Shown here one piece after another: positions 1-56,193 of a stretch of DNA of 56,193 nt. A program made the position numbers and the translations under genes. Each line of letters begins with the position of its first letter. Positions within the stretch are counted from its first letter, which is position 1. The stretch is from a virus (taxonomy: Duplodnaviria > Caudoviricetes): positions 1-56,193 of the IMG/VR virus record IMGVR_UViG_3300020198_001070; one strand, 5' to 3'. The notes beneath the pieces were generated by a model. It made no database searches, was not told where the DNA came from, and worked only from the letters and a program-made list of their open reading frames with translations.

Positions 1-145
1 CATTAATTTTATTAATTTTCCTTATAATCACACTAGATATACAAAATATGTTAATCTTGATTATATTACTTCTATTGGCATCCGCAGCTATCGCCAAGAA
101 GTTTTAATAATATTCGGCATATGATAACATTAGGATATTTTATCT

Positions 146-319
146 ATGTATGCTTGTATTTGTAAAAAAATTACAGATATACAAATTAAAAAAGCAATTA
201 ACGAAGGTGTTACGACAATTCATGAATTGACTGAATACCTAGATGTTTGTCTTGAGTGTGGAAAGTGTAAATCATATATTGAAGAACTTCTACAATGGAA
301 AGAAGACGATTCCATATAG
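146..319 (+). CDS. bfd: Bacterioferritin-associated ferredoxin ([2Fe-2S] Bfd-like), 57 aa, below the ORF-track cutoff
   Basis: Manual translation MYACICKKITDIQIKKAINEG...VCLECGKCKSYIEELL; MYxCxC...CGxC pattern; AGGA upstream. Confidence 0.85.
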   Translation: MYACICKKITDIQIKKAINEGVTTIHELTEYLDVCLECGKCKSYIEELLQWKEDDSI

Positions 320-447
320 TGGATTGATAATAAAGTTGGAACTTGGTCACTATGTAGATAAGAAAATAGAATACTGTTATAATGTAAATTAACAATGGTG
401 AAAATTATGAACGATGAACAAAAACAATTACAAAAGGAAAATACATT

Positions 448-627
448 ATGTTAACGCTAATATTAATTTTTTCTGTCAAAACACTGTATAATACATCAAT
501 CGACGTTCGTCAAATTGGCAGTTATAATAGCCAATCCACCTGCATGGATACTGGCGCAAAAATTGCTAATATTATAAAATCATCTGATCCCAGTATCAAA
601 GTTGATTATTTCTGCCAAGCCGGATGA
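448..627 (+). CDS. Small exported hypothetical protein (59 aa)
   Basis: AAGGA RBS, hydrophobic N-terminus, two Cys (STC...YFC). Confidence 0.5.
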   Translation: MLTLILIFSVKTLYNTSIDVRQIGSYNSQSTCMDTGAKIANIIKSSDPSIKVDYFCQAG

Positions 628-634
628 AAATTAA

Positions 635-823
635 ATGCCCCCTGATCCAGAACTCGTATGCGGGTATATAACTCCCGGTAAAGTATACGATGTTACTAGA
701 ATAATTAATAACGATGTCATTCAAGTATATATTCCAGAATCTGCCCATATTGGACGGTTCGTCCTTTATCAGGTTCCGCAACAAGATACCTTGGTTCTCG
801 TCGATAATATTACATACATATAA
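635..823 (+). CDS. Hypothetical protein
   Basis: ORF track; follows the previous ORF on the same strand. Confidence 0.4.
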   Translation: MPPDPELVCGYITPGKVYDVTRIINNDVIQVYIPESAHIGRFVLYQVPQQDTLVLVDNITYI

Positions 824-913
824 TGCTACGATTTTTACAAATAGGATGTCTTCATGTTTAATACTGTAATCCACCCCAAACCCAACGGAATAGGGGTTCT
901 TTTCTCGAAAGGT

Positions 914-1336
914 ATGAAAAAAATATTAACATTGATGATACTATTAGTTGGGGTAGCATATGGTGAACCATCTAAAGAGTTTCAAAAGTGGGGTAGCCTA
1001 AACTTAGTATATATTCCACAATTTAGTTCAGAAAACATTCCAGTCTATGACGTGGATAATATGTTACAATTGTCGCCAATTGATAATTGGGCGGTTTGTT
1101 CTGCATATTTAATCAACAAGTCGCAATTATGCTCAATTGAATTGAATAAACTGTTTGGTGTCAATGCCGTAAATGGCTTTAGTAACCAGTCAAGTACATA
1201 TGCCGGGATTATGTATAGAATTGAAACGCAGCTACTTGCAGAAATTGTATATGCAACACAATATAATGTCAATTCTAACTTCACAGATTTCCAATCTGAA
1301 CACGCAGTGTTTTCAACTTTCAAGTTGTCTTTTTGA
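914..1336 (+). CDS. Putative exported/outer-membrane protein
   Basis: Start chosen at MKKILTLMILLVGVAYG (signal peptide); alternating C-terminus ending in Phe (STFKLSF). Confidence 0.5.
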   Translation: MKKILTLMILLVGVAYGEPSKEFQKWGSLNLVYIPQFSSENIPVYDVDNMLQLSPIDNWAVCSAYLINKSQLCSIELNKLFGVNAVNGFSNQSSTYAGIMYRIETQLLAEIVYATQYNVNSNFTDFQSEHAVFSTFKLSF

Positions 1337-1358
1337 TAGCATCACACTTAGGAAATAC

Positions 1359-1386
1359 AAAAAGCCCACATTAGGTGGGCTTTTTT
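1359..1386. terminator. Bidirectional intrinsic terminator
   Basis: AAAAAGCCCAC-ATTAG-GTGGGCTTTTTT between convergent genes. Confidence 0.85.
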
Positions 1387-1387
1387 A

Positions 1388-1654
1388 TTAGTAGTCGATT
1401 GATAATAATGCCAGTGTCAATATTGCCGGGTTTTTAACACATATCCAATATACCGTACTAGACCCCCATGGGGTAGAATACATTATCCAAGGATTGTGTA
1501 TTCGGTTCGCATGGTTAACTGGTGGAGCTCCATACACACTAGCTAGATAGCGGTCAACCTTAAATTCTGTATACCCGTAGTTAGTACTGCGTATTGCAGC
1601 GACAAAGCCGTGCTTGTAATATTTGTGTCTTTTGTCTAGTGTAACCAGTTCCAT
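1388..1654 (-). CDS. Small hypothetical phage protein
   Basis: Start at MELVTLDKRH avoids overlap; N-terminus resembles 6179..6499 (KLDKRY). Confidence 0.6.
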   Translation of the reverse strand: MELVTLDKRHKYYKHGFVAAIRSTNYGYTEFKVDRYLASVYGAPPVNHANRIHNPWIMYSTPWGSSTVYWICVKNPAILTLALLSIDY

Positions 1655-1658
1655 ATAT

Positions 1659-1889
1659 TCACATCCAACGTAATAAAAACCAAGATCGATGGGCTTCTTG
1701 TTTAAATTGAAATACATCAGCATCAATGATTTCTCTATAATCATGCATCCACATGTCGACCCCAATTACATTATCGCACCATTCCCATACTTCGTCAAAT
1801 CCATGTATTGAATTTGACGAATACCACGAGTTTGTATCCTCGTAGTTAAGGAACACCTGATAGATATATTCTTCGTTATATAGTTGCAT
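1659..1889 (-). CDS. Small phage protein, FxLRW C-terminal family
   Basis: EWC motif, ends RSWFLLRWM. Confidence 0.7.
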   Translation of the reverse strand: MQLYNEEYIYQVFLNYEDTNSWYSSNSIHGFDEVWEWCDNVIGVDMWMHDYREIIDADVFQFKQEAHRSWFLLRWM

Positions 1890-2275
1890 TAGTCATCCAA
1901 TGTGTAGATGAAATATTGCCCTGGATATCTTTTATGTGCTCGTTCCATTGCCTCATCAATAGAACTACCTTGTGAAATATAAGACTCACTCTCTTTGAAA
2001 TATAAGTAAAATTGTTCACCATATTTTTTAACGGACAATTCTATTGCGTTTACTACTCGTTGATCGAGTTTATTGTCAACATCGCTAGATAATACATTAT
2101 TCAATTCGGACAAATTAGTAGTCACAATTGCATTAACGCCCACTGATTTACATAATAGGTCAATCACCATCTTTGGGTCATTATTAAATGTTGTTATGAG
2201 TAATAAGAAAAACACATACCCACCAACAAATGCGCCAACTACTAATGAAATTATAATTACAATAAAAATACTCAT
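1889..2275 (-). CDS. Membrane-anchored hypothetical protein
   Basis: N-terminal TM helix; translationally coupled. Confidence 0.65.
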   Translation of the reverse strand: MSIFIVIIISLVVGAFVGGYVFFLLLITTFNNDPKMVIDLLCKSVGVNAIVTTNLSELNNVLSSDVDNKLDQRVVNAIELSVKKYGEQFYLYFKESESYISQGSSIDEAMERAHKRYPGQYFIYTLDD

Positions 2276-2278
2276 GAA

Positions 2279-2707
2279 TTATTCCCAGCTGACAGTTTGA
2301 TGCGACTGTTTTAATGCAGGATTTGTTAATAACTCTGATGCTTGGGCAATCATTTCGGTTACCCCAGCACGTACTGCATCCATAATACTATCCCCTTGCA
2401 ATCTACACAACGTATCACCCCATACTTCTTGCATATGTAACCACGCAGCTCGTTGTTCTGGTGTTAGTGGTTTGGTGACTGGCTGCAGTGATATCCGGTG
2501 TTGTATTACTTTTACAATTGCATCCTCTGCAATAATCCCAGCAGCAATAAGTGGTGCCAATGCCTGGTCAATATTATATCGTCTAGTCCTCGACCCTGTG
2601 GTGGTTACCGTTAAATGTGTTCCTTCCCACAATGAATCATTTAATTCTTGATCATATTCTGGTACCGGTATATATTTTCGACCTTGTTTTTTATAGAATG
2701 TTGTCAT
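2279..2707 (-). CDS. Hypothetical phage protein
   Basis: ORF track, tight packing. Confidence 0.65.
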   Translation of the reverse strand: MTTFYKKQGRKYIPVPEYDQELNDSLWEGTHLTVTTTGSRTRRYNIDQALAPLIAAGIIAEDAIVKVIQHRISLQPVTKPLTPEQRAAWLHMQEVWGDTLCRLQGDSIMDAVRAGVTEMIAQASELLTNPALKQSHQTVSWE

Positions 2708-2719
2708 TGTAAATTCCGA

Positions 2720-3019
2720 TTATGAAAATTTTAGTGTGAAAAACGTATATATTTCTTGTGAAAGATATGCAATTATGGTAAATTTGTCAACAACATAAAA
2801 TTCATGGTTTGGTGCTTTACCCCAAACAATTAATGGGCTATGCTCGCAAACCCACTTACCTTTTTCGCTGTCTTGCCAACTGTTTATTGAAAAGTGCAAT
2901 TCAGGGACAAATAGTTCATCGATAATATATCGTTCATGTACAACATTGTTATAAATGCGATACTTATCCAGCCTGGTTGTCTTCGTATAATTGTATTCAA
3001 CAATAGTAGGGTTATTCAT
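2720..3019 (-). CDS. Small phage protein, FxLK(W/F) family
   Basis: WQDSEKGKWV motif, ends YTFFTLKFS. Confidence 0.65.
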   Translation of the reverse strand: MNNPTIVEYNYTKTTRLDKYRIYNNVVHERYIIDELFVPELHFSINSWQDSEKGKWVCEHSPLIVWGKAPNHEFYVVDKFTIIAYLSQEIYTFFTLKFS

Positions 3020-3218
3020 TATCGTCACCCCAAGTATGTTGAAACAATGTATATAATTCTTCGCGTAATGTATATGTACCAAGCCAAGTCAATGAATACC
3101 ATAAGTTTTTTGGTTGCTTTGTTATCCAATGTCTGATATTATTATTATTGGTATCGAATTGAAACCAATAATTATGCAATATAGTATTGTAATGTTTTTC
3201 AATTACAGTGAAACCCAC
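3012..3218 (-). CDS. Small phage protein
   Basis: Ends LYTLFQHTWG. Confidence 0.6.
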   Translation of the reverse strand: MGFTVIEKHYNTILHNYWFQFDTNNNNIRHWITKQPKNLWYSLTWLGTYTLREELYTLFQHTWGDDNE

Positions 3219-3219
3219 A

Positions 3220-3474
3220 TTACCCCCATTTTAATATTGCCCACGTATACGCAGATTCGGCATTTTCTTTCGTGTCAAAATCCCATCCCACACCACGTTT
3301 AATTCCATTTGTTGATTTAAAAAATGTATCATACTCTTTTAATAAATCTTCATTAAGTGATATCCGTCGATGTACGGTGGTTAACGCAATTCTACAATAA
3401 TTTCTACGTTTGGTTTGAATAGTGGTAAATGTAAATTTGTCACATTTATTCAAAAGTTTGTATGTTGATATCAT
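3220..3474 (-). CDS. Small phage protein, LKWG family
   Basis: Ends YTWAILKWG. Confidence 0.65.
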   Translation of the reverse strand: MISTYKLLNKCDKFTFTTIQTKRRNYCRIALTTVHRRISLNEDLLKEYDTFFKSTNGIKRGVGWDFDTKENAESAYTWAILKWG

Positions 3475-3478
3475 GCTG

Positions 3479-3703
3479 TTATAAATGTTTTAATATAAAA
3501 AACGTTTTATATTTGTCTTCGTCAAATGTTATGATGACACCGTATTCCCCATACAATGTATATCTTGCAGTTGCATGAAAATCTTTTTTAAGGTGTAACG
3601 TTAACTCGTTGATATATCGTACATTATAATACATATCCAACTTTATTGATTGTTCAATGGTTAATAATAAAGTTGGACGTTTTTTAAAAAAATTACGAAA
3701 CAT
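3479..3703 (-). CDS. Small phage protein, FxLK family
   Basis: Ends KTFFILKHL; start MFRNFF. Confidence 0.6.
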   Translation of the reverse strand: MFRNFFKKRPTLLLTIEQSIKLDMYYNVRYINELTLHLKKDFHATARYTLYGEYGVIITFDEDKYKTFFILKHL

Positions 3704-3902
3704 TGATTTGTTCAGCCCAGCGTAATAAAAATAAATCACGATGGGATTCATTTTTAAATGACCATAACCTATCATTCATTAGCATGCCACAATTTGACAT
3801 GTCTGCCCAAGATGTCATCTCGTCTCGTAATTCATCTGACATTTCATCCCGTGAAAATGATAGTCCTGGTAGTTTAAACATACCGCATTCTACGTGCTTC
3901 AT
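3693..3902 (-). CDS. Small phage protein, FLLRW family
   Basis: Contains RDLFLLRWAE. Confidence 0.65.
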   Translation of the reverse strand: MKHVECGMFKLPGLSFSRDEMSDELRDEMTSWADMSNCGMLMNDRLWSFKNESHRDLFLLRWAEQINVS

Positions 3903-3903
3903 A

Positions 3904-4050
3904 TTAAATTCCTAATTCAAAAATTGCGTTATAAAGGTTAAATAATTGCAAATCTGACATATTATCAATATCTTCAAGTGATATGTCAAATATATCTCCA
4001 AAACTATCATCCCAATGTGCGATGATTCGTTCTATAATTATTTCTCGCAT
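3904..4050 (-). CDS. 48-aa acidic hypothetical protein, not in the ORF track
   Basis: MREIIIERIIAHWDDSFGDIFDISLEDIDNMSDLQLFNLYNAIFELGI fills the gap between neighbours. Confidence 0.5.
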   Translation of the reverse strand: MREIIIERIIAHWDDSFGDIFDISLEDIDNMSDLQLFNLYNAIFELGI

Positions 4051-4364
4051 TTTAAATAATCACTATATTTTAATATAAAAAAGGTTCTTTTCATTTCATC
4101 ATAAAAATCAAGATGAATAAACCGTTTCATGCTGCCTTTTTTTGGATCGATATTCAGAAGCATCAAATCGGATAACGATTGTTTAAATGATGCACATTCT
4201 GAATCATAATCTGCATTTGGCACCCACGTGTGATGTATCCTAGTAGTAAATCCAAGAACTGATTTTGATTTCGATCTAATTGCTAAGACACTTTTAGGAT
4301 AATCATTATGTAACTGGGTAGATAATGCTGACCACGCATCCATTTCTAATATGAGTGGTTTCAT
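4038..4364 (-). CDS. Small phage protein, FxLKY family
   Basis: IHLDFYDE...RTFFILKYS. Confidence 0.65.
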   Translation of the reverse strand: MKPLILEMDAWSALSTQLHNDYPKSVLAIRSKSKSVLGFTTRIHHTWVPNADYDSECASFKQSLSDLMLLNIDPKKGSMKRFIHLDFYDEMKRTFFILKYSDYLKCEK

Positions 4365-4618
4365 TTGTATTCCTTTATTAAATATGTGGTTAGATACATA
4401 CCATCCAAAAGCGCCATATCTGATGAATACCTGGAATGTTCACCATTATACCAAAAATTGTGGTGTGCATTTAACATTTTAACTCTAACCATTTTTGGGG
4501 TTAATTTAATTATTTTTGCAACTTGTAATTTGTTATAAATTACTACACTTACAAAATCACCTACATTAAGGGTACGGCCAATAATGTCTTTATGTTCGGG
4601 CGGGTGTTTCGTCGGCAT
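4361..4618 (-). CDS. Hypothetical protein (SH3/KOW-like)
   Basis: DIIGRTLNVGDFV motif. Confidence 0.6.
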   Translation of the reverse strand: MPTKHPPEHKDIIGRTLNVGDFVSVVIYNKLQVAKIIKLTPKMVRVKMLNAHHNFWYNGEHSRYSSDMALLDGMYLTTYLIKEYK

Positions 4619-4902
4619 TGTCGGTTTCCTTATCGGCTGGTTCTTCGTATATCATTGGTAACGTTGCTTGTAATAGTGTTATCATTCCATTAACCCCAAC
4701 TGCAGTCAGAAATAAACTAGTGATATTTGGAAATGTACCAAATGTAATACTAACACGGTTATCATCTGTAATTCCAACTGAAAAATGTATAGTTGGTTCT
4801 TTAATGTCATCATCTGTTCCTCGTCTGGATACTGGACATCTGGTACTGATTCAGGGTCGTTGACCGGTTGTGAATTAAAAAATTAAGCATTATTTCTCTA
4901 AA

Positions 4903-5247
4903 TTAAAAATATGTTACATATGCAATGTAGCAAAGTTGGTGTGCTAACTGGTCTAGACCAAGGTCTCGCCAAAACTTTTTGTCAGAAATATCTCGATTTC
5001 CATAATTCATTTTAACCCAATCTATATGGTAGTGTAAAGTAAAATCTACTACCCCAACTAGAATGCCATAATACCATTGTGATGAATTAAAAAATATAAG
5101 TGCAGTAAACAACCCATGTTTTGCACTATGCCACACCCCGTATCTATTACCATAGATGCCTTTTCCCTGAACTTCGGTAGTTGTTTGGTTTACAAAGTCA
5201 ACATACCAATGTTTAATTAGCAACGCCACTAATTCAATTATCACGTT
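4903..5247 (-). CDS. DUF3307-like membrane protein
   Basis: KHWYVDF...H..HG...HYHIDWVK...LGLDQLAH pattern; GTG start assumed. Confidence 0.7.
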   Translation of the reverse strand, partial: NVIIELVALLIKHWYVDFVNQTTTEVQGKGIYGNRYGVWHSAKHGLFTALIFFNSSQWYYGILVGVVDFTLHYHIDWVKMNYGNRDISDKKFWRDLGLDQLAHQLCYIAYVTYF

Positions 5248-5617
5248 GATTCTCCAATTTTTCTTCTGCTTCACATAGCTGCTTAATCATGAGGTAACTG
5301 TTTTTTGCATTTGCTAATGCGGGATATTTGTCCATCATTAATTGTTCTTGCAATTCTTCATCATATTTCTTTTTAACCCAATATAATAGTTGTTCTGTAT
5401 CACTTGTCAATGATATTTGAACTGTATTGGCTATTCCAATCCAGGTAAAACCATCATTGACTTCAATAGTATTATTTAAATAACGCAATGCGCCAGCCCC
5501 TGGGGAAGTAGTATTAATATATGGAAGCGGACTGGGTATTATTGTAATATGTTTATTACTTGCGGTTCCTATATGATCGATCATTTTTATTCCTTTATAG
5601 TCAAACGTTATATTCAC
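5234..5617 (-). CDS. Hypothetical phage protein
   Basis: ORF track. Confidence 0.6.
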   Translation of the reverse strand: MNITFDYKGIKMIDHIGTASNKHITIIPSPLPYINTTSPGAGALRYLNNTIEVNDGFTWIGIANTVQISLTSDTEQLLYWVKKKYDEELQEQLMMDKYPALANAKNSYLMIKQLCEAEEKLENQRDN

Positions 5618-5819
5618 TATACTTTATTTTAAATAGAAAATGTTGGAGTGTATCAATTATTGCATACCGGTGTGTTATATATCCGTGCTGTTCCGATATG
5701 TCGATTCCGTATTTTGCATGCATTACATTAATAAGTTCTGGAGCAGTAAGCTTTACAAATCGAAGGTTTTCCTCACATGCGATTTTTCTTAATACAAATA
5801 AAAAGTCATCTTTTTTCAT
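5601..5819 (-). CDS. Small phage protein
   Basis: Ends FLFKIKYS. Confidence 0.6.
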   Translation of the reverse strand: MKKDDFLFVLRKIACEENLRFVKLTAPELINVMHAKYGIDISEQHGYITHRYAIIDTLQHFLFKIKYSEYNV

Positions 5820-5822
5820 GCA

Positions 5823-6161
5823 TTAGGACCAACGTAATACAAACCAATTGCGGTCTTCTTCAGAGTTAAACAAAAATATGTGTGACTTCCTAACAAACCA
5901 TCGTGATTTGTTATCCTCTTTGGGAAATACCGATGTACACCAATCCGTTATGGTAGTATAATGTGCGGTATCATGGATTAAGTAATATCCAGGTTGAATT
6001 TTAACAGCATAATAACAGATAACATCCCCGTCAATGTCCACAAATTCCGTATATTGAATCAACTTATGTGAGGATGTCAGTGATTGTACTGCTAAAATCT
6101 GTGATGCCGACTTGGATGGTGGTTTCATCTTAGTACCCAATGTTATTTTGACAAGGTCCAT
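5823..6161 (-). CDS. Small phage protein, FxLRW family
   Basis: DWC...RNWFVLRWS. Confidence 0.7.
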   Translation of the reverse strand: MDLVKITLGTKMKPPSKSASQILAVQSLTSSHKLIQYTEFVDIDGDVICYYAVKIQPGYYLIHDTAHYTTITDWCTSVFPKEDNKSRWFVRKSHIFLFNSEEDRNWFVLRWS

Positions 6162-6178
6162 TATATACTCATTTCATA

Positions 6179-6499
6179 TTATCCCCATCTTATTACAAAC
6201 CAATTACGGTCTGATTCCGTCGCCAATAAGATTCGTGGTCCACGAAACTGTGATGCATTGCGCCAACACCAATGTGGATTGACCGGCATATCATGCAATA
6301 CTAACATAGAATATTCAGATAGTTCACAACTTGGTCCAAATGTTTCCCAGCACCATTGACGCATCTCTGTAATATGAATTACTGTGTCTAAATTCATGTT
6401 CACATGTTTGTTCTGTGGGGTTGCCATAAAAGAAAAATATTCGTGACCATTATATCGTTTATCAAGTTTTATGATTTTTGTTTTCATGATAGTCGGCAA
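6179..6499 (-). CDS. Small phage protein, FxIRW family
   Basis: QWCWETFGPS...RNWFVIRWG. Confidence 0.7.
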   Translation of the reverse strand: MPTIMKTKIIKLDKRYNGHEYFSFMATPQNKHVNMNLDTVIHITEMRQWCWETFGPSCELSEYSMLVLHDMPVNPHWCWRNASQFRGPRILLATESDRNWFVIRWG

Positions 6500-6563
6500 T
6501 AAATAATTATAGATGATACATTATTTGATGGTTGCTGGCAATAAATAATTGTAAAGGGGACAT

Positions 6564-7379
6564 ATGAGGATTTTAGTCACAGGTTATACCGGATTTATTG
6601 GTAGGAATTTAATGGAATGGTTAGCACAAGAAGAAGATTGGATCGCTGATGGATGGTGTTGGGATCCAACGAATTATCCAGATGTTAAAAATTACAATTG
6701 GGTGATTCATCTAGGAGCAGTAACTGATACAAGTGATGTTGATGTAGACACCATTATACATAAAAACTACGAGTTTAGTCAATGGTTATTTAATGAATGT
6801 AACATCAACAAAGTGAACTTGCAATACAGTTCCAGTAGTGACACATATGGAAACACTAACAATTTTTCTGAATTTGCACCATGCCATCCACAAACAGCAT
6901 ACGCGTGGTCAAAATATCTGTTTGACCGCTGGGTATTTCAGCAACAACTCAACATATTTGTCCAAGGATTCCGATACTTCAATGTATACGGACGGTACAT
7001 GTATACAAAAGGGGACAGAACTGATATTATCTACAAATGGCGAGAACAGGCTAGACGGGATGGTAAGATAACAATTTGGAGTAATTCACATCACATAAAA
7101 CGGGATTGGGTGTGGGTTGGTGATGTATGTCGGTTACATATCGATTTTATTAAACAAATAAACGGGTCTGGTATTTGGAATGTTGGTACTGGGCTATCCC
7201 ATTCGTATTATGATATAGCAGACGAAATAGCGATGCAAGAAGATGTGCCATTAGAATTCAATGAACCAACGACCACGGGGCAGTATAACATCAAAGCGGA
7301 TTTAACTTTATTAAAAGCAACCATTGGTAATCGGAAATGGTTAAATGTATACGAATGGCTTGGCAGAAAAAATGGATAA
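6564..7379 (+). CDS. NAD-dependent epimerase, ADP-L-glycero-D-manno-heptose 6-epimerase-like
   Basis: ILVTGYTGFIG Rossmann motif, YAWSK (YxxxK), FRYFNVYG. Confidence 0.85.
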   Translation: MRILVTGYTGFIGRNLMEWLAQEEDWIADGWCWDPTNYPDVKNYNWVIHLGAVTDTSDVDVDTIIHKNYEFSQWLFNECNINKVNLQYSSSSDTYGNTNNFSEFAPCHPQTAYAWSKYLFDRWVFQQQLNIFVQGFRYFNVYGRYMYTKGDRTDIIYKWREQARRDGKITIWSNSHHIKRDWVWVGDVCRLHIDFIKQINGSGIWNVGTGLSHSYYDIADEIAMQEDVPLEFNEPTTTGQYNIKADLTLLKATIGNRKWLNVYEWLGRKNG

Positions 7380-7403
7380 ATATATTATTAAAAGGATTAA
7401 ATC

Positions 7404-7757
7404 ATGAGAGCAAATGAATTTTTATCGGAAGAAAAAATTGGGGTTGAACCAAAAAGAAATCCAAGAAGTGGCAGTAGACCATCACGGGGTCATGAACCTG
7501 CGTTACCATATAAAGATATGGATTGTGAAATTGATGAGGCTGGTAAAACTAGTAGAATTGTGTGTTTGTCTAAAAAAACCGATGCTGAACTAGGTGCTAG
7601 CCAGTTGTCATCTTGCAAGGCGCAAGGTCTACGAAAACGTGATACAAGTAGAAAATTTAGAACTGGGTCTAAACATAATACACCGCAAAGCATCAAAGGC
7701 AAATATGTAAAATCAAGTGATTATGGTGGGCCATTACCAAAATGGAAGGGTAACTAA
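7404..7757 (+). CDS. Basic hypothetical (putative virion/internal) protein
   Basis: Late motif ATAAATA upstream; MRANEFLSE N-terminus. Confidence 0.6.
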   Translation: MRANEFLSEEKIGVEPKRNPRSGSRPSRGHEPALPYKDMDCEIDEAGKTSRIVCLSKKTDAELGASQLSSCKAQGLRKRDTSRKFRTGSKHNTPQSIKGKYVKSSDYGGPLPKWKGN

Positions 7758-8548
7758 TGAGATTTATTGAATTTAAATTAAATGAGAATACTGAATTTAC
7801 ATTAAATGTACCAACACATCTGGTTGGACCAGATGTTGCTGATTTACAAAAAGTATTAGTTCAAATTGGGTACGACATTGGCCCACCTGGTATTGATGGT
7901 ATTCGTGGTAAATATACCACTGCTGCTATCAAGGCATTACAAACAGATGTTGGGTTTACCGCGAATGGCGTGCCTGATGAGCAGTTGATAAATCTGCTGA
8001 ATGGTTTCTTATCAACAAATTCATCGATTACTAGTTCATTAACTAAAAGCACAGCCGCTGATGTTAAATCACACGTAAGTGATATTGATGTTAGTATAAT
8101 TCAAGATCCCGATTTTAACAGTAAACTTCAAAAGATATCACACGAACTTGGTGTTGATGCGAATGATTTATTAGCCATTATGAAATTAGAATCAGGTGTA
8201 GACCCATCTAGGGTTAACCCATTATCTAATGCAACAGGGTTGATTCAATTTATGCCAAAAACCGCGCATAATTTAGGAACATCAGTGGAAGAATTACGTG
8301 GGATGACTGCTGTTGAGCAATTAGACTACGTATTTAAATATTTTAAAATGATTGGTGTAAAACCAGGTATGGATGTTGGTGATTTATATCTTGCGGTATT
8401 TTATCCTGCTGCAATAGGCAAGAAAGATAATCATGTTATTAGCACAGCTGGGAAACAAATTTATAACCAAAATAAAGTATTGGATAAAAATAAAGATGGG
8501 ACATTAACAGTGGCTGATGTAAAAAATTCAGTTGCACGATTCGTATAG
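7757..8548 (+). CDS. Peptidoglycan-binding domain plus lytic transglycosylase (SLT-like)
   Basis: DVADLQKVL...IDGIRGKYT (PG_binding_1); IMKLESG, ATGLIQFMP. Confidence 0.85.
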   Translation: MRFIEFKLNENTEFTLNVPTHLVGPDVADLQKVLVQIGYDIGPPGIDGIRGKYTTAAIKALQTDVGFTANGVPDEQLINLLNGFLSTNSSITSSLTKSTAADVKSHVSDIDVSIIQDPDFNSKLQKISHELGVDANDLLAIMKLESGVDPSRVNPLSNATGLIQFMPKTAHNLGTSVEELRGMTAVEQLDYVFKYFKMIGVKPGMDVGDLYLAVFYPAAIGKKDNHVISTAGKQIYNQNKVLDKNKDGTLTVADVKNSVARFV

Positions 8549-8558
8549 TTAAATACAG

Positions 8559-9110
8559 ATGGATTTAGTAGGAAAATTATTAATAGCACCCCCATCAGTA
8601 AAAGGAAACTTTTGGTATAAAACAGTTGTAATGGTAACGGAGCAGCACGATACCGGTAGTGTAGGATTAGTGTTAAACAAGCGTAGCGACCTTACAATAA
8701 GTGACCTTGGAATGCAAGTTGGTCTAGACTTGGATGATATACCAGGGTTTGTTTATATTGGCGGACCAATTAGTCAACAAAGTTTGAGTTTACTACACAC
8801 TGCAGAGTGGAAATGTCGCAATACAATAAATCTTACCCGGAACTTTTCATTAAGCTCCGCAGATGATATACTTCCCAGGCTTGCTGATGGTGATGTTCCG
8901 CGAAAATGGCGAATGTTTGTTGGCATGTGTGGATGGGCACCAAACCAACTTCTCAATGAAATCGTTGGGAAACATCCATATAGACATGAAACTAGTTGGT
9001 GTATATCATCAAGTAATTACGAGTTGGTGTTCAGTACCGATAATAAAACACAATGGTCTAGTGCACTAGACCACGCAGGACTAGAATTTGCACAAAATGT
9101 CTTGTCATAA
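8559..9110 (+). CDS. YqgE/AlgH (DUF179) family protein
   Basis: GKLLIAPP, GSVGLVLNK, YIGGP, GMCGWAPNQL. Confidence 0.85.
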   Translation: MDLVGKLLIAPPSVKGNFWYKTVVMVTEQHDTGSVGLVLNKRSDLTISDLGMQVGLDLDDIPGFVYIGGPISQQSLSLLHTAEWKCRNTINLTRNFSLSSADDILPRLADGDVPRKWRMFVGMCGWAPNQLLNEIVGKHPYRHETSWCISSSNYELVFSTDNKTQWSSALDHAGLEFAQNVLS

Positions 9111-9127
9111 TTTAAATTTTAACAACG

Positions 9128-9625
9128 GTGAACTACCCTATACCATGAAGGTATGGGGCTTCCTGGGCTGAATCAGTACTCTGACTCATATCTCCACAGG
9201 CGTTAATTTCCGTAGTTCCTACGGTATTAAATTTAGATAAACCTTCTTTATAAATATTAATTACAGCATTTAAATCCCTATCAATCGATAATCCGCAATT
9301 ATCGCAATGATAGGTTCTATCGGATAGCGTTAAATTTTGTTTAACATATCTACAGCAATTACAAGTTTTACTAGAAGGAATCCATTGGTTGATTTTTGTA
9401 AACCATTTGCCCTGTTTTTTACATTGACAATGTAGCTCTTGGTGAAATTGAAACCAGCTTACATCGGTTATAGATTTAGCAAGTTTATGATTTTTCATCA
9501 TACCTTGGATATTTAATGTTTCGACTATTATTAAATCGTTATTCTTGACTATCGAATTAGCGGGTTTTTAGTCAACCACTACACGACTAAAGATCGTACA
9601 GCTTACCCACTCCCATGACCAACTG
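9128..9625 (-). mobile_element. Internally deleted IS200/IS605-family element with both ends retained; boundaries approximate
   Basis: Subterminal imperfect palindromes at about 9131-9162 and 9571-9606 flank a tnpB fragment. Confidence 0.65.
9133..9567 (-). pseudogene. tnpB: TnpB C-terminal fragment (RuvC-II, Zn ribbon, RuvC-III)
   Basis: IIVETLNIQGMMKNHKLAKSI...SSKTCNCC...YHCDNCGLSIDRDLNAVINI; N-terminal portion absent. Confidence 0.85.
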
Positions 9626-9648
9626 GCAAGCATACAAAATTAAAATTT

Positions 9649-9834
9649 ATGATGTTATTAACTATGATAAGTAGTATTGGAATTATGTGGGCAGCTGATA
9701 TTTCAACTAATGGATTATTATGGTCTGGTGGGCTAATGATTTTAGTTGCGATTTGTGGTTGGCGATATCCTGGAAGTTTACAAGAATATTACCGGCGTGA
9801 TTCACACGGATTACGTATTGGTTGGATTAAATAA
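9649..9834 (+). CDS. Small membrane protein
   Basis: Two hydrophobic segments. Confidence 0.4.
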   Translation: MMLLTMISSIGIMWAADISTNGLLWSGGLMILVAICGWRYPGSLQEYYRRDSHGLRIGWIK

Positions 9835-9868
9835 CATTAAATAATTAATTACACATTTAAGGAAAATT

Positions 9869-10681
9869 ATGAAATATATTTTATTATTTTTAACTCTATG
9901 CTTTTCTCAAATTTCAATAGCATGGGATCAATGGCCACCATACCCACTTGAAAAGTGTAAAGCACACGTGCCATACGGGTTTCCACGAACTACTAAACAA
10001 GGAACTGCAATATGCAGAGCCGGGTATGTTACTTTAAATGACACTGTTGCAAAATTACCAGTATGGGTTTCTTATAAATTATATCCAGAATATGCATTAG
10101 GGTGTGTACCACGCTCAAATGGATTTATGGCGGACCAAAGTTTACCAAAGGGAAAAAGGGCAGAACTATCGGATTATGCTAAATCAGGATTTGATATTGG
10201 GCATGTTGCGCCAAGTGCGGATATGAGTAGTTTTGACCAATTTGAAAAAGAAAGTTTTTTGTTAACTAATATGGTCCCACAATTAGCCGGGCTTAATAGA
10301 TCAACGTGGAAAACACTCGAAACTAGTATCAGAGGATGGGCAGTACACCGTGGTCATCCCCTTGTAATATATGCAGGACCTATATATGGGCCAAAAGATA
10401 CAACAATAGGTTCAAATAACGTAGTTGTTCCGCATGCATTTTATAAAATAGTAATCGATGCAACTACCAATGAAGTGGCTGGGTTCTTGTTCCCACATCA
10501 ACTTGGGTTGGGTACTGATTTAACAAAGGTTCGTGCTCCGATTACCAAAATAAAGAAATTAGCTAACATCACATTTACTTACCCAGCAACTGCTACTGAG
10601 TTGCCACTTAATCAACTGTGGCCGGTTGATTTTGGTGCTTTAACAAAGGCGAAACAAATCAAATGTGGAAAAGCAGAATAA
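9869..10681 (+). CDS. Secreted DNA/RNA non-specific endonuclease (NucA/EndoG family)
   Basis: Signal peptide; GFDIGHVAPSAD, FLLTNMVPQ...LNR..W..LE, VVVPHAFYK. Confidence 0.9.
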   Translation: MKYILLFLTLCFSQISIAWDQWPPYPLEKCKAHVPYGFPRTTKQGTAICRAGYVTLNDTVAKLPVWVSYKLYPEYALGCVPRSNGFMADQSLPKGKRAELSDYAKSGFDIGHVAPSADMSSFDQFEKESFLLTNMVPQLAGLNRSTWKTLETSIRGWAVHRGHPLVIYAGPIYGPKDTTIGSNNVVVPHAFYKIVIDATTNEVAGFLFPHQLGLGTDLTKVRAPITKIKKLANITFTYPATATELPLNQLWPVDFGALTKAKQIKCGKAE

Positions 10682-10747
10682 ATATTATATTAATAGCCTA
10701 TGTAGATGTATTATGTCGCATGGGTTGTTCACTTGAAGGAATTATTT

Positions 10748-10975
10748 ATGAAAATGAAAGATATTGCCACATATTCACCCGATTTGGCATACGCAATCGA
10801 GAAAGGTCATAGTCATTATAGTATAGAAGATGACCAAGCAGCGTTATTTCAACTATTAGTTCGAAGTGCCAAACATTCAGAAGAATCAGATCATAGACAA
10901 GATGTGGAAATTGATAACATCAAACAACGCATTACTGATTTAGAAAACCTTATTAAAAAACAATTTACAAAATAA
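10748..10975 (+). CDS. Hypothetical coiled-coil protein
   Basis: AAGGA RBS before MKMKDI. Confidence 0.55.
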
Positions 10976-12152
10976 TAGATAGGGCATTTACTAAATGTTC
11001 AATCATCCCATCATCATGCAGTGGGGTTGGCGCGAACCGTAATCGTTCAGTCCCCGCGGGAACTGTTGGTGAATTTATGGATTGCGCGTAAATATTATAA
11101 TCATTCAATAGTATATCACTTATAGTCTTAGCACGAACTGCATCCCCAATAATAATCGGCACGATATGTGTATCGTTTTCCATCACTGATATATTTGCTT
11201 TATTCAGTTTATCTTTTAATGCTGTTACCCGTTCTTGATGCTTTTCTCTAAGTTCATTATGATCTTTAAGATACTTGACAGCAGCCAATGCTCCTGCACA
11301 AGTCACTGGACTTAAACTAGTAGTAAAAATCATACCATCTGCTAAACTTCGTATAGCATCAATGACTTCGTTCGCTGCTGTTATGTACCCACCTTGAACA
11401 CCAAATGCTTTACCAAGTGTGCCATTTATAATATCCACCCGGTCTTGTAAATCCAATTCCTCTAATATACCTGCACCGGTATATCCCATAAGTCCAACTG
11501 CGTGAACTTCATCCAAATAAGTAATTGCCCCATATTTGTCTGCTAAATCACAAATTTCTTTAATATTACTTTTATTACCATCCATAGAGTAAATACTTTC
11601 AAACACCACACATGGAACATTTTCATGTGCACTTGCACGTTTTAAACAATCTGCTAAATCTTGCAAATCATTATGTTTAAAAATTTGTTTTGGTGCCCTA
11701 CTATGTTTAATACCCATTATAAGACTATTATGATTTTTACTGTCACTAATAAATTCAATGTTCGGTATTATTTTACTTAATGCTATTAAACTCCATTCAT
11801 TTGCAACATATGCAGAACTGAATAACAATGCGTTTTCTTTTTTATGTAATGTTGCCAATTCATGTTCAAGTGCAACGTGGTAATGCGTAGTCCCAGATAT
11901 ATTTCTAGTTCCACCAGACCCAGCACCAGTCATATCCAAGGCAGTATGCATAGCATCTAATACTACTTTATGTTGTCCCATACCAAGGTAATCATTACTA
12001 CACCAATTCACAATATTTTTTATGGCATATGGACCATACCATATAGCATTTGGAAATTTACCATTTTCACGTAAAATATCGTTAAAAATTCTATATTTAC
12101 CAGTTAGTTTTAATTCTCTTAGTATTTTGTCAAATGGGCGTTTAGATATCAT
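10965..12152 (-). CDS. hemA: 5-aminolevulinate synthase (PLP, Shemin pathway)
   Basis: [41 protein letters not shown] (PLP Lys), ERLRFAPTP. Confidence 0.93.
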
Positions 12153-12191
12153 ACCGATATTTAAATATAAATATAAAATCAAGGAAGAAAA

Positions 12192-12569
12192 ATGAAAATT
12201 CAAGATATTATTAGAGGAATGATAGATTTAGTAGATAACGTAGAGCAAGGCAAGCCACAAGTTATGCCAAAAGCCACTAATACGATTCTAAGTCCATTAT
12301 CATGTAGTGGTTCTGCTGGTGATGATATTAATAGATTTAAACAGATTGTCGATCTGGTGGATAATCCAGAACGTGACAAGTATTGCAATGAACCAAAACC
12401 AGTATATAGTGGGTTAGATGCCGTTACTATTCATGCAGGAGGCGGATTAAATGGCCCTAAACAGCTATCTGACATTAGGGTTAAAGACCAAATTGCAACA
12501 CCCCATTTAATTTACCAACAGGATCCAATAGCTAATAATACATTTATTAATTTTTTAAGGGGATTATAA
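12192..12569 (+). CDS. Hypothetical phage protein
   Basis: MKIQDII start; AGGGLNGPK motif. Confidence 0.65.
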
Positions 12570-12829
12570 TGTCAGCAAATGGAATTGCATGGTTATCAAC
12601 CAAAGAAGCTAAACAAAAAGCAAAGTTAGATATTGCACAAGCAAAACGACAAGGTAAAATCGTTGCAACAGACGGCACTATCAGTGGGAATATTGATTCA
12701 AGTAAAAATTACTTCCGGACAAATAATACTTACGACATTGAATTATTACCAACCAAATATAATGGAAATGCATCAGTTAATAATATCAATGATGGTGGGT
12801 TAGCACCTTCTAGACCGTGGAAACCATAA
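12569..12829 (+). CDS. Hypothetical phage protein
   Basis: Coupled to the previous ORF. Confidence 0.65.
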   Translation: MSANGIAWLSTKEAKQKAKLDIAQAKRQGKIVATDGTISGNIDSSKNYFRTNNTYDIELLPTKYNGNASVNNINDGGLAPSRPWKP

Positions 12830-12874
12830 AATATGCAATTGTATATTGATAAATATTGTTAAGATGGATGTTAC

Positions 12875-13282
12875 ATGAAAATACGAGAAATAATAACCGA
12901 AAGTCTATCGCATAATGATGCAGAAAAAATAATTAGTGAATTTTTAATATTTGTAAAAAAATTCTTGGAGCTTGATGAGCTTCCTGCAATTAATTTAATA
13001 AAAGATAGTGATTATAGTATAAAATATAGTTCATTTGGCGGGTATAGTCCAACTGACAAAAGTATTAATGTTATGATATCCAATAGACATATTCAAGATA
13101 CTCTTCGAAGTACAGCACATGAACTTGTACATTATAAACAAGATATCAATAATGAACTAACTGACGATAGTGGGAATGATGGGAGTCAACAAGAAAACGA
13201 AGCAAACGCAACTGCAGCCGTTATCATGCGTAAATGGGGTAAATTACACCCCGAGTATTTTGCACTAGAACCTATTATATAA
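12875..13282 (+). CDS. Putative zinc metallopeptidase (HExxH)
   Basis: LRSTAHELVHYKQ...ENEANA. Confidence 0.7.
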   Translation: MKIREIITESLSHNDAEKIISEFLIFVKKFLELDELPAINLIKDSDYSIKYSSFGGYSPTDKSINVMISNRHIQDTLRSTAHELVHYKQDINNELTDDSGNDGSQQENEANATAAVIMRKWGKLHPEYFALEPII

Positions 13283-13333
13283 AATATATTATATTTTTAA
13301 TAATGCTATAAATACGATATACGGAATAATACT

Positions 13334-13585
13334 ATGCGAAAGAGTACTAGAAGCATTTTACAAGAATTAAGCAATATAGGATTAAGTAAAGACACCGATT
13401 TAATTATTGAAAGTCGTGGGTCTAATATAATCCAAAGTGCTATTAATTTAATAGAATCAATAAGAGAAAACTATGATGCAGAAACAGCGGGCGAATTAGA
13501 ACGTCGCTTTATCAATAGCATCAAAGCAGGTGATAGTACTAAATTCAAGCGTGGTATTAAAAAAATACAAGAAAATAAGCTTTAA
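13334..13585 (+). CDS. Hypothetical phage protein
   Basis: TATAAATA upstream. Confidence 0.65.
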   Translation: MRKSTRSILQELSNIGLSKDTDLIIESRGSNIIQSAINLIESIRENYDAETAGELERRFINSIKAGDSTKFKRGIKKIQENKL

Positions 13586-13667
13586 TAAGCCATTTTTTAA
13601 GAAAAGACTAAATATTATTGCAAGCTCACAGAGTGGTGAGTTAAAAAGCATATAGGAGATTAAAATT

Positions 13668-14027
13668 ATGCCATCAGTAAATTCAACAGTTTCAGCTAAC
13701 TATTTAAAAGCTGCATCAAATTTTTCAAACTTCGGCACACGTCAATTAGTTTTTGTTAACGTTGACATCGCAGAAATCGAAGCAAATGCTAATGATTCAA
13801 ATTCAGTATTTTCACAAGCAGTTCGTGCAATGCAACAAGTTGGCGAAATTTATTATGTTGGTATCCCATCATCCGCTGGCGTTACTTTCATTTTATCAGC
13901 TGACACATTAGTAAACAGTGTTAATGCGAATAGCCAAACTATTGCAGAAGCATTTGCCGCAGCTGGGTTAACCACAACAGCAGTCAATGTTTATACAAAC
14001 ATCACTGGTGTTACCTTAACAGATTAA
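13668..14027 (+). CDS. Putative small virion structural protein
   Basis: Strong AGGAG RBS, A/T/S/V-rich, followed by a terminator. Confidence 0.6.
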   Translation: MPSVNSTVSANYLKAASNFSNFGTRQLVFVNVDIAEIEANANDSNSVFSQAVRAMQQVGEIYYVGIPSSAGVTFILSADTLVNSVNANSQTIAEAFAAAGLTTTAVNVYTNITGVTLTD

Positions 14028-14053
14028 TTAATACTATCTGTATAGTAGTAAGA

Positions 14054-14086
14054 AGAAGGGTTCATTTTTTATGAACCCTTTTTTTA
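14054..14086 (+). terminator. Intrinsic terminator
   Basis: AAGGGTTCAT-loop-ATGAACCCTT plus T run. Confidence 0.7.
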
Positions 14087-14103
14087 TGGTTGTTAAATAC
14101 AAT

Positions 14104-14508
14104 ATGGACTACAAACTTTATACACTCGTTGATATTACACATACTGGGCAATATAGATCTGACCCAGGAAAAGAATCCGCTAGATGGAAGGAACAAAATT
14201 TTAATACAATTTTACAAACATTGGGAATTAGATCTAACCTTGCCGAGTTTCAACCACCACTAATAACAGAAATTAAAGGGCGGTTAATTGGATTTGATAC
14301 TGATGATATTATCAGGGTATGGAGATTTGATTTTAGTACAGAACGGGATGATATGTATGAAGAGAATGGTGACCCAGTTGGATTCTTAAAAAAAGATTTT
14401 GAACTAGTACCGTATATAGAAGGGTTAGATGAATTATTAGAACAAAATTTCGCAGTGTTTGTCACCGAAGGCAAAACCAAGAATATCGTTTTCTTTAAAA
14501 AACCATAA
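14104..14508 (+). CDS. Hypothetical phage protein
   Basis: Start MDYKLYTLVDIT after TAAATA. Confidence 0.65.
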   Translation: MDYKLYTLVDITHTGQYRSDPGKESARWKEQNFNTILQTLGIRSNLAEFQPPLITEIKGRLIGFDTDDIIRVWRFDFSTERDDMYEENGDPVGFLKKDFELVPYIEGLDELLEQNFAVFVTEGKTKNIVFFKKP

Positions 14509-14539
14509 ATATATAAAACTATACTGAAAGGATACCCGC

Positions 14540-14776
14540 ATGTCATTAAAACCAACCGATATTGAAAAAGAAAATCTCGAAAGTCATGTAGAATTATGTG
14601 CATTACGTTATCAAAATTTAGAAGACCGGTTAAAAGCAATTGAAAACAAAGTAATATTATTAACTGCCCAAATTGATGAAAGCAAAGCTAGTATGAGTAA
14701 AGTAATTATTGGTTCTACTGCTACCATAATAGCAGGTATGCTATCTACAATAGCAACAATATTAGTAAAATTCTAA
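14540..14776 (+). CDS. Coiled-coil protein with C-terminal TM helix
   Basis: HVELCALRY coiled coil plus hydrophobic tail. Confidence 0.65.
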   Translation: MSLKPTDIEKENLESHVELCALRYQNLEDRLKAIENKVILLTAQIDESKASMSKVIIGSTATIIAGMLSTIATILVKF

Positions 14777-14777
14777 T

Positions 14778-15470
14778 ATGCGGTTTACTGAACTATCCAT
14801 TCAAGCAATACCATATCATGATACCCTTAACCCAGTACTATGGGATGATACTAATTTAAAGACAGATGTTAGATATAAACTAATGTTAATAGCGAACCAT
14901 TTCGCAAAGTTTTTAAACATACCAAACCTTGAATTAAAAGATATCACAATTAGTGGTTCAAATGTAAGTTATGGATATTCAGAATACTCAGATATTGATT
15001 TACATTTAGTAGTTAATATCGACCCATCCCTGACCGAGTTATACACATCTAAAAAAAATGAATATAATTCAAAATATAATATTAAAATAAAAGATATCGA
15101 TGTTGAACTATATGTTCAAGATGATAAACAAAATCATGTTTCTGCAGGAATTTATAGCATTTTATTAGACAAATGGCTTTCTGTACCAAAACACCAAGCA
15201 CCACTAGTGACTGAACAAGAAGTTAAAAGCAAAGCACGTAATTATGCTGGCAAAATTAATTCAGCAATACGGGCAAATGATTTAAAAGTAGCAATCGCTA
15301 CCATGGAAGATATCTATAAGTTAAGACAAGCTGGATTAGAGATGGGCGGTGAGCAAAGTGTTGAAAATTTAGCATTTAAATTATTGCGGACACGTGGACA
15401 AATAAATAAATTAAGAAAGTTTATCGATAAATTAGAAAGTGATGAACTCAGCATCAAGGAACACCAATGA
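14778..15470 (+). CDS. Pol-beta-superfamily nucleotidyltransferase-like protein
   Basis: ISGS...SDIDLHL and third acid in VELYVQD. Confidence 0.7.
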   Translation: MRFTELSIQAIPYHDTLNPVLWDDTNLKTDVRYKLMLIANHFAKFLNIPNLELKDITISGSNVSYGYSEYSDIDLHLVVNIDPSLTELYTSKKNEYNSKYNIKIKDIDVELYVQDDKQNHVSAGIYSILLDKWLSVPKHQAPLVTEQEVKSKARNYAGKINSAIRANDLKVAIATMEDIYKLRQAGLEMGGEQSVENLAFKLLRTRGQINKLRKFIDKLESDELSIKEHQ

Positions 15471-15949
15471 AAATTAGAGATATTTTACAAGAAACTGATA
15501 ATAAAGCAGTAATAACAAATTATCAACCAGGAAAAAGTGTAGAAGTAAAAATGGCAGATGGAACCATAGTTAAAAAAGATTTAGCATCAAATCCAACTGC
15601 ATTAAGCAACGACCCACAAGGAAATCCAATTTTCAATCTTAATTCTACTGCCCCACAAGGGGCAACCCCTACCAAATCAATTACCCCTGGTACTCAAATT
15701 GATGTTAATACTGATTCATTAGGACAAACCTCTATGGGCGAAACCCAAGAGGAAGAAGAAAATGATGATTTAATTGGTTCTGGTAAAGATGGTATTATAG
15801 GTGGCCCAAGTGGTGGTGATAAAACTGACGATTTAATTCACGACGTAACTGATAAAGAGTTTGAACAGCACGCTAGGGGTGACCGCACCACAAGTAATTC
15901 AGAAAATGACGAACTTAATAGATGGCTAACCATAGCTAGGTTAAAATGA
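15467..15949 (+). CDS. Hypothetical phage protein
   Basis: MKIRDILQE start. Confidence 0.65.
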   Translation: MKIRDILQETDNKAVITNYQPGKSVEVKMADGTIVKKDLASNPTALSNDPQGNPIFNLNSTAPQGATPTKSITPGTQIDVNTDSLGQTSMGETQEEEENDDLIGSGKDGIIGGPSGGDKTDDLIHDVTDKEFEQHARGDRTTSNSENDELNRWLTIARLK

Positions 15950-16380
15950 ATAAATCTAACACAGTCAAAGAACTGGCAACGTATTTTGACCAAGAACTAC
16001 ACGCACTGTTACCAATAACCATTTTACCAGGCGGGGCGTTGGGATATAAAGACTTTCTAGTTAAACAATTACCGAATGGTAATTGGGGGGTTTTTAACGT
16101 TAAAAACAAAGATTTAATAAATCAATATTACTTGAAAAGTTGTGCATTAATCGCCGCCAAACATTATAATAACAAACAACATGCAAAATGCTATGAAATA
16201 AAAGATTTAGATAACAGCTATTGGTCAAATTATAGTGATTCTATTATATTCAAACATAACAGCAGCAAAGTATCTGCAGATAAACGGGCGGTGTTATTAA
16301 TAAGATTTGATGAAAGTACACACAAGATACAATACTATAAGAAAAAAATTTCTTTATTGTTTAAACAAGCTTTCGTATAA
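15946..16380 (+). CDS. Hypothetical phage protein
   Basis: Coupled overlap. Confidence 0.65.
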   Translation: MNKSNTVKELATYFDQELHALLPITILPGGALGYKDFLVKQLPNGNWGVFNVKNKDLINQYYLKSCALIAAKHYNNKQHAKCYEIKDLDNSYWSNYSDSIIFKHNSSKVSADKRAVLLIRFDESTHKIQYYKKKISLLFKQAFV

Positions 16381-16414
16381 ATACACAGTAAAAGAAATGT
16401 TATAAGGAACTAAC

Positions 16415-17359
16415 ATGCAAATTAAAGATTTATCACAGAAAGTAACCAGCACACTTCTAAACGAAAGTTTAGCAAAGACATTTGGTTATAAATTAAATTT
16501 AGAACAGTTTTCAGATGTACAATTAACAGATGTTCGTAATAAATTACGTACCGAAATAAGTCAAATGGAAGTCAATGAAAGTTACGATAGTATTTTAGAT
16601 AATTCAAAATATCAAAAAACTCGTGCTTTATTAGATGTTGTTAATCAAGCAATCTTTGAAAGAGAAGAAATGCCCGATGCAGCAGAACACCCATCGACTG
16701 TGGCAAGACAGGTTAGTAATGAAGCATTGGCCTCTGCCATTAGTCAACGTGCTAAACAAATGTCAGTGCCGGAAAGTTGGATCAAAAATGCAATTAAACG
16801 TATTCAATTAGGCGAATCTGATAGACAAGAATTAGCAGCAGAATTAACCTTACGTTATGATTTGTCAGAATCACAGGCAAGTTGGATGCTGTTAGAAGGC
16901 GAAGAACAAAAGGCAGAAAACATTTTAGCCACTAAGGATATGGTTAGTAAAATAACCAATTGGATTGAAGACACCGCCGCGTTAAAAGCAGACCAATTAT
17001 TAGAATTGTTAGACTCTATAAGAGCAGAACAAGGTAGCGATATTGCAGGTAAATTTAACCAAATTACATCACAGGCATTAGAAAGATTATATACTTCACT
17101 GGTTTCAACCCGTGAAAGTTTAACACAATCATTGGCATTAGTGTCTGGTGAACAAATAGAAACAATGGGTGTTGATTTACCAGGGAATGAGATGGGTGTT
17201 ATGCCACCTGGAGCATCAGCTGACCTTTCTGCTAGTCAACCATCAGAAGTACCACCAGCATCAGAAGTACCACCAGCAGCAGAAGCCGGACGCATGAAGC
17301 GTGAAAGTATCGATTATAGCCGTAAATTAGGCATGCTGTTAAGCTCAAAAAAAAAGTAA
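16415..17359 (+). CDS. Acidic helical protein (possible head core/scaffold-like)
   Basis: TATAAATA upstream, AAGGA RBS, SEVPPA x2; ends in an A9G run. Confidence 0.65.
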   Translation: MQIKDLSQKVTSTLLNESLAKTFGYKLNLEQFSDVQLTDVRNKLRTEISQMEVNESYDSILDNSKYQKTRALLDVVNQAIFEREEMPDAAEHPSTVARQVSNEALASAISQRAKQMSVPESWIKNAIKRIQLGESDRQELAAELTLRYDLSESQASWMLLEGEEQKAENILATKDMVSKITNWIEDTAALKADQLLELLDSIRAEQGSDIAGKFNQITSQALERLYTSLVSTRESLTQSLALVSGEQIETMGVDLPGNEMGVMPPGASADLSASQPSEVPPASEVPPAAEAGRMKRESIDYSRKLGMLLSSKKK

Positions 17360-17403
17360 ATGAAAATTCAGACCTGGATGACCCATTAGTAAAAATTTTA
17401 TTA

Positions 17404-17703
17404 ATGTTTCAATCACAGGCAAATGAATATGGAAAGACCGTAAAAATACCTTGGCGGGCTATTAATCAAGCATTGTCAACTGCAGGTGCACCTGCAGTTG
17501 ACATCAATAGTTTTGCCAAACGGTATGATGGTGAATCCCCTGCTGGCGCATTACACAACATCATAAATGGTAACCGTGATAGTTTTAATAATGATGGCAT
17601 TCGCATTGTTCCCGATACCCAACAGCTGGATGTAGTAGATAATCAAGAAGATGACCATTCAGAAGTTGCGAAAATGGCATCACATGCATTAAAATCAAAA
17701 TAA
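17404..17703 (+). CDS. Hypothetical protein; true N-terminus probably upstream (see findings)
   Basis: Frame is open from 17326 with no earlier ATG. Confidence 0.55.
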   Translation: MFQSQANEYGKTVKIPWRAINQALSTAGAPAVDINSFAKRYDGESPAGALHNIINGNRDSFNNDGIRIVPDTQQLDVVDNQEDDHSEVAKMASHALKSK

Positions 17704-17774
17704 CATTTTACAGAATCCTGACTACATGATATCATACGTGTATTCAGGATTTTTATAGAAAAATAATTAGGCAA

Positions 17775-18491
17775 ATGTCATTACTAACAGAAAAATATAA
17801 CTATCAACCAATCAATAGACATGAATCATCTGGGCAAAGATTATACCTTTGTCCAGATGGTTCAAAAGTCCCATCAGTAACTACAATATTATCAGCAACT
17901 CAATCAAAAGAAAAAAAAGAATCATTGATGCGATGGAAGAATTCAGTCGGGCATCAAAAAGCACAACAAATCACAACCGAAGCAGCAGGACGTGGAACTA
18001 GAATGCATACGTATCTAGAAGACTTTATACTTAATGGAACCCTTAGTCAACCTGGAACAAATCCATATAGTAAACAAAGTAATCTAATGGCAGAAACCAT
18101 TATTAATAATGGGTTAACGCATGTTAATGAAATTTGGGGGTCCGAAGTTGGATTATACTACCCAGAACTGTATGCTGGGACCACTGATGCCGTAGGTGTT
18201 CATAAAAATGAAGATGCCATCTTAGATTATAAACAATCAAACAAACCAAAAAAAGTAGAACAGATTGATGATTATTTTTTACAATTGACATTATATATGA
18301 TGGCACATAATAAGGTGTATGGAACAGATATCCGAAAAGGCGTTATCTTAATGTGCGTAGCCCCACCAGAAATATCCCCGGGGGTATGGGGTACACCACA
18401 ATATCAAGAGTTTATATTACACCCAACCGATTTCAATTATTGGTGCGATAAAGCGTGGACCAGAGTAGAACAGTTCTACAATCAAATCTGA
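17775..18491 (+). CDS. PD-(D/E)XK exonuclease
   Basis: VPSVTTIL, RGTRMH, YAGTTD, ILDYKQS, QLTLY. Confidence 0.85.
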   Translation: MSLLTEKYNYQPINRHESSGQRLYLCPDGSKVPSVTTILSATQSKEKKESLMRWKNSVGHQKAQQITTEAAGRGTRMHTYLEDFILNGTLSQPGTNPYSKQSNLMAETIINNGLTHVNEIWGSEVGLYYPELYAGTTDAVGVHKNEDAILDYKQSNKPKKVEQIDDYFLQLTLYMMAHNKVYGTDIRKGVILMCVAPPEISPGVWGTPQYQEFILHPTDFNYWCDKAWTRVEQFYNQI

Positions 18492-18516
18492 TAAATAAAT
18501 AAAATGGAGATTTATC

Positions 18517-18915
18517 ATGGCAACAGTTACACGAGTTAATGGTTCAGCTACAGAAGTTGGAACGTTATATAACCTTAATGCAAATTTATATTTGATCACA
18601 ATTAAAAATACAAGCTCATCTACAATTGATTTAACCCCTGAAGATTCGACCGGGGCTAATGCAGTAGTTGGTGGGGTCATCGAAGCAGTAGTCAATGAGA
18701 TTAGTCCATTAGCTTGGTTTGTTCCTGCTGATCAAATTACTTATAAAGGGCAAATTTATGTAGTTATGGATAAAGCAATTAATGATGCAGCTGAATTACG
18801 CACCCGTATTTGTAGAATTGGATTACAATCGAATGGAACAACTAGTATTGGACCCCACCTGGTGGATATAAGTGGCACAACGGTCACTGTCGCTACCTCA
18901 TTCACAGTAGCTTAA
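18517..18915 (+). CDS. Putative small virion structural protein
   Basis: ATAAATA, GGAG RBS, T/V/A-rich, terminator after. Confidence 0.6.
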   Translation: MATVTRVNGSATEVGTLYNLNANLYLITIKNTSSSTIDLTPEDSTGANAVVGGVIEAVVNEISPLAWFVPADQITYKGQIYVVMDKAINDAAELRTRICRIGLQSNGTTSIGPHLVDISGTTVTVATSFTVA

Positions 18916-18920
18916 ATCAC

Positions 18921-18946
18921 AAAAGCCCTAGAACTAGGGCTTTTTT
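18921..18946 (+). terminator. Intrinsic terminator
   Basis: AAAAGCCCTAG-AA-CTAGGGCTTTTTT. Confidence 0.8.
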
Positions 18947-19076
18947 CATGCATGTTGGAATTCTGCTCCATCACAATTATAGTTGATTTCTGGTAAATAC
19001 TACTATAAGTAATATATTAGTAGGTAACTCCTAATATCTTCCAGACAGTTTACAAATATAGTAAAGAGGATTTTTT

Positions 19077-20789
19077 ATGGCAGTTGTTCAAATATCGAGA
19101 ATACAACAAAGACGTGGTAAAAAGAATAGCAACACTGGGTTACCACAATTGGCAAGTGGTGAATTAGCTTGGTGTATTGATACACAAGAATTATATATAG
19201 GGAATGGCTCTGTTGCGGAAGGTGCGCCTACAGTTGGTAATACAAAAATTTTAACGGCTAAAGATTTAGCAGATAGTCCTAATATATTGTCTAACATGTA
19301 CGGTGAATACAAATATGATTCGTATATTAGAACAGGCACAAACGCAAATCACCCGGTCTTATCATCAATCCAAAATAAACTAGATGAAACCGTAACAGCA
19401 AAAGATTTTGGTATCAAAGCAAATGCAATTGATGATGACACTATGGCACTGCAGCGTGCGATAAATCAACTGTTCTTAAATGCAAATGGAAAAGCTTCCG
19501 ATTCATCATTGGACTATCCACTTGGTACAGTAGCTGCATCAAAGCAACGGGTATCATTAAAAATTCCAGAAGGGATATACAACATTTCTTCTACCATTTA
19601 TATTCCAAGTTACACATCGTTGTTCGGAGCTGGGATAGATAAGACTATAATACAATTTTCTGGAACAGGGCCTGTTTTTAAATTCATAAATGATTCAAGT
19701 TTTACTAGTATTGAGTCTGATATAGTGACACCAAGTACAATTGATAGCACTACTAGCAGTAATCAACCACGATTTATTGTTATCAAAGATTTATCGATCA
19801 TCACAACTACAGACCAAGATGGGTTTCAATTAGATGCAGTTAGAAATAGTGAATTTGAAAACATTCGACTACAAGGGGCTTGGAATGGTAATACTAACCT
19901 AAGTAAAGGGCTAAACCTTAGATCACTTAGTTCATTGATAACTTGTGAACAAAATATTTTTAAAAATATCCAACTAAGCAATTTTAGTTACGCAATTTAT
20001 TCAAAATATGACATATCAAAAAATATTTTTGATGTTGGATACGTGTCAAACACTAGACAAGGAATTGTGTTAGGATATGACTCTACACAAAGTTCTATTG
20101 GCCAACAAGTAGGGCCATCAAACACCAGTGTTAATAATTATAAATTCTACAATATTAAACAACATGCAATTTTTGTAGACTTCGGTAACCAAAATTCTTT
20201 TTCGAATATTGTATTATCAAATGTTGGCAATGATGGTGGGTCTGATGCGAAATGGCCGCAACTTTATTTCGCAACATATACTAATATCATTGATAACATC
20301 ATGTCGGATAGATTCGAAGAATTGTCTAACCCATCCAATTTAATCCCATTTATTCCAATTGTTGCTGGGCATGCCTCGTACACATCATCTAATACAACAC
20401 CATTGGCAATTGGTTACATAACCGGGTATAACCCATTGGTGAAACTACCAGTCTCGACCAATTCTGTCGGTACACCATCAGGGTCAATTACCTATAAAAT
20501 TGAATATTTTTATAAAAGCACCACTAATTTCTTTACCCGCAATGGAACATTAACCATTTCGGCCGATATCAGCAACGGAAAATTACAATTATCAGATGAT
20601 TATGATTATGCCGGGGCAGACCCATCTGGCGAAAATTCGTTAAAATTAGATTTTAGAGTAGTATTTTTGGATCAATCAGGTAATTCATATACCACCGGGG
20701 AAACCCCCTATACCATCGTATTATTATACACAAATACTTTATCGAATGATTCTGGTACATTTGTGTATACGTTTTCTGCTCTATCATAA
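19077..20789 (+). CDS. Tail-fibre/spike-like protein with pectate-lyase-type beta-helix
   Basis: RIQQRRG...LASGELAWCIDTQELYIGNG N-terminus; KDFG...DDTMALQRAI, IPEGIY. Confidence 0.75.
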   Translation: MAVVQISRIQQRRGKKNSNTGLPQLASGELAWCIDTQELYIGNGSVAEGAPTVGNTKILTAKDLADSPNILSNMYGEYKYDSYIRTGTNANHPVLSSIQNKLDETVTAKDFGIKANAIDDDTMALQRAINQLFLNANGKASDSSLDYPLGTVAASKQRVSLKIPEGIYNISSTIYIPSYTSLFGAGIDKTIIQFSGTGPVFKFINDSSFTSIESDIVTPSTIDSTTSSNQPRFIVIKDLSIITTTDQDGFQLDAVRNSEFENIRLQGAWNGNTNLSKGLNLRSLSSLITCEQNIFKNIQLSNFSYAIYSKYDISKNIFDVGYVSNTRQGIVLGYDSTQSSIGQQVGPSNTSVNNYKFYNIKQHAIFVDFGNQNSFSNIVLSNVGNDGGSDAKWPQLYFATYTNIIDNIMSDRFEELSNPSNLIPFIPIVAGHASYTSSNTTPLAIGYITGYNPLVKLPVSTNSVGTPSGSITYKIEYFYKSTTNFFTRNGTLTISADISNGKLQLSDDYDYAGADPSGENSLKLDFRVVFLDQSGNSYTTGETPYTIVLLYTNTLSNDSGTFVYTFSALS

Positions 20790-20800
20790 CACTCAAAAAA

Positions 20801-20820
20801 GACACCCCAGTTGGGGTGTC
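20801..20820 (+). terminator. Hairpin, probable terminator
   Basis: GACACCCCA-GT-TGGGGTGTC. Confidence 0.55.
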
Positions 20821-20973
20821 TACAATAATTTACTGGACATTACCATCAATCTAGTGTATACTAACACTGTTTTTGATGGTAATAGATTATCAAAAAACAT
20901 ATTACACTAAAAACCACTCGATAAATACTACCTAAACAGAAATTAGTGGTATTAAGTGAGAGTATAGACACAT

Positions 20974-23097
20974 ATGGATATGAATAAAATAACAGTAATC
21001 AAAAGAAATGGTTCTAAAGAACCATTAAATTTAGAAAAATGGCAACAACAGATTGCCAACGTTTGTTCAGGAATTGCAGATGTCAGTCAATCAATGATTG
21101 AAATCAAAAGTCAACCTCATTATTATGACGGCATTACTACTAAAGAAATCGATGAAATTACATTACGCGCTATCGTCGACTTAATCGATATAGAAGCAAA
21201 CCCAGATATAGGTCATACAAATTATCAATATGTAGCAGGTAAACAACGTTTATCAATGCTACGTAAAGATGTATACGGGCAATTTCAACCACTGCCATTA
21301 TATGAATTAGTTAAGAAAAATGTAGAAATTGGTCTTTATACACCAGAACTTTTAGAGTGGTACAATGAAGATGAATGGAATAAAATGGAGTTATTTATTG
21401 ACCATTCAAAAGATGAACAATATTCATACGCTGCCATTGAACAATTGATTGAAAAGTATCTTGTAAAAAATAGAGCAACTAAGGAAATTTTCGAAACTCC
21501 ACAAGTTCGTTACATGGTTGCTGCCGCAACAGTTTTTCATAAAGAAGAACCAAATTCGGCTAGGATGAAATATATCAAGGAATATTACAATGCTGCATCC
21601 GATGGCCTTTTTACTTTAGCCACCCCTGTACTTGCCGGTCTTGGTACGCCCACAAAACAATTTAGTAGTTGTGTTCTTATTCGCAGTGACGACGATCTTG
21701 ATAGTATTTTCGCCGCCGGTGAAATAATGGCGAAGTATGCTAGCAAACGTGCTGGCATAGGATTAGAAGTAGGTAGACTTCGTCCAGTAGGTTCACCTAT
21801 TAGAAATGGCGAAATCATGCATACCGGCTATATTCCTTTTCTTAAAAAATGGTATGGTGATTTAAGAAGTTGTTGTGTAACTCCTGAGACTTGGGTAGAG
21901 GTCATTGATGAGGGAGATTCCGATGAAATGGAAAAAACTAAAAAAATTCAAATTAAAGACCTAGCAGTAGGCATGAAGATTAAGACCAAAGACGAAACAG
22001 GTGAGATTGTTTTCAAAACAGTTACTAACAAATGGGACACAGTTGTCAAACAAGAAGACCAAGTTCGTTTGGAATTTGAGAATGGCGTGGTGTTAAACTG
22101 CTCGATAAATCACCCAATTATGTGTTTGGATGATGTCGGGTCAGTTGTCCAGAAGTTGCCAGATGCTCTAACACCTAAAGATCGTGTGTTAACTGAAGGC
22201 GGGTTTACACGGTTGCTAACTATTGATTTTGTTCAAGACAATGACGAAAACTACCTCGACATCACAGTAGAAAATACTCACACATTTTTTGCTTCTGGTT
22301 GTAAAGAAGGTCCAATGGTTCTGACTCATAATAGCCAGGGAGGTCTCAGAAATGCATCTGCTACAATTTTTTACCCAATCTGGCATTACCAATTTGATGA
22401 CCTTATTGTTCTTAAAAACAATCAAGGCACTGAAGAAACTAGAGTTCGTCATATGGACTACGGGGTCGTGTTATCAGCGTTCTTTTGGAGACGATGCAAA
22501 AACAAAGAAAACATAACATTCTTTGACCCAAACGAAGTTCCAGACTTATACGAAGCATTTTATCAAAATACATCTTTATTTGAAGAACTATATGTAAAAT
22601 ACGAAAAACGAAAAGACCTTCGTAAAAAAGTAATGAACGCAGAAGATGTATTCAAAGGTGGAATTTTAAAAGAACGCACTGATACCGGTAGAATTTACCT
22701 AGTGTTTATTGATAACGTAATGAACCAAGGACCATTTGATCCAGAATATCATACCATTTATCAATCTAATTTATGCTGTATAGCAGGTGATACAAAAGTA
22801 ACTTTCCAACATGAAAATGGAGGGGAAGAACAGATGTCTGTTTCGGATGCAGTTGAACGATTTAATTTAGGTGGATTATCTACTTCAAAAATTAAAAGTT
22901 TTAAGAATGGTGAAATTTCTTGGGAACATATTTCTGCAGCAATAGAAACAAAAACTGTTACAGAATTATATGAAATAGAAGACATATCTGGAAAAATTAT
23001 TAGATGTACAGGTGATCATTTAATTTATACAAAAAATCGAGGTTATGTTAGAGCAGATGAACTAATTGAAACCGACGTGTTATGTATAGAAAATTGA
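20974..23097 (+). CDS. nrdA: Ribonucleotide reductase Ia alpha, N-terminal gene (ATP cone; cis intein; ends in split-intein N half)
   Basis: VIKRNG ATP cone, TPTKQFSSCVL, ERTDTGRIY, YQSNLC. Confidence 0.95.
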   Translation: MDMNKITVIKRNGSKEPLNLEKWQQQIANVCSGIADVSQSMIEIKSQPHYYDGITTKEIDEITLRAIVDLIDIEANPDIGHTNYQYVAGKQRLSMLRKDVYGQFQPLPLYELVKKNVEIGLYTPELLEWYNEDEWNKMELFIDHSKDEQYSYAAIEQLIEKYLVKNRATKEIFETPQVRYMVAAATVFHKEEPNSARMKYIKEYYNAASDGLFTLATPVLAGLGTPTKQFSSCVLIRSDDDLDSIFAAGEIMAKYASKRAGIGLEVGRLRPVGSPIRNGEIMHTGYIPFLKKWYGDLRSCCVTPETWVEVIDEGDSDEMEKTKKIQIKDLAVGMKIKTKDETGEIVFKTVTNKWDTVVKQEDQVRLEFENGVVLNCSINHPIMCLDDVGSVVQKLPDALTPKDRVLTEGGFTRLLTIDFVQDNDENYLDITVENTHTFFASGCKEGPMVLTHNSQGGLRNASATIFYPIWHYQFDDLIVLKNNQGTEETRVRHMDYGVVLSAFFWRRCKNKENITFFDPNEVPDLYEAFYQNTSLFEELYVKYEKRKDLRKKVMNAEDVFKGGILKERTDTGRIYLVFIDNVMNQGPFDPEYHTIYQSNLCCIAGDTKVTFQHENGGEEQMSVSDAVERFNLGGLSTSKIKSFKNGEISWEHISAAIETKTVTELYEIEDISGKIIRCTGDHLIYTKNRGYVRADELIETDVLCIEN
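21874..22332 (+). other. Contiguous mini-intein (153 aa, no endonuclease) in NrdA
   Basis: LRSC|CVTPETWV...block B CSINHP...YLDITV...LTHN|SQGG; removal restores RSCSQGG. Confidence 0.9.
22777..23094 (+). other. Split intein N-fragment (106 aa)
   Basis: QSNLC|CIAGDTKV...IRCTGDHLIYTKNRGYVRADEL...stop. Confidence 0.9.
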
Positions 23098-23128
23098 TTA
23101 CCAACACAAATACATGTAGAGGTAAAAC

Positions 23129-23254
23129 ATGTATAAAGAACTTTATAAAATACTGATAGATAATGCGAAATTAGAAACCAGAATAAAAAATCAAGGAACA
23201 TATTATGAACAAAACCATGAGTTTGTTCAAGGAAGAATAAAAAATAATGATTAA
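23129..23254 (+). pseudogene. Probable collapsed free-standing homing endonuclease (41 aa)
   Basis: GAGGT RBS; MYKELYKILIDNAKLETRIKNQGTYYE joined to EFVQGRIK, resembling the two termini of phage HNH/NUMOD enzymes. Confidence 0.55.
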
Positions 23255-24332
23255 AATTAGAAAAATAATAGTTGAAGCAACAAAAGTATATGATATAACT
23301 GTTCCAGAAACCGAGTGTTTTTTTGCAAATGATATGTTGGTTCACAATTGTGAAATTTTACTTCCTACTAAACCATTTAAACGATTGGATGATGAAAGTG
23401 GCAGAATATCACTCTGTACCCTTGGCAGTCTGAATTGGGGTTCGTTTAGAAACCCAGAAGATATGCGTAGAGCTTGTAGAATTCTACATAGAAGTTTAAA
23501 TAATATTCTTGATTACCAGGACTTCTTATCAATACAAAGTAAATTAAGTAATGATGAAATTAGACCAATCGGAATTGGTATTACTAATTTAGCATATTGG
23601 GCAGCTAAACGTGGGTTTAAATATGGTGAACCTGATATGTTGGCCGAAGTTAAAAGTTGGATGGAACATCAAGCATACTACTTAACTGAATCCAGTGTTG
23701 AATTAGCCGAAGAACGTGGTCCGTGTTTACATAGTGATAAAACCAGATATGGACAGGGTATATTCCCTTGGGAATTACGTGCAGCCGGTGTTAATGAATT
23801 AACAGATTTCACCCCCGAATTACCTTGGGAACCATTACGTGACAGAATAAAAGTAAGTGGTGTTCGCAATGCCACACAAATGGCTATTGCACCAGTTGAG
23901 AGTTCTAGCGTTGTAATAAATTCAACTAATGGAATTGAAATGCCAATGCAATTAATCCAAACTAAAGAATCTAAATCTGGGTCATTAACACAAGTAGTTC
24001 CAGAATACCACAAATTGAAAACCAAATATCAATTATTATGGGAACAAACTGATTGTATCGGATATTTAAAAACAGCTGCTGTTTTAGCTGCTTTTACCGA
24101 CCAATCAATCAGTACCAATACTTTTTACAATCCTGCACATTTCCCAGATAGAAAAGTGCCAACAACATTGATTGCTAAAAACTTAATGTTAGCTCACTAT
24201 TTTGGGCTAAAAACTCTGTACTATTCGCTCGTAAGCAAACAAGGTAGTAAAGTAGATGATGTTGTTGACTTACCAAGAGGTGTTGATATCAATGACGATG
24301 ATGAAGATGAATGTATTGCATGTAAATTATAA
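23247..24332 (+). CDS. nrdA: RNR alpha C-terminal gene, starting with a 34-aa split-intein C-fragment (23247..23348)
   Basis: VYDITVPETECFFANDMLVHN|CEILLPTKP; LKTLYY; C-terminal CIAC. Confidence 0.95.
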   Translation: MIKIRKIIVEATKVYDITVPETECFFANDMLVHNCEILLPTKPFKRLDDESGRISLCTLGSLNWGSFRNPEDMRRACRILHRSLNNILDYQDFLSIQSKLSNDEIRPIGIGITNLAYWAAKRGFKYGEPDMLAEVKSWMEHQAYYLTESSVELAEERGPCLHSDKTRYGQGIFPWELRAAGVNELTDFTPELPWEPLRDRIKVSGVRNATQMAIAPVESSSVVINSTNGIEMPMQLIQTKESKSGSLTQVVPEYHKLKTKYQLLWEQTDCIGYLKTAAVLAAFTDQSISTNTFYNPAHFPDRKVPTTLIAKNLMLAHYFGLKTLYYSLVSKQGSKVDDVVDLPRGVDINDDDEDECIACKL

Positions 24333-24495
24333 TGTAATAAATAATAGGATTAGTAGTTTCAATTACAGATAAAAATCCAAAGTGGTCGGGTAAAAGTCCA
24401 TATGCATTTGAATTATATAATAATATTTTAAAAGATAATAATAGTTCAGTTAGATTTTTAAGTGATACACAACTCAGTGATGAGGGATATAACTT

Positions 24496-24735
24496 ATGGA
24501 GAAGACTATTTCATATGGTCATAATGTTTCGGTATATGATAGAGAAAATCCTGGTGCAAGTTTTAAAACATTCAAATCACAGAAAGAAATGGATAACTAC
24601 TTTGCAAACGATGACACAAATTTTGAAAGATATCAATATATTTTGTCAGAAAGTGGCGAAATGTTAGCAGAAACTTGTAGTTACTTCAATACAAGACAAT
24701 ATAGAGAATTAAGCGGATTAAATTTAAAGGATTAA
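24496..24735 (+). CDS. Hypothetical protein
   Basis: GAGGG RBS; between nrdA and nrdB. Confidence 0.5.
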   Translation: MEKTISYGHNVSVYDRENPGASFKTFKSQKEMDNYFANDDTNFERYQYILSESGEMLAETCSYFNTRQYRELSGLNLKD

Positions 24736-24736
24736 T

Positions 24737-25837
24737 ATGAGTACACAACAATATGATTTAAGTAAACATTCTGATTATTTAAATCGAAAAATGTTTTTAG
24801 ATCCAGCTGGGCCGGTTGTCATACAGAGGTTTGAGGAGGTGAAATATAATAAATTAGCCAACTTTGAACAAACACAACGTGGTTTCTTTTGGGTTCCAGA
24901 AGAAATTAATCTATCCAAGGATAAAGTTGATTTTAAAGAAGCCAGTGAAGCAGTTAAACATATTTTCACCAGTAATTTGTTAAGACAAACAGCATTGGAT
25001 AGTTTACAAGGTAGAGCACCTGTTCAAATTTTTAGTCCAGTATGTGGCATTCCAGAATTAGAAGCACTTGCTGCAGTTTGGAGTTTTTTTGAAACAAATA
25101 TTCATAGTCGTAGCTATAGTCATATTATTCGCAATATCTATAATGTACCAAAAGAAATATTCAATACCATTCATGATACACAAGAAATTGTTGACATGGC
25201 AGCTAGTATTGGTAAATACTATAACAAATTGCATATTATAAATTGTAAAAAAGAATTAGGCATTGAAGTATCAGAACATGATCACCTTACAGCAATTTGG
25301 CTAGCATTACACGCCAGTTATGCATTAGAAGCATTCCGGTTTATGGTATCATTTGCTACTAGCTTGGCTATGGTCGAAAACAAATTGTTCATTGGCAACG
25401 GCAGTATTATTGCACTTATTTTACAAGATGAATTATTACATAGAGATTGGACTTCTTGGATTATTAATCAAGTCGTAAAAGAAGATAGTAGATTTATTGA
25501 TATAAAAGAAGAATGTGAAACCGAAGTATATTCTATGTATATGGATGTAATTAGAGAAGAAAAAGAATGGGCTGATTACTTGTTTAAAAAAGGTCCTGTA
25601 ATTGGACTTAATGCTAATATTTTAAAAGACTTTGTTGATTATACTGCAGTATTGGCATTAAAAGAAATTGGAATTAAATATCAGCATGCTGCACCCAAAA
25701 CTACCCCTATCCCGTGGTTTTCCCGGCATAGTGACCCAAGTAAAAAACAAGCAGCGTTACAAGAAACCGAAAGTGTAAATTATGTGATAGGGGTAATGTC
25801 GGGTGATTTGAATTATGATGAATTACCAAATATTTAA
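24737..25837 (+). CDS. nrdB: Ribonucleotide reductase Ia beta subunit
   Basis: FFWVPEEI, LDSLQGR, ETNIHSRSY, LEAFRF, DELLH, ALQETE. Confidence 0.95.
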   Translation: MSTQQYDLSKHSDYLNRKMFLDPAGPVVIQRFEEVKYNKLANFEQTQRGFFWVPEEINLSKDKVDFKEASEAVKHIFTSNLLRQTALDSLQGRAPVQIFSPVCGIPELEALAAVWSFFETNIHSRSYSHIIRNIYNVPKEIFNTIHDTQEIVDMAASIGKYYNKLHIINCKKELGIEVSEHDHLTAIWLALHASYALEAFRFMVSFATSLAMVENKLFIGNGSIIALILQDELLHRDWTSWIINQVVKEDSRFIDIKEECETEVYSMYMDVIREEKEWADYLFKKGPVIGLNANILKDFVDYTAVLALKEIGIKYQHAAPKTTPIPWFSRHSDPSKKQAALQETESVNYVIGVMSGDLNYDELPNI

Positions 25838-25846
25838 GGCGAAATT

Positions 25847-26371
25847 ATGAGTTCTTTAATAGACAAAGAAAAACAAAAAATTAATAAATTAGAAGAAATA
25901 TTAATCAATATCGATGTGTCGGCCAACAGATCTACAGAAATGGTTGAACAAGAACTTACCAAAGCGAAAAGTAAGTTGAAAATACTAGAATTAAATGATC
26001 CGTCAATTGAACTTATCAATGAAATGAAAATCATTAATACCCACGCAAAAGCAGTATATGAGAAATACGATTTCAAAACAGTACAAGGATTGTATAAAGT
26101 TGCAGAGTTATTTGATAAATCATATATAACGAAACCAGTGGCAGTTAAAATTCGTAAATACATCATGGATAATATCAATGCCCCGGTATGTAGTATTTTT
26201 AGCACTAAAAAACAAGAGTTAGGTGAAATGCCCAAACATACAAGCTATCAAGACCGCCAAGACCGTCAAGTTTTGAAAGAAATTAAAAAATTTATGGATA
26301 CAGTGGACCAGTACAACATTACTAAAGTATCATTTATTGATAAAATTAAACACAAATTAAAATTTAATTAA
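25847..26371 (+). CDS. Hypothetical protein
   Basis: ORF track. Confidence 0.55.
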   Translation: MSSLIDKEKQKINKLEEILINIDVSANRSTEMVEQELTKAKSKLKILELNDPSIELINEMKIINTHAKAVYEKYDFKTVQGLYKVAELFDKSYITKPVAVKIRKYIMDNINAPVCSIFSTKKQELGEMPKHTSYQDRQDRQVLKEIKKFMDTVDQYNITKVSFIDKIKHKLKFN

Positions 26372-26381
26372 GGATAAGCAA

Positions 26382-26549
26382 ATGGCAAAAATTAAAGAAG
26401 AAATATATGTAATAAAATTAAGTAAATTAGTCAGCGATAAAACTGCTGACCTAGAAACAATTGCTGATTCGGATTTTAATGCAAATTTACAAGCAATTGT
26501 TCAAGAAATGATTGGCACAAATATAATCGTTGAAATCGAGGCAGCATAA
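26382..26549 (+). CDS. 55-aa hypothetical protein, not in the ORF track
   Basis: AAGGA RBS; MAKIKEEIYVIKLSKLV...IIVEIEAA; stop overlaps the grx start. Confidence 0.6.
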   Translation: MAKIKEEIYVIKLSKLVSDKTADLETIADSDFNANLQAIVQEMIGTNIIVEIEAA

Positions 26550-26836
26550 TGAACGAAACACCAATTGATTATGCAGTAGAAGCATCAGACCCATCACTAC
26601 CAAAATTAGCGATTGTTTGGAGTAACACAAATTGTTCATTTTGTGAACAAGCCAAAAACCTATTAAAACTGAATGGATACGAGTATGAAGAACGCAATCT
26701 TGCAAGTGGAAATTGGACCAAAGAACAATTATTAGAAGTTGCACCAACTGCACGTGCTGTACCACAAATTTTTATTGATGGTAATCACATTGGTGGATTT
26801 ACAGAATTAAGACAATATTTACAAGAGGCAATATGA
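26549..26836 (+). CDS. Glutaredoxin
   Basis: CSFC, AVPQIFIDG..IGGF. Confidence 0.9.
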   Translation: MNETPIDYAVEASDPSLPKLAIVWSNTNCSFCEQAKNLLKLNGYEYEERNLASGNWTKEQLLEVAPTARAVPQIFIDGNHIGGFTELRQYLQEAI

Positions 26837-27123
26837 TTATAGATAAAGGATTATCAGTTGGTGAAGTAATAACCATTAAATTGACATCTGGGGAAGAACT
26901 TTTAGCAATATTACTTGAAGAAGGTTCCACTTATTTAAAAGTTTCTAAACCAAGAGCATTGACTAGTACAAAAGAAGGTGGGATTGGTATGGTACCTTTT
27001 GTATTTACAATAGATCCTGACAAAGATGTCAAGATTTATAGAACTACAATTATTGTAGCCGAACCAGCGGAAAAAGAATTTGCTAGATCATATACATCAG
27101 CAACGACAGGAATTATCACATAA
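26833..27123 (+). CDS. Sm-like fold hypothetical protein
   Basis: TIKLTSGEEL motif. Confidence 0.6.
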   Translation: MIIDKGLSVGEVITIKLTSGEELLAILLEEGSTYLKVSKPRALTSTKEGGIGMVPFVFTIDPDKDVKIYRTTIIVAEPAEKEFARSYTSATTGIIT

Positions 27124-27386
27124 TGCCTGGGGTTTCGCGAGTAAATCAAGATAAAGCAGGTGATACTATTACTGGAAATTTGGCTCCAACCGTTTTTGTA
27201 AATAACAAACCAATTGCGGTAAAAGGTGCTGCGGTAAAGGGGCATGGCAAATCACCACATAAAAATCCAACCATGTCTGGGCATAGTGCATCCGTATTTG
27301 CAAATAATATTGCAATTTGTAGAGCTGGCGATACAGCATCATGTGGCCATGCTGCAACCGGTAGTGGTGATGTAAATGCTGGTTAA
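27123..27386 (+). CDS. PAAR-repeat spike-tip protein
   Basis: VFVNNKPIA..G, HGKSPH, ICRAGD..SCGH. Confidence 0.85.
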   Translation: MPGVSRVNQDKAGDTITGNLAPTVFVNNKPIAVKGAAVKGHGKSPHKNPTMSGHSASVFANNIAICRAGDTASCGHAATGSGDVNAG

Positions 27387-27466
27387 TATGTTATTCTGTT
27401 AAAATATAGGAAGTTAATCGAATCTATGATGAAGGTAAATACTTTATCATAGATTTGGAAAAATTA

Positions 27467-27685
27467 ATGAAGCTTCTTATCAATTCCCCGTTTGAGCTTG
27501 ATGTAGAATTGGTCGACCAGATGCCCAGCTATTTGAAAGTATCACGCAATTGGGTTTCTAGACAACTAGTTGAACTTCCTAGTTCAGAAATGCCACATCT
27601 TATTAACTTGTTGAATTATTGTTCACCACAGTTCAACAACACTGCTATTTCAATTATAGACAAAGTAACACTGGCTTGGGGTTGA
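27467..27685 (+). CDS. Hypothetical protein
   Basis: ORF track; start at MKLLIN. Confidence 0.5.
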   Translation: MKLLINSPFELDVELVDQMPSYLKVSRNWVSRQLVELPSSEMPHLINLLNYCSPQFNNTAISIIDKVTLAWG

Positions 27686-27710
27686 CAAATTAATTATATA
27701 GTAGTATAAT
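27682..27710 (+). promoter_or_regulatory. Sigma70 consensus promoter
   Basis: TTGACA-17 bp-TATAAT. Confidence 0.8.
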
Positions 27711-27789
27711 TTTCATACTCAAACGTGTAAATATTAATAATATATCAGTTTTACACTATCTTGCGTTATGCAATGATATATACAATACG

Positions 27790-28012
27790 TTTCGTAAGAA
27801 ACTAAGAGTAGTTGGGTCATTTTTGAAGGCTAAAATGATCCCGCGAGTCTTGGCCAATGAAGAAACCCGAAAGTCGGGAAGCCATACTCGCCTAAGCAAT
27901 AACCTGTAGGGTGGTTATTGCTGATGGAGAAAACGCCAGTGACATAAGGGTCAAATCTTTGGCAGTTATCTCCCTTAATGTAATGTATCGCTAGTACAGG
28001 ATACACCAAGTG
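27790..28012 (+). ncRNA. Multi-helix structured leader RNA upstream of rlpA (family unassigned)
   Basis: At least five helices, e.g. GCGAGT/ACTCGC, AGCAATAACC/GGTTATTGCT, GGAGA/TCTCC. Confidence 0.55.
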
Positions 28013-28025
28013 AAAGGAGAAAAAA

Positions 28026-28529
28026 ATGAAAAATTCACTTATAATACTAGCTATTGCAGTTAGCTTAATGTCTTCGCTTACTTATGCGAAAGAACATACC
28101 AATGGTCATCAAGTGGTATCAAAAAAAGCAATACCAAAACACGACAAAAAAATTGGCATCATTCATAACAAACGGAATACGATTGTTAAAAAAGCAAATA
28201 AAAAACCTATTAAACATTTTGCGGTTAATAAAAACCCAATAAAGAAATATAATGTAGTTGGTATTGCAAGTTGGTATGGGTATGAATCTGGACCGCGTAC
28301 CGCAAGTGGGGCGTATTTCAATCCCAAAAAATTAACTGCTGCACATCGCTATATTGCTTTTGGAACTAAAGTTAAAGTTACCAATCTTAAAAATAATAAA
28401 TCCGTCGTAGTTGTTATCAATGATAGGGGTCCTTTCATAAAAGGTCGTATTATTGATTTATCAAAAGCCGCTGCCATTGAAATTGGTATAAAAGGTACCG
28501 AAAAGGTATCATTAAATATTGTTAATTAA
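28026..28529 (+). CDS. rlpA: RlpA-family (DPBB) lytic transglycosylase
   Basis: [34 protein letters not shown]; signal peptide. Confidence 0.9.
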
Positions 28530-28630
28530 CGAATAAATATCTATCATGGTTCATTCACATACTGTCATTGACAATCATTTCAACACAGTTTTATCAGTGA
28601 TTAGCGCTGGGCAAGTGTGAGGGAAATAGT

Positions 28631-29614
28631 ATGATGTTTGTATCGTTTACACTGATAGTAGCAATATTAATTTCTATGGTTAGTGCATTTTATTCAGTGT
28701 TGGGGTTAACTGTAATATTTTCTGCATCTTTTTGGCCAATAGTTATTATGGGCAGTGTATTAGAGGTAGGGAAAATTACTTCTACAATTTGGTTGCATAA
28801 ATATTGGGATACCGCATCCTGGTATCTAAAGGCATATCTTATACCGGCTATTATCGGGTTAATGTTAATAACATCAATTGGGGTATATGGGTTTTTATCA
28901 AAAGCTCACTCTGACCAAGCCGTTCCCGCTGGTGATATTGTTGACAAAGTATCTATTATCGATGAAAAAATAAAAACGTATAAAGATAACATTGACACTG
29001 CTAGAAAAGCAGTACTACAAATGGATTCATCGGTAGATCAAATTATGGCTAGAACAACATCCGAACAAGGTGCATCACGGGCTGTTCGGATTAGAAAAAC
29101 ACAAGCAAAAGAACGAGCACAATTACAACAAGAAATTACACAAGCACAGCGTGAAATAGCAAAATTACGTGAAGAACGTGCCCCAATTGCAACTGATCTA
29201 AGAAAAATAGAAGCAGAAGTTGGTCCTCTAAAATATATTGCTGCATTAATATATGGTGATGCAGTAGATTCAACTATGTTAGACAGGGCAGTACGCTGGC
29301 TGATTATATTACTTGTTTCAGTATTTGATCCGTTGGCGGTAATATTATTGTTGGCTTGTCAACATAGCTTTGACGAAATTAATAAACGTCAAATAGTCAA
29401 TTTAATCCAACCAGGTCACAATAAGCCAGTTCCTCTAGAAGAAATTAAACAAAATGTTGATAATTCACTAGTCACAGGGATAAATAATACAGGTACTGAA
29501 TTTCCAGATAACCCCGTGCAAGGGTATTCGTTCATACGTACTGATTTTAACCCACCCAAAGAGTTTACCTATAACGGAAGTCAATGGGTCGATACACAGA
29601 GTTACCACCAATAA
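28631..29614 (+). CDS. Membrane protein with long coiled coil
   Basis: 3 N-terminal TMs, EAEVGPLKYIA, VFDPLAV TM. Confidence 0.7.
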   Translation: MMFVSFTLIVAILISMVSAFYSVLGLTVIFSASFWPIVIMGSVLEVGKITSTIWLHKYWDTASWYLKAYLIPAIIGLMLITSIGVYGFLSKAHSDQAVPAGDIVDKVSIIDEKIKTYKDNIDTARKAVLQMDSSVDQIMARTTSEQGASRAVRIRKTQAKERAQLQQEITQAQREIAKLREERAPIATDLRKIEAEVGPLKYIAALIYGDAVDSTMLDRAVRWLIILLVSVFDPLAVILLLACQHSFDEINKRQIVNLIQPGHNKPVPLEEIKQNVDNSLVTGINNTGTEFPDNPVQGYSFIRTDFNPPKEFTYNGSQWVDTQSYHQ

Positions 29615-29623
29615 GAAGGATAC

Positions 29624-30040
29624 ATGAATCTAGGTAGAATCACCGTAATAACGCCACCAGATAAACTATTTAATTTAAATATAAGTTATCTATTAATCAG
29701 CCCAACGTTGCATGTAAAACACCAATTTCAATCAATATTAAGTAAAAGTGTCGATGACTTAAACGTATTTATTTTTGAAAATGATGAATCGGACATTGAT
29801 TGGTTACTTAGTGTAGCGCATGTAGTAGATGTAGTAATAATTGATATAGACAATTGTAATAATATTGTCAAAAATTTTATTTCATTCTTGTTAAGCCAAC
29901 CAAATGTTCATTATATAACAAATGATGAATTAACCCCATATAATTTAATATCCAAAAATAGAATTTTCAACCTAGATTGGATCATTGAACAACTAGAAAA
30001 TACAGAGGACGATGAAGATGATGATGAATCAGAAGACTAG
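29624..30040 (+). CDS. Hypothetical phage protein
   Basis: ITPPD motif, acidic tail. Confidence 0.65.
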   Translation: MNLGRITVITPPDKLFNLNISYLLISPTLHVKHQFQSILSKSVDDLNVFIFENDESDIDWLLSVAHVVDVVIIDIDNCNNIVKNFISFLLSQPNVHYITNDELTPYNLISKNRIFNLDWIIEQLENTEDDEDDDESED

Positions 30041-30248
30041 AACTGGTATTTATATTAAAGATAGCGATAATATAAACCAAGCACTACGAAAATTTAAAAA
30101 GAAAGTAGAAGAAAGTGGTAAATTAGATGACCTACGGACCAAGGAATATTATGAAAAACCAACTACTGAACGCAAACGGGCCAACGGAGCTGCAAAGGCC
30201 AGGCTAAAGAAAAAACTTCAAAAAGAAGCATTACCAAAAAAACGGTAA
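30012..30248 (+). CDS. rpsU: Ribosomal protein bS21
   Basis: NINQALRKFKKKVEESG...KEYYEKPTTERKR. Confidence 0.9.
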   Translation: MKMMMNQKTRTGIYIKDSDNINQALRKFKKKVEESGKLDDLRTKEYYEKPTTERKRANGAAKARLKKKLQKEALPKKR

Positions 30249-30278
30249 CAGAATGGGAATAATTATTCCCATTTTTAC

Positions 30279-30307
30279 TTGACAAAGTGTGTATTATTTT
30301 ATATAAT
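30279..30307 (+). promoter_or_regulatory. Sigma70 consensus promoter, just after a terminator hairpin at about 30252-30276
   Basis: TTGACA-17 bp-TATAAT. Confidence 0.8.
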
Positions 30308-30375
30308 ACACGCGTAATTGGAAATGAATTCCAATTTATATGGAAATTTAAAACTTAGGCACAAGGAATAGGCAC

Positions 30376-33300
30376 ATGGCAGTAAAAATAGATGGTTCAA
30401 AAGCTATCGTTTTGTGGTTGACAAATGACCACCATAAAGGAACCTTAACAAAAAATCATGGTATTTTATACGTTAATGGTACCGCAAACGGAGAAAGAAA
30501 ACTTGGTGAAAGAAATGATAAAGACTTATCAGGACTAACCCCAATAAATGCATACGAAGACAGATACCTGTCACAACAATCTTCATTATTCGAAGATCTT
30601 CACGCATCTCTTATCGTGGTGTATGATAAAACATCCACAAATGTAAAAGTAAAAGTAGATGATAACGTCAGAAAATTTATCCATGACCTTTATTTAAAAG
30701 GGCTTATTCCATTTGATGGGTTGTTTCCTGGACACCAAGAACAGGGTAACAGAGAACTTTTATTAGGGTATACTGACCATATCCATATGGATATCCTAAT
30801 TGATGTTATTAAACAATTTTTTAATGTAAAACATTCATTCAACACTATTAAACCAGTCGTTCTTAGAGAAATTCAAGAACCAGTGGTTAATGAAGTAGTT
30901 GATATTTTACTTAATAAAAAAGTAGCATTGCTAGCCGCATATGCAAGTTTTGGTAAAACCATAACCGCATTACAAATCATTTCGAAAGTATTACCAAATG
31001 GCGGTATTGCATTATTTACTACCCCAATCGTTGATACACTTCAATCACTCATCAATAATGTAGGCACATACCATTTTGGTGATAACAGAAATACGTCTAT
31101 TACATTTCTTAATGAAGCAGATTATGCCAAAACATCAATAAAAACATTACAAAAAAGAAAAAAGAATGGCGAAATTATACTTATTGGACTTAGTGTACAA
31201 GATTTAAGATATCAAGATGAGATATCTGATCAAGATAGTATTCGTGTCAAATATGCAAACTTGACCAATAATTTAGATTTGTGGGTATGTGATGAACGTC
31301 ATTTCCAATATGAAGGTGTATACACTAATAAAAAACTTTCAAATATATCAGCAACATATACATTAGATTTGACTGCAACACCGTATGATGTTCTAGACAA
31401 ATATGACCCATCACAAATCGTGTCTAGAACATTAGCATGGGGTATGATAAACCGCGATATATCTGATTTACCTAAGCTGGTTTTAGAATCATTTGATACG
31501 CCATTTTCAAATGTAGTAAGCAATGTTGCAGATATGTTTTCCGAAGAAGAAGGATTTTCACCCATCAAATTGTTTGCATTGAAAAACAATAATTTTGTTT
31601 ACAAATCAGAACTATTAAAAATTTGTGATTTAATGTATTACAATTCACTTAGTAAGAAAAAAAATCCACTAAGTATTGTTAATGATGTTGATTTAAGTGA
31701 TGTATCAAAAAATTGTGGATTATGGTTATTACCGATGGGGAGTGAAAACGTTTCATCCTCTGAATATATTCCAACCCTTGCATATGTTTTAAATAATTCA
31801 CAATCACATACGTTTTTTATATCAAGTTATGATTTAGAAGGAATGGCAAAAAATGCATCCTTCAAAAGCATAAGTCATGTAGTTGATTCATTACTACAAA
31901 CACATAAAAGAATTATTATTTTAACTTGTAGAAAATTTACAACTGGTACAGATATCCCAGCATTAGGTCACATTGTAATGTTTGATAAAATGGAGAGTGT
32001 CTCAGCATTTGAACAGCTACTAGGCAGAACTATTCGGTTGTACCCTAACAAAGATGTAGTCAAAGTTTATTCATTGGCACCTGGATATTCTATCAAAACC
32101 ACACTTGGAAAAATCGCGTTATATAATGAAACACTTGGCCGTGGATCAGGATTAGAATTACTAGAATCAGTCAGCCTATCCTCATATGATTTGGAAAATG
32201 CAAAATCAACACATGACCCAATTGATATTTTGGAAAATGCGCGTATTTGGTGTGAAAATCAAATTAATAATAACAAATTACCATCTGGTCAATTAGAAAA
32301 TGTAGTTGACTCATTTGTTAAATCAGAATGGGCGGATTTAAATTTAATAACCCACAAACCAGTTACCAATACATCAGTTGATCTAAGTAATGACAATGGT
32401 GCTAAAAACAAAGAAACCCCAACGAATAAACCAAAATATAATAAAGATAGCTTAGAAGCTAAAATAATGGATAGTATTCAAGCTATTTTTGTAGAAGCAA
32501 CCTGGGTAGCATACATGCTAAAATCATATGATTATAATGTTGTTTTAAATTCAGATAGTTTGATTAATTTTTTTGGTAAAGACCTTTTAGATGCTGTCAC
32601 AACAACTGCAGATAATAATGAAAAATTTCGTACTATGTTAAATAAAAATATGCTTGATAAAAAATTGGCGTTTGAATTATTAGACATCGATAAAGTATTA
32701 GACAAAATTTTTATCAACAACGAAATGAAAGCAAATAAAGGGTTGGTGTTTATCAATGCCGATCTGTCAAATAGATTACTTGATGAATTAGACGACATTG
32801 AACCACCAAAATCAATTTTGATTTTCAATGCATTGAATGGGTGTTTACCAATTCAAGTACAAAAAAAATACCCAAACGCCAGTATAGTATGTGCAGAAGT
32901 TTTTGACTTGTTCAAAGATTCCTTAACAATACAAGGGTTTACCGTAATAGATTACAAGGATGTAATAAACATGATCAATACAAATAATATACCAAAATTT
33001 GATGTAATTATACAAAACCCCCCATATCAAAAAAACGATAACGGGCATGGTAGTAGCGCAACAGCTATCTACCAAGATTTTGTTGATATCGCAATTGAAC
33101 TTAAACCATCGCATATTGTGTCGGTCATCCCGTCAAGATGGATGACCGGTGGCAAAGGTGCAAGATTAAACAATTTTAGAAAAAGAATGGCCCAGGCCAA
33201 CAGTTTTAAAGTATTACATGATTTCCACAATTCTTGTCATTTTTTTCCAACGGTCGTGATAAAGGGTGGAGTGTGCTATTTTAGATGGGATCTTAATTTC

Positions 33301-33948
33301 AACGGTGATTGCAAAGTCATCGAACATTATATAGATGGGACGTCGTCTGAAACATATAGACCATTATTTTTACCAAATATGGCCACTGTTATTCGTTATA
33401 ATGAAGCAATTGATATTTTAAATAAAGTACAATCGCATAATGAACCATCTATTGTTAGCAATATGCCTGTTCGTAATATGTTTCCATTTGAAACAGACTT
33501 TTTAGGTGATACCACCCCAACAGCTGACCCAGTAACTTTTTATGGACAAAAAGTAGTGAGTACAGTAGATCGGTCAACTATTACAAAAAATATCTATTTT
33601 GTGTATTCACATAAAGTGATTGTGACAGAAGCGGTTGGTAACGGTACCGGTGTGGGTGATAAAATAAATCCAATTTATGCCGGTCCAAATACGTGTTTTT
33701 CGAAAACTTATATACCATTGGCCGAATTTAACACAGAAAAAGAATGTCGTAATTATATGTCATATATCAACACTAAATTCTTCCACTTTCTGCTTACCTT
33801 AAAAAAGTATACACAGCATACTTCACAAAAAGAATATAGTTTAATACCAGTTCAAGATTTTACTAAAGCGTGGACTGATGAAGAATTATTTGAAAAATAT
33901 GATATTTCAGAAGATGAAATAAATTTTATTACTCGGATGGTGAAATAA
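30376..33948 (+). CDS. SF2 helicase fused to an Eco57I-like adenine methyltransferase/target-recognition region
   Basis: ASFGKT, CDERH, LTATP, TGTDIP, QLLGRTIR; DVIIQNPPY, VIPSRWM, KGGVCYF. Confidence 0.8.
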   Translation: MAVKIDGSKAIVLWLTNDHHKGTLTKNHGILYVNGTANGERKLGERNDKDLSGLTPINAYEDRYLSQQSSLFEDLHASLIVVYDKTSTNVKVKVDDNVRKFIHDLYLKGLIPFDGLFPGHQEQGNRELLLGYTDHIHMDILIDVIKQFFNVKHSFNTIKPVVLREIQEPVVNEVVDILLNKKVALLAAYASFGKTITALQIISKVLPNGGIALFTTPIVDTLQSLINNVGTYHFGDNRNTSITFLNEADYAKTSIKTLQKRKKNGEIILIGLSVQDLRYQDEISDQDSIRVKYANLTNNLDLWVCDERHFQYEGVYTNKKLSNISATYTLDLTATPYDVLDKYDPSQIVSRTLAWGMINRDISDLPKLVLESFDTPFSNVVSNVADMFSEEEGFSPIKLFALKNNNFVYKSELLKICDLMYYNSLSKKKNPLSIVNDVDLSDVSKNCGLWLLPMGSENVSSSEYIPTLAYVLNNSQSHTFFISSYDLEGMAKNASFKSISHVVDSLLQTHKRIIILTCRKFTTGTDIPALGHIVMFDKMESVSAFEQLLGRTIRLYPNKDVVKVYSLAPGYSIKTTLGKIALYNETLGRGSGLELLESVSLSSYDLENAKSTHDPIDILENARIWCENQINNNKLPSGQLENVVDSFVKSEWADLNLITHKPVTNTSVDLSNDNGAKNKETPTNKPKYNKDSLEAKIMDSIQAIFVEATWVAYMLKSYDYNVVLNSDSLINFFGKDLLDAVTTTADNNEKFRTMLNKNMLDKKLAFELLDIDKVLDKIFINNEMKANKGLVFINADLSNRLLDELDDIEPPKSILIFNALNGCLPIQVQKKYPNASIVCAEVFDLFKDSLTIQGFTVIDYKDVINMINTNNIPKFDVIIQNPPYQKNDNGHGSSATAIYQDFVDIAIELKPSHIVSVIPSRWMTGGKGARLNNFRKRMAQANSFKVLHDFHNSCHFFPTVVIKGGVCYFRWDLNFNGDCKVIEHYIDGTSSETYRPLFLPNMATVIRYNEAIDILNKVQSHNEPSIVSNMPVRNMFPFETDFLGDTTPTADPVTFYGQKVVSTVDRSTITKNIYFVYSHKVIVTEAVGNGTGVGDKINPIYAGPNTCFSKTYIPLAEFNTEKECRNYMSYINTKFFHFLLTLKKYTQHTSQKEYSLIPVQDFTKAWTDEELFEKYDISEDEINFITRMVK

Positions 33949-34544
33949 TGCTAGACCATATTATAAACCATTGTAGAAATCATGAATTTATGTCTGGTGT
34001 TGAACGTGACCAAAAACGTATTACCAAAACAGCAGAAGTGTTCACACCATTAAAATTAGTCAATGATATGCTTGACTTATTACCACCAGAAGTATTTACT
34101 GGTGAATCATCAAACTTTCTTGATAATTCGTGTGGTGATGGACAATTTTTATCAGAAATACTTATCAGAAAAGTATCAAATGGCATCCCGTTTGAACAAG
34201 CATTATCTACTATTTATGGAGTAGATATCATGCAAGATAATGTTGCTTTATGTAGAAATAGATTATTATGTGGACAGGAACAATATAGACATATTGTAGA
34301 AAACAACATAGTCTGTACTGATGCATTAACTTATCATTACGCGTTTAATGGGGATATTGAGCCTAAAGTTGATTTATTGGCCCACTTAAACCCACCAGTA
34401 AAAGTGAAAAAACCAAGAAAAACTAAAGATACCACAACCGTGAAAAAACCAAGAAAAACTAAAGATACCACAACCGTGAAAAAACCAAGAAAAACTAAAG
34501 ATACCACAACCGTGAAAAAACCAAGAAAAAATAAAAAAGATTGA
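33948..34544 (+). CDS. DNA methyltransferase SAM-binding half with basic repeat tail
   Basis: AEVFTP, FLDNSCGDGQFL, IYGVDI; no NPPY motif. Confidence 0.8.
   Translation: MLDHIINHCRNHEFMSGVERDQKRITKTAEVFTPLKLVNDMLDLLPPEVFTGESSNFLDNSCGDGQFLSEILIRKVSNGIPFEQALSTIYGVDIMQDNVALCRNRLLCGQEQYRHIVENNIVCTDALTYHYAFNGDIEPKVDLLAHLNPPVKVKKPRKTKDTTTVKKPRKTKDTTTVKKPRKTKDTTTVKKPRKNKKD
34404..34530 (+). repeat. 36-bp tandem repeat, 3.5 copies, encoding VKKPRKTKDTTT
   Basis: GTGAAAAAACCAAGAAAAACTAAAGATACCACAACC repeated exactly. Confidence 0.95.
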
Positions 34545-34559
34545 CACATTGAATAATAC

Positions 34560-34751
34560 TTGGTATATTTCAGTACAAATGAGTTGGATATACATCACAT
34601 AGATTATATCAAATCAAACAACGCATTTTCAAACCTTATACCATTATGTAAAAAATGCCATGGACAATCTAACTATAACAGAGACAAATGGCAGAACAGA
34701 TTGACAGAAATAAAAATAATGATAAACTATTTGATAAATAATAACAGATAA
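34560..34751 (+). pseudogene. HNH endonuclease fragment
   Basis: LDIHHIDY.K.NN...NLIPLCKKCH; poor start context. Confidence 0.65.
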
Positions 34752-34798
34752 TCGCCATATGGGATTATTATTATAAACTCGCTTAATAGGAGAATAGC

Positions 34799-36700
34799 AT
34801 GAAAAAAAAAATAATTGGCATTGATTTAGGAACTGGTGTATCTTGTGTTTCAGTTTTTGAAAATGGAACATATAAAATCATCGAAAATTCAGAAGGGTCT
34901 AGAACTACCCCAAGTGTAGTGACTTATACTGATACTGAAATTTTAGTCGGAGTTGCGGCAAAACGACAAGCAATTTCAAATCCAACCCACACCATTTACG
35001 AAATTAAAAGATTAATTGGTCGTAAATTTAATGACAAAGAAGTCCAAAATAGTATCAAATCACTTCCATATAAAATAATTGAAGCTGAAAACGGTGATGC
35101 TTGGATAGAAGTTAATGGTAATAAAATTTCACCACAGCAAGTCTCTGCTGAAATCCTTCGAAAAATGAAATCTACTGCAGAAGAATATTTAGGGCATGCA
35201 GTTACTGATGCCGTAATTACAGTACCTGCATACTTCAACGATGCACAACGTCAGGCAACTAAAGATGCTGGAAAAATAGCTGGATTGAATGTAGAACGTA
35301 TTATTAATGAGCCAACTGCCGGGTCCCTTGCGTTTGGTCTGGATAAACAATCATCAACCGATAGAAAAATTGTTATTTGGGATACTGGGTCCGGTACTCA
35401 TGATATTTCGGTAATAGAAATATCAAACATTGATGGTGAACATCAGTTTGAAGTTATTTCAACCAATGGTGATTGCCATTTAGGTGGGACTGACTTTGAT
35501 AATAGAATTATCGAATTTTTAAATAATGAATTCAAAACAGAAACTGGTATTAATTTGCTAGATGATGTTATCGCACTACAAAGACTGAAAGATGCAGCCG
35601 AAAAAGCAAAAATAGAACTATCTAATACATTACAAACTGACATCAATCTGCCATATATTTCAGCAGATAATACTGGTCCAAAACACTTAACTGTGAAATT
35701 ATCTCGTTCTAAATTTGAATCCTTGATTGACGATTTAATTGATCGATCTATTGAACCTTGCAAAATTGCATTGCATGATGCAAACTTATCAATTTCTGAT
35801 ATCGATGATATCATTTTAATAGGCGGTTCAACTAGAATTCCTAAAATGCAAGAAGCGGTTGAAAAATTATTTGGTAAAGTACCAAGAAAAGATGTGAATC
35901 CAGATGAAGCTGTAGCAGCAGGGGCTGCCGTTCAAGGCGCAGTTCTCGCAGGTGACAAAACTGATGTACTATTATTGGATGTAACCCCATTAAGTTTAGG
36001 GATCGAAACAATGGGTGGGGTATTTACCAAGTTGATTCAAAAAAATACCACTATCCCAACTAAAGCTAGTCAGACCTTTTCAACTGCAGAAGATAATCAA
36101 CCGGCAGTAACAATCAAAGTCGGACAAGGCGAACGTGAGTTATATCATTATAATAAGCAATTGGGTGAATTTAACTTAGATGGTATTGCGCCGTCCCCAC
36201 GTGGGATGCCACAAATCGAAGTTACCTTTGATATCGATGCGAATGGTATCATGCATATTTCAGCGCAAGACAAAGGCACTGGTAAGAAAAATAATATTAC
36301 CATCAAATCTGATTCTGGGCTAAGTGAAGATGAAATCAATCAAATGATTAAAGATGCGGAAACCAATGCGGAATCAGATAAAAAACAAAAAGAGTTGATT
36401 GAAGCACGTAATGGTGCAGAATCACAACGGCATAGTCTGCAAAAAGATTTTAATGATGTCAAAGATCAACTGACGGATGATGAACGTGCAGCATTTGAAG
36501 AAGCAACTTCTACCTTAGAAGAAGCAGTAAAAGGGGACGACGTTGAAAAAATCCAAGAATCTGTTTCTAAATTGTTTGAAGCAGCATCACCAGTTTTTGC
36601 TAAAAAACAAGAAGCTGAACAATCAACGAAAGACTCGGCAGGTGAATCTGATGAAGAATCAATCGACGCAGATTTTACAGAAGTTGACCCAGCGGAATAA
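34799..36700 (+). CDS. dnaK: Hsp70 chaperone DnaK
   Basis: [46 protein letters not shown]. Confidence 0.97.
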
Positions 36701-36773
36701 AAATAATACAATATATGTGTGGGGTGCTCAAGGGAGACCCCACCTTTTTCTTGCTTATGAAAGGAGAATTAAA

Positions 36774-37211
36774 ATGACACAATACAAACAACAATTAAGA
36801 ACAATTACCTCGTTAGATGCAGCAGCTCTTAGTAGAGCGTTAGTTGGATTTGATAGAATCATCAGTAGTAAATTAAATAGTACACAATCTAATTACCCAC
36901 CACACAATATACTCAAATATAATGAAACAAATTATGGTATTGAATTGGCAGTCGCAGGATTTAGTAAAGAAGAAATCAAGATCACAGTAGATCAAAATAT
37001 CTTATCTATTAACGGCGAACGTACAAACCCAATTTCAGAAGGCATTGAATTTTTGCACCGTGGGTTGGCAGCACGAAATTTCGTTGTTGAATTTCCATTG
37101 GCAGAATTTATGGAAGTCCGAGAAGCCGAGGTTAACAACGGAATTCTTAGGATTAGCGTAGAATACATCGTACCAGATGAACTCAAACCACGTCAAATTG
37201 AAATAAAATAG
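36774..37211 (+). CDS. Small heat-shock protein (Hsp20/IbpA-like)
   Basis: AAGGAG RBS; NYPPHNI, ELAVAGF, FLHRGLAAR, NGIL, PRQIEI. Confidence 0.92.
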   Translation: MTQYKQQLRTITSLDAAALSRALVGFDRIISSKLNSTQSNYPPHNILKYNETNYGIELAVAGFSKEEIKITVDQNILSINGERTNPISEGIEFLHRGLAARNFVVEFPLAEFMEVREAEVNNGILRISVEYIVPDELKPRQIEIK

Positions 37212-37218
37212 TTTTTAA

Positions 37219-37243
37219 TATGGGGAAGTCAGACTTCCCCATT
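37219..37243 (+). terminator. Hairpin after hsp20
   Basis: ATGGGGAAGTC-A-GACTTCCCCAT. Confidence 0.55.
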
Positions 37244-37262
37244 ATATCAGGAAAATATAATA

Positions 37263-37562
37263 ATGTCAGATGTAAAATTTGAAGAATCAGTAAGTATCAA
37301 AGTTACTGAACCTAAAAAATGGAAGGTTATTATTTTAAATGATGATCATACCCCACACGCGTTTGTGATTTCGCTACTAATCGATCTTTTCCGTCATGAT
37401 GTCCAAAGCGCAACTGCCGTAACTACACAAGTCCATGAAACTGGGTCAGGCATTGCTGGAATTTATGATTTTGAAATTGCTGAAGTAAAAGCGGTTGATG
37501 CTACTAAACTGGCACGAGAAAATGGATTTCCATTACAAATTAAAATTGCGCAAGATGATTAA
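37263..37562 (+). CDS. clpS: ClpS N-degron adaptor
   Basis: KVIILNDDHTP..FV, QVHETG, FEIAEVK, ARENGFPL. Confidence 0.92.
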   Translation: MSDVKFEESVSIKVTEPKKWKVIILNDDHTPHAFVISLLIDLFRHDVQSATAVTTQVHETGSGIAGIYDFEIAEVKAVDATKLARENGFPLQIKIAQDD

Positions 37563-37578
37563 CTTTTAGAGAACACAG

Positions 37579-38115
37579 ATGAGTTTAAAAGAATATACCA
37601 AAGATTTACATACAGAAATAGAAAAAACACAGTTTGCAAAACTGTTGCTTTCTGGTAACATCACACCTGCACACTATACCAACTACTTATATCAACTGTT
37701 GCTGGTATATTACCCAATTGAATTTGGTGCAAAAATGGTAGGGGCGCTGGATAATTTACCTGGATTGGAAAGGTCTGCACTTATTCTTGCAGATTTTGGT
37801 GAATTATCAGATACGCAATATAACGGGAAGTGGTGTCCAGCAACAATCAAATATCATAATTACCTGATTGATCTCATCAATGATGTTGACCGTCGACCAT
37901 TGATTAAAGCGCATTTGTATGTTCGTCACATGGGTGATTTATTTGGTGGGCAATATATTGCCAAAAAAGTGCCAGGCAGTGGTAAAATGTATCAGTTTAC
38001 TGATATGGACTTGCTGAAAACCAATATCAGAAGTTTAGCAACTGATGAATTAGGTGATGAAGCAAGAATTGCATTTAAATGGTCCATCGATATTATGAAT
38101 GAATTATATGAGTAA
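37579..38115 (+). CDS. Heme oxygenase (HemO/Ho1-type)
   Basis: LKEYTKDLH..IE, AHLYVRHMGDLFGGQ, EARIAF. Confidence 0.9.
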   Translation: MSLKEYTKDLHTEIEKTQFAKLLLSGNITPAHYTNYLYQLLLVYYPIEFGAKMVGALDNLPGLERSALILADFGELSDTQYNGKWCPATIKYHNYLIDLINDVDRRPLIKAHLYVRHMGDLFGGQYIAKKVPGSGKMYQFTDMDLLKTNIRSLATDELGDEARIAFKWSIDIMNELYE

Positions 38116-38794
38116 TGTGTGGGATACCTTAGCTAAAATTCAAGTTTATTTTGAATCCGCGTTAAACAATTATGGTACCGAAATCCAAGAACCAGGGCTA
38201 GATAAATTTAATCAACCAGCCTGGATTAATAAAGTATGGACCAGTGAAGTTTTTAGACGTGCACATTTATGTGTGGTTGATGCCAGAGAAACAAAAGGGG
38301 TGTGGATGATGCATTGCTGCATCTTTCCGCATATTCACAACCCAGCCCCTATATTCGGGTTTGATGTTGTTGCTGGAAAAAACAAAATAACAGGTTGCTT
38401 CGTTGATTATAGTCCAGCTGGTGACCCATACCATCCATTATTGGAATGGTTTGGACAGATTACGCATGATTTACTCTGGAAAAAAACGAGAGAATTACCG
38501 GAATGGGGCAAAAGAATTTTCAGTGAAAACATGGTTGCAGCAAGTAATGTACAAACCGATCTCGAACTACAACAAATTTACGATGTAGCGACTAATGGTA
38601 TAGAATACTATTTAGTGGATGTCGGTGATACCAATGATACAGCCGACGACACAGCAGAGTCACAAAACTTATATACATCAAATCAAAAACTTAACCCACA
38701 TACACCAAAAGTAATGACATCGCTAGGGTTGTTCGATGATGATGTCACTACTTTTATCAACGAATGTTTATTCCCATCAATAATTAAAGTATGA
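38108..38794 (+). CDS. Ferredoxin-dependent bilin reductase (PcyA/PcyX-like)
   Basis: FRRAHL, MMHCCIFP, PIFGFD, DYSP, RELPEWG.RIFS, NQKLNPHT; coupled to heme oxygenase. Confidence 0.85.
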   Translation: MSNVWDTLAKIQVYFESALNNYGTEIQEPGLDKFNQPAWINKVWTSEVFRRAHLCVVDARETKGVWMMHCCIFPHIHNPAPIFGFDVVAGKNKITGCFVDYSPAGDPYHPLLEWFGQITHDLLWKKTRELPEWGKRIFSENMVAASNVQTDLELQQIYDVATNGIEYYLVDVGDTNDTADDTAESQNLYTSNQKLNPHTPKVMTSLGLFDDDVTTFINECLFPSIIKV

Positions 38795-38846
38795 GTTAAT
38801 TCATAAATATCCCCCATTAAATAAAACTACATAGGGAGCATATTTT

Positions 38847-39335
38847 ATGAGTAAATTTGTAGGAATTTTAATGTTATTTGTAGCTACATCATTGTATGCT
38901 GCTGAATTACAACACACTTTCAATAGCCCAGCATTTAGTGGTATTGGGTATAGCAACCACGTTTTAACTTTACAGCAATTAGAAACTCAAGCAAGTGATA
39001 AAAATAAATCAGCTGCTGATGCGATAATTGCAAAAGCAGCATCAGAAGCGGCAAATACCCCATCTGCTAAATTCTTAGCAAATGTAGAATCTAGAATATA
39101 TTCACAACTTGCAAAACAATTAACTGATAGTCTTTTTTCAGAAGGTTCATCTTGCACAGTTGGTTCTGGAGTTTGTGGAGCAATACCAGATTTGGGTGGT
39201 AATAATGTCACTTGGCAAATGACTAATCAAGTAGTCAATGGCGTTATCCAACAAATGATTAAAATTGATATTACTAATAATTCATCTGGCCAATCGACTA
39301 GTATGTTAGTTCCAGCTGGAGCTTTTTACTTTTAA
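38847..39335 (+). CDS. csgF: Curli assembly protein CsgF-like
   Basis: Signal peptide then ELQHTFNSPAFSG; SRIYSQLAKQL. Confidence 0.75.
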   Translation: MSKFVGILMLFVATSLYAAELQHTFNSPAFSGIGYSNHVLTLQQLETQASDKNKSAADAIIAKAASEAANTPSAKFLANVESRIYSQLAKQLTDSLFSEGSSCTVGSGVCGAIPDLGGNNVTWQMTNQVVNGVIQQMIKIDITNNSSGQSTSMLVPAGAFYF

Positions 39336-39344
39336 CGGCGCATT

Positions 39345-40169
39345 ATGAAAAAATTATTAATAGTAACAACAATTATCTTTTTACAGGGATGCGCTACAGG
39401 AAGTTCAATTCACAAACTCATAACCGGTGAACAGTTTGATGATCCAGTTGTTGAACAATCTAAATTTTTACAAAAAGAAGAAAACTGGTTGGCACCTCCA
39501 GTTGGTGGACCTATTCCAATTGCAGTGTATGGGTTTCAAGACAAAACTGGTCAACGTAAATCAATACCAAATATCGCAAGCCTTAGTTCTGCAGTGACAC
39601 AAGGAGCTGAAAACTATTTAATAAAATCATTAAAAGATGTCGGTGATGGTAGATGGTTCATTCCAGTTGAGCGTGTTTCATTGGAGAATCTAATAAAAGA
39701 ACGACAAATGATTAGACAAGCACGAGAATTTTTCCAAGGTAAAGATGCACAACCATTACCAGCAATGACGTTTGCTGGTGTGATGGCCGAAGGTGCGATT
39801 GTTGGTTATGATAGTAATACAACAACGGGTGGTGCTGGTGTAAGATTTTTTGGTATTGGTGGAGAAACACAATACCAAAGCGATACAGTAACAGTAAGTT
39901 TAAGAATTATATCAATCACATCTGGTGAAATATTAACTTCTGTTATTGTTACTAAAACCGTATTAAGCTACATGGACAAATTAGGTGTATTACGTTTTAT
40001 CGCATCTGATGCAAAAGCGATTGAAGCTGAAGTAGGTGGTAGTATAAACGAAAGTATTAATAGAGCAACTAATAAAGCAATTCAAGCTGCTGTTATTGAT
40101 ACAATCAAAGATGGAGCAAAGAAAGGACATTGGGCATTTAAAGATATACCAAATCCTTATATAAAATAA
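39345..40169 (+). CDS. csgG: Curli secretion channel CsgG lipoprotein
   Basis: Lipobox LQGC; AVYGFQDKTGQRK, SSAVTQGA, VER..LENLIKERQ, EGAIVGYD. Confidence 0.9.
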   Translation: MKKLLIVTTIIFLQGCATGSSIHKLITGEQFDDPVVEQSKFLQKEENWLAPPVGGPIPIAVYGFQDKTGQRKSIPNIASLSSAVTQGAENYLIKSLKDVGDGRWFIPVERVSLENLIKERQMIRQAREFFQGKDAQPLPAMTFAGVMAEGAIVGYDSNTTTGGAGVRFFGIGGETQYQSDTVTVSLRIISITSGEILTSVIVTKTVLSYMDKLGVLRFIASDAKAIEAEVGGSINESINRATNKAIQAAVIDTIKDGAKKGHWAFKDIPNPYIK

Positions 40170-40207
40170 AGGAGCGTGGTTAAGGCAACTTAACTAATGT
40201 AAATATT

Positions 40208-40996
40208 ATGAAACGAACAACCATAAGTTTAGTAGTAACATCGTTATTTGTTAGCCAAGTTGCATTAGCAACTAATACAGGACAAAATAACGTATATATA
40301 GAACAAGTTGGCAATGCTAATACTATCACGATTGACCAAATAGGTGGAACTAACAATGTAGGTGGAGTAACTACTACAACATTAACATATGGAAATGATA
40401 ATGTTATATCTGCATTCACCCCAACAGCGGCTAGTGCACTAAATTATGCAACTATAACAGGAAGTTCTAATATTGTTACTTTGAGTCATACTGGTGACAA
40501 CAACTGGGCACAGTACAATATCAACGGTGGAACTAATACCTATTCAAGTACAATTATTGGCAGTAGTAATAAAACAAAATTAACTATTGGAACTTCTGGC
40601 CAGAATGGTGCTAAAAGTGATAACATTATTACTGAAATAATTAATGGTGATTTAAACTATTTGATTCAAACACTAACAAAAGGAAGCATTAATAGTTATA
40701 ATGAAATGATAGGTAATAGCAATCAAATTACCACTCGTTTAACTAGCACATCAGGTGATGTTCATACAACGGTTACAGGAAGTAATAACTCATTGATAAA
40801 TGAACAAGATGATGGTGGAACAGGTCATCAATTAACACAGGAAATAACTGGTGGTTATAACTCTATTGTTACACAACAACAAGGAACAAATGATTCAGTT
40901 ATTAATATTAGCACATTAGGTGACCATAATAGTATTACTGTGCGTTCTACAAATTCATCTAGTATTGTTAATTCAAATATAGCTGTATCTAGATAA
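40208..40996 (+). CDS. Secreted curlin-repeat-like protein
   Basis: Signal peptide; N-x-x-x-x-x-Q-x-G-x-x-N type repeats (IEQVGNAN, QQQGTND). Confidence 0.7.
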   Translation: MKRTTISLVVTSLFVSQVALATNTGQNNVYIEQVGNANTITIDQIGGTNNVGGVTTTTLTYGNDNVISAFTPTAASALNYATITGSSNIVTLSHTGDNNWAQYNINGGTNTYSSTIIGSSNKTKLTIGTSGQNGAKSDNIITEIINGDLNYLIQTLTKGSINSYNEMIGNSNQITTRLTSTSGDVHTTVTGSNNSLINEQDDGGTGHQLTQEITGGYNSIVTQQQGTNDSVINISTLGDHNSITVRSTNSSSIVNSNIAVSR

Positions 40997-40997
40997 A

Positions 40998-42083
40998 ATG
41001 TTGTGGATATTACTTTTTTTATTACCTTTAACTTCCTATGCAGATATAGGTTCTGTGTCAGAAGTTAATGGTTCTGATTGTAATATAGAACGAAATAAAC
41101 AAAAATTATCTGGTATTAAAGGTTCTTCTATTGAATCAATGGATATCTATATAACAGGTGGTTGTGTTAGTAACATTACATTTAAAGATGATACAAAAGT
41201 TAAAATTAACGAAAATAGTAGACTACTGATTGATGATTTTGTATTTGATCCAAAACAAAGTGATGCTGGTAAATTAGCATTAAAGGTCGGTATGGGAACA
41301 GTAAGATATGCATCAGGTCAAATAGCAAAAGCAAATCCACAACAAGTGGGTATAAAAACCCCAACTGCTGCAATTGCTGTTCGTGGCACAGATTTCACTA
41401 TGACAGTTGACGAAGCTGGTCAAAGCTTAGTTATGTTGATCCCTAGCTGCAAAGATGAAGCCGACGTAAAACAATATGAATTACAAGAAAATATATGCAA
41501 AGTTGGTAAAATAGAAGTTGAAAATTCAGCTGGAAAAGTTGTGTTAGATAAAGCATTTGAAGCAACATACGTCCAAAGTGAAACAACGATGCCTAGTCCA
41601 CCAACAATTGTCAATACGGTTGAATCAAAAATTAATAATTCATTAATTCTTGCTAAACCAATTGAAGTGCAACGTGCAGTAAAGGAAGCTAATAAATCTC
41701 CAAAAGATAAAGAAATGGAGGAATTAGAAGCTGAAGCTGGAAGACGTTTAAGTGCACAAGTTAAGCAATCCCAAGATGAAATTGACCAAGCTCGTGTCAT
41801 AAGATTAATGGAGCTTGCTGGATTACTTGGATGTAATGCAATATCCAGTGTTTGTGTTTCATGGGATAAACCAGATGCTGAAATGCAATTAAAAGGAAAA
41901 GGAATAGCATTTAGATTTTCACCTGATAAGCATTATGCAGAAATTAAAACACAAGGATTTGATTCAAATACTAGCATATCCGTAATTCAAGATGATATTC
42001 CAGCATCAACAATTATAGGTTCAGGTGATCCAGGTGGTAATATTGTTAATATTAAACAAAATAGTGGTGTATTAAAAAAATGA
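40998..42083 (+). CDS. FecR-domain periplasmic protein
   Basis: ITFKDDTKV.INENSRL.ID, GTVRY.SG, KTPTAAIAVRGTDF. Confidence 0.8.
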   Translation: MLWILLFLLPLTSYADIGSVSEVNGSDCNIERNKQKLSGIKGSSIESMDIYITGGCVSNITFKDDTKVKINENSRLLIDDFVFDPKQSDAGKLALKVGMGTVRYASGQIAKANPQQVGIKTPTAAIAVRGTDFTMTVDEAGQSLVMLIPSCKDEADVKQYELQENICKVGKIEVENSAGKVVLDKAFEATYVQSETTMPSPPTIVNTVESKINNSLILAKPIEVQRAVKEANKSPKDKEMEELEAEAGRRLSAQVKQSQDEIDQARVIRLMELAGLLGCNAISSVCVSWDKPDAEMQLKGKGIAFRFSPDKHYAEIKTQGFDSNTSISVIQDDIPASTIIGSGDPGGNIVNIKQNSGVLKK

Positions 42084-43192
42084 TTAAATTAATAGTGTTA
42101 TTTCTAATGTCATTTTCAGTATTTGCTACTTCATTTACTGATATTAAATTTGGACAATCACAAATAGCTGATAGTCAGTGGAACGTAAGTGCTTGTATGT
42201 ATACATCCACATGTCAAATTTATAGTAAAGCACCAGGAACTGCATATAAAATACCGTGGACATCTGGTAGACTTAGCTGGGCAACTGGAGATTATGTTGC
42301 ATTCGTTGCAACAGGAAATACAGCAAACCCTTGGCAAGCAATACAATATAATAGTAGTGGCGTTCAAAAAGCAGTTATGGGAAATGGTCATATTATTAAT
42401 ATGGGCACCAATTACTTATTTTTTGTTGGATACGATAATAACACTGGTCAATTATTTTCACCAACAACAGGAATGAATAGTTCTGCAGGGGTAACTTGGA
42501 CTGGAACATTAAATCCATCAGTTTCACAACTTAATACTGCTGCATCTAGTTGGACAACAGCACCGTTGTCACCTGGACAAACATATACAGCTGTTTCTAG
42601 TTTATGTTGTGGTGGAAGTAGTTCATCATTTACAGCAAATACCACTAATACATCAAAAGTTAATACATTCATCACCAGAACATCTGGTGATGATAAAGTC
42701 ACAGTAGAACAAATTGGATCCACTAATAGTATTATTATAGACCAATCTGGTACACCCAATAATTACACAAAATATTATAGTAATGGTGATTATAATTCAA
42801 CTACTATTTCACAATCTTCGTCTAGTACATCTGCCACGAATTATACTGAACTTTCCTTGGTTGGTAGCAATAATAATATTTCATTAACACAACAAAGTTC
42901 TGGTGGTATAAAAAGTGCATTTGTTGATATTGCTAATAACAATAATTCAGTTACATTATTACAAAAAGATAATGGGAATCATTATGCTGATATCACATTA
43001 TCGGGTGGAAATAAAACAGTTGATGTATCACAACAGGGATCTGGAAGTCACCAAGCTAGTGTAACATTATCTGGTCAGCCTTCTTCATTGAATTTGATTC
43101 AGCGCGGAAGTTCTACACAATTTTATTCAATAAATTTCAATTGTGCAACATCAGGTGGGTGTGTCGCAATTCAAGTTCAACAAGGTCAATAA
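42080..43192 (+). CDS. Secreted protein with C-terminal curlin-like repeats
   Basis: Signal peptide; VEQIGSTN, DQSG..N, SQQGSG repeats. Confidence 0.7.
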   Translation: MIKLIVLFLMSFSVFATSFTDIKFGQSQIADSQWNVSACMYTSTCQIYSKAPGTAYKIPWTSGRLSWATGDYVAFVATGNTANPWQAIQYNSSGVQKAVMGNGHIINMGTNYLFFVGYDNNTGQLFSPTTGMNSSAGVTWTGTLNPSVSQLNTAASSWTTAPLSPGQTYTAVSSLCCGGSSSSFTANTTNTSKVNTFITRTSGDDKVTVEQIGSTNSIIIDQSGTPNNYTKYYSNGDYNSTTISQSSSSTSATNYTELSLVGSNNNISLTQQSSGGIKSAFVDIANNNNSVTLLQKDNGNHYADITLSGGNKTVDVSQQGSGSHQASVTLSGQPSSLNLIQRGSSTQFYSINFNCATSGGCVAIQVQQGQ

Positions 43193-43231
43193 TAGATAAA
43201 TACAATGCTAGACAACTTATAGGAGAATACT

Positions 43232-43306
43232 ATGATTTGGGGGATACCTACGTACAACGATATTAGATTGGGATTTGAAGTCACCTGTTATATCAGTAAT
43301 CGTTAG
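43232..43306 (+). CDS. pqqA: PQQ precursor peptide PqqA (24 aa), not in the ORF track
   Basis: AGGAG RBS at 43221; MIWGIPTYNDIRLGFEVTCYISNR matches the W-x-x-P-x(3)-D-x-R-x-G-F-E-V-T-x-Y-x-x-N-R PqqA pattern with ExxxY. Confidence 0.9.
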   Translation: MIWGIPTYNDIRLGFEVTCYISNR

Positions 43307-43347
43307 TTAAATGGTGCATTACTAGCACGTTTAACTATAAGGTTATT

Positions 43348-44220
43348 ATGACAGTCTTAATATTGACTAAACAAAAAGATTCAGATTATGAAACTACAAA
43401 ACTTTTAAACAGTTTTATTGAAAAAAATATTTCCGTCAAAATTTGTTATTTTAATAGATTTGATATTGTGATAAATCATGGTATTTTTTATGATGGTGAA
43501 CGGATAGATAACCCAAAAATAGTACTTGTGAGACTTGGTGCTGGCATTACTCGAGCAGAATTATCAGTGATACGTTTTTTTGAATTGATACAGATTCCGT
43601 GTTATAATACAAGTGATAGTATAAATCTAGTTCAAGATAAATTCCAAACAAGTGAAATATTGGCAGCAGTGAACATCGCTGTTCCACATACGATGGTTGT
43701 TAAAACGCCAGTTAGAAATAATATAGTAAAAGATACTATTGGATTTCCGTGCGTCCTTAAAGTAAATGTTGGTAGTTTTGGAGAAGGCGTATATTTGTGC
43801 CATTCTGAACAAGAGTTTTTGAATTTAATCGAATTCGTTGATGCAATACACAATGAAAAAACATTAATTGCTCAAGAATATTTAAGTGATAAACCAGGAA
43901 TGGATTTACGTGTATTCGTAGTTGGTGACAAAGTTATCGGTGCAATGAAAAGAATTGCCCCTAAAGGTGACTTTCGTGCTAATATAACACATGGTGGAAC
44001 TGGTGAAGAATTTAAAGTTTCAAAAGAAATAGAAGAAATTGCTCTTAAAACAGCAAAAGTTTTAGGTTTAACTATTGCAGGAATAGATCTACTATTTGAT
44101 GCCCGTGGGTTTAGGGTTTGTGAAGCAAATTCAAATCCAGGGTTTATTGGGTTTGACAAATATTGCAATACTGACATAGCAAATGAAATAACATCATTTA
44201 TTATTAGTAAAATTCAATGA
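43348..44220 (+). CDS. rimK: RimK-family ATP-grasp ligase
   Basis: DKFQT, GSFGEGV, QEY, DLRVFVVG, DFRANITHGG, AGIDLL, CEANSNPG. Confidence 0.88.
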   Translation: MTVLILTKQKDSDYETTKLLNSFIEKNISVKICYFNRFDIVINHGIFYDGERIDNPKIVLVRLGAGITRAELSVIRFFELIQIPCYNTSDSINLVQDKFQTSEILAAVNIAVPHTMVVKTPVRNNIVKDTIGFPCVLKVNVGSFGEGVYLCHSEQEFLNLIEFVDAIHNEKTLIAQEYLSDKPGMDLRVFVVGDKVIGAMKRIAPKGDFRANITHGGTGEEFKVSKEIEEIALKTAKVLGLTIAGIDLLFDARGFRVCEANSNPGFIGFDKYCNTDIANEITSFIISKIQ

Positions 44221-44221
44221 C

Positions 44222-46267
44222 ATGATTAAAAAAATAATTGTAAGTCCTTGGACGGCATTGTTAACATTATTGCTGGTTATCAGTGTTCGAATATCAGACC
44301 CTGTGTTTGTCGAAAGCATTAGGTTACGGTATTTTGATACGTTAATCACATCCAAACCTACCACAGAAAATAACATATTTACAGTTAATATTGATGAAGA
44401 ATCTATCAACCAATATGGACAATGGCCATTTAAACGTGATATATATGCAAACATAATACAAAATTTATACCAACATAATGCTGGATTAGTAGTATTTAAT
44501 GTATTAATGCCAGAAATAGACAGGCAGGGTGGTGATAACGTATTACAAGATGTATTATCATCATACCCAGTTATTCTACCAAATATACCATCTGATATTT
44601 CCAAAAATACCCCAAAAATACCGGGTTCAGCAGTATTAAATCCAGAATACTTAGATAGAGTTATACAATACCCAGGAATTATTGCAAATATTCCATCATT
44701 AGAAGATATTGCAGCCGGGGTCGGTACTGTTAATACATTACCGGAAATAGATGGTGTTAATCGACGGATACCATTGATAGTAACAGTCAACGACAAATTA
44801 TACCCAGCACTTAGTTTAGAAACATTACGTGTTGCGGCAGGTGATACGACATTTCAAGTAAAATTGAGTGAATTAGGTGTTGAAAAAATGCGTATACCCG
44901 CATTTGGTCCTATAACAACAGATAATTTAGGTAGAATATGGATAGATTGGAGTCAATCAGCGACCAGTATAAGTCTTTCCAATATTCCAAATGATTTGGG
45001 TGGGGCAATTGTGATAGTTGGTCCAACAGCTGCTGGAATAGGCAATCCTATACCAACAGCGAAAGGGGCAATTTTTCCACACGAAACACAAGCATCAGTA
45101 ATTGGTACTATGTTGAATAACGTAGTTATTCAACGACCTGATTACGCAGATGGTATGGAAATACTAAGTGTGTTACTAGCGGGGATGTTATTACTTGCAT
45201 TGACAAGATGGATTTATATTGGGTTACTATCAATTGTTATAGTATCTGTTGGTGCAGTTTTGGGTAGCAGGTATGTATTTTCACAGTATCTATACCTTAT
45301 CGATGTGACTTTTTTTATTAGTAGTATTGTGTTAACATCATTGCATGCATATGGTGTTAAATTTTTAAGTGAATTCTTCCAAAAACAGCAAATCAAAAAA
45401 CAATTCGGTTCATATGTAAGTCCGGTAATTGTTGAACGTTTACAAAAAAATCCTAATCTTATTAAATTGGGCGGCGAAGAAAAAATGCTGTCAGCAGTAA
45501 TGACAGATATGCGGAACTTCACGGGGTTAGGTGAAAAATATGGGTCTGATGTAGAAGGGTTTACTTCTATTATGAATGAATACATGACTACAATCAGTGT
45601 CCCGGTATTTGCAAATGATGGATGTTTAATTAAATTCATTGGTGATGCGTCTTTACATATTCATGGTGCACCATTAGATGATTCACGACACGCATACCAC
45701 GCGGTAAAAACTGCGATTGAAATGATTCAAGCAGTTGATGATTTTAATAAGCATTTGCATTCAATTGGAAAACCACCAGTTGGCATGGGGGCTGGTGTAA
45801 ATACTGGTAAAATTCTAGTAGGTAATATTGGCAGTTCTGGCAAAATGGGGTATGATGTATTAGGTGACCCAGTATCAGTAGCTAGTCGATTAGAAGGGCA
45901 AACAAAAAGTTATGGTGTATTATTATTAATTGGTCCAGATACATTTAATGATGTAAAAAATGATTTTCATTGCTTTGAACTAGATTGCATTGCTCTTAAA
46001 GGAAAATCTATTGGATTACATATCTATACACCATTGTTCAATAATGACAACTTTAACCAACCGGATGCAGAACGACATGCTTATATGATTGAAGCATACC
46101 GTGCGCAAGATTTTGACACTGCCGAAATAATGACGCGTAGTTTATTTGGTTGTTTTGGTGGTGAATTAGACCATTACTATGAATTATGGCTGGACAGAAT
46201 CAATATTATGAAAGAATTATCATTACCATCTGATTGGGATGGAATTTATCGAGCTACATCAAAATAA
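44222..46267 (+). CDS. CHASE2-domain membrane class III adenylate cyclase
   Basis: IDEESI..YGQWPF.R CHASE2, 3 TMs, MTDMRNFT, KFIGDA, YDVLGDPVSVASRLEG. Confidence 0.92.
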   Translation: MIKKIIVSPWTALLTLLLVISVRISDPVFVESIRLRYFDTLITSKPTTENNIFTVNIDEESINQYGQWPFKRDIYANIIQNLYQHNAGLVVFNVLMPEIDRQGGDNVLQDVLSSYPVILPNIPSDISKNTPKIPGSAVLNPEYLDRVIQYPGIIANIPSLEDIAAGVGTVNTLPEIDGVNRRIPLIVTVNDKLYPALSLETLRVAAGDTTFQVKLSELGVEKMRIPAFGPITTDNLGRIWIDWSQSATSISLSNIPNDLGGAIVIVGPTAAGIGNPIPTAKGAIFPHETQASVIGTMLNNVVIQRPDYADGMEILSVLLAGMLLLALTRWIYIGLLSIVIVSVGAVLGSRYVFSQYLYLIDVTFFISSIVLTSLHAYGVKFLSEFFQKQQIKKQFGSYVSPVIVERLQKNPNLIKLGGEEKMLSAVMTDMRNFTGLGEKYGSDVEGFTSIMNEYMTTISVPVFANDGCLIKFIGDASLHIHGAPLDDSRHAYHAVKTAIEMIQAVDDFNKHLHSIGKPPVGMGAGVNTGKILVGNIGSSGKMGYDVLGDPVSVASRLEGQTKSYGVLLLIGPDTFNDVKNDFHCFELDCIALKGKSIGLHIYTPLFNNDNFNQPDAERHAYMIEAYRAQDFDTAEIMTRSLFGCFGGELDHYYELWLDRINIMKELSLPSDWDGIYRATSK

Positions 46268-46432
46268 GGAACCCATGAAAAAAGAAATATGTCAACGACC
46301 GGTTATATGATAATGTCAGCTTGTTTAATGATAATAATTTTTGCAGTGACATTTATATGTTTTATACAAATAGTTTTCAGTAATATTTGGGATTGTGTAG
46401 TTGATACAAAATATCGGCTATTTCACAAATAA

Positions 46433-46516
46433 CGCTACACTTTTTGAACCACTGGTAGCGAATCAGTGGCCCAAAGGTAGTAGGCACCTGTTGCCACGTA
46501 ACAACGTACGGTCCTA
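46433..46516 (-). ncRNA. Candidate pseudoknotted RNA element
   Basis: Minus strand 12-bp stem TTTGGGCCACTG/CAGTGGTTCAAA; loop CGCTAC pairs with downstream GTAGCG. Confidence 0.45.
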
Positions 46517-47332
46517 GGCAAGTTCTTGAAGTTTGTCTTTGTACGAATCCAATTCTTGATATACCGATTTTAAAAATCTTCTATACGATTTTTCATATCC
46601 TGGTTCTGTTCGCCCACGCATCTTACTGTAATCATGCGTAGAACGGGATGCAATATTCTTTAAAAATATATTAATTCCTTGCAATTGTTCATCGGTTGGG
46701 AGTTTATATATTTTATTGATAAGTTCTACAGCGGCTTGTTGACCATATGCGGCAATTTCATCAGGTTGGGATTTGTAAATTTCACGAGCTTTAATTTCTT
46801 CATCGGTGGTAGCAAACTTGTCCTGAACCAATGCAGTAAAAAATTTCACTTTCTCCCGTTCTATATACCCATGTTTATATTCATACCGCTGACCTTGCTG
46901 CACCTGAAGTGCATGTGTTAACTCATGTAGAAAAATCATAGCCATTTTGTTAACAATAGCGGTTAACGCATTTTCAAAATCAGTATCACCGCTAAGTTGA
47001 TTGATTTTTATCGTTATTAGATTTGCTATCAATTTCGTTGTCATATTAATGGTGTTATTTTCTTCCAAATATGACCCAGTACCTTGTTTTAAATTCACAA
47101 ATCTAATATTAATGTCATTATTATAAGTAGTTTTAACAAATGCGGTCAACCCGGTTTTAATAGCAGAAGTAAATAAATTATTATATTTTGCTAAAAATTC
47201 AACCACCATAGGTTTTGGTAAGGTATCTTTTTTATTAAAAATCGGGGTAATTGCATCTAAAATTATAGAATTTACTTCTGGGGTTTTTTGGGATACCGAT
47301 ATTCGTTCACACAAACATTCTCGTATTCTCAT
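46514..47332 (-). CDS. HExxH metallopeptidase-like protein
   Basis: FLHELTHALQ...PDEIAAY. Confidence 0.65.
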   Translation of the reverse strand: MRIRECLCERISVSQKTPEVNSIILDAITPIFNKKDTLPKPMVVEFLAKYNNLFTSAIKTGLTAFVKTTYNNDINIRFVNLKQGTGSYLEENNTINMTTKLIANLITIKINQLSGDTDFENALTAIVNKMAMIFLHELTHALQVQQGQRYEYKHGYIEREKVKFFTALVQDKFATTDEEIKAREIYKSQPDEIAAYGQQAAVELINKIYKLPTDEQLQGINIFLKNIASRSTHDYSKMRGRTEPGYEKSYRRFLKSVYQELDSYKDKLQELA

Positions 47333-47347
47333 ACAATCACCATATTC

Positions 47348-48121
47348 TTAATAATCACTATTTTTCACCCAATTTGTCAAATTTTCCTGATACCTGTCGA
47401 TAGAGTGGTTAACAAAAAAATTAATATTTCCTTTTTTAATTCCGGTAAAAAATCCCCTAACTCTATCTTTAACAATTTGCCATGATGTCATCTGTCTGAC
47501 TTGCCCATAATGATTCATATAATGTAATTCACCATGATGTTTATATCGACCAATTGGGTTACGTGTTACGATATCAGCATTATTAACCCATCTATGGTGA
47601 GTTAACTCAATTCCGTACATTAACCCAACATAAGCACCATTACCAACCCGTGGGCTACCATACGTAAATAATGCCACTGGATTTGGCATGTCATATAACC
47701 GTTTACACCGGGTTGCAATTAATGTTGCCATTGCTGCACCTAAACTATGACCAGTTAAATATATGTCCTTATGCTTCCCATATTGTTTTAACTTGTTAGA
47801 AATATCACCCCAAATGTTATCAACACTTTGCTTGAATCCTTTATGAACTTTACCGAATCCGGAACTACTGGTGACTAACATAACTCTTAAATCTGCAATT
47901 ATATCAGAAAATTGAGTTGGTTGGGTGCCTCTACATACCACAACAACGTCATCATCATTAAATAGACAATACGCGTCACTTCCATTGACACTATAAAATT
48001 CTGAGTTAAACCCCAATTCTTTAAATAATGGGCCTGCAGTAGTCGGTGACTGATATGATATATTACTAAGTTTAGCAAATAATAAACTTTGCTCTTGAAA
48101 TGATAAATTCTTGATACACAT
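47348..48121 (-). CDS. Class 3 lipase
   Basis: VCRGT, VHKGF, LTGHSLGAA, TYGSPRVG, VNNADIV. Confidence 0.92.
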   Translation of the reverse strand: MCIKNLSFQEQSLLFAKLSNISYQSPTTAGPLFKELGFNSEFYSVNGSDAYCLFNDDDVVVVCRGTQPTQFSDIIADLRVMLVTSSSGFGKVHKGFKQSVDNIWGDISNKLKQYGKHKDIYLTGHSLGAAMATLIATRCKRLYDMPNPVALFTYGSPRVGNGAYVGLMYGIELTHHRWVNNADIVTRNPIGRYKHHGELHYMNHYGQVRQMTSWQIVKDRVRGFFTGIKKGNINFFVNHSIDRYQENLTNWVKNSDY

Positions 48122-48123
48122 GG

Positions 48124-48396
48124 TTATTCCTTTTTAAAATTATTATTTTTGGTATTGTCAACTTCTCTTATCTGTAAAACAGTATTCAATTTTGCGGTTA
48201 ATCGTAACAAATCATTATCACAACAACGAATTCTGTCAATGAGCGTAACCAATTCTTTACTTGCTTCTCCCAACACAGGATTAATCTCGTTTATCACAAA
48301 CGTCCATACATAATGAACCATTTTGAGCATATAAAAAGATGACACCATAGGAAACCCATAGTCGTTAATAAGTTCGGCTATTTCTGACATATTCAT
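48124..48396 (-). CDS. Small membrane protein, paralog 1
   Basis: YGFP plus TM plus LIDRIRCCDNDL coil. Confidence 0.7.
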   Translation of the reverse strand: MNMSEIAELINDYGFPMVSSFYMLKMVHYVWTFVINEINPVLGEASKELVTLIDRIRCCDNDLLRLTAKLNTVLQIREVDNTKNNNFKKE

Positions 48397-48416
48397 TTCT
48401 GTTTCCTGTTAAAAAG

Positions 48417-48701
48417 TCAATCGCGCCTCGAATCATGTTTTCCATCAGACCTGGCTATCCTATCCAAATCAGGTCTTAAACCAAGTACCGATGATATGGT
48501 TACATCTATTTTTATCAATTCATTTGACGCGGTTTTAACTCTATTTTCCAGGGCTACCACTATACTAGCCAATGTTCTTACCGCAACAATCACATCGTTT
48601 AATACAAACTTCAACGCGGTAAAAATAAAACTACCAAGTGCACCACACGCAATGATAGGAAAAATTGTGTCGGTAAATACTGATATCAATTCTTTGTTCA
48701 T
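48417..48701 (-). CDS. Small membrane protein, paralog 2
   Basis: IFPI plus TM plus LENRVKTASNEL coil. Confidence 0.7.
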   Translation of the reverse strand: MNKELISVFTDTIFPIIACGALGSFIFTALKFVLNDVIVAVRTLASIVVALENRVKTASNELIKIDVTISSVLGLRPDLDRIARSDGKHDSRRD

Positions 48702-48994
48702 GTGACGGCATTCATTACTTGCTGGACTTCATGATGTATCTTTTGCGGAAGCGGGGCCACCCCAAGTGAATCAGATACAAGTTTGTCAAGTTCAAGCACA
48801 TCAACATTCATTTGTCGTACCCGTCCATCCATTGACTTCATTAATCCAGTTAGTTTCTTAATTGATTTAACCACTGAATTAAGAACTAATGTTATTGCCT
48901 GTTGAATAAACCAGCCACACACTAACGCAAGCGTAATTGGAAAACCACATTTTTCAACAAGCATGAAAAAATCAGAACTAGCTATACCTTCCAT
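48698..48994 (-). CDS. Small membrane protein, paralog 3
   Basis: CGFPI plus TM plus MDGRVRQMNVDV coil. Confidence 0.7.
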   Translation of the reverse strand: MEGIASSDFFMLVEKCGFPITLALVCGWFIQQAITLVLNSVVKSIKKLTGLMKSMDGRVRQMNVDVLELDKLVSDSLGVAPLPQKIHHEVQQVMNAVT

Positions 48995-49281
48995 TATAAA
49001 TACCTACTCTTTAAAGTATTTATCACATTTTGTCAGTGTCAGTTACAAAATTGTTGTCAAGCTTACCAACATTACATAAATATTTATTAACACCAGTGTT
49101 ATTTGATGTATAATATATTCATTCTTGATCAACATTGAGATAAAACAAATGGGTAGAAATAACAAAATCACTGGAAACACAAGAGTCAAATCTCGCATTA
49201 AGAAGTATGTAAATTAATAAGTAAATACAGAGATTACCGTCACATCTAGTGACTTTTTTAAAATATAATATAGGTATAATT

Positions 49282-50109
49282 ATGAGTACAAATGAAGAAA
49301 ATGAAGATTTTAGCGTTTCTAATTCAGATGATGAAATTAATAGCTGTAATTTTTGGCAAAATACGCTAGTTGAAATGGGATTAGATAATATTACTGAAGA
49401 ATATGTAGATTTATCTAGCTATCTAGATCATTCAGATAACACTACAATTTTAGATTGGACCAACTGGGATGATTACCAATTATCATTTGATGATGATACA
49501 AATGGTGATGATGATGATTACCAATTATCATTTGATGATGATACAAATGGTGATGATGATTATCAATTATCATTTGATGATGATACAAATGGTGATGATG
49601 ATGATTACCAATTATCATTTGATGATGATACAAATGGTGATGATGATGATTACCAATTATCATTTGATGATGATACAATGTTAGATTGGACCAACTGGGA
49701 TGATTGCCAATTATCATTTGATGATGATACAAATGGTGATGATGATGATTACCAATTATCATTTGATGATGATACAATGTTAGATTGGACCAACTGGGAT
49801 GATTGCCAATTATCATTTGATGATGATACAAATGGTGATGATGCTGATTATCAATTATCATTTGATGCATTGATGGATTCAGAATCCGTAGAGACAGAGA
49901 CATTCACATTATTTAATTTTCAAGATTTTGGTTGGAATCAACTTGAAACTGACACCACAAATCACTGGTATTGTGACAATGTTGTAGTTGAACAATTCTT
50001 AATTGATGAACCGGACAATAGTATTGACCAATTTGAATTAGAATGTAATTTAATTCAAGATAATGACGGTGATGCATTGGCATTGATCGGTGTATTACCA
50101 TTCGTATAA
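49282..50109 (+). CDS. Extremely acidic repeat protein
   Basis: MSTNEE start; Asp-rich repeats; no Lys or Arg in the protein from this start. Confidence 0.6.
   Translation: MSTNEENEDFSVSNSDDEINSCNFWQNTLVEMGLDNITEEYVDLSSYLDHSDNTTILDWTNWDDYQLSFDDDTNGDDDDYQLSFDDDTNGDDDYQLSFDDDTNGDDDDYQLSFDDDTNGDDDDYQLSFDDDTMLDWTNWDDCQLSFDDDTNGDDDDYQLSFDDDTMLDWTNWDDCQLSFDDDTNGDDADYQLSFDALMDSESVETETFTLFNFQDFGWNQLETDTTNHWYCDNVVVEQFLIDEPDNSIDQFELECNLIQDNDGDALALIGVLPFV
49448..49867 (+). repeat. In-frame tandem array of two unit types (DDDYQLSFDDDTNG and MLDWTNWDDCQLSFDDDT)
   Basis: CAATTATCATTTGATG recurs nine times. Confidence 0.95.
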
Positions 50110-50229
50110 AGGAATCGTTGTAAGTTTATATGTAAGAAAATACAGAGATATATGGATTACTGTCACTAGACAAAAAACCGCCTCATCATCCGAGAATCGG
50201 CAATCTCTAGTGACTTTTTTTAAATAATG

Positions 50230-50495
50230 TAACTGTGAAGAATTAAAAGATTTGTTTAAAGAACAATATACAACAAGTGATACTGCAACAATAGAAAACG
50301 ATTTAATAAATCAAATATACCAAAAGGGTGGATTACGTGTGCTGAGTGGAGAGATTTTAGAAAAATAAATTAAACAGCGCATATGGAAGACATTGGTACA
50401 ATAATGGAGTAAAAAAATTATTATCTATATCCATCAGATAATAAAATCGCTGAAATGAATTTAGAAAAACGTAGACTCCATTTGAATGGATGATA
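50230..50495 (+). pseudogene. Possible decayed homing-endonuclease fragment
   Basis: Frame-broken NSAYGRHWYNNGVKK...YLYPSD...LEKRRL, like NUMOD-type C-termini. Confidence 0.3.
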
Positions 50496-50499
50496 TGGG

Positions 50500-50840
50500 T
50501 TTGTGAGAATTCGTTGAAGGTATTGTAATAGTCTTGGCGGACTCGGCTATCGTTATGCCGACATCTCCACCCCCCATCAAAAGTGTACTTAAATCTGAAA
50601 AAGATGACGTTTGGGGATAGTACACTTTTGATGGGGATGTAAGGATTCGACGTTGAGATGAAGGAATACTGGAGAATCATCAGATAAGATGTAAAAATTA
50701 AATAAAGTAAATGCAAAAGCAAATACAAAATTTGAATTCTACACTGTAGATGGCATCTTTGATGCCATTGCTGCCTAGTAAGTAGCAAGTTCCGGGGGTA
50801 GTGCCTTGTTATCAAATAACTAGTGGGGAGAAATCCCCAC
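50500..50840 (+). ncRNA. ssrA: Circularly permuted (two-piece) tmRNA; 5' start approximate
   Basis: Acceptor piece ...GAC-TCGGC-loop-GCCGA-CATCTCC-ACC (50540-50571) precedes GGGGATGTAAGGATTCGAC (50633); G3.U70 pair; tag AKANTKFEFYTVDGIFDAIAA then TAG TAA (50713-50781). Confidence 0.85.
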
Positions 50841-50859
50841 TTCATTTGCACCAATAATT

Positions 50860-50936
50860 GCGCTAGTAACCCATATGGCAAGGGTGACTGCCTCTAAAAC
50901 AGTATATAGCAGGTTCAAGTCCTGTCTAGCGCACCA
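50860..50936 (+). tRNA. tRNA with CUA anticodon (amber suppressor)
   Basis: GCGCTAG/CTAGCGC-ACCA, D stem ACCC/GGGT, loop CTCTAAA, T arm GCAGG-TTCAAGT-CCTGT. Confidence 0.8.
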
Positions 50937-50956
50937 TTCGATTATAGTACATATTC

Positions 50957-50985
50957 TTGACATAAAAAAATAATTGGAGTATAAT
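50957..50985 (+). promoter_or_regulatory. Sigma70 consensus promoter
   Basis: TTGACA-17 bp-TATAAT. Confidence 0.85.
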
Positions 50986-50991
50986 ACACAA

Positions 50992-51475
50992 TATTAGGCT
51001 CCATTATAGGCAACATAGGCAACCCCACTTCAGATAATACTTGCACTGGTAAGATGAATAAGTGCCCCGAGATACGGAATGTGCTTCGCGTAGAGGGAAA
51101 CAATTGTGCTGAAGCAATGACTCATTTGACTACCCACACCTCGTGTTGTGGATGATGATCGGATATGCCTTCATACAACCGATTTCGAATGTTTGAATAA
51201 TATTAAAAAAGGCTAAAGAAGGGAGAAAAACCCTACGGACATATATGCGCTGGTATGTATATATGCACCCGCCGTCAGAAAAAATACAGCACTTCGAGGT
51301 ACCGGCTGACCGCCTCTGTAATAGTGTAATACCAGTGTGAAGTCAACTCAGTTGAAAAAATCATTTGCCCCCTTGCGGGGCAAAATATGCTTGTAATCTA
51401 GTTGAATATATACATAATATTACTATTGATAATATGTGACGAACGACAGTGAGGAACAGGGGAATGTATTCCCCG
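50992..51475 (+). ncRNA. Candidate large structured ncRNA, about 480 nt (family unassigned)
   Basis: ORF-free, GC-enriched, own promoter, many local hairpins and long-range helices. Confidence 0.55.
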
Positions 51476-51494
51476 TTTAAGAATAAATATTATC

Positions 51495-52085
51495 ATGAAA
51501 ATTAATGAATTATCTGGATATAAAAATAATGATCTTTATACTAAAGCAAAAGAAATATTTACTGGTAATAAAGATCAGGATGTATCATTTCGTGAATGGA
51601 AAAACATAATGGATTATTATGGGTTCACACATCTTGGTTCTGGTTCATATGGATCTGCCTATGAACACCCCAGTTATCCTTGGGTGTTTAAGATATTTAA
51701 AGGTGATAAGTCATATTTAAAATATTTTAACTATGTTAAAAAAAATCAACATAACCCACATATTCCGAGAATAAAAGGTTCTTATATACGACTAGGCAAT
51801 GATGCTTATATTGTACGATTGGAAAAATTACAAAAAATATCAATGGATCAATATGAAAAAGTAGAGTATATAATTGATGTTTTTTCAAGTATGTTAGACA
51901 ACGATTCATCTAGTACTGAGATAACTCCAATGCAAGCACAATTGATTGACTCGTATCATGGGATATACGAGATTCTGGTAGCAATCAAATATATGTTTGG
52001 TGAATCCTATACAGACATTCATTATGATAATATCATGATGCGTGGTAATGTTCCTGTAATAATAGACCCCGTGGTAGACCAATGA
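51495..52085 (+). CDS. Protein-kinase-like (PKL/APH fold) enzyme
   Basis: LGSGSYGSAY, VFKI, DIHYDNIM, IIDP. Confidence 0.75.
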   Translation: MKINELSGYKNNDLYTKAKEIFTGNKDQDVSFREWKNIMDYYGFTHLGSGSYGSAYEHPSYPWVFKIFKGDKSYLKYFNYVKKNQHNPHIPRIKGSYIRLGNDAYIVRLEKLQKISMDQYEKVEYIIDVFSSMLDNDSSSTEITPMQAQLIDSYHGIYEILVAIKYMFGESYTDIHYDNIMMRGNVPVIIDPVVDQ

Positions 52086-52363
52086 AAGTACAACAAATAA
52101 TAGAAAACAAATTCAAACCAGCCGTCATTAATATTCATCTAGGTGGGTTTACCGGAACTAAAATTCCAGATGATCTTAAAAAATTTATAGCAATTCACAT
52201 TAAGCAATCTAAAAATGGGTCATACTATATAAATGAATATCCAGATTCATGGTATTCAAGAACATTTCAAGGTGATGGGCCATCTGATGGTATATATGAC
52301 TTCAAAACCTTTATGGATGTGTTAAAGCCATATTTTAGAGTTCAAAAAATTATTCAGCGATAA
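52082..52363 (+). CDS. Hypothetical protein
   Basis: Coupled to the kinase gene. Confidence 0.55.
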   Translation: MKVQQIIENKFKPAVINIHLGGFTGTKIPDDLKKFIAIHIKQSKNGSYYINEYPDSWYSRTFQGDGPSDGIYDFKTFMDVLKPYFRVQKIIQR

Positions 52364-52419
52364 AAGTAGACATTCCTGTTTTTCATGTTATAATTTTTTA
52401 AAAAATTTAAGGGTGTATT

Positions 52420-53229
52420 ATGCAAAAACCATTTTTAAAATGGGCTGGTGGTAAATCACGGCTAAGTGATAAAATTAATGAAGTACTACCATCGGGATCA
52501 CGATTAATTGAACCATTTGTTGGTTCTGGTGCAGTATTCATGAATACTGCATATGATGAATACCTATTAGCTGATACAAATGCAGATATAATACACTTAT
52601 ATAAATACCTACAAACAGAAGGTGAATATTTCATACAGTATTGTAAAACATTCTTCACAGCTTCTTATAATACAAAAAGCGAATATTTAACGAACAGAAG
52701 AATATTTAATACTACAACTGATACAAGATTAAAATCGGCATTATTCCTTTACCTTAACAGACATTGCTTTAACGGTCTATGTAGATACAATAATAAAGGT
52801 GAGTTTAATGTCCCATTTGGAAAATATGAAAATCCGTATTTTCCAGCAGAAGAAATGACAGCATTTTTTAATAAATCTAAAAGAGCAACCTTTATGCATG
52901 CAGATTTTAGATTATCATTGTCTAATGCAACAGTTGGTGATGTTGTTTATGCTGACCCACCATATGTTCCATTGACCAATACCGCATATTTCACAAGTTA
53001 CTCCATTGGTGGGTTTAGTATAAAAGATCAAACAGATTTACGTGATTTATCACTGCACCTTGCTGAACAAGATATCCCAGTCGTAATATCTAATCATAGT
53101 ACTGAATGGACATTGCAAAATTATAATGAAGCAACAATACATGAATTTGATGTTCAACGATTTATTTCTGCCAATGGTAGCAATAGGACTAAAGCAAAGG
53201 AATTATTGGCATTGTTTAAAAAACACTGA
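52420..53229 (+). CDS. dam: Dam-family DNA adenine methyltransferase
   Basis: FLKWAGGK, IEPFVGSGAV, FNGLCRYN..GEFNVPFG, YADPPY. Confidence 0.95.
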   Translation: MQKPFLKWAGGKSRLSDKINEVLPSGSRLIEPFVGSGAVFMNTAYDEYLLADTNADIIHLYKYLQTEGEYFIQYCKTFFTASYNTKSEYLTNRRIFNTTTDTRLKSALFLYLNRHCFNGLCRYNNKGEFNVPFGKYENPYFPAEEMTAFFNKSKRATFMHADFRLSLSNATVGDVVYADPPYVPLTNTAYFTSYSIGGFSIKDQTDLRDLSLHLAEQDIPVVISNHSTEWTLQNYNEATIHEFDVQRFISANGSNRTKAKELLALFKKH

Positions 53230-53299
53230 AAAATACATATATAATAACTATCTTTTATTTATAAAAAATTCAAAAGATAGTTAAAAACTTTTACATCAG

Positions 53300-53530
53300 T
53301 TGAACCAACTGGGTATATTAACGGATTACGATATGCAACCATTATTACCCACATTACAACTCACATCTATACAGGGCCGTCAACTGTATTGTGTGCATAT
53401 AGTATATCTAATTACAGACCCAATGATAAGGTTGGCTATCCAACGAAGAATTGAATTTATTACTGATATATGGCATCCAACACAGTTTTTAAGAATAACC
53501 AGACAACCATTGAAATATAAAACTAACTAG
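53300..53530 (+). CDS. Possible hypothetical protein
   Basis: ORF track only; weak start. Confidence 0.3.
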   Translation: MNQLGILTDYDMQPLLPTLQLTSIQGRQLYCVHIVYLITDPMIRLAIQRRIEFITDIWHPTQFLRITRQPLKYKTN

Positions 53531-53616
53531 AGTTCCTTTCCCGTCGGCGAGACTCGCCGTCTTAAATCCGATGGTGTAGTATTAAGACAATGTGTGCATA
53601 TCGCTGGGAACTCACC
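53530..53616 (+). ncRNA. Structured RNA with tRNA-like termini
   Basis: GAGTTCC/GGAACTC-ACC closing stem; internal CGGCGA/TCGCCG and GTCTTAA/TTAAGAC hairpins. Confidence 0.4.
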
Positions 53617-53648
53617 GCCTATGGTGTTTTAGAAAACAAACAATATCA

Positions 53649-53739
53649 CTTACGGTGGCTCTTGGTAGAGCAGGACGTCTTATACGCGGTTCGGGCAGAT
53701 AACCCCCAGGGCCAGGTTCGATTCCTAGCCGTAGGACCA
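53649..53739 (+). tRNA. tRNA-Ile(UAU) with long variable arm
   Basis: CTTACGG/CCGTAGG-ACCA, GCTC/GAGC D stem, loop CTTATAC, TTCGATT T loop. Confidence 0.7.
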
Positions 53740-53748
53740 AAAAAAAAT

Positions 53749-53777
53749 TTGACAACTTATAAAATAGTTGTTATACT
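53749..53777 (+). promoter_or_regulatory. Sigma70 promoter
   Basis: TTGACA-17 bp-TATACT. Confidence 0.75.
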
Positions 53778-53784
53778 ACACAAA

Positions 53785-53996
53785 TTAGCAATAGTGCTGG
53801 CTACGTAAAGAGTCAGATGCAAAAGGTAGATACAGGACTTTCGAAGCAAAGTTAGATATGTTATGATCACCCGCAAACTAATATCAAGTGCTCTTGAGGG
53901 CGGAAAGTAAATTAGTCTAATTAGTTAAGAAGGTTGATGGCTGGATTGATCACCAGTCGATAACATCTGAGAAAGCTGTTGGAACGCTACCAACTT
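53785..53996 (+). ncRNA. Candidate structured ncRNA heading a tRNA transcript
   Basis: TCAGATG/CATCTGA long-range stem enclosing several hairpins. Confidence 0.4.
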
Positions 53997-54007
53997 TACA
54001 CAATTTA

Positions 54008-54084
54008 GGACCTCAAGCTTAAATGGTATAAGCAACCGGCTCATAACCGGTAGACACAGAGTTCGAATCTCTGGGGGTTCACCA
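54008..54084 (+). tRNA. tRNA-CAU (Met or Ile2)
   Basis: ACCGG-CTCATAA-CCGGT anticodon arm, CAGAG-TTCGAAT-CTCTG, CCA. Confidence 0.88.
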
Positions 54085-54090
54085 AATAAT

Positions 54091-54166
54091 ATTCCTATGG
54101 AGAAGTGGTTATCTCATCACCCTTTCAAGGTGACTTCACGGGTTAGTTCCCCCCGTCGGGATACCA
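54091..54166 (+). tRNA. tRNA-Glu(UUC), aberrant T loop, possibly a pseudogene
   Basis: TCACC-CTTTCAA-GGTGA; T loop TTAGTTCC; ends CCA. Confidence 0.6.
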
Positions 54167-54291
54167 ATTTATTTTAAAATACACTATCAGTCACTTCAAT
54201 ATCACTGGCCAGAAGGGTATTGAACTTGAGGGCGAGAGACAGGAGGATGGCATAACCATTCGTCTTCCCTTGTTAGTGTATTTTAAATTAT

Positions 54292-54387
54292 GCTGTATTT
54301 CCAGTTGCGACGATCTCTCAGTTAAAAGCTGTCGAATTTCGTAAAGGGTAAAGGAAAGCTGAACCTTCTGGGTAGAATACAGCGCCA
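54292..54387 (+). ncRNA. Non-cloverleaf RNA with acceptor-like stem and CCA end
   Basis: GCTGTATT/AATACAGC-GCCA. Confidence 0.4.
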
Positions 54388-54391
54388 ATTT

Positions 54392-54455
54392 TAGGATACA
54401 TTCAGCAAATTTTATTACATGAGACTTTTAATCTTACCAGTAAAAACGTATCCTG
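54392..54455 (+). ncRNA. Short Y-RNA-like hairpin element
   Basis: TAGGATAC-ATTCAGCAA...AAAAC-GTATCCTG; same terminal architecture as 55365..55482. Confidence 0.45.
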
Positions 54456-54523
54456 TATAAATATTTTAGGAGAATAACAATGAAACGAAAGACAAAGTCA
54501 GAAAAAGAAGGCAAGAAAATTAT

Positions 54524-54587
54524 GGAACTGTAGCTCAAGTTGGTTAGAGCAATCGCCTTTAAAGCGATAGGTTATGGGATTCCACCA
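54524..54587 (+). pseudogene. Truncated tRNA with UUA (ochre-suppressor) anticodon
   Basis: Intact D arm and ATCGC-CTTTAAA-GCGAT arm; T loop and part of the 3' strand missing before TTCCACCA. Confidence 0.65.
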
Positions 54588-54771
54588 AAAATTATATAAA
54601 AATACATTCACGGTTAGGATACAGAGAAACTGGACGCAGGGGCTATCCGAAATAGTAGGCATACTTACCGAAATCTCTGAAACGAATGTATTCCTATATA
54701 ACTTTTGAAACATACAATTGGATGCTGTGAGGTTCAATTCCTTCTGATGGTGCCAATTTGAGATACTTTAT

Positions 54772-54999
54772 ATGACTTGTAATAAATGTAAAAATTGTAA
54801 TAAAAAATACAAAATTATTGGATATAAAGAGAAAAATCAACTTAGAAAAAAACTATTGACATTGGGACTAACACCTAAAATAATATTCGAAATAGTTAGA
54901 AAAGCACCACTTGGTGATCCAATAGAAATTCAAGTTCGTGGATTTATGTTGTCTATTAGACAAACAGAATTTGACTTACTGATTTTACAAGAAATGTAA
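54772..54999 (+). CDS. feoA: Ferrous iron transport protein FeoA
   Basis: RKKLLTLGLTP, VRKAPLGDPIEIQVRGFMLSIR. Confidence 0.9.
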   Translation: MTCNKCKNCNKKYKIIGYKEKNQLRKKLLTLGLTPKIIFEIVRKAPLGDPIEIQVRGFMLSIRQTEFDLLILQEM

Positions 55000-55364
55000 T
55001 ATATTGAATAATATACTGTTGTAGTGTAACAGCTTACATAGTAAGTGAAACATTCTATGACGACTATAGAGATTCGGTTAAAGTCCGATAACAGCTACCG
55101 ACATTACAAGTATGAATGAATTTTATATAACCGCAGCTGATTATGAAGTTTTCCAAGCACATAATGTGCGTGGAAATTAAAGAAATTCTACAATATAGAT
55201 ATGGGCAAGCGTGTTTAAATTATTTTTATCCAACTGTGGACAATGTCCACAGTTGACCCAGTGAGTGGTAGTAAAGCATCACCCACTGAACTAATTTGGT
55301 GTGAACATTCAATTAATAAAGCGAAACAACTGATTGAAGACCACATCAATATAATTTGACCAAA

Positions 55365-55482
55365 TAGGTTCTTTGCAGCAATAAATTTTTCTTACAATAA
55401 AAGAAAGGTCTGGGTTCGAGTCCCTGGGATAGAGTTGGTCACTATCATAGTTTAATCGGTAGAACAAAATAAACAGAACCTG
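55365..55482 (+). ncRNA. YrlA-like Y RNA (permuted tRNA-mimic domain)
   Basis: TAGGTTCT/AGAACCTG terminal stem; inside, T arm (GGG-TTCGAGT-CCC), closed stem GATAG/CTATC, then D arm TAGTTTAATCGGTAGAAC. Confidence 0.65.
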
Positions 55483-55494
55483 AAATTTTAAATA

Positions 55495-55570
55495 GCGAGA
55501 ACGTTCAAATGGTAGGATATCTGGGTTTGAACCCAGATAATCGTGACTAGAGTTCACGTTCCATTACCAC
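55495..55570 (+). pseudogene. Degenerate tRNA (Gln-UUG-like)
   Basis: D-arm-like GTTCAAATGGTAGGAT and TCTGGG-TTTGAA-CCCAGA; acceptor and T arm degraded. Confidence 0.35.
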
Positions 55571-56022
55571 TTTTAACAAGAGTATTATCATGGTATTAGA
55601 TACAGTAGTAAACGCAATTGGTGAATATAGAAATAACAAGGTAACAACCTTACAAGCTATACCAACGCATTTGAAATTGTACGTGAATAAATATTATGAG
55701 AAATCTGATAGGCATTTTGAAAGATTGATGGATATTTGTATCAACATACCATCCAATTTTACTATTTAAGTTATCGATGATACTATAAATATAAAGCAAG
55801 AAAAGGTCACATATACTTTAAGGTTTAGCCCCAATTTAACTGATGATGATTTTGAAGAATCAGAATTTGTGTTAAAATTGGTTAACAAAACACGTCGATG
55901 TGATTAATGAGGATGACTACCACAAACAAACCCGAAGCTTTCACGACGGTGAATTAAAATGGTTCGAATCCATTAGCTCCGAAAATTATCATTCTGTACA
56001 AAAAATTTTAAAAGGAAAAAAT

Positions 56023-56193
56023 ATGAAACAATTAGTAATGTTAGTAATAGTAGCGATGCTTGCTACTGGCTGTGCAACCAATTCAGATATCGAAAATCTG
56101 CAAACCCAAATTGATGGCCTGAAAACTTCTGTAGCACAAGCTTCTTCTGATGCGGCAAGCGCTCAGTCTGCTGCTGCCGATGCGAAAGCAGCT
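56023..56193 (+). CDS. Lpp/OprI-type alanine-zipper lipoprotein (truncated by the window end)
   Basis: AAGGA RBS; MKQLVMLVIVAMLATGC lipobox, then ATNSDIENLQTQIDGLK...AASAQSAAADAKAA. Confidence 0.8.
   Translation, partial: MKQLVMLVIVAMLATGCATNSDIENLQTQIDGLKTSVAQASSDAASAQSAAADAKAA

Follow-up and report, generated by a model that had tools for sequence, protein, structure and literature searches.

A lone pqqA gene in the curli module of a lake-water phage is a candidate minimal auxiliary metabolic gene

Why would a phage carry pqqA and no other gene of the PQQ pathway? The question is raised by a 24-codon open reading frame (ORF) directly upstream of an ATP-grasp ligase gene (Table 1). A preliminary description took this ORF for a phage pqqA gene and offered two uses for its product: supply of the host PQQ pathway, or modification by the adjoining ligase to give a new RiPP. 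The window, i.e., the whole stretch of 56,193 nucleotides that was analysed, is an IMG/VR virus record from lake-water metagenomes with phage-type lysozyme/baseplate, exonuclease, structural, and ribonucleotide-reductase genes. It represents about 15% of the genome as estimated by CheckV, which would put the full genome at about 360 kb; two lake-water runs have contigs of about 157 kb, one of which includes the window completely.

Table 1 Features of the pqqA region and its upstream context.
Feature	Position	Strand	Remarks
csgF-like gene	38847-39335	+	upstream context
csgG-like gene	39345-40169	+	upstream context
ORF of 262 aa	40208-40996	+	upstream context
FecR-domain gene	40998-42083	+	upstream context
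Curlin-repeat gene	42080-43192	+	upstream context, directly before the pqqA region
GATAAATAC, promoter-like word	43195..43203	+	read from sequence; follows the curlin-repeat stop codon
AGGAG ribosome-binding site	43220..43224	+	read from sequence; 7 nt 5' of the ATG
pqqA	43232..43306	+	24 aa, MIWGIPTYNDIRLGFEVTCYISNR; ATG start, TAG stop (ORF list)
Stable RNA hairpin	43296..43346	+	spans the pqqA stop codon, ends at the rimK ribosome-binding site
rimK-family alpha-L-glutamate ligase (ATP-grasp)	43348..44220	+	TIGR00768, RimK and Rimk_N domains
CHASE2-domain adenylate/guanylate cyclase	44222..46267	+	last gene of the module; phrog_35576, 674 bits

The ORF is a genuine pqqA gene. The 24-residue peptide exceeds the curated cut-off of each PqqA model, with 33.8 bits (E = 2.2e-8) against TIGR02107 (cut-off 20) and 25.5 bits against PF08042 (gathering score 21.1). 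A six-frame PqqA search of the entire record returns this ORF as the single site (31.6 bits), and the same search of 14 control genomes returns no match (0/14). The hallmarks of the family are all present: W3 and P6 of the W-x-x-P leader, R12 and G14 of R-x-G, and E-x3-Y, with Glu16 and Tyr20 of E-V-T-C-Y as the residues to be cross-linked and a stop codon 4 codons past the Tyr. The peptide resembles bacterial PqqA (TIGR02107/PF08042) in its length, in W-x-x-P, R-x-G, and E-V-T-x-Y, and in the position of its stop codon. It is unlike bacterial PqqA in being phage-encoded, in having no pqqB-E nearby, and in having Cys before the Tyr, where bacteria mostly have Met. Its residues 4 (Gly) and 5 (Ile) are rare or unseen in the peptides collected.

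The Trp, Pro, Arg, and Gly positions are invariant in all 144 unique viral peptides among the matches listed. In 30 unique peptides sampled from bacteria, Trp and Pro are kept in 29 and Arg and Gly in 30; three of the source loci are from unpublished genomes, and the statement on Trp and Pro is unchanged without them. The search patterns required Glu, Tyr, and the core residues, so that conservation of the core is not independent evidence, and the same patterns underlie the invariance of Glu and Tyr across all viral and bacterial peptides collected. Trp and Pro are absent from every search pattern.

The main copy of pqqA usually lies in a pqqBCDE operon, a context that extra copies do not require and that the pqqA of the window does not have. 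As the preliminary description stated, no pqqB-E genes are found here: profile searches for PqqB, PqqC, PqqD, and PqqE give no match in the window, and in a positive control the PqqC search detects five of six bacterial genomes. The result applies to the window and not to the entire phage; since the window covers about 15% of the genome, pqqB-E could lie elsewhere, and two complete pqqA-bearing phage genomes are without them. Standing outside an operon does not exclude membership of PqqA, because bacteria also have several scattered sites per genome. A bacterial pqqA pattern occurs in 45 of 401 sampled genomes, at up to 7 sites per genome, which are scattered along the chromosome or lie on several different contigs. 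It is therefore likely that bacteria, too, have additional copies outside the main operon, and this frequency argues that pqqA dosage matters there.

Both signals that had been described upstream of the ORF are in place. An AGGAG-like word precedes most of the viral pqqA copies examined. ATAAATA is located at 43196-43202 and starts 36 nt 5' of the pqqA ATG. In the AT-rich window, TATAAATA is not enriched (10 sites observed, 13.8 expected), and the enrichment of GATAAATAC is not significant (3 in the window, 1.0 expected; 8 of 100 shuffles reach 3). The position of GATAAATAC after the curlin-repeat gene is kept in L145, where it precedes pqqA, and in L154 and L167, where it directly precedes rimK; L174 has AATAAATAC at the corresponding place. 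The conserved position is consistent with a promoter, and GATAAATAC may function as one; the epithet 'late-type' that had been given to the motif is an interpretation. The RNA hairpin downstream has a folding energy of -16 kcal/mol (z -4.14), and none of 200 shuffles folds equally well. A terminator scan downstream of pqqA calls none, the hairpin being passed over because it is without a T-run. By-eye inspection of L145 reveals no obvious counterpart.

The genes on either side of pqqA and rimK belong to a module that is known from other phages. The order csgF-csgG-curlin-FecR-curlin-cyclase, without pqqA or rimK, is annotated with homologous genes in two cultured phages, the Methylophilales phage Melnitz and the Pelagibacter phage HTVC008M, and recurs in most of 69 IMG/VR loci. 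The cyclase of the window shares 39.7% identity with that of Melnitz and 33.2% with that of HTVC008M. A megablast search of the phage collection with 38000-47000 gives no match, and the relatives were found by protein searches. Contigs from three further lake-water runs span pqqA and both junctions with 0 differences; the comparison used contigs only and shows presence and junctions, not levels. Phage genes, a module in common with Melnitz and HTVC008M, and independently spanned junctions thus place pqqA on the phage, as expected of an auxiliary metabolic gene. TAG recoding, considered in view of a tRNA with anticodon CUA, was rejected for want of any sign: TAG ends 6 of 85 ORFs, and reading it as a sense codon does not lengthen ORFs.

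Lone pqqA genes are widespread on IMG/VR contigs. A degenerate DNA pattern for R-[FL]-G-F-E-V-T-x-Y identifies at least 120 loci, and all 119 readable ones among the matches listed are short ORFs with a stop 4-5 codons past the Tyr. A D-type pattern identifies at least 119 further loci, all PqqA-like among the matches listed. Together with 23 loci from a Cys pattern, these make at least 257 loci and at least 210 distinct 180-nt fragments, i.e., at least 210 distinct short PqqA genes. Domains of the PqqB, PqqC, PqqD, or PqqE type are found in none of the 146 nearest ORFs around 79 viral pqqA loci, and the neighbours include major capsid, portal, RegA, gp32, lysin, cell-wall hydrolase, M15 peptidase, HNH, and ERF genes. 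The notion that the IMG/VR matches are host pqq operons mislabelled as viral is rejected on these counts (PqqB-E-type domains in 0/146 neighbours, and in 0/62 neighbours of a second set described below).

Two complete genomes extend the result beyond contigs. Melnitz (141,548 nt, circular, complete), a phage of an OM43 methylotroph, has a pqqA at 76134-76208 on the + strand, 20 kb away from its curli module and beside a tRNA-Leu gene, and PqqB, PqqC, PqqD, and PqqE searches of its complete genome find none. This pqqA is unannotated; the record (MZ577097.1) has an opposite-strand ORF over it, in accordance with the earlier remark that gene callers would usually miss such a gene. A relative of 363,943 nt (G414; 100% complete by CheckV) also carries pqqA. 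It has no PqqB, PqqC, or PqqD, and its best radical-SAM matches are generic (no more than 22.5 bits, whereas the PqqE cut-off is 381). HTVC008M gives no pqqA match. A regex scan of stretches L002-L006 finds no pqqA, the Melnitz copy lying outside L005.

Viral pqqA is linked to genes of methane and methanol oxidation, and it is frequent in phages whose hosts oxidise methane or methanol. Among the matches listed, PmoC is encoded in the flanks of pqqA at 11 loci (at least 6 distinct sequences), and pqqA directly adjoins pmoC on several contigs and in several phage lineages. On two contigs (G413 and L421), pqqA lies near a PQQ-dependent methanol dehydrogenase gene. In particular, 12 kb of G413 contain pqqA, a methanol/ethanol-family dehydrogenase (608 bits), a formate dehydrogenase alpha subunit (885 bits), a quinoprotein-dehydrogenase-associated SoxYZ-like carrier (197 bits), and a CHASE2 cyclase. 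The window itself, about 15% of the genome, gives no match to pmoC (AmoC/PmoC) or methanol dehydrogenase and is thus not in itself that of a pmoC-phage. The contig G420 carries pmoC (421 bits), as do G421 and G422, and its csgG, cyclase, and rimK products are 72%, 69%, and 66% identical to those of the window. Judged by these identities, the phage of the window is a close relative of the pmoC-phages, whose hosts are methane and methanol oxidisers. The pmoC-phages (Chen et al. 2020, Nat Microbiol 5:1504; PMC7674155) are likewise large freshwater phages, unlike the window in that the latter has no pmoC; the main text of that paper does not mention pqq, pyrroloquinoline, or methanol dehydrogenase.

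Taken with the gene identity, the viral setting, and the lack of pqqB-E both in the window and in the two complete phage genomes, this linkage agrees with the first use suggested in the preliminary description, a lone precursor supplied to the host pathway. All of the comparative evidence fits, and the supply role would account for it. We consider it probable that the gene is a functional pqqA and serves as a minimal auxiliary metabolic gene of a large freshwater phage, feeding the PQQ pathway of its host. During infection, the phage would make the one component of the pathway that is consumed stoichiometrically, the peptide that donates Glu and Tyr. The longer-lived PqqD/PqqE, PqqB, and PqqC of the host, together with peptidases, would process the phage peptide, and PQQ-dependent methanol dehydrogenase, hence the energy supply of the cell, would be kept running as host transcription fails. 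Expression of pqqA, processing by host enzymes, and a benefit to the phage are what we infer from the comparison of sequences.

Several considerations temper this explanation. PQQ is a stable cofactor, and new synthesis may not be limiting in a short infection. Counted against the explanation as well are the lack of pmoC and methanol dehydrogenase genes in the window and the close relatives L167, L174, and L154, which are without pqqA at the corresponding site, so that pqqA is dispensable.

The residue before the cross-linked Tyr raises a question of its own. The pattern [DE]-h-R-h-G-h-E-V-T-C-Y matches the 23 IMG/VR loci mentioned above and 37 metagenome loci that are PqqA-like. All of these loci are low in GC (0.30-0.43 for the metagenome loci), and none of the 62 neighbours of the metagenome loci has a PqqB-E-type domain. 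In 185,579 bacterial and archaeal species genomes, the pattern has two matches, a phage-like contig in a MAG and a chance ORF. The E-V-T-C-Y form is found on viral or phage-like low-GC contigs only, with no credible bacterial or archaeal match, and the Cys is as atypical as had been suspected. At 86 sites in the 401 sampled genomes, the residue before the Tyr is Met (80) or Ala (5), and Cys occurs only at the site of that chance ORF. In the 210 distinct viral fragments among the matches listed, the residue is Met in 173, Cys in 19, Leu in 16, and Thr in 2. Cys has arisen on three or more backgrounds, each of which also exists, with no other change, in a Met or Leu version. Because genuine bacterial PqqA does not show Cys next to the cross-linked Tyr, full substrate competence is not to be assumed.

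SPASM enzymes related to PqqE form thioethers from Cys. It is conceivable, if unlikely, that E-V-T-C-Y, with its repeated origin in phages of methane and methanol oxidisers, is no neutral change but a phage-specific adaptation that alters handling by PqqE, either by tighter capture that out-competes host PqqA or by giving a sulfur-linked product. If so, the phage would reprogramme the cofactor chemistry of its host, beyond topping it up. We find it doubtful, and on balance quite unlikely, that the Cys peptide is not an ordinary substrate at all and serves as a decoy that stalls PqqD/PqqE or as the source of a different, e.g., thioether-linked, product. The restriction of Cys to low-GC viral or phage-like contigs with no PqqB-E-type neighbours, its repeated origin, and the Met or Ala of sampled bacteria would all suit such a role. 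However, most viral copies retain Met, and the position, which simply varies among phages, is removed during PQQ maturation. Moreover, Cys-type copies adjoin pmoC and the cyclase gene as other types do, which argues for the same role, and a lower energy supply offers no obvious gain to a lytic phage.

Feeding of the host pathway is also to be weighed against the gene having no role in infection, as a neutral passenger, a decaying host-derived remnant, or a chance ORF. Its patchy distribution among close relatives and its tiny size would be in keeping with this. However, E-values of 1e-8 are reached by a 24-mer, and nearly all viral loci examined have an intact ORF that possesses a start codon and ribosome-binding site and stops 4 codons past the Tyr. 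The leader Trp and Pro, which the searches did not select, are invariant in the 144 viral peptides; the linkage to pmoC recurs in several lineages, and the same sequence is present in several lake-water samples. A passenger or chance origin is therefore very unlikely.

The ligase next to pqqA belongs to the RimK family, with 224.1 bits against TIGR00768 (cut-off 143.4) and both an ATP-grasp domain (PF08443, 158.9 bits) and a pre-ATP-grasp domain (PF18030, 45.9 bits). It falls below the equivalog for S6--L-glutamate ligase (NF007764; 144 bits against a cut-off of 331) and below the cut-offs of the MptN, LysX, and CofF equivalogs. A gap of 41 nt separates pqqA from rimK, with a single promoter-like word ahead of the pair, and the rimK stop is 1 nt ahead of the cyclase ATG. 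The order curlin-pqqA-rimK is found again in a second lineage (L145, L149, L150, and the 292,584-nt contig of L409), in which RimK is 61% identical to that of the window and the peptide agrees at all but 3 of the 24 residues. In addition, ribosomal peptides are substrates of ATP-grasp ligases in other systems (PMC8939145); that paper, in the part available, names both pqqA and RimK without linking them.

Despite this arrangement, the linkage of ligase and peptide is not conserved. In the RimK tree, the window pairs with L167 (support 95/93) and L145 pairs with L154 (support 95/91), both partners being without pqqA. L174 is also without pqqA, and all three keep the order curlin-rimK-cyclase. 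Of the five lineages in the curlin-rimK-cyclase clade, two have pqqA and three do not. More distant rimK copies (L158, L172, L162, and L004) have no peptide upstream, those of L158, L162, and L172 being in another setting. Conversely, RimK is encoded in the flanks of none of the 120 viral pqqA loci among the matches listed, an ATP-grasp domain is found in none of the 146 neighbours of viral pqqA loci, and the 62 neighbours of Cys-type loci include RimK only at L409. The peptide itself has all hallmarks of PqqA, one acidic residue besides the cross-linked Glu, and no C-terminal Glu. With rimK present in relatives that have no peptide (L154, L167, and L174; L158, L162, and L172), the second suggested use, a two-gene RiPP cassette in which RimK adds glutamates to the peptide or closes a ring, did not hold up and is highly improbable. 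Thus, a RimK-family protein with a pre-ATP-grasp domain is what the locus has in common with RimK/graspetide-type systems, and it differs from them in the loose association with the peptide and in the score below the S6-ligase equivalog. The ATP-grasp neighbour looks incidental. We read the position of pqqA, between the conserved promoter-like word and rimK and first in a pqqA-rimK-cyclase unit, as the use of an expressed slot with no functional tie to RimK.

The idea of a viral PqqA has been published before. The same role is proposed by Coutinho et al. (2020, Microbiome 8:163) for PqqA in the Lake Baikal viral population VP_266, which has a methanol dehydrogenase. Like the phage proposed here, VP_266 is, as described there, a freshwater phage of a C1 oxidiser whose pqqA would support methanol dehydrogenase, a pairing also seen in G413 and L421. 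By its description, it is set apart from the window, which has no methanol dehydrogenase, carries pqqA in a curli/cyclase module beside rimK, and encodes the Cys variant. Melnitz shares the curli module and a lone pqqA with the window, and the two differ in that both pqqA and rimK are missing from the Melnitz module, as from that of HTVC008M; in the Melnitz paper, PQQ is named solely as an additive to the medium. What the present analysis adds is the breadth of viral pqqA, its linkage to pmoC, and the E-V-T-C-Y variant.

Cyanophages carry psbA, the gene for the D1 protein, which is the fastest-consumed part of the host energy system, and leave the rest to the host. The likeness is an analogy only, as the pathway is another one and psbA encodes a full protein subunit, whereas the product of pqqA is a peptide that is broken down in the making of a cofactor. 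The logic in the present case would be that a phage carries only the consumed part of a cofactor pathway, and with 24 codons pqqA may count as one of the smallest auxiliary metabolic genes. The Cys variant is a natural probe of the substrate chemistry of PqqE. Since both Melnitz and its OM43 host, H5P1, are available as cultures, the idea is directly testable. Because gene callers and annotators miss pqqA, viral influence on the oxidation of methane and methanol, in lakes as well as in the sea, is probably under-counted.

The 24-codon ORF between the curlin-repeat gene and rimK is a real, hidden phage pqqA, as the preliminary description had claimed from the ORF and its upstream AGGAG and ATAAATA words. 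The peptide passes both PqqA models, with 33.8 bits for TIGR02107 (cut-off 20) and 25.5 bits for PF08042 (gathering score 21.1), and it is the single PqqA site in a six-frame search of the whole record. The upstream word had been called late-type. It is present, GATAAATAC occurs three times in the window versus 1.0 expected, and a GATAAATAC-type word is conserved at the same intergenic position in relatives; TATAAATA is not enriched in the window (10 sites versus 13.8 expected), and a late promoter is an interpretation of the word. The hairpin at the pqqA stop could make a short pqqA transcript more stable or lower the translation of rimK. The stop of pqqA is TAG, which terminates just 6 of the 85 window ORFs, and its read-through would add 15 residues. 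Treating TAG as a sense codon gives no longer ORFs in the window, so TAG recoding is not indicated.

Features of pqqA and its surroundings in the window
Feature	Position	Strand	Details
pqqA	43232-43306	+	reads MIWGIPTYNDIRLGFEVTCYISNR
AGGAG	7 nt 5' of pqqA ATG	+	read in sequence
ATAAATA	begins 36 nt 5' of pqqA ATG	+	read in sequence
hairpin	43296-43346		spans pqqA stop, extends to rimK ribosome-binding site; -16 kcal/mol, z -4.1, no T-run
tRNA, anticodon CUA	50860-50936		amber suppressor type; ARAGORN label Pyl
ribonucleotide reductase large subunit	20974-24332		two ORFs with Hint/intein domains (PF14890, PF07591)
helicase-methylase fusion	30376-34544		1190 aa (ResIII, Helicase_C, Eco57I), then small methylase-associated ORF
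cell-like genes	34799-38794		consecutive full-length DnaK (825 bits), ClpS, heme oxygenase, ferredoxin-dependent bilin reductase

The window (56,193 nt, 34% G+C, an IMG/VR virus record) has a CheckV completeness of 15%, which puts the whole genome at roughly 370 kb. Phage-type genes (lysozyme/baseplate, exonuclease, structural and ribonucleotide-reductase) stand beside numerous cell-like genes, among them DnaK, ClpS, heme oxygenase and bilin reductase. The two ribonucleotide reductase ORFs suggest at least one intein, with a break in the interval 23097-23247, and the helicase-methylase fusion looks like a phage restriction-modification or anti-defence gene. The stretch is present in lake-water metagenomes, and contigs of three further runs span pqqA and both junctions with 0 differences.

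The window had been described as lacking pqqB-E. In accordance, PqqE, PqqC, PqqB and PqqD searches of the window, of three related contigs and of the complete genome of Melnitz, a cultured OM43 methylophage, all give no match. The same holds for G414, a 363,943-nt relative rated 100% complete with one pqqA, whose radical-SAM matches are generic only (at most 22.5 bits versus the PqqE cut-off of 381). In validation, the PqqC model was positive in 5/6 bacterial genomes and gave no control match.

Viral pqqA is widespread. The back-translated pattern R-[FL]-G-F-E-V-T-x-Y matches at least 120 IMG/VR loci, and all 119 readable ones among the matches listed are short ORFs of PqqA form. An Asp-type core pattern matches at least 119 loci, all PqqA-like among the matches listed. 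The viral total is at least 257 loci, which reduce to at least 210 distinct 180-nt fragments and at least 118 distinct peptides. The leader Trp and Pro, though required by no pattern, are present in every one of 144 unique viral peptides. The nearest neighbours include major capsid, portal, RegA, gp32, cell-wall hydrolase, M15 peptidase, HNH and ERF genes; a PqqB-E-type domain is found in none of 146.

Melnitz itself carries an intact 24-codon pqqA (31.6 bits; MZ577097.1 76134-76208, plus strand; L008:4135-4209) just 5' of tRNA-Leu, but the record has, in its place, an opposite-strand hypothetical CDS (76100-76195). In the available text of the Melnitz paper pqqA is unmentioned, and PQQ appears solely as a medium supplement.

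Several pqqA copies lie near genes of methane or methanol oxidation. On one phage contig (L382, G413:C1:30000-46500), a PQQ-dependent methanol/ethanol-family dehydrogenase, formate dehydrogenase alpha, thioredoxin, pqqA, a SoxYZ-like quinoprotein-dehydrogenase-associated carrier and a CHASE2 cyclase lie within 12 kb, in what looks like a C1-oxidation island; the cyclase of G413 is 58% identical over the portion in the viral locus L046. A second contig (L421) also has such a dehydrogenase near pqqA. PmoC is found in the flanks of pqqA at 11 loci (at least six distinct sequences). The pmoC gene (AmoC family, up to 408 bits) is less than 2 kb from pqqA at L132, L146/L367/L408, L407, L386, L388, L297/L310, L329 and L133; these phage contigs belong to several lineages, and the residue preceding the PqqA Tyr is Cys, Thr or Met. 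At L407, pqqA starts a few nt 3' of pmoC. Among the closest relatives of the window by module genes (range 64-72%; csgG 72%, cyclase 69%, rimK 66%) is G420, a pmoC-phage (L422, G420:C1:11923-12633, 421 bits), so that the window's phage sits alongside the pmoC-phages. The 88-kb contig of G420 has no pqqA match.

PQQ synthesis needs much precursor, and the presence of up to seven PqqA-pattern sites per genome in sampled bacteria fits this need. Five such genomes (G381, G231, G166, G103, G215) have 4-7 sites, often as tandem pairs about 120-150 nt apart. Taken together, the absence of the enzymes, the breadth and viral setting of pqqA, the C1 linkage and the dosage make a lone precursor serving the host pathway the best reading. 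PqqA made by the phage would be processed by host PqqD/E, B and C; pqqA would be expressed and would benefit the phage.

The preliminary description had also offered the adjacent RimK as an enzyme that modifies the peptide into a new RiPP. In the window, csgF-like, csgG-like, 262-aa, FecR-domain and curlin-repeat genes precede pqqA and rimK, and a CHASE2 adenylate/guanylate cyclase follows. Melnitz (host OM43 methylotroph) and HTVC008M (a cultured Pelagibacter phage; host SAR11) are annotated with the same module but without pqqA and rimK there. The cyclase query finds 69 IMG/VR loci, several on 190-364 kb contigs, most with csgF, csgG, FecR and cyclase together. A linked curlin-pqqA-rimK order recurs in a more distant lineage (L145, L149, L150 and L409, the last on a metagenome contig of 292,584 nt), whose RimK is 61% identical to that of the window and whose peptide differs at 3 of 24 residues. 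The linkage is missing in the closest relatives (RimK identity: L167, 75%; L174, 71%; L154, 66%), which read curlin-rimK-cyclase with a curlin-to-rimK spacer of only about 35-45 nt that contains a GATAAATAC-type word but lacks any peptide gene. In the RimK tree, the window pairs with L167 (support 95/93) and L145 with L154 (95/91), each pqqA bearer with a pqqA-less sister, indicating at least two gains or losses of pqqA with RimK retained. In addition, none of the first 120 viral pqqA loci among the matches listed has RimK in its flanks, the 146 nearest neighbours include no ATP-grasp domain, and a paper that names both pqqA and RimK does not connect the two. With rimK present in relatives that lack the peptide, the very case that the preliminary description had named as refuting it, the proposed partnership is refuted as a general rule and, judged by gene distribution, does not hold; a lineage-specific side reaction of RimK on the peptide is conceivable.

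At eight other phage-contig loci (L387, L392, L411, L416, L142, L151, L153, L046), pqqA lies just 3' of, or less than 2 kb 5' of, the CHASE2 cyclase. Thus, pqqA recurs around the module in varying arrangements, which may reflect a site that readily accepts extra genes or a functional link between pqqA and the cyclase.

The Cys of EVTCY had been called atypical, and among the collections searched it occurs on viral or phage-like contigs only. The pattern [DE]-h-R-h-G-h-E-V-T-C-Y matches 23 IMG/VR loci, all PqqA-like, and 38 metagenome loci; 37 of the latter are PqqA-like and lie on contigs of 0.30-0.43 G+C. The two collections are partly redundant, and the counts cannot be taken as independent. 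None of 62 neighbours of the metagenome loci has a PqqB-E-type domain. Two matches are found in 185,579 species (one genome each). One (L129; L223; G004:C1), on a 103,585-nt contig of a MAG titled Luteolibacter, has 34% G+C at the locus, adjoins a phage CHASE2 cyclase and a FecR gene, and is nearly identical upstream to viral L151 and L153; the contig is probably of phage origin and was placed in the MAG by binning. The other (L130) is a 62-aa chance ORF in a genome without a PqqA match. The general pattern gives 86 sites in 45 of 401 sampled genomes, with Met (80, three from unpublished genomes, without which the claim stands) or Ala (5) before Tyr, and Cys only at the chance site. The distinct viral fragments (at least 210) have Met (173), Cys (19), Leu (16) or Thr (2), and on three backgrounds Cys versions differ from Met or Leu versions by this residue alone, indicating that this position is freer in phages and that Cys is recurrent there.

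In the available text of Coutinho et al. 2020, PqqA is reported from a viral population of Lake Baikal that encodes methanol dehydrogenase as well, and is proposed to boost PQQ supply; that of a 2026 paper lists pqqA with virus-encoded phosphorus-cycling genes. In the literature text available, we found no report of virus-encoded pqqA beyond these two. The terms pqq, pyrroloquinoline and methanol dehydrogenase are all missing from the main text of the pmoC-phage paper (Chen et al. 2020, PMC7674155). The window's pqqA is a new member of a kind already described once; by the sequences compared here, this kind is far more widely spread than had been reported, and it is linked to pmoC and methanol dehydrogenase. 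The Cys variant, which the searches here met only on viral or phage-like contigs, may yet hold a surprise.

Follow-up and report, generated by a model that had tools for sequence, protein, structure and literature searches.

The window analysed here, that is, the whole stretch of DNA, is an IMG/VR record of 56,193 bases with ~34% G+C, for which CheckV gives a completeness of 15%; a phage of ~350 kb is therefore implied. Ahead of an ATG at 51495 lie, all on the plus strand, a permuted (two-piece) tmRNA at 50508-50778 (RF04321, 74.6 bits against a cut-off of 47), a tRNA gene with the anticodon CUA (an amber suppressor, labelled 'Pyl' by ARAGORN) at 50860-50936, and a tract free of open reading frames (ORFs) that starts with a sigma-70-type promoter at 50957-50985. 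A first-pass annotation of this DNA had described the tract as devoid of ORFs of 60 aa or more, and this holds: there are none in 50957-51494, the longest being one of 53 aa on the minus strand (50942-51103). The gene that follows, at 51495-52085, is kinase-like, its PHROG matches being protein kinases (E 1.9e-12).

Several other features of the record were noted. A 174-aa ORF at 50360-50881 (-), antisense over the tmRNA and tRNA genes, is almost certainly spurious. The CUA tRNA is also found in a relative (L244, 2488-2562), and part of the permuted tmRNA in the closest relative (G006). Stop codon usage in 63 long ORFs is TAG 4, TAA 43 and TGA 16; a recoding of the tract with TAG as Q was considered and rejected, as it opens merely a 73-aa minus-strand frame and is unsupported. 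Three further tRNA genes (Ile-UAU, Met-CAU and Glu-UUC) lie at 53649-54165 (+). The large subunit of ribonucleotide reductase appears to be divided between two ORFs, 20974-23094 and 23247-24329 (+), ~150 nt apart; each has a match in phrog_84, to its N-terminal part for the first ORF and to positions 489-795 for the second, and the first carries extra C-terminal sequence. An intron, an intein or an inserted homing endonuclease could account for the split. Other stretches of 540-905 nt with no ORF of 90 aa or more occur at 27121-28025, 36698-37262 and 4365-4905, and Rfam searches of these three at gathering scores gave no match.

Methods

Homologs were sought by scanning viral contigs for the invariant GGTACCGGNNNACCGCC, which gave at least 120 loci; nhmmer with window positions 51038-51345 confirmed 60 of the 120 matches listed at E up to 1e-3. 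From the matches listed, 54 distinct full-length homologs were aligned with the window using MAFFT to give alignment A1 (55 rows). An nhmmer profile of A1, in which the window is itself a row, matches the window once, at 51018-51457. The structure tested comprised 86 pairs in 21 helices, defined in window coordinates and counted on A1, with 500 shuffles and with slides of 1-3 columns as controls. The tail of the RNA and the tentative pseudoknot PK3 were read on the MAFFT alignment together with an anchored reading.

Five large records behind the loci (113-345 kb, one 345-kb record being 99% complete) were searched with the RF01718 model, which scored 89.9-120.3 bits in four of the five; the fifth gave 35.5 bits, at another place. 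Cultured phages gave no blastn match (distant mode) for window 50400-51600 or for the RNA of locus L008, and no megablast match for window 40000-56193. The pattern scan of genome contigs returned at least 120 loci, and among the matches listed all were chance occurrences, mostly in high-GC genomes; nhmmer on genome contigs gave three matches of ~30 nt only, over the motif. Sequencing runs listed for the phage amounted to 19 rows, all DNA, lake or freshwater by label and mostly with small shares.

Results

The first-pass annotation had left the RNA unassigned and suggested that it may be new. Rfam cmscan, a check it had itself proposed, overturns this for the 5' third of the RNA, where RF01718 (Polynucleobacter-1) matches at 51038-51194 (+), scoring 68.4 bits where the gathering threshold is 37 (E 1.8e-12), and the match spans model positions 1-141 of 141, that is, the entire model. 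No other Rfam family was found in the tract (cmscan of 50400-51600, E up to 1), and the GOLLD and ROOL covariance models matched neither the whole window at gathering scores nor 50400-51600 at E up to 1.

The source paper of the Polynucleobacter-1 motif is Weinberg et al. 2010 (PMC2864571), whose Table 1 rates the motif as 'probably' an RNA, 'probably' cis-regulatory and 'ambiguous' as a riboswitch, and gives its taxa as Burkholderiales and fresh water/estuary. In the part of the supplement available to us, the Stockholm alignment of 2010 has 16 rows, 11 of them of 274-304 nt; these long rows pass the end of the Rfam model with AAAGGCUAA, two hairpins, GCCGUCAG and CGAGGUACCGGCUGACCGCCUCUGUAAU, and a pseudoknot line pairs the long hairpin's loop with the 3' end (PMC2864571). 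The window carries the counterpart of this long-form 3' extension at 51207-51337, with AAAGGCUAA, two hairpins, GCCGUCAG, GAGGUACCGGCUGACCGCCUC and the loop-to-3'-end pairing, so that the ~300 nt of the 2010 alignment, in its accessible part, reach as far as window ~51337. Judged by sequence and predicted structure, the tract is a full-length, divergent member of the Polynucleobacter-1 family. Since the family is catalogued and the long form was already in the authors' 2010 data, the RNA is a known orphan. The functional label 'cis-reg: probably' is not a criterion of the Rfam family, and the trait on which it is based, a position upstream of a conserved gene, is absent here.

Conservation and covariation extend from ~51030 to a hairpin at 51460-51475 across the 54 homologs. 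In the structure tested, 84.5% of cells are paired, against 71.4 +/- 0.4% after shuffling (none of 500 shuffles reaching 84.5%) and 37-43% after sliding. Compensatory change occurs in 70 of the 86 pairs, against 52.3 shuffled and 31-38 slid, and the covariation score is 0.348, against 0.150 and 0.064-0.101; the covariation that the first-pass annotation had named as a check on its RNA is thus strong. The minimum free energy (MFE) comes to -124.7 kcal/mol (z = -1.52), a value that 7 of 100 shuffles match or better. Support for the predicted fold is comparative; energy by itself is weak evidence.

The strand can be read from the pairs themselves. Near-invariant G.U pairs occur in P6 (54 of 55 sequences at one pair) and in P9 (36 of 55), and as these would read C.A on the opposite strand, the RNA strand is plus. 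This bears on the possibility that the tract is a DNA element, such as a replication origin or a packaging or recombination site, with direct repeats serving as protein-binding iterons. Two direct repeats do lie ~50 bp apart in the tail described below, and the first-pass annotation had itself named an origin as the competing case. However, the pairing is strand-specific, with the near-invariant G.U pairs and compensatory changes just given; GC skew has no global turning point here; and the 8-mer of the repeats is not linked to intergenic sites elsewhere in the window. We consider a DNA element highly improbable, and the weakest of the rival readings because of the strand-specific pairing.

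Protein coding is likewise disfavoured. The invariant motif falls in any of the three reading frames, depending on the homolog, and the longest stop-free stretches of 55 homologs lie in differing frames and places; as frames are not kept, the RNA is non-coding. Readings as RNase P, a group I intron, a tmRNA-like RNA or a k-turn / box C/D RNA were also considered, and no defining motifs were seen by eye.

All helices of the core lie on the plus strand. The 5' domain (51038-51194, the RF01718 match) comprises S1 and P1-P6, and the helices of the Rfam model are kept in the homologs by compensatory change, with 99.3, 90.3 and 99.6% of cells paired in P1 (51043-51047/51061-51065), P2 (51074-51091) and P6 (51157-51184, ATCGG/CCGAT). 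S1 (51038-51040/51049-51051; 89.1% paired) forms an H-type knot together with P1, and P5 (CCACA/TGTGG) lies at 51134-51151. On A1, P3 (51103-51118) is 56% paired and P4 (51123-51128/51186-51191) 58%; these figures are low because the MAFFT register is off by one column relative to the window, as the mutual-information (MI) figures indicate for P4, whose partners in the MI table are Watson-Crick at 0.95-0.96. A conserved A-rich joiner of near-invariant columns (AAAGGCUAAAG, 51207-51218) follows the 5' domain and leads to P7 (51220-51223/51231-51234), which is 54% paired on the MAFFT alignment, with the MI pair 51223/51233 Watson-Crick at 0.93. P8 (51237-51238/51268-51269 and 51240-51248/51257-51265), with the stem CATATATGC/GTATATATG in the window, is 77.4% paired, and 11 of its 11 pairs show compensatory change. 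The 3' domain (51289-51327), with the invariant GGUACCGG...ACCGCC, holds P9 (51289-51293/51323-51327), P10 (51296-51299/51313-51316, GAGG/CCTC; 100% paired, two of four pairs compensatory) and P11 (51303-51305/51310-51312), the last uninformative either way because it is invariant. Extra hairpins appear to be tolerated at the site separating P10 from P9's 3' strand: insertions of ~15-110 nt occur there, at columns ~400-515 of A1, in seven homologs (L098, L082, L018, L115, L052, L027 and L041).

Covariation supports at least four predicted pseudoknots, namely PK0, S1/P1, PK1 and PK2. In PK0, UCAG at 51030-51033 (+) pairs with CUGA of the P3 loop at 51109-51112 (81.1% paired, compensatory change in all four pairs, mutual-information ranks 63 and 66). 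PK1 joins CUGGUAU of the P8 loop (51250-51256, +) to AUACCAG at 51329-51335, with 98.1% of cells paired and compensatory change in seven of seven pairs; it corresponds to SS_cons_1 in the accessible part of the 2010 alignment (PMC2864571). PK2 joins UCAG at 51275-51278 (+) to CUGA of the P11 loop at 51306-51309, and is 100% paired with compensatory change in three of four pairs (at one pair, UA in 33 and CG in 22). A further pairing, PK3, is tentative and was read by eye: AAGGC of the joiner (51209-51213, +) with GCCUU of the P6 loop (51167-51171), matched changes in loop and joiner being seen by eye in a few rows (ACCU/AGGU in L025 and L051, GCU/AGC in L105). Between the window and its closest relative among the matches listed (L092), compensatory changes occur in P5, P8, the tandem G.A hairpin and terminal hairpin described below, and PK1, where G-C is replaced by A-U.

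The six local hairpins listed by the first-pass annotation are all present and correspond to conserved elements: P5, P6, P8, P10, and, in the tail, hairpin B and the terminal hairpin (GGGGAAT/ATTCCCC). Its two long-range helices did not survive comparison. Both (CACTGGTA/TACCAGTG, 51044-51051 with 51330-51337; GTGCTG/CAGCAC, 51106-51111 with 51287-51292) have complementary strands in the window but show no conservation across the 55 sequences: 63.5% of cells are paired against 61.3% shuffled, and eight pairs are compensatory against 8.0 shuffled (341 of 500 shuffles reach eight). The first helix has eight pairs, three of which fail to form in 37, 46 and 43 of the 55 sequences. The conserved partner of TACCAGTG, which makes up the 3' strand of PK1, is the P8 loop at 51250-51256, not 51044-51051.

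Past the core, homologs share a tail in a fixed order: a box X hairpin, hairpin B, box Y in an unpaired stretch, a UUCG hairpin that is optional and missing from the window, a tandem G.A hairpin and a terminal hairpin. Box X (51344-51356, +) reads CAA-CUC-AGUUGAA and box Y (51394-51406, +) UAA-UCU-AGUUGAA, with CUC and UCU each present in 54 of 54 sequences. The 7-nt cores of the two boxes are identical within every one of the 54 sequences that have both, even as the core itself occurs in nine variants (R-N-W-U-R-A-W): AGAUAAU, GGAUAAU, GGAUGAU, AGAUGAU, GGAUGAA, AGAUGAA, GCAUAAU, GAAUGAU and, in the window, AGUUGAA. It follows that at least eight substitutions in one box have been mirrored in the other. 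At 10 variable positions, X and Y agree at 7.30, against 5.02 +/- 0.16 (maximum 5.80 in 2000) when Y is shuffled among sequences, a comparison that ignores kinship. The 1-3 bases upstream of the cores also tend to match between boxes.

Hairpin B (51364-51384, +; UUUGCCCC / GGGGCAAA, its stem given as TTTGCCCC/GGGGCAAA in the first-pass annotation) was listed for the minus strand in a signal scan. A hairpin lies between the boxes in 54 of 54 local folds, and 53-72% of hairpin B cells are paired on A1; variants of its stem include UUAGCCC/GGGCUAA, UUCUCCC/GGGAGAA and UUGACCC/GGGUCAA. The tandem G.A hairpin, GA-AC-GACA-GU-GA with a four-base loop (51440-51454, +; core 51441-51452), has the pairs 51440/51454 (UA 23, CG 15), 51443/51450 (GC 35, AU 7) and 51444/51449. 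A strict G.A pattern with an outer stem of at least three pairs is found in 44 of 54 sequences, the window not among them; little of the outer stem remains in the window or in L092. The last conserved element, the terminal hairpin GGGGAA-UGUA-UUCCCC (51460-51475, +), fails terminator criteria; a hairpin of 6-8 bp follows the G.A hairpin in all 44 sequences where it was located, with many different stems. The tail of the window is a diverged form: its box X lies within another small hairpin, and its G.A hairpin lacks the outer stem. Box X is unpaired within an enclosing stem in 21 of 54 local MFE folds. A switch between two alternative pairings of the stretch that follows box X was considered: forcing it to pair upstream (hairpin X) gives the more stable fold by >1 kcal/mol in 33 of 54 sequences, the two folds lie within 1 kcal/mol of each other in 18, and downstream pairing is the more stable in 3.

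Partners of the boxes were looked for by complementarity. In the 4-kb loci, 14-mers able to pair with both boxes were limited to the boxes' own antisense; TTCAACTRRR has three matches in the window against 1.26 expected, two of them antisense, and ATTATCCRRRT has four matches in one 99%-complete 345-kb genome against four in the control. Inside the RNA, 7-mer complements were limited to a weak, G.U-rich match to the invariant 3' strand of P4 in 20 of 54 sequences. Two other readings of the boxes were rejected. Read as a promoter or operator used across the genome, the motif YAGTTGAA is found at 15 places where 5.8 are expected, the other sites lying in coding DNA with no common context. As a mini-ORF (the core always holds U-R-A, like UAA/UGA), the distance to an upstream GUG is not in frame.

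These observations bear on a possible ribozyme or self-processing RNA, with a catalytic core and the two boxes as substrate or cleavage sites, cuts at which would release a ~50-nt piece bearing hairpin B. The size of the RNA and its number of pseudoknots are within the range of known ribozymes, and two identical sites, each with a fixed pyrimidine triplet before a purine, would suit one active site. All nine core variants begin R-N-W-U, which we take to resemble the cleavage preference of RNase E, and a host enzyme could also cut there. However, no known ribozyme family matches at E up to 1, and no internal sequence complementary to the boxes was found; a putative ribozyme or self-processing role therefore seems to us decidedly unlikely.

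The tract starts with a perfect promoter on the plus strand, TTGACA at 50957-50962 and TATAAT at 50980-50985 with a 17-nt spacer (12 of 12), as the first-pass annotation had reported. It is the only perfect one of eight promoter-like sites in 50300-51700, a count that is not above shuffles (6.4 +/- 2.2). In 35 tracts (the window and 34 loci) the best promoter scores are 12 in the window only, 10 in one, 9 in six, 8 in 24 and 7 in three. The closest relative among the matches listed, a 32-kb record outside this set with 74% identity over the RNA and downstream genes, has TAGACA-17-TATAAT (11 of 12) at the homologous position, with a different gene directly before it; the promoter is therefore conserved and the upstream neighbour is not. 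Among the 35 tracts and this relative (matches listed), these two alone have their own near-consensus promoter. The earlier description as a large structured RNA with its own consensus promoter thus stands, on the covariation and on a promoter kept in the same place.

The promoter predicts a start at ~50992 (+), and with the last conserved hairpin as its end, the predicted primary transcript would be 50992-51478 (+), ~487 nt; the conserved block runs from ~51018 to 51475. No plus-strand terminator-like site was found in 50300-51700, so read-through into the kinase-like gene at 51495 is possible. In the leader at 50994-51022, UAGGC occurs three times and AUAGGCAAC twice, and relatives have one AGGCAAA immediately past the stop of the upstream gene; the P6 loop GCCUU could pair with the UAGGC repeats in place of the joiner AAGGC. 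Between the last hairpin and the next gene lies AUAAAUA (51483-51489, +), 5 nt before the ATG and presumably akin to a T4-type late promoter core, which it resembles. It is conserved in L092, and 27 of 54 sequences have ATAAATA no more than 200 nt past box Y.

The genes around the RNA differ among relatives, whose carriers are phages of roughly 350 kb. Upstream, a GIY-YIG gene lies directly before the RNA on the same strand in 32 of 35 related loci with an upstream ORF (among the matches listed). The upstream proteins are of 141-150 aa, the 32 form one cluster with a median identity of 72%, and the four that were scanned match PF19835 (SegE-like GIY-YIG, E 5e-31 to 3e-35); at L047 the upstream gene is a PDDEXK nuclease, and at L027 and L059 unrelated genes. 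A tblastn search places the GIY-YIG gene in 498 phage records, most of them cyanophages, and gives no homolog in the window fragment; the mere 148 nt behind the gene in Methylophilales phage Melnitz (Kyanoviridae) leave no room for the RNA. With the RNA found without the nuclease (window, L027 and L059) and the nuclease without the RNA, the two look like neighbours, not a system. Downstream, 38 proteins fall into 21 unrelated clusters (among the matches listed), and the next gene is on the opposite strand in 17 of 37 loci; eight of these 17 form one cluster, the three scanned members of which are T4-type baseplate hub genes. A tRNA gene lies within ~2 kb of the RNA in none of 36 related loci (among the matches listed), so the tRNA/tmRNA neighbourhood is peculiar to the lineage of the window; in the closest relative the tmRNA and CUA-tRNA are ~3-4 kb from the RNA. 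The RNA is tied to no gene on either side.

This arrangement bears on a cis-acting role, in which the RNA would be a ~500-nt 5' leader controlling or stabilising the early kinase-like mRNA here, and a 3' UTR of the GIY-YIG mRNA in relatives. Such a role is close to the label of 2010 (cis-reg 'y' and switch '?' in Table 1, the relevant part of PMC2864571), and it would suit the lack of a plus-strand terminator from the promoter to the ATG at 51495, the kinase-like gene that the window and its closest relative (among the matches listed) share along with the RNA, and the same-strand upstream gene that the RNA abuts in 32 of 35 relatives. In those relatives, the RNA may be the co-transcribed 3' part of the GIY-YIG mRNA, there being no good promoter between. 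Against this role, the downstream genes are unrelated and often face the other way, and neither a terminator nor a platform masking a start site was found. AUAAAUA stands between the RNA and the next same-strand gene at many loci, which suggests that those genes have their own start, and the GIY-YIG gene occurs widely, in Melnitz with too little space behind it. The RNA having its own promoter-driven gene in this lineage argues against the original cis-regulatory label, and we regard a cis-acting role as rather unlikely.

Discussion

A plus-strand, non-coding, multiply knotted RNA of ~450-490 nt that is tied to no gene favours a stand-alone, trans-acting RNA. We think it reasonably probable that the tract is a stand-alone gene at ~50992-51478 (+), encoding a ~490-nt non-coding RNA of full-length Polynucleobacter-1 type that acts in trans and bears twin docking boxes. 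Host RNA polymerase would start at the promoter at 50957-50985, which in this phage would give early expression. The first ~300 nt would then fold into a compact core of nested helices P1-P11 with at least four loop-to-strand pairings, and the last ~140 nt into a hairpin tail displaying one 7-nt sequence twice, in X after CUC and in Y after UCU. The folded RNA would act in trans: its core would be a rigid body, and the twin boxes would offer a single partner two equivalent places to dock. This partner could be a dimeric protein or an RNA with complementary sequence, and would change in step with the boxes between phages.

A distinct large phage RNA machine with five loop-to-strand pairings, in which the core is a ribozyme or ribonucleoprotein body and the boxes are programmable recognition or cleavage sites re-set between phages, is quite unlikely in our estimation. 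To our knowledge, no bacterial or phage RNA described so far has such two-site specificity.

Polynucleobacter-1 has been an orphan since 2010, and it is carried by freshwater phages of ~350 kb. Rfam models only its first 141 positions; in the window and 54 relatives the functional unit is three times that length, with ribozyme-like knotting. New here are a divergent member that has tmRNA and tRNA genes as neighbours and its own perfect promoter, the counted support for PK0, S1 and PK2, and the finding that the twin cores are identical in 54 of 54 sequences. The twin boxes offer a concrete experimental handle.

Three known systems invite comparison. HEARO / omega RNAs are nuclease-associated guide RNAs of IscB and TnpB. 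The present RNA is similar in being structured, several hundred nucleotides long and placed beside a small nuclease gene in most relatives, and differs in that RNA and nuclease each occur alone. GOLLD and ROOL are large phage RNAs found near tRNA genes. The first-pass annotation had drawn an analogy with them, which holds for this phage, where a large, ornate, phage-borne RNA of ~490 nt adjoins tRNA genes; it fails across the family, for which tRNA vicinity is not a trait, and there is no Rfam match to either. The closest likeness is to the Polynucleobacter-1 RNAs of 2010, as given in the accessible parts of that source: the whole model, the 3' extension, the loop-to-3'-end pseudoknot and the freshwater habitat are shared. 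The RNA of the window differs from these in having its own consensus promoter and tRNA and tmRNA neighbours and in lacking a conserved downstream gene, and at 68 bits it is divergent, whereas its relatives score 90-120 bits. PK0, S1 and PK2 are extra here, being absent from the available structure lines of the 2010 alignment, and the conserved RNA is ~140 nt longer than in the accessible alignment by its twin boxes, hairpin B, G.A hairpin and terminal hairpin.
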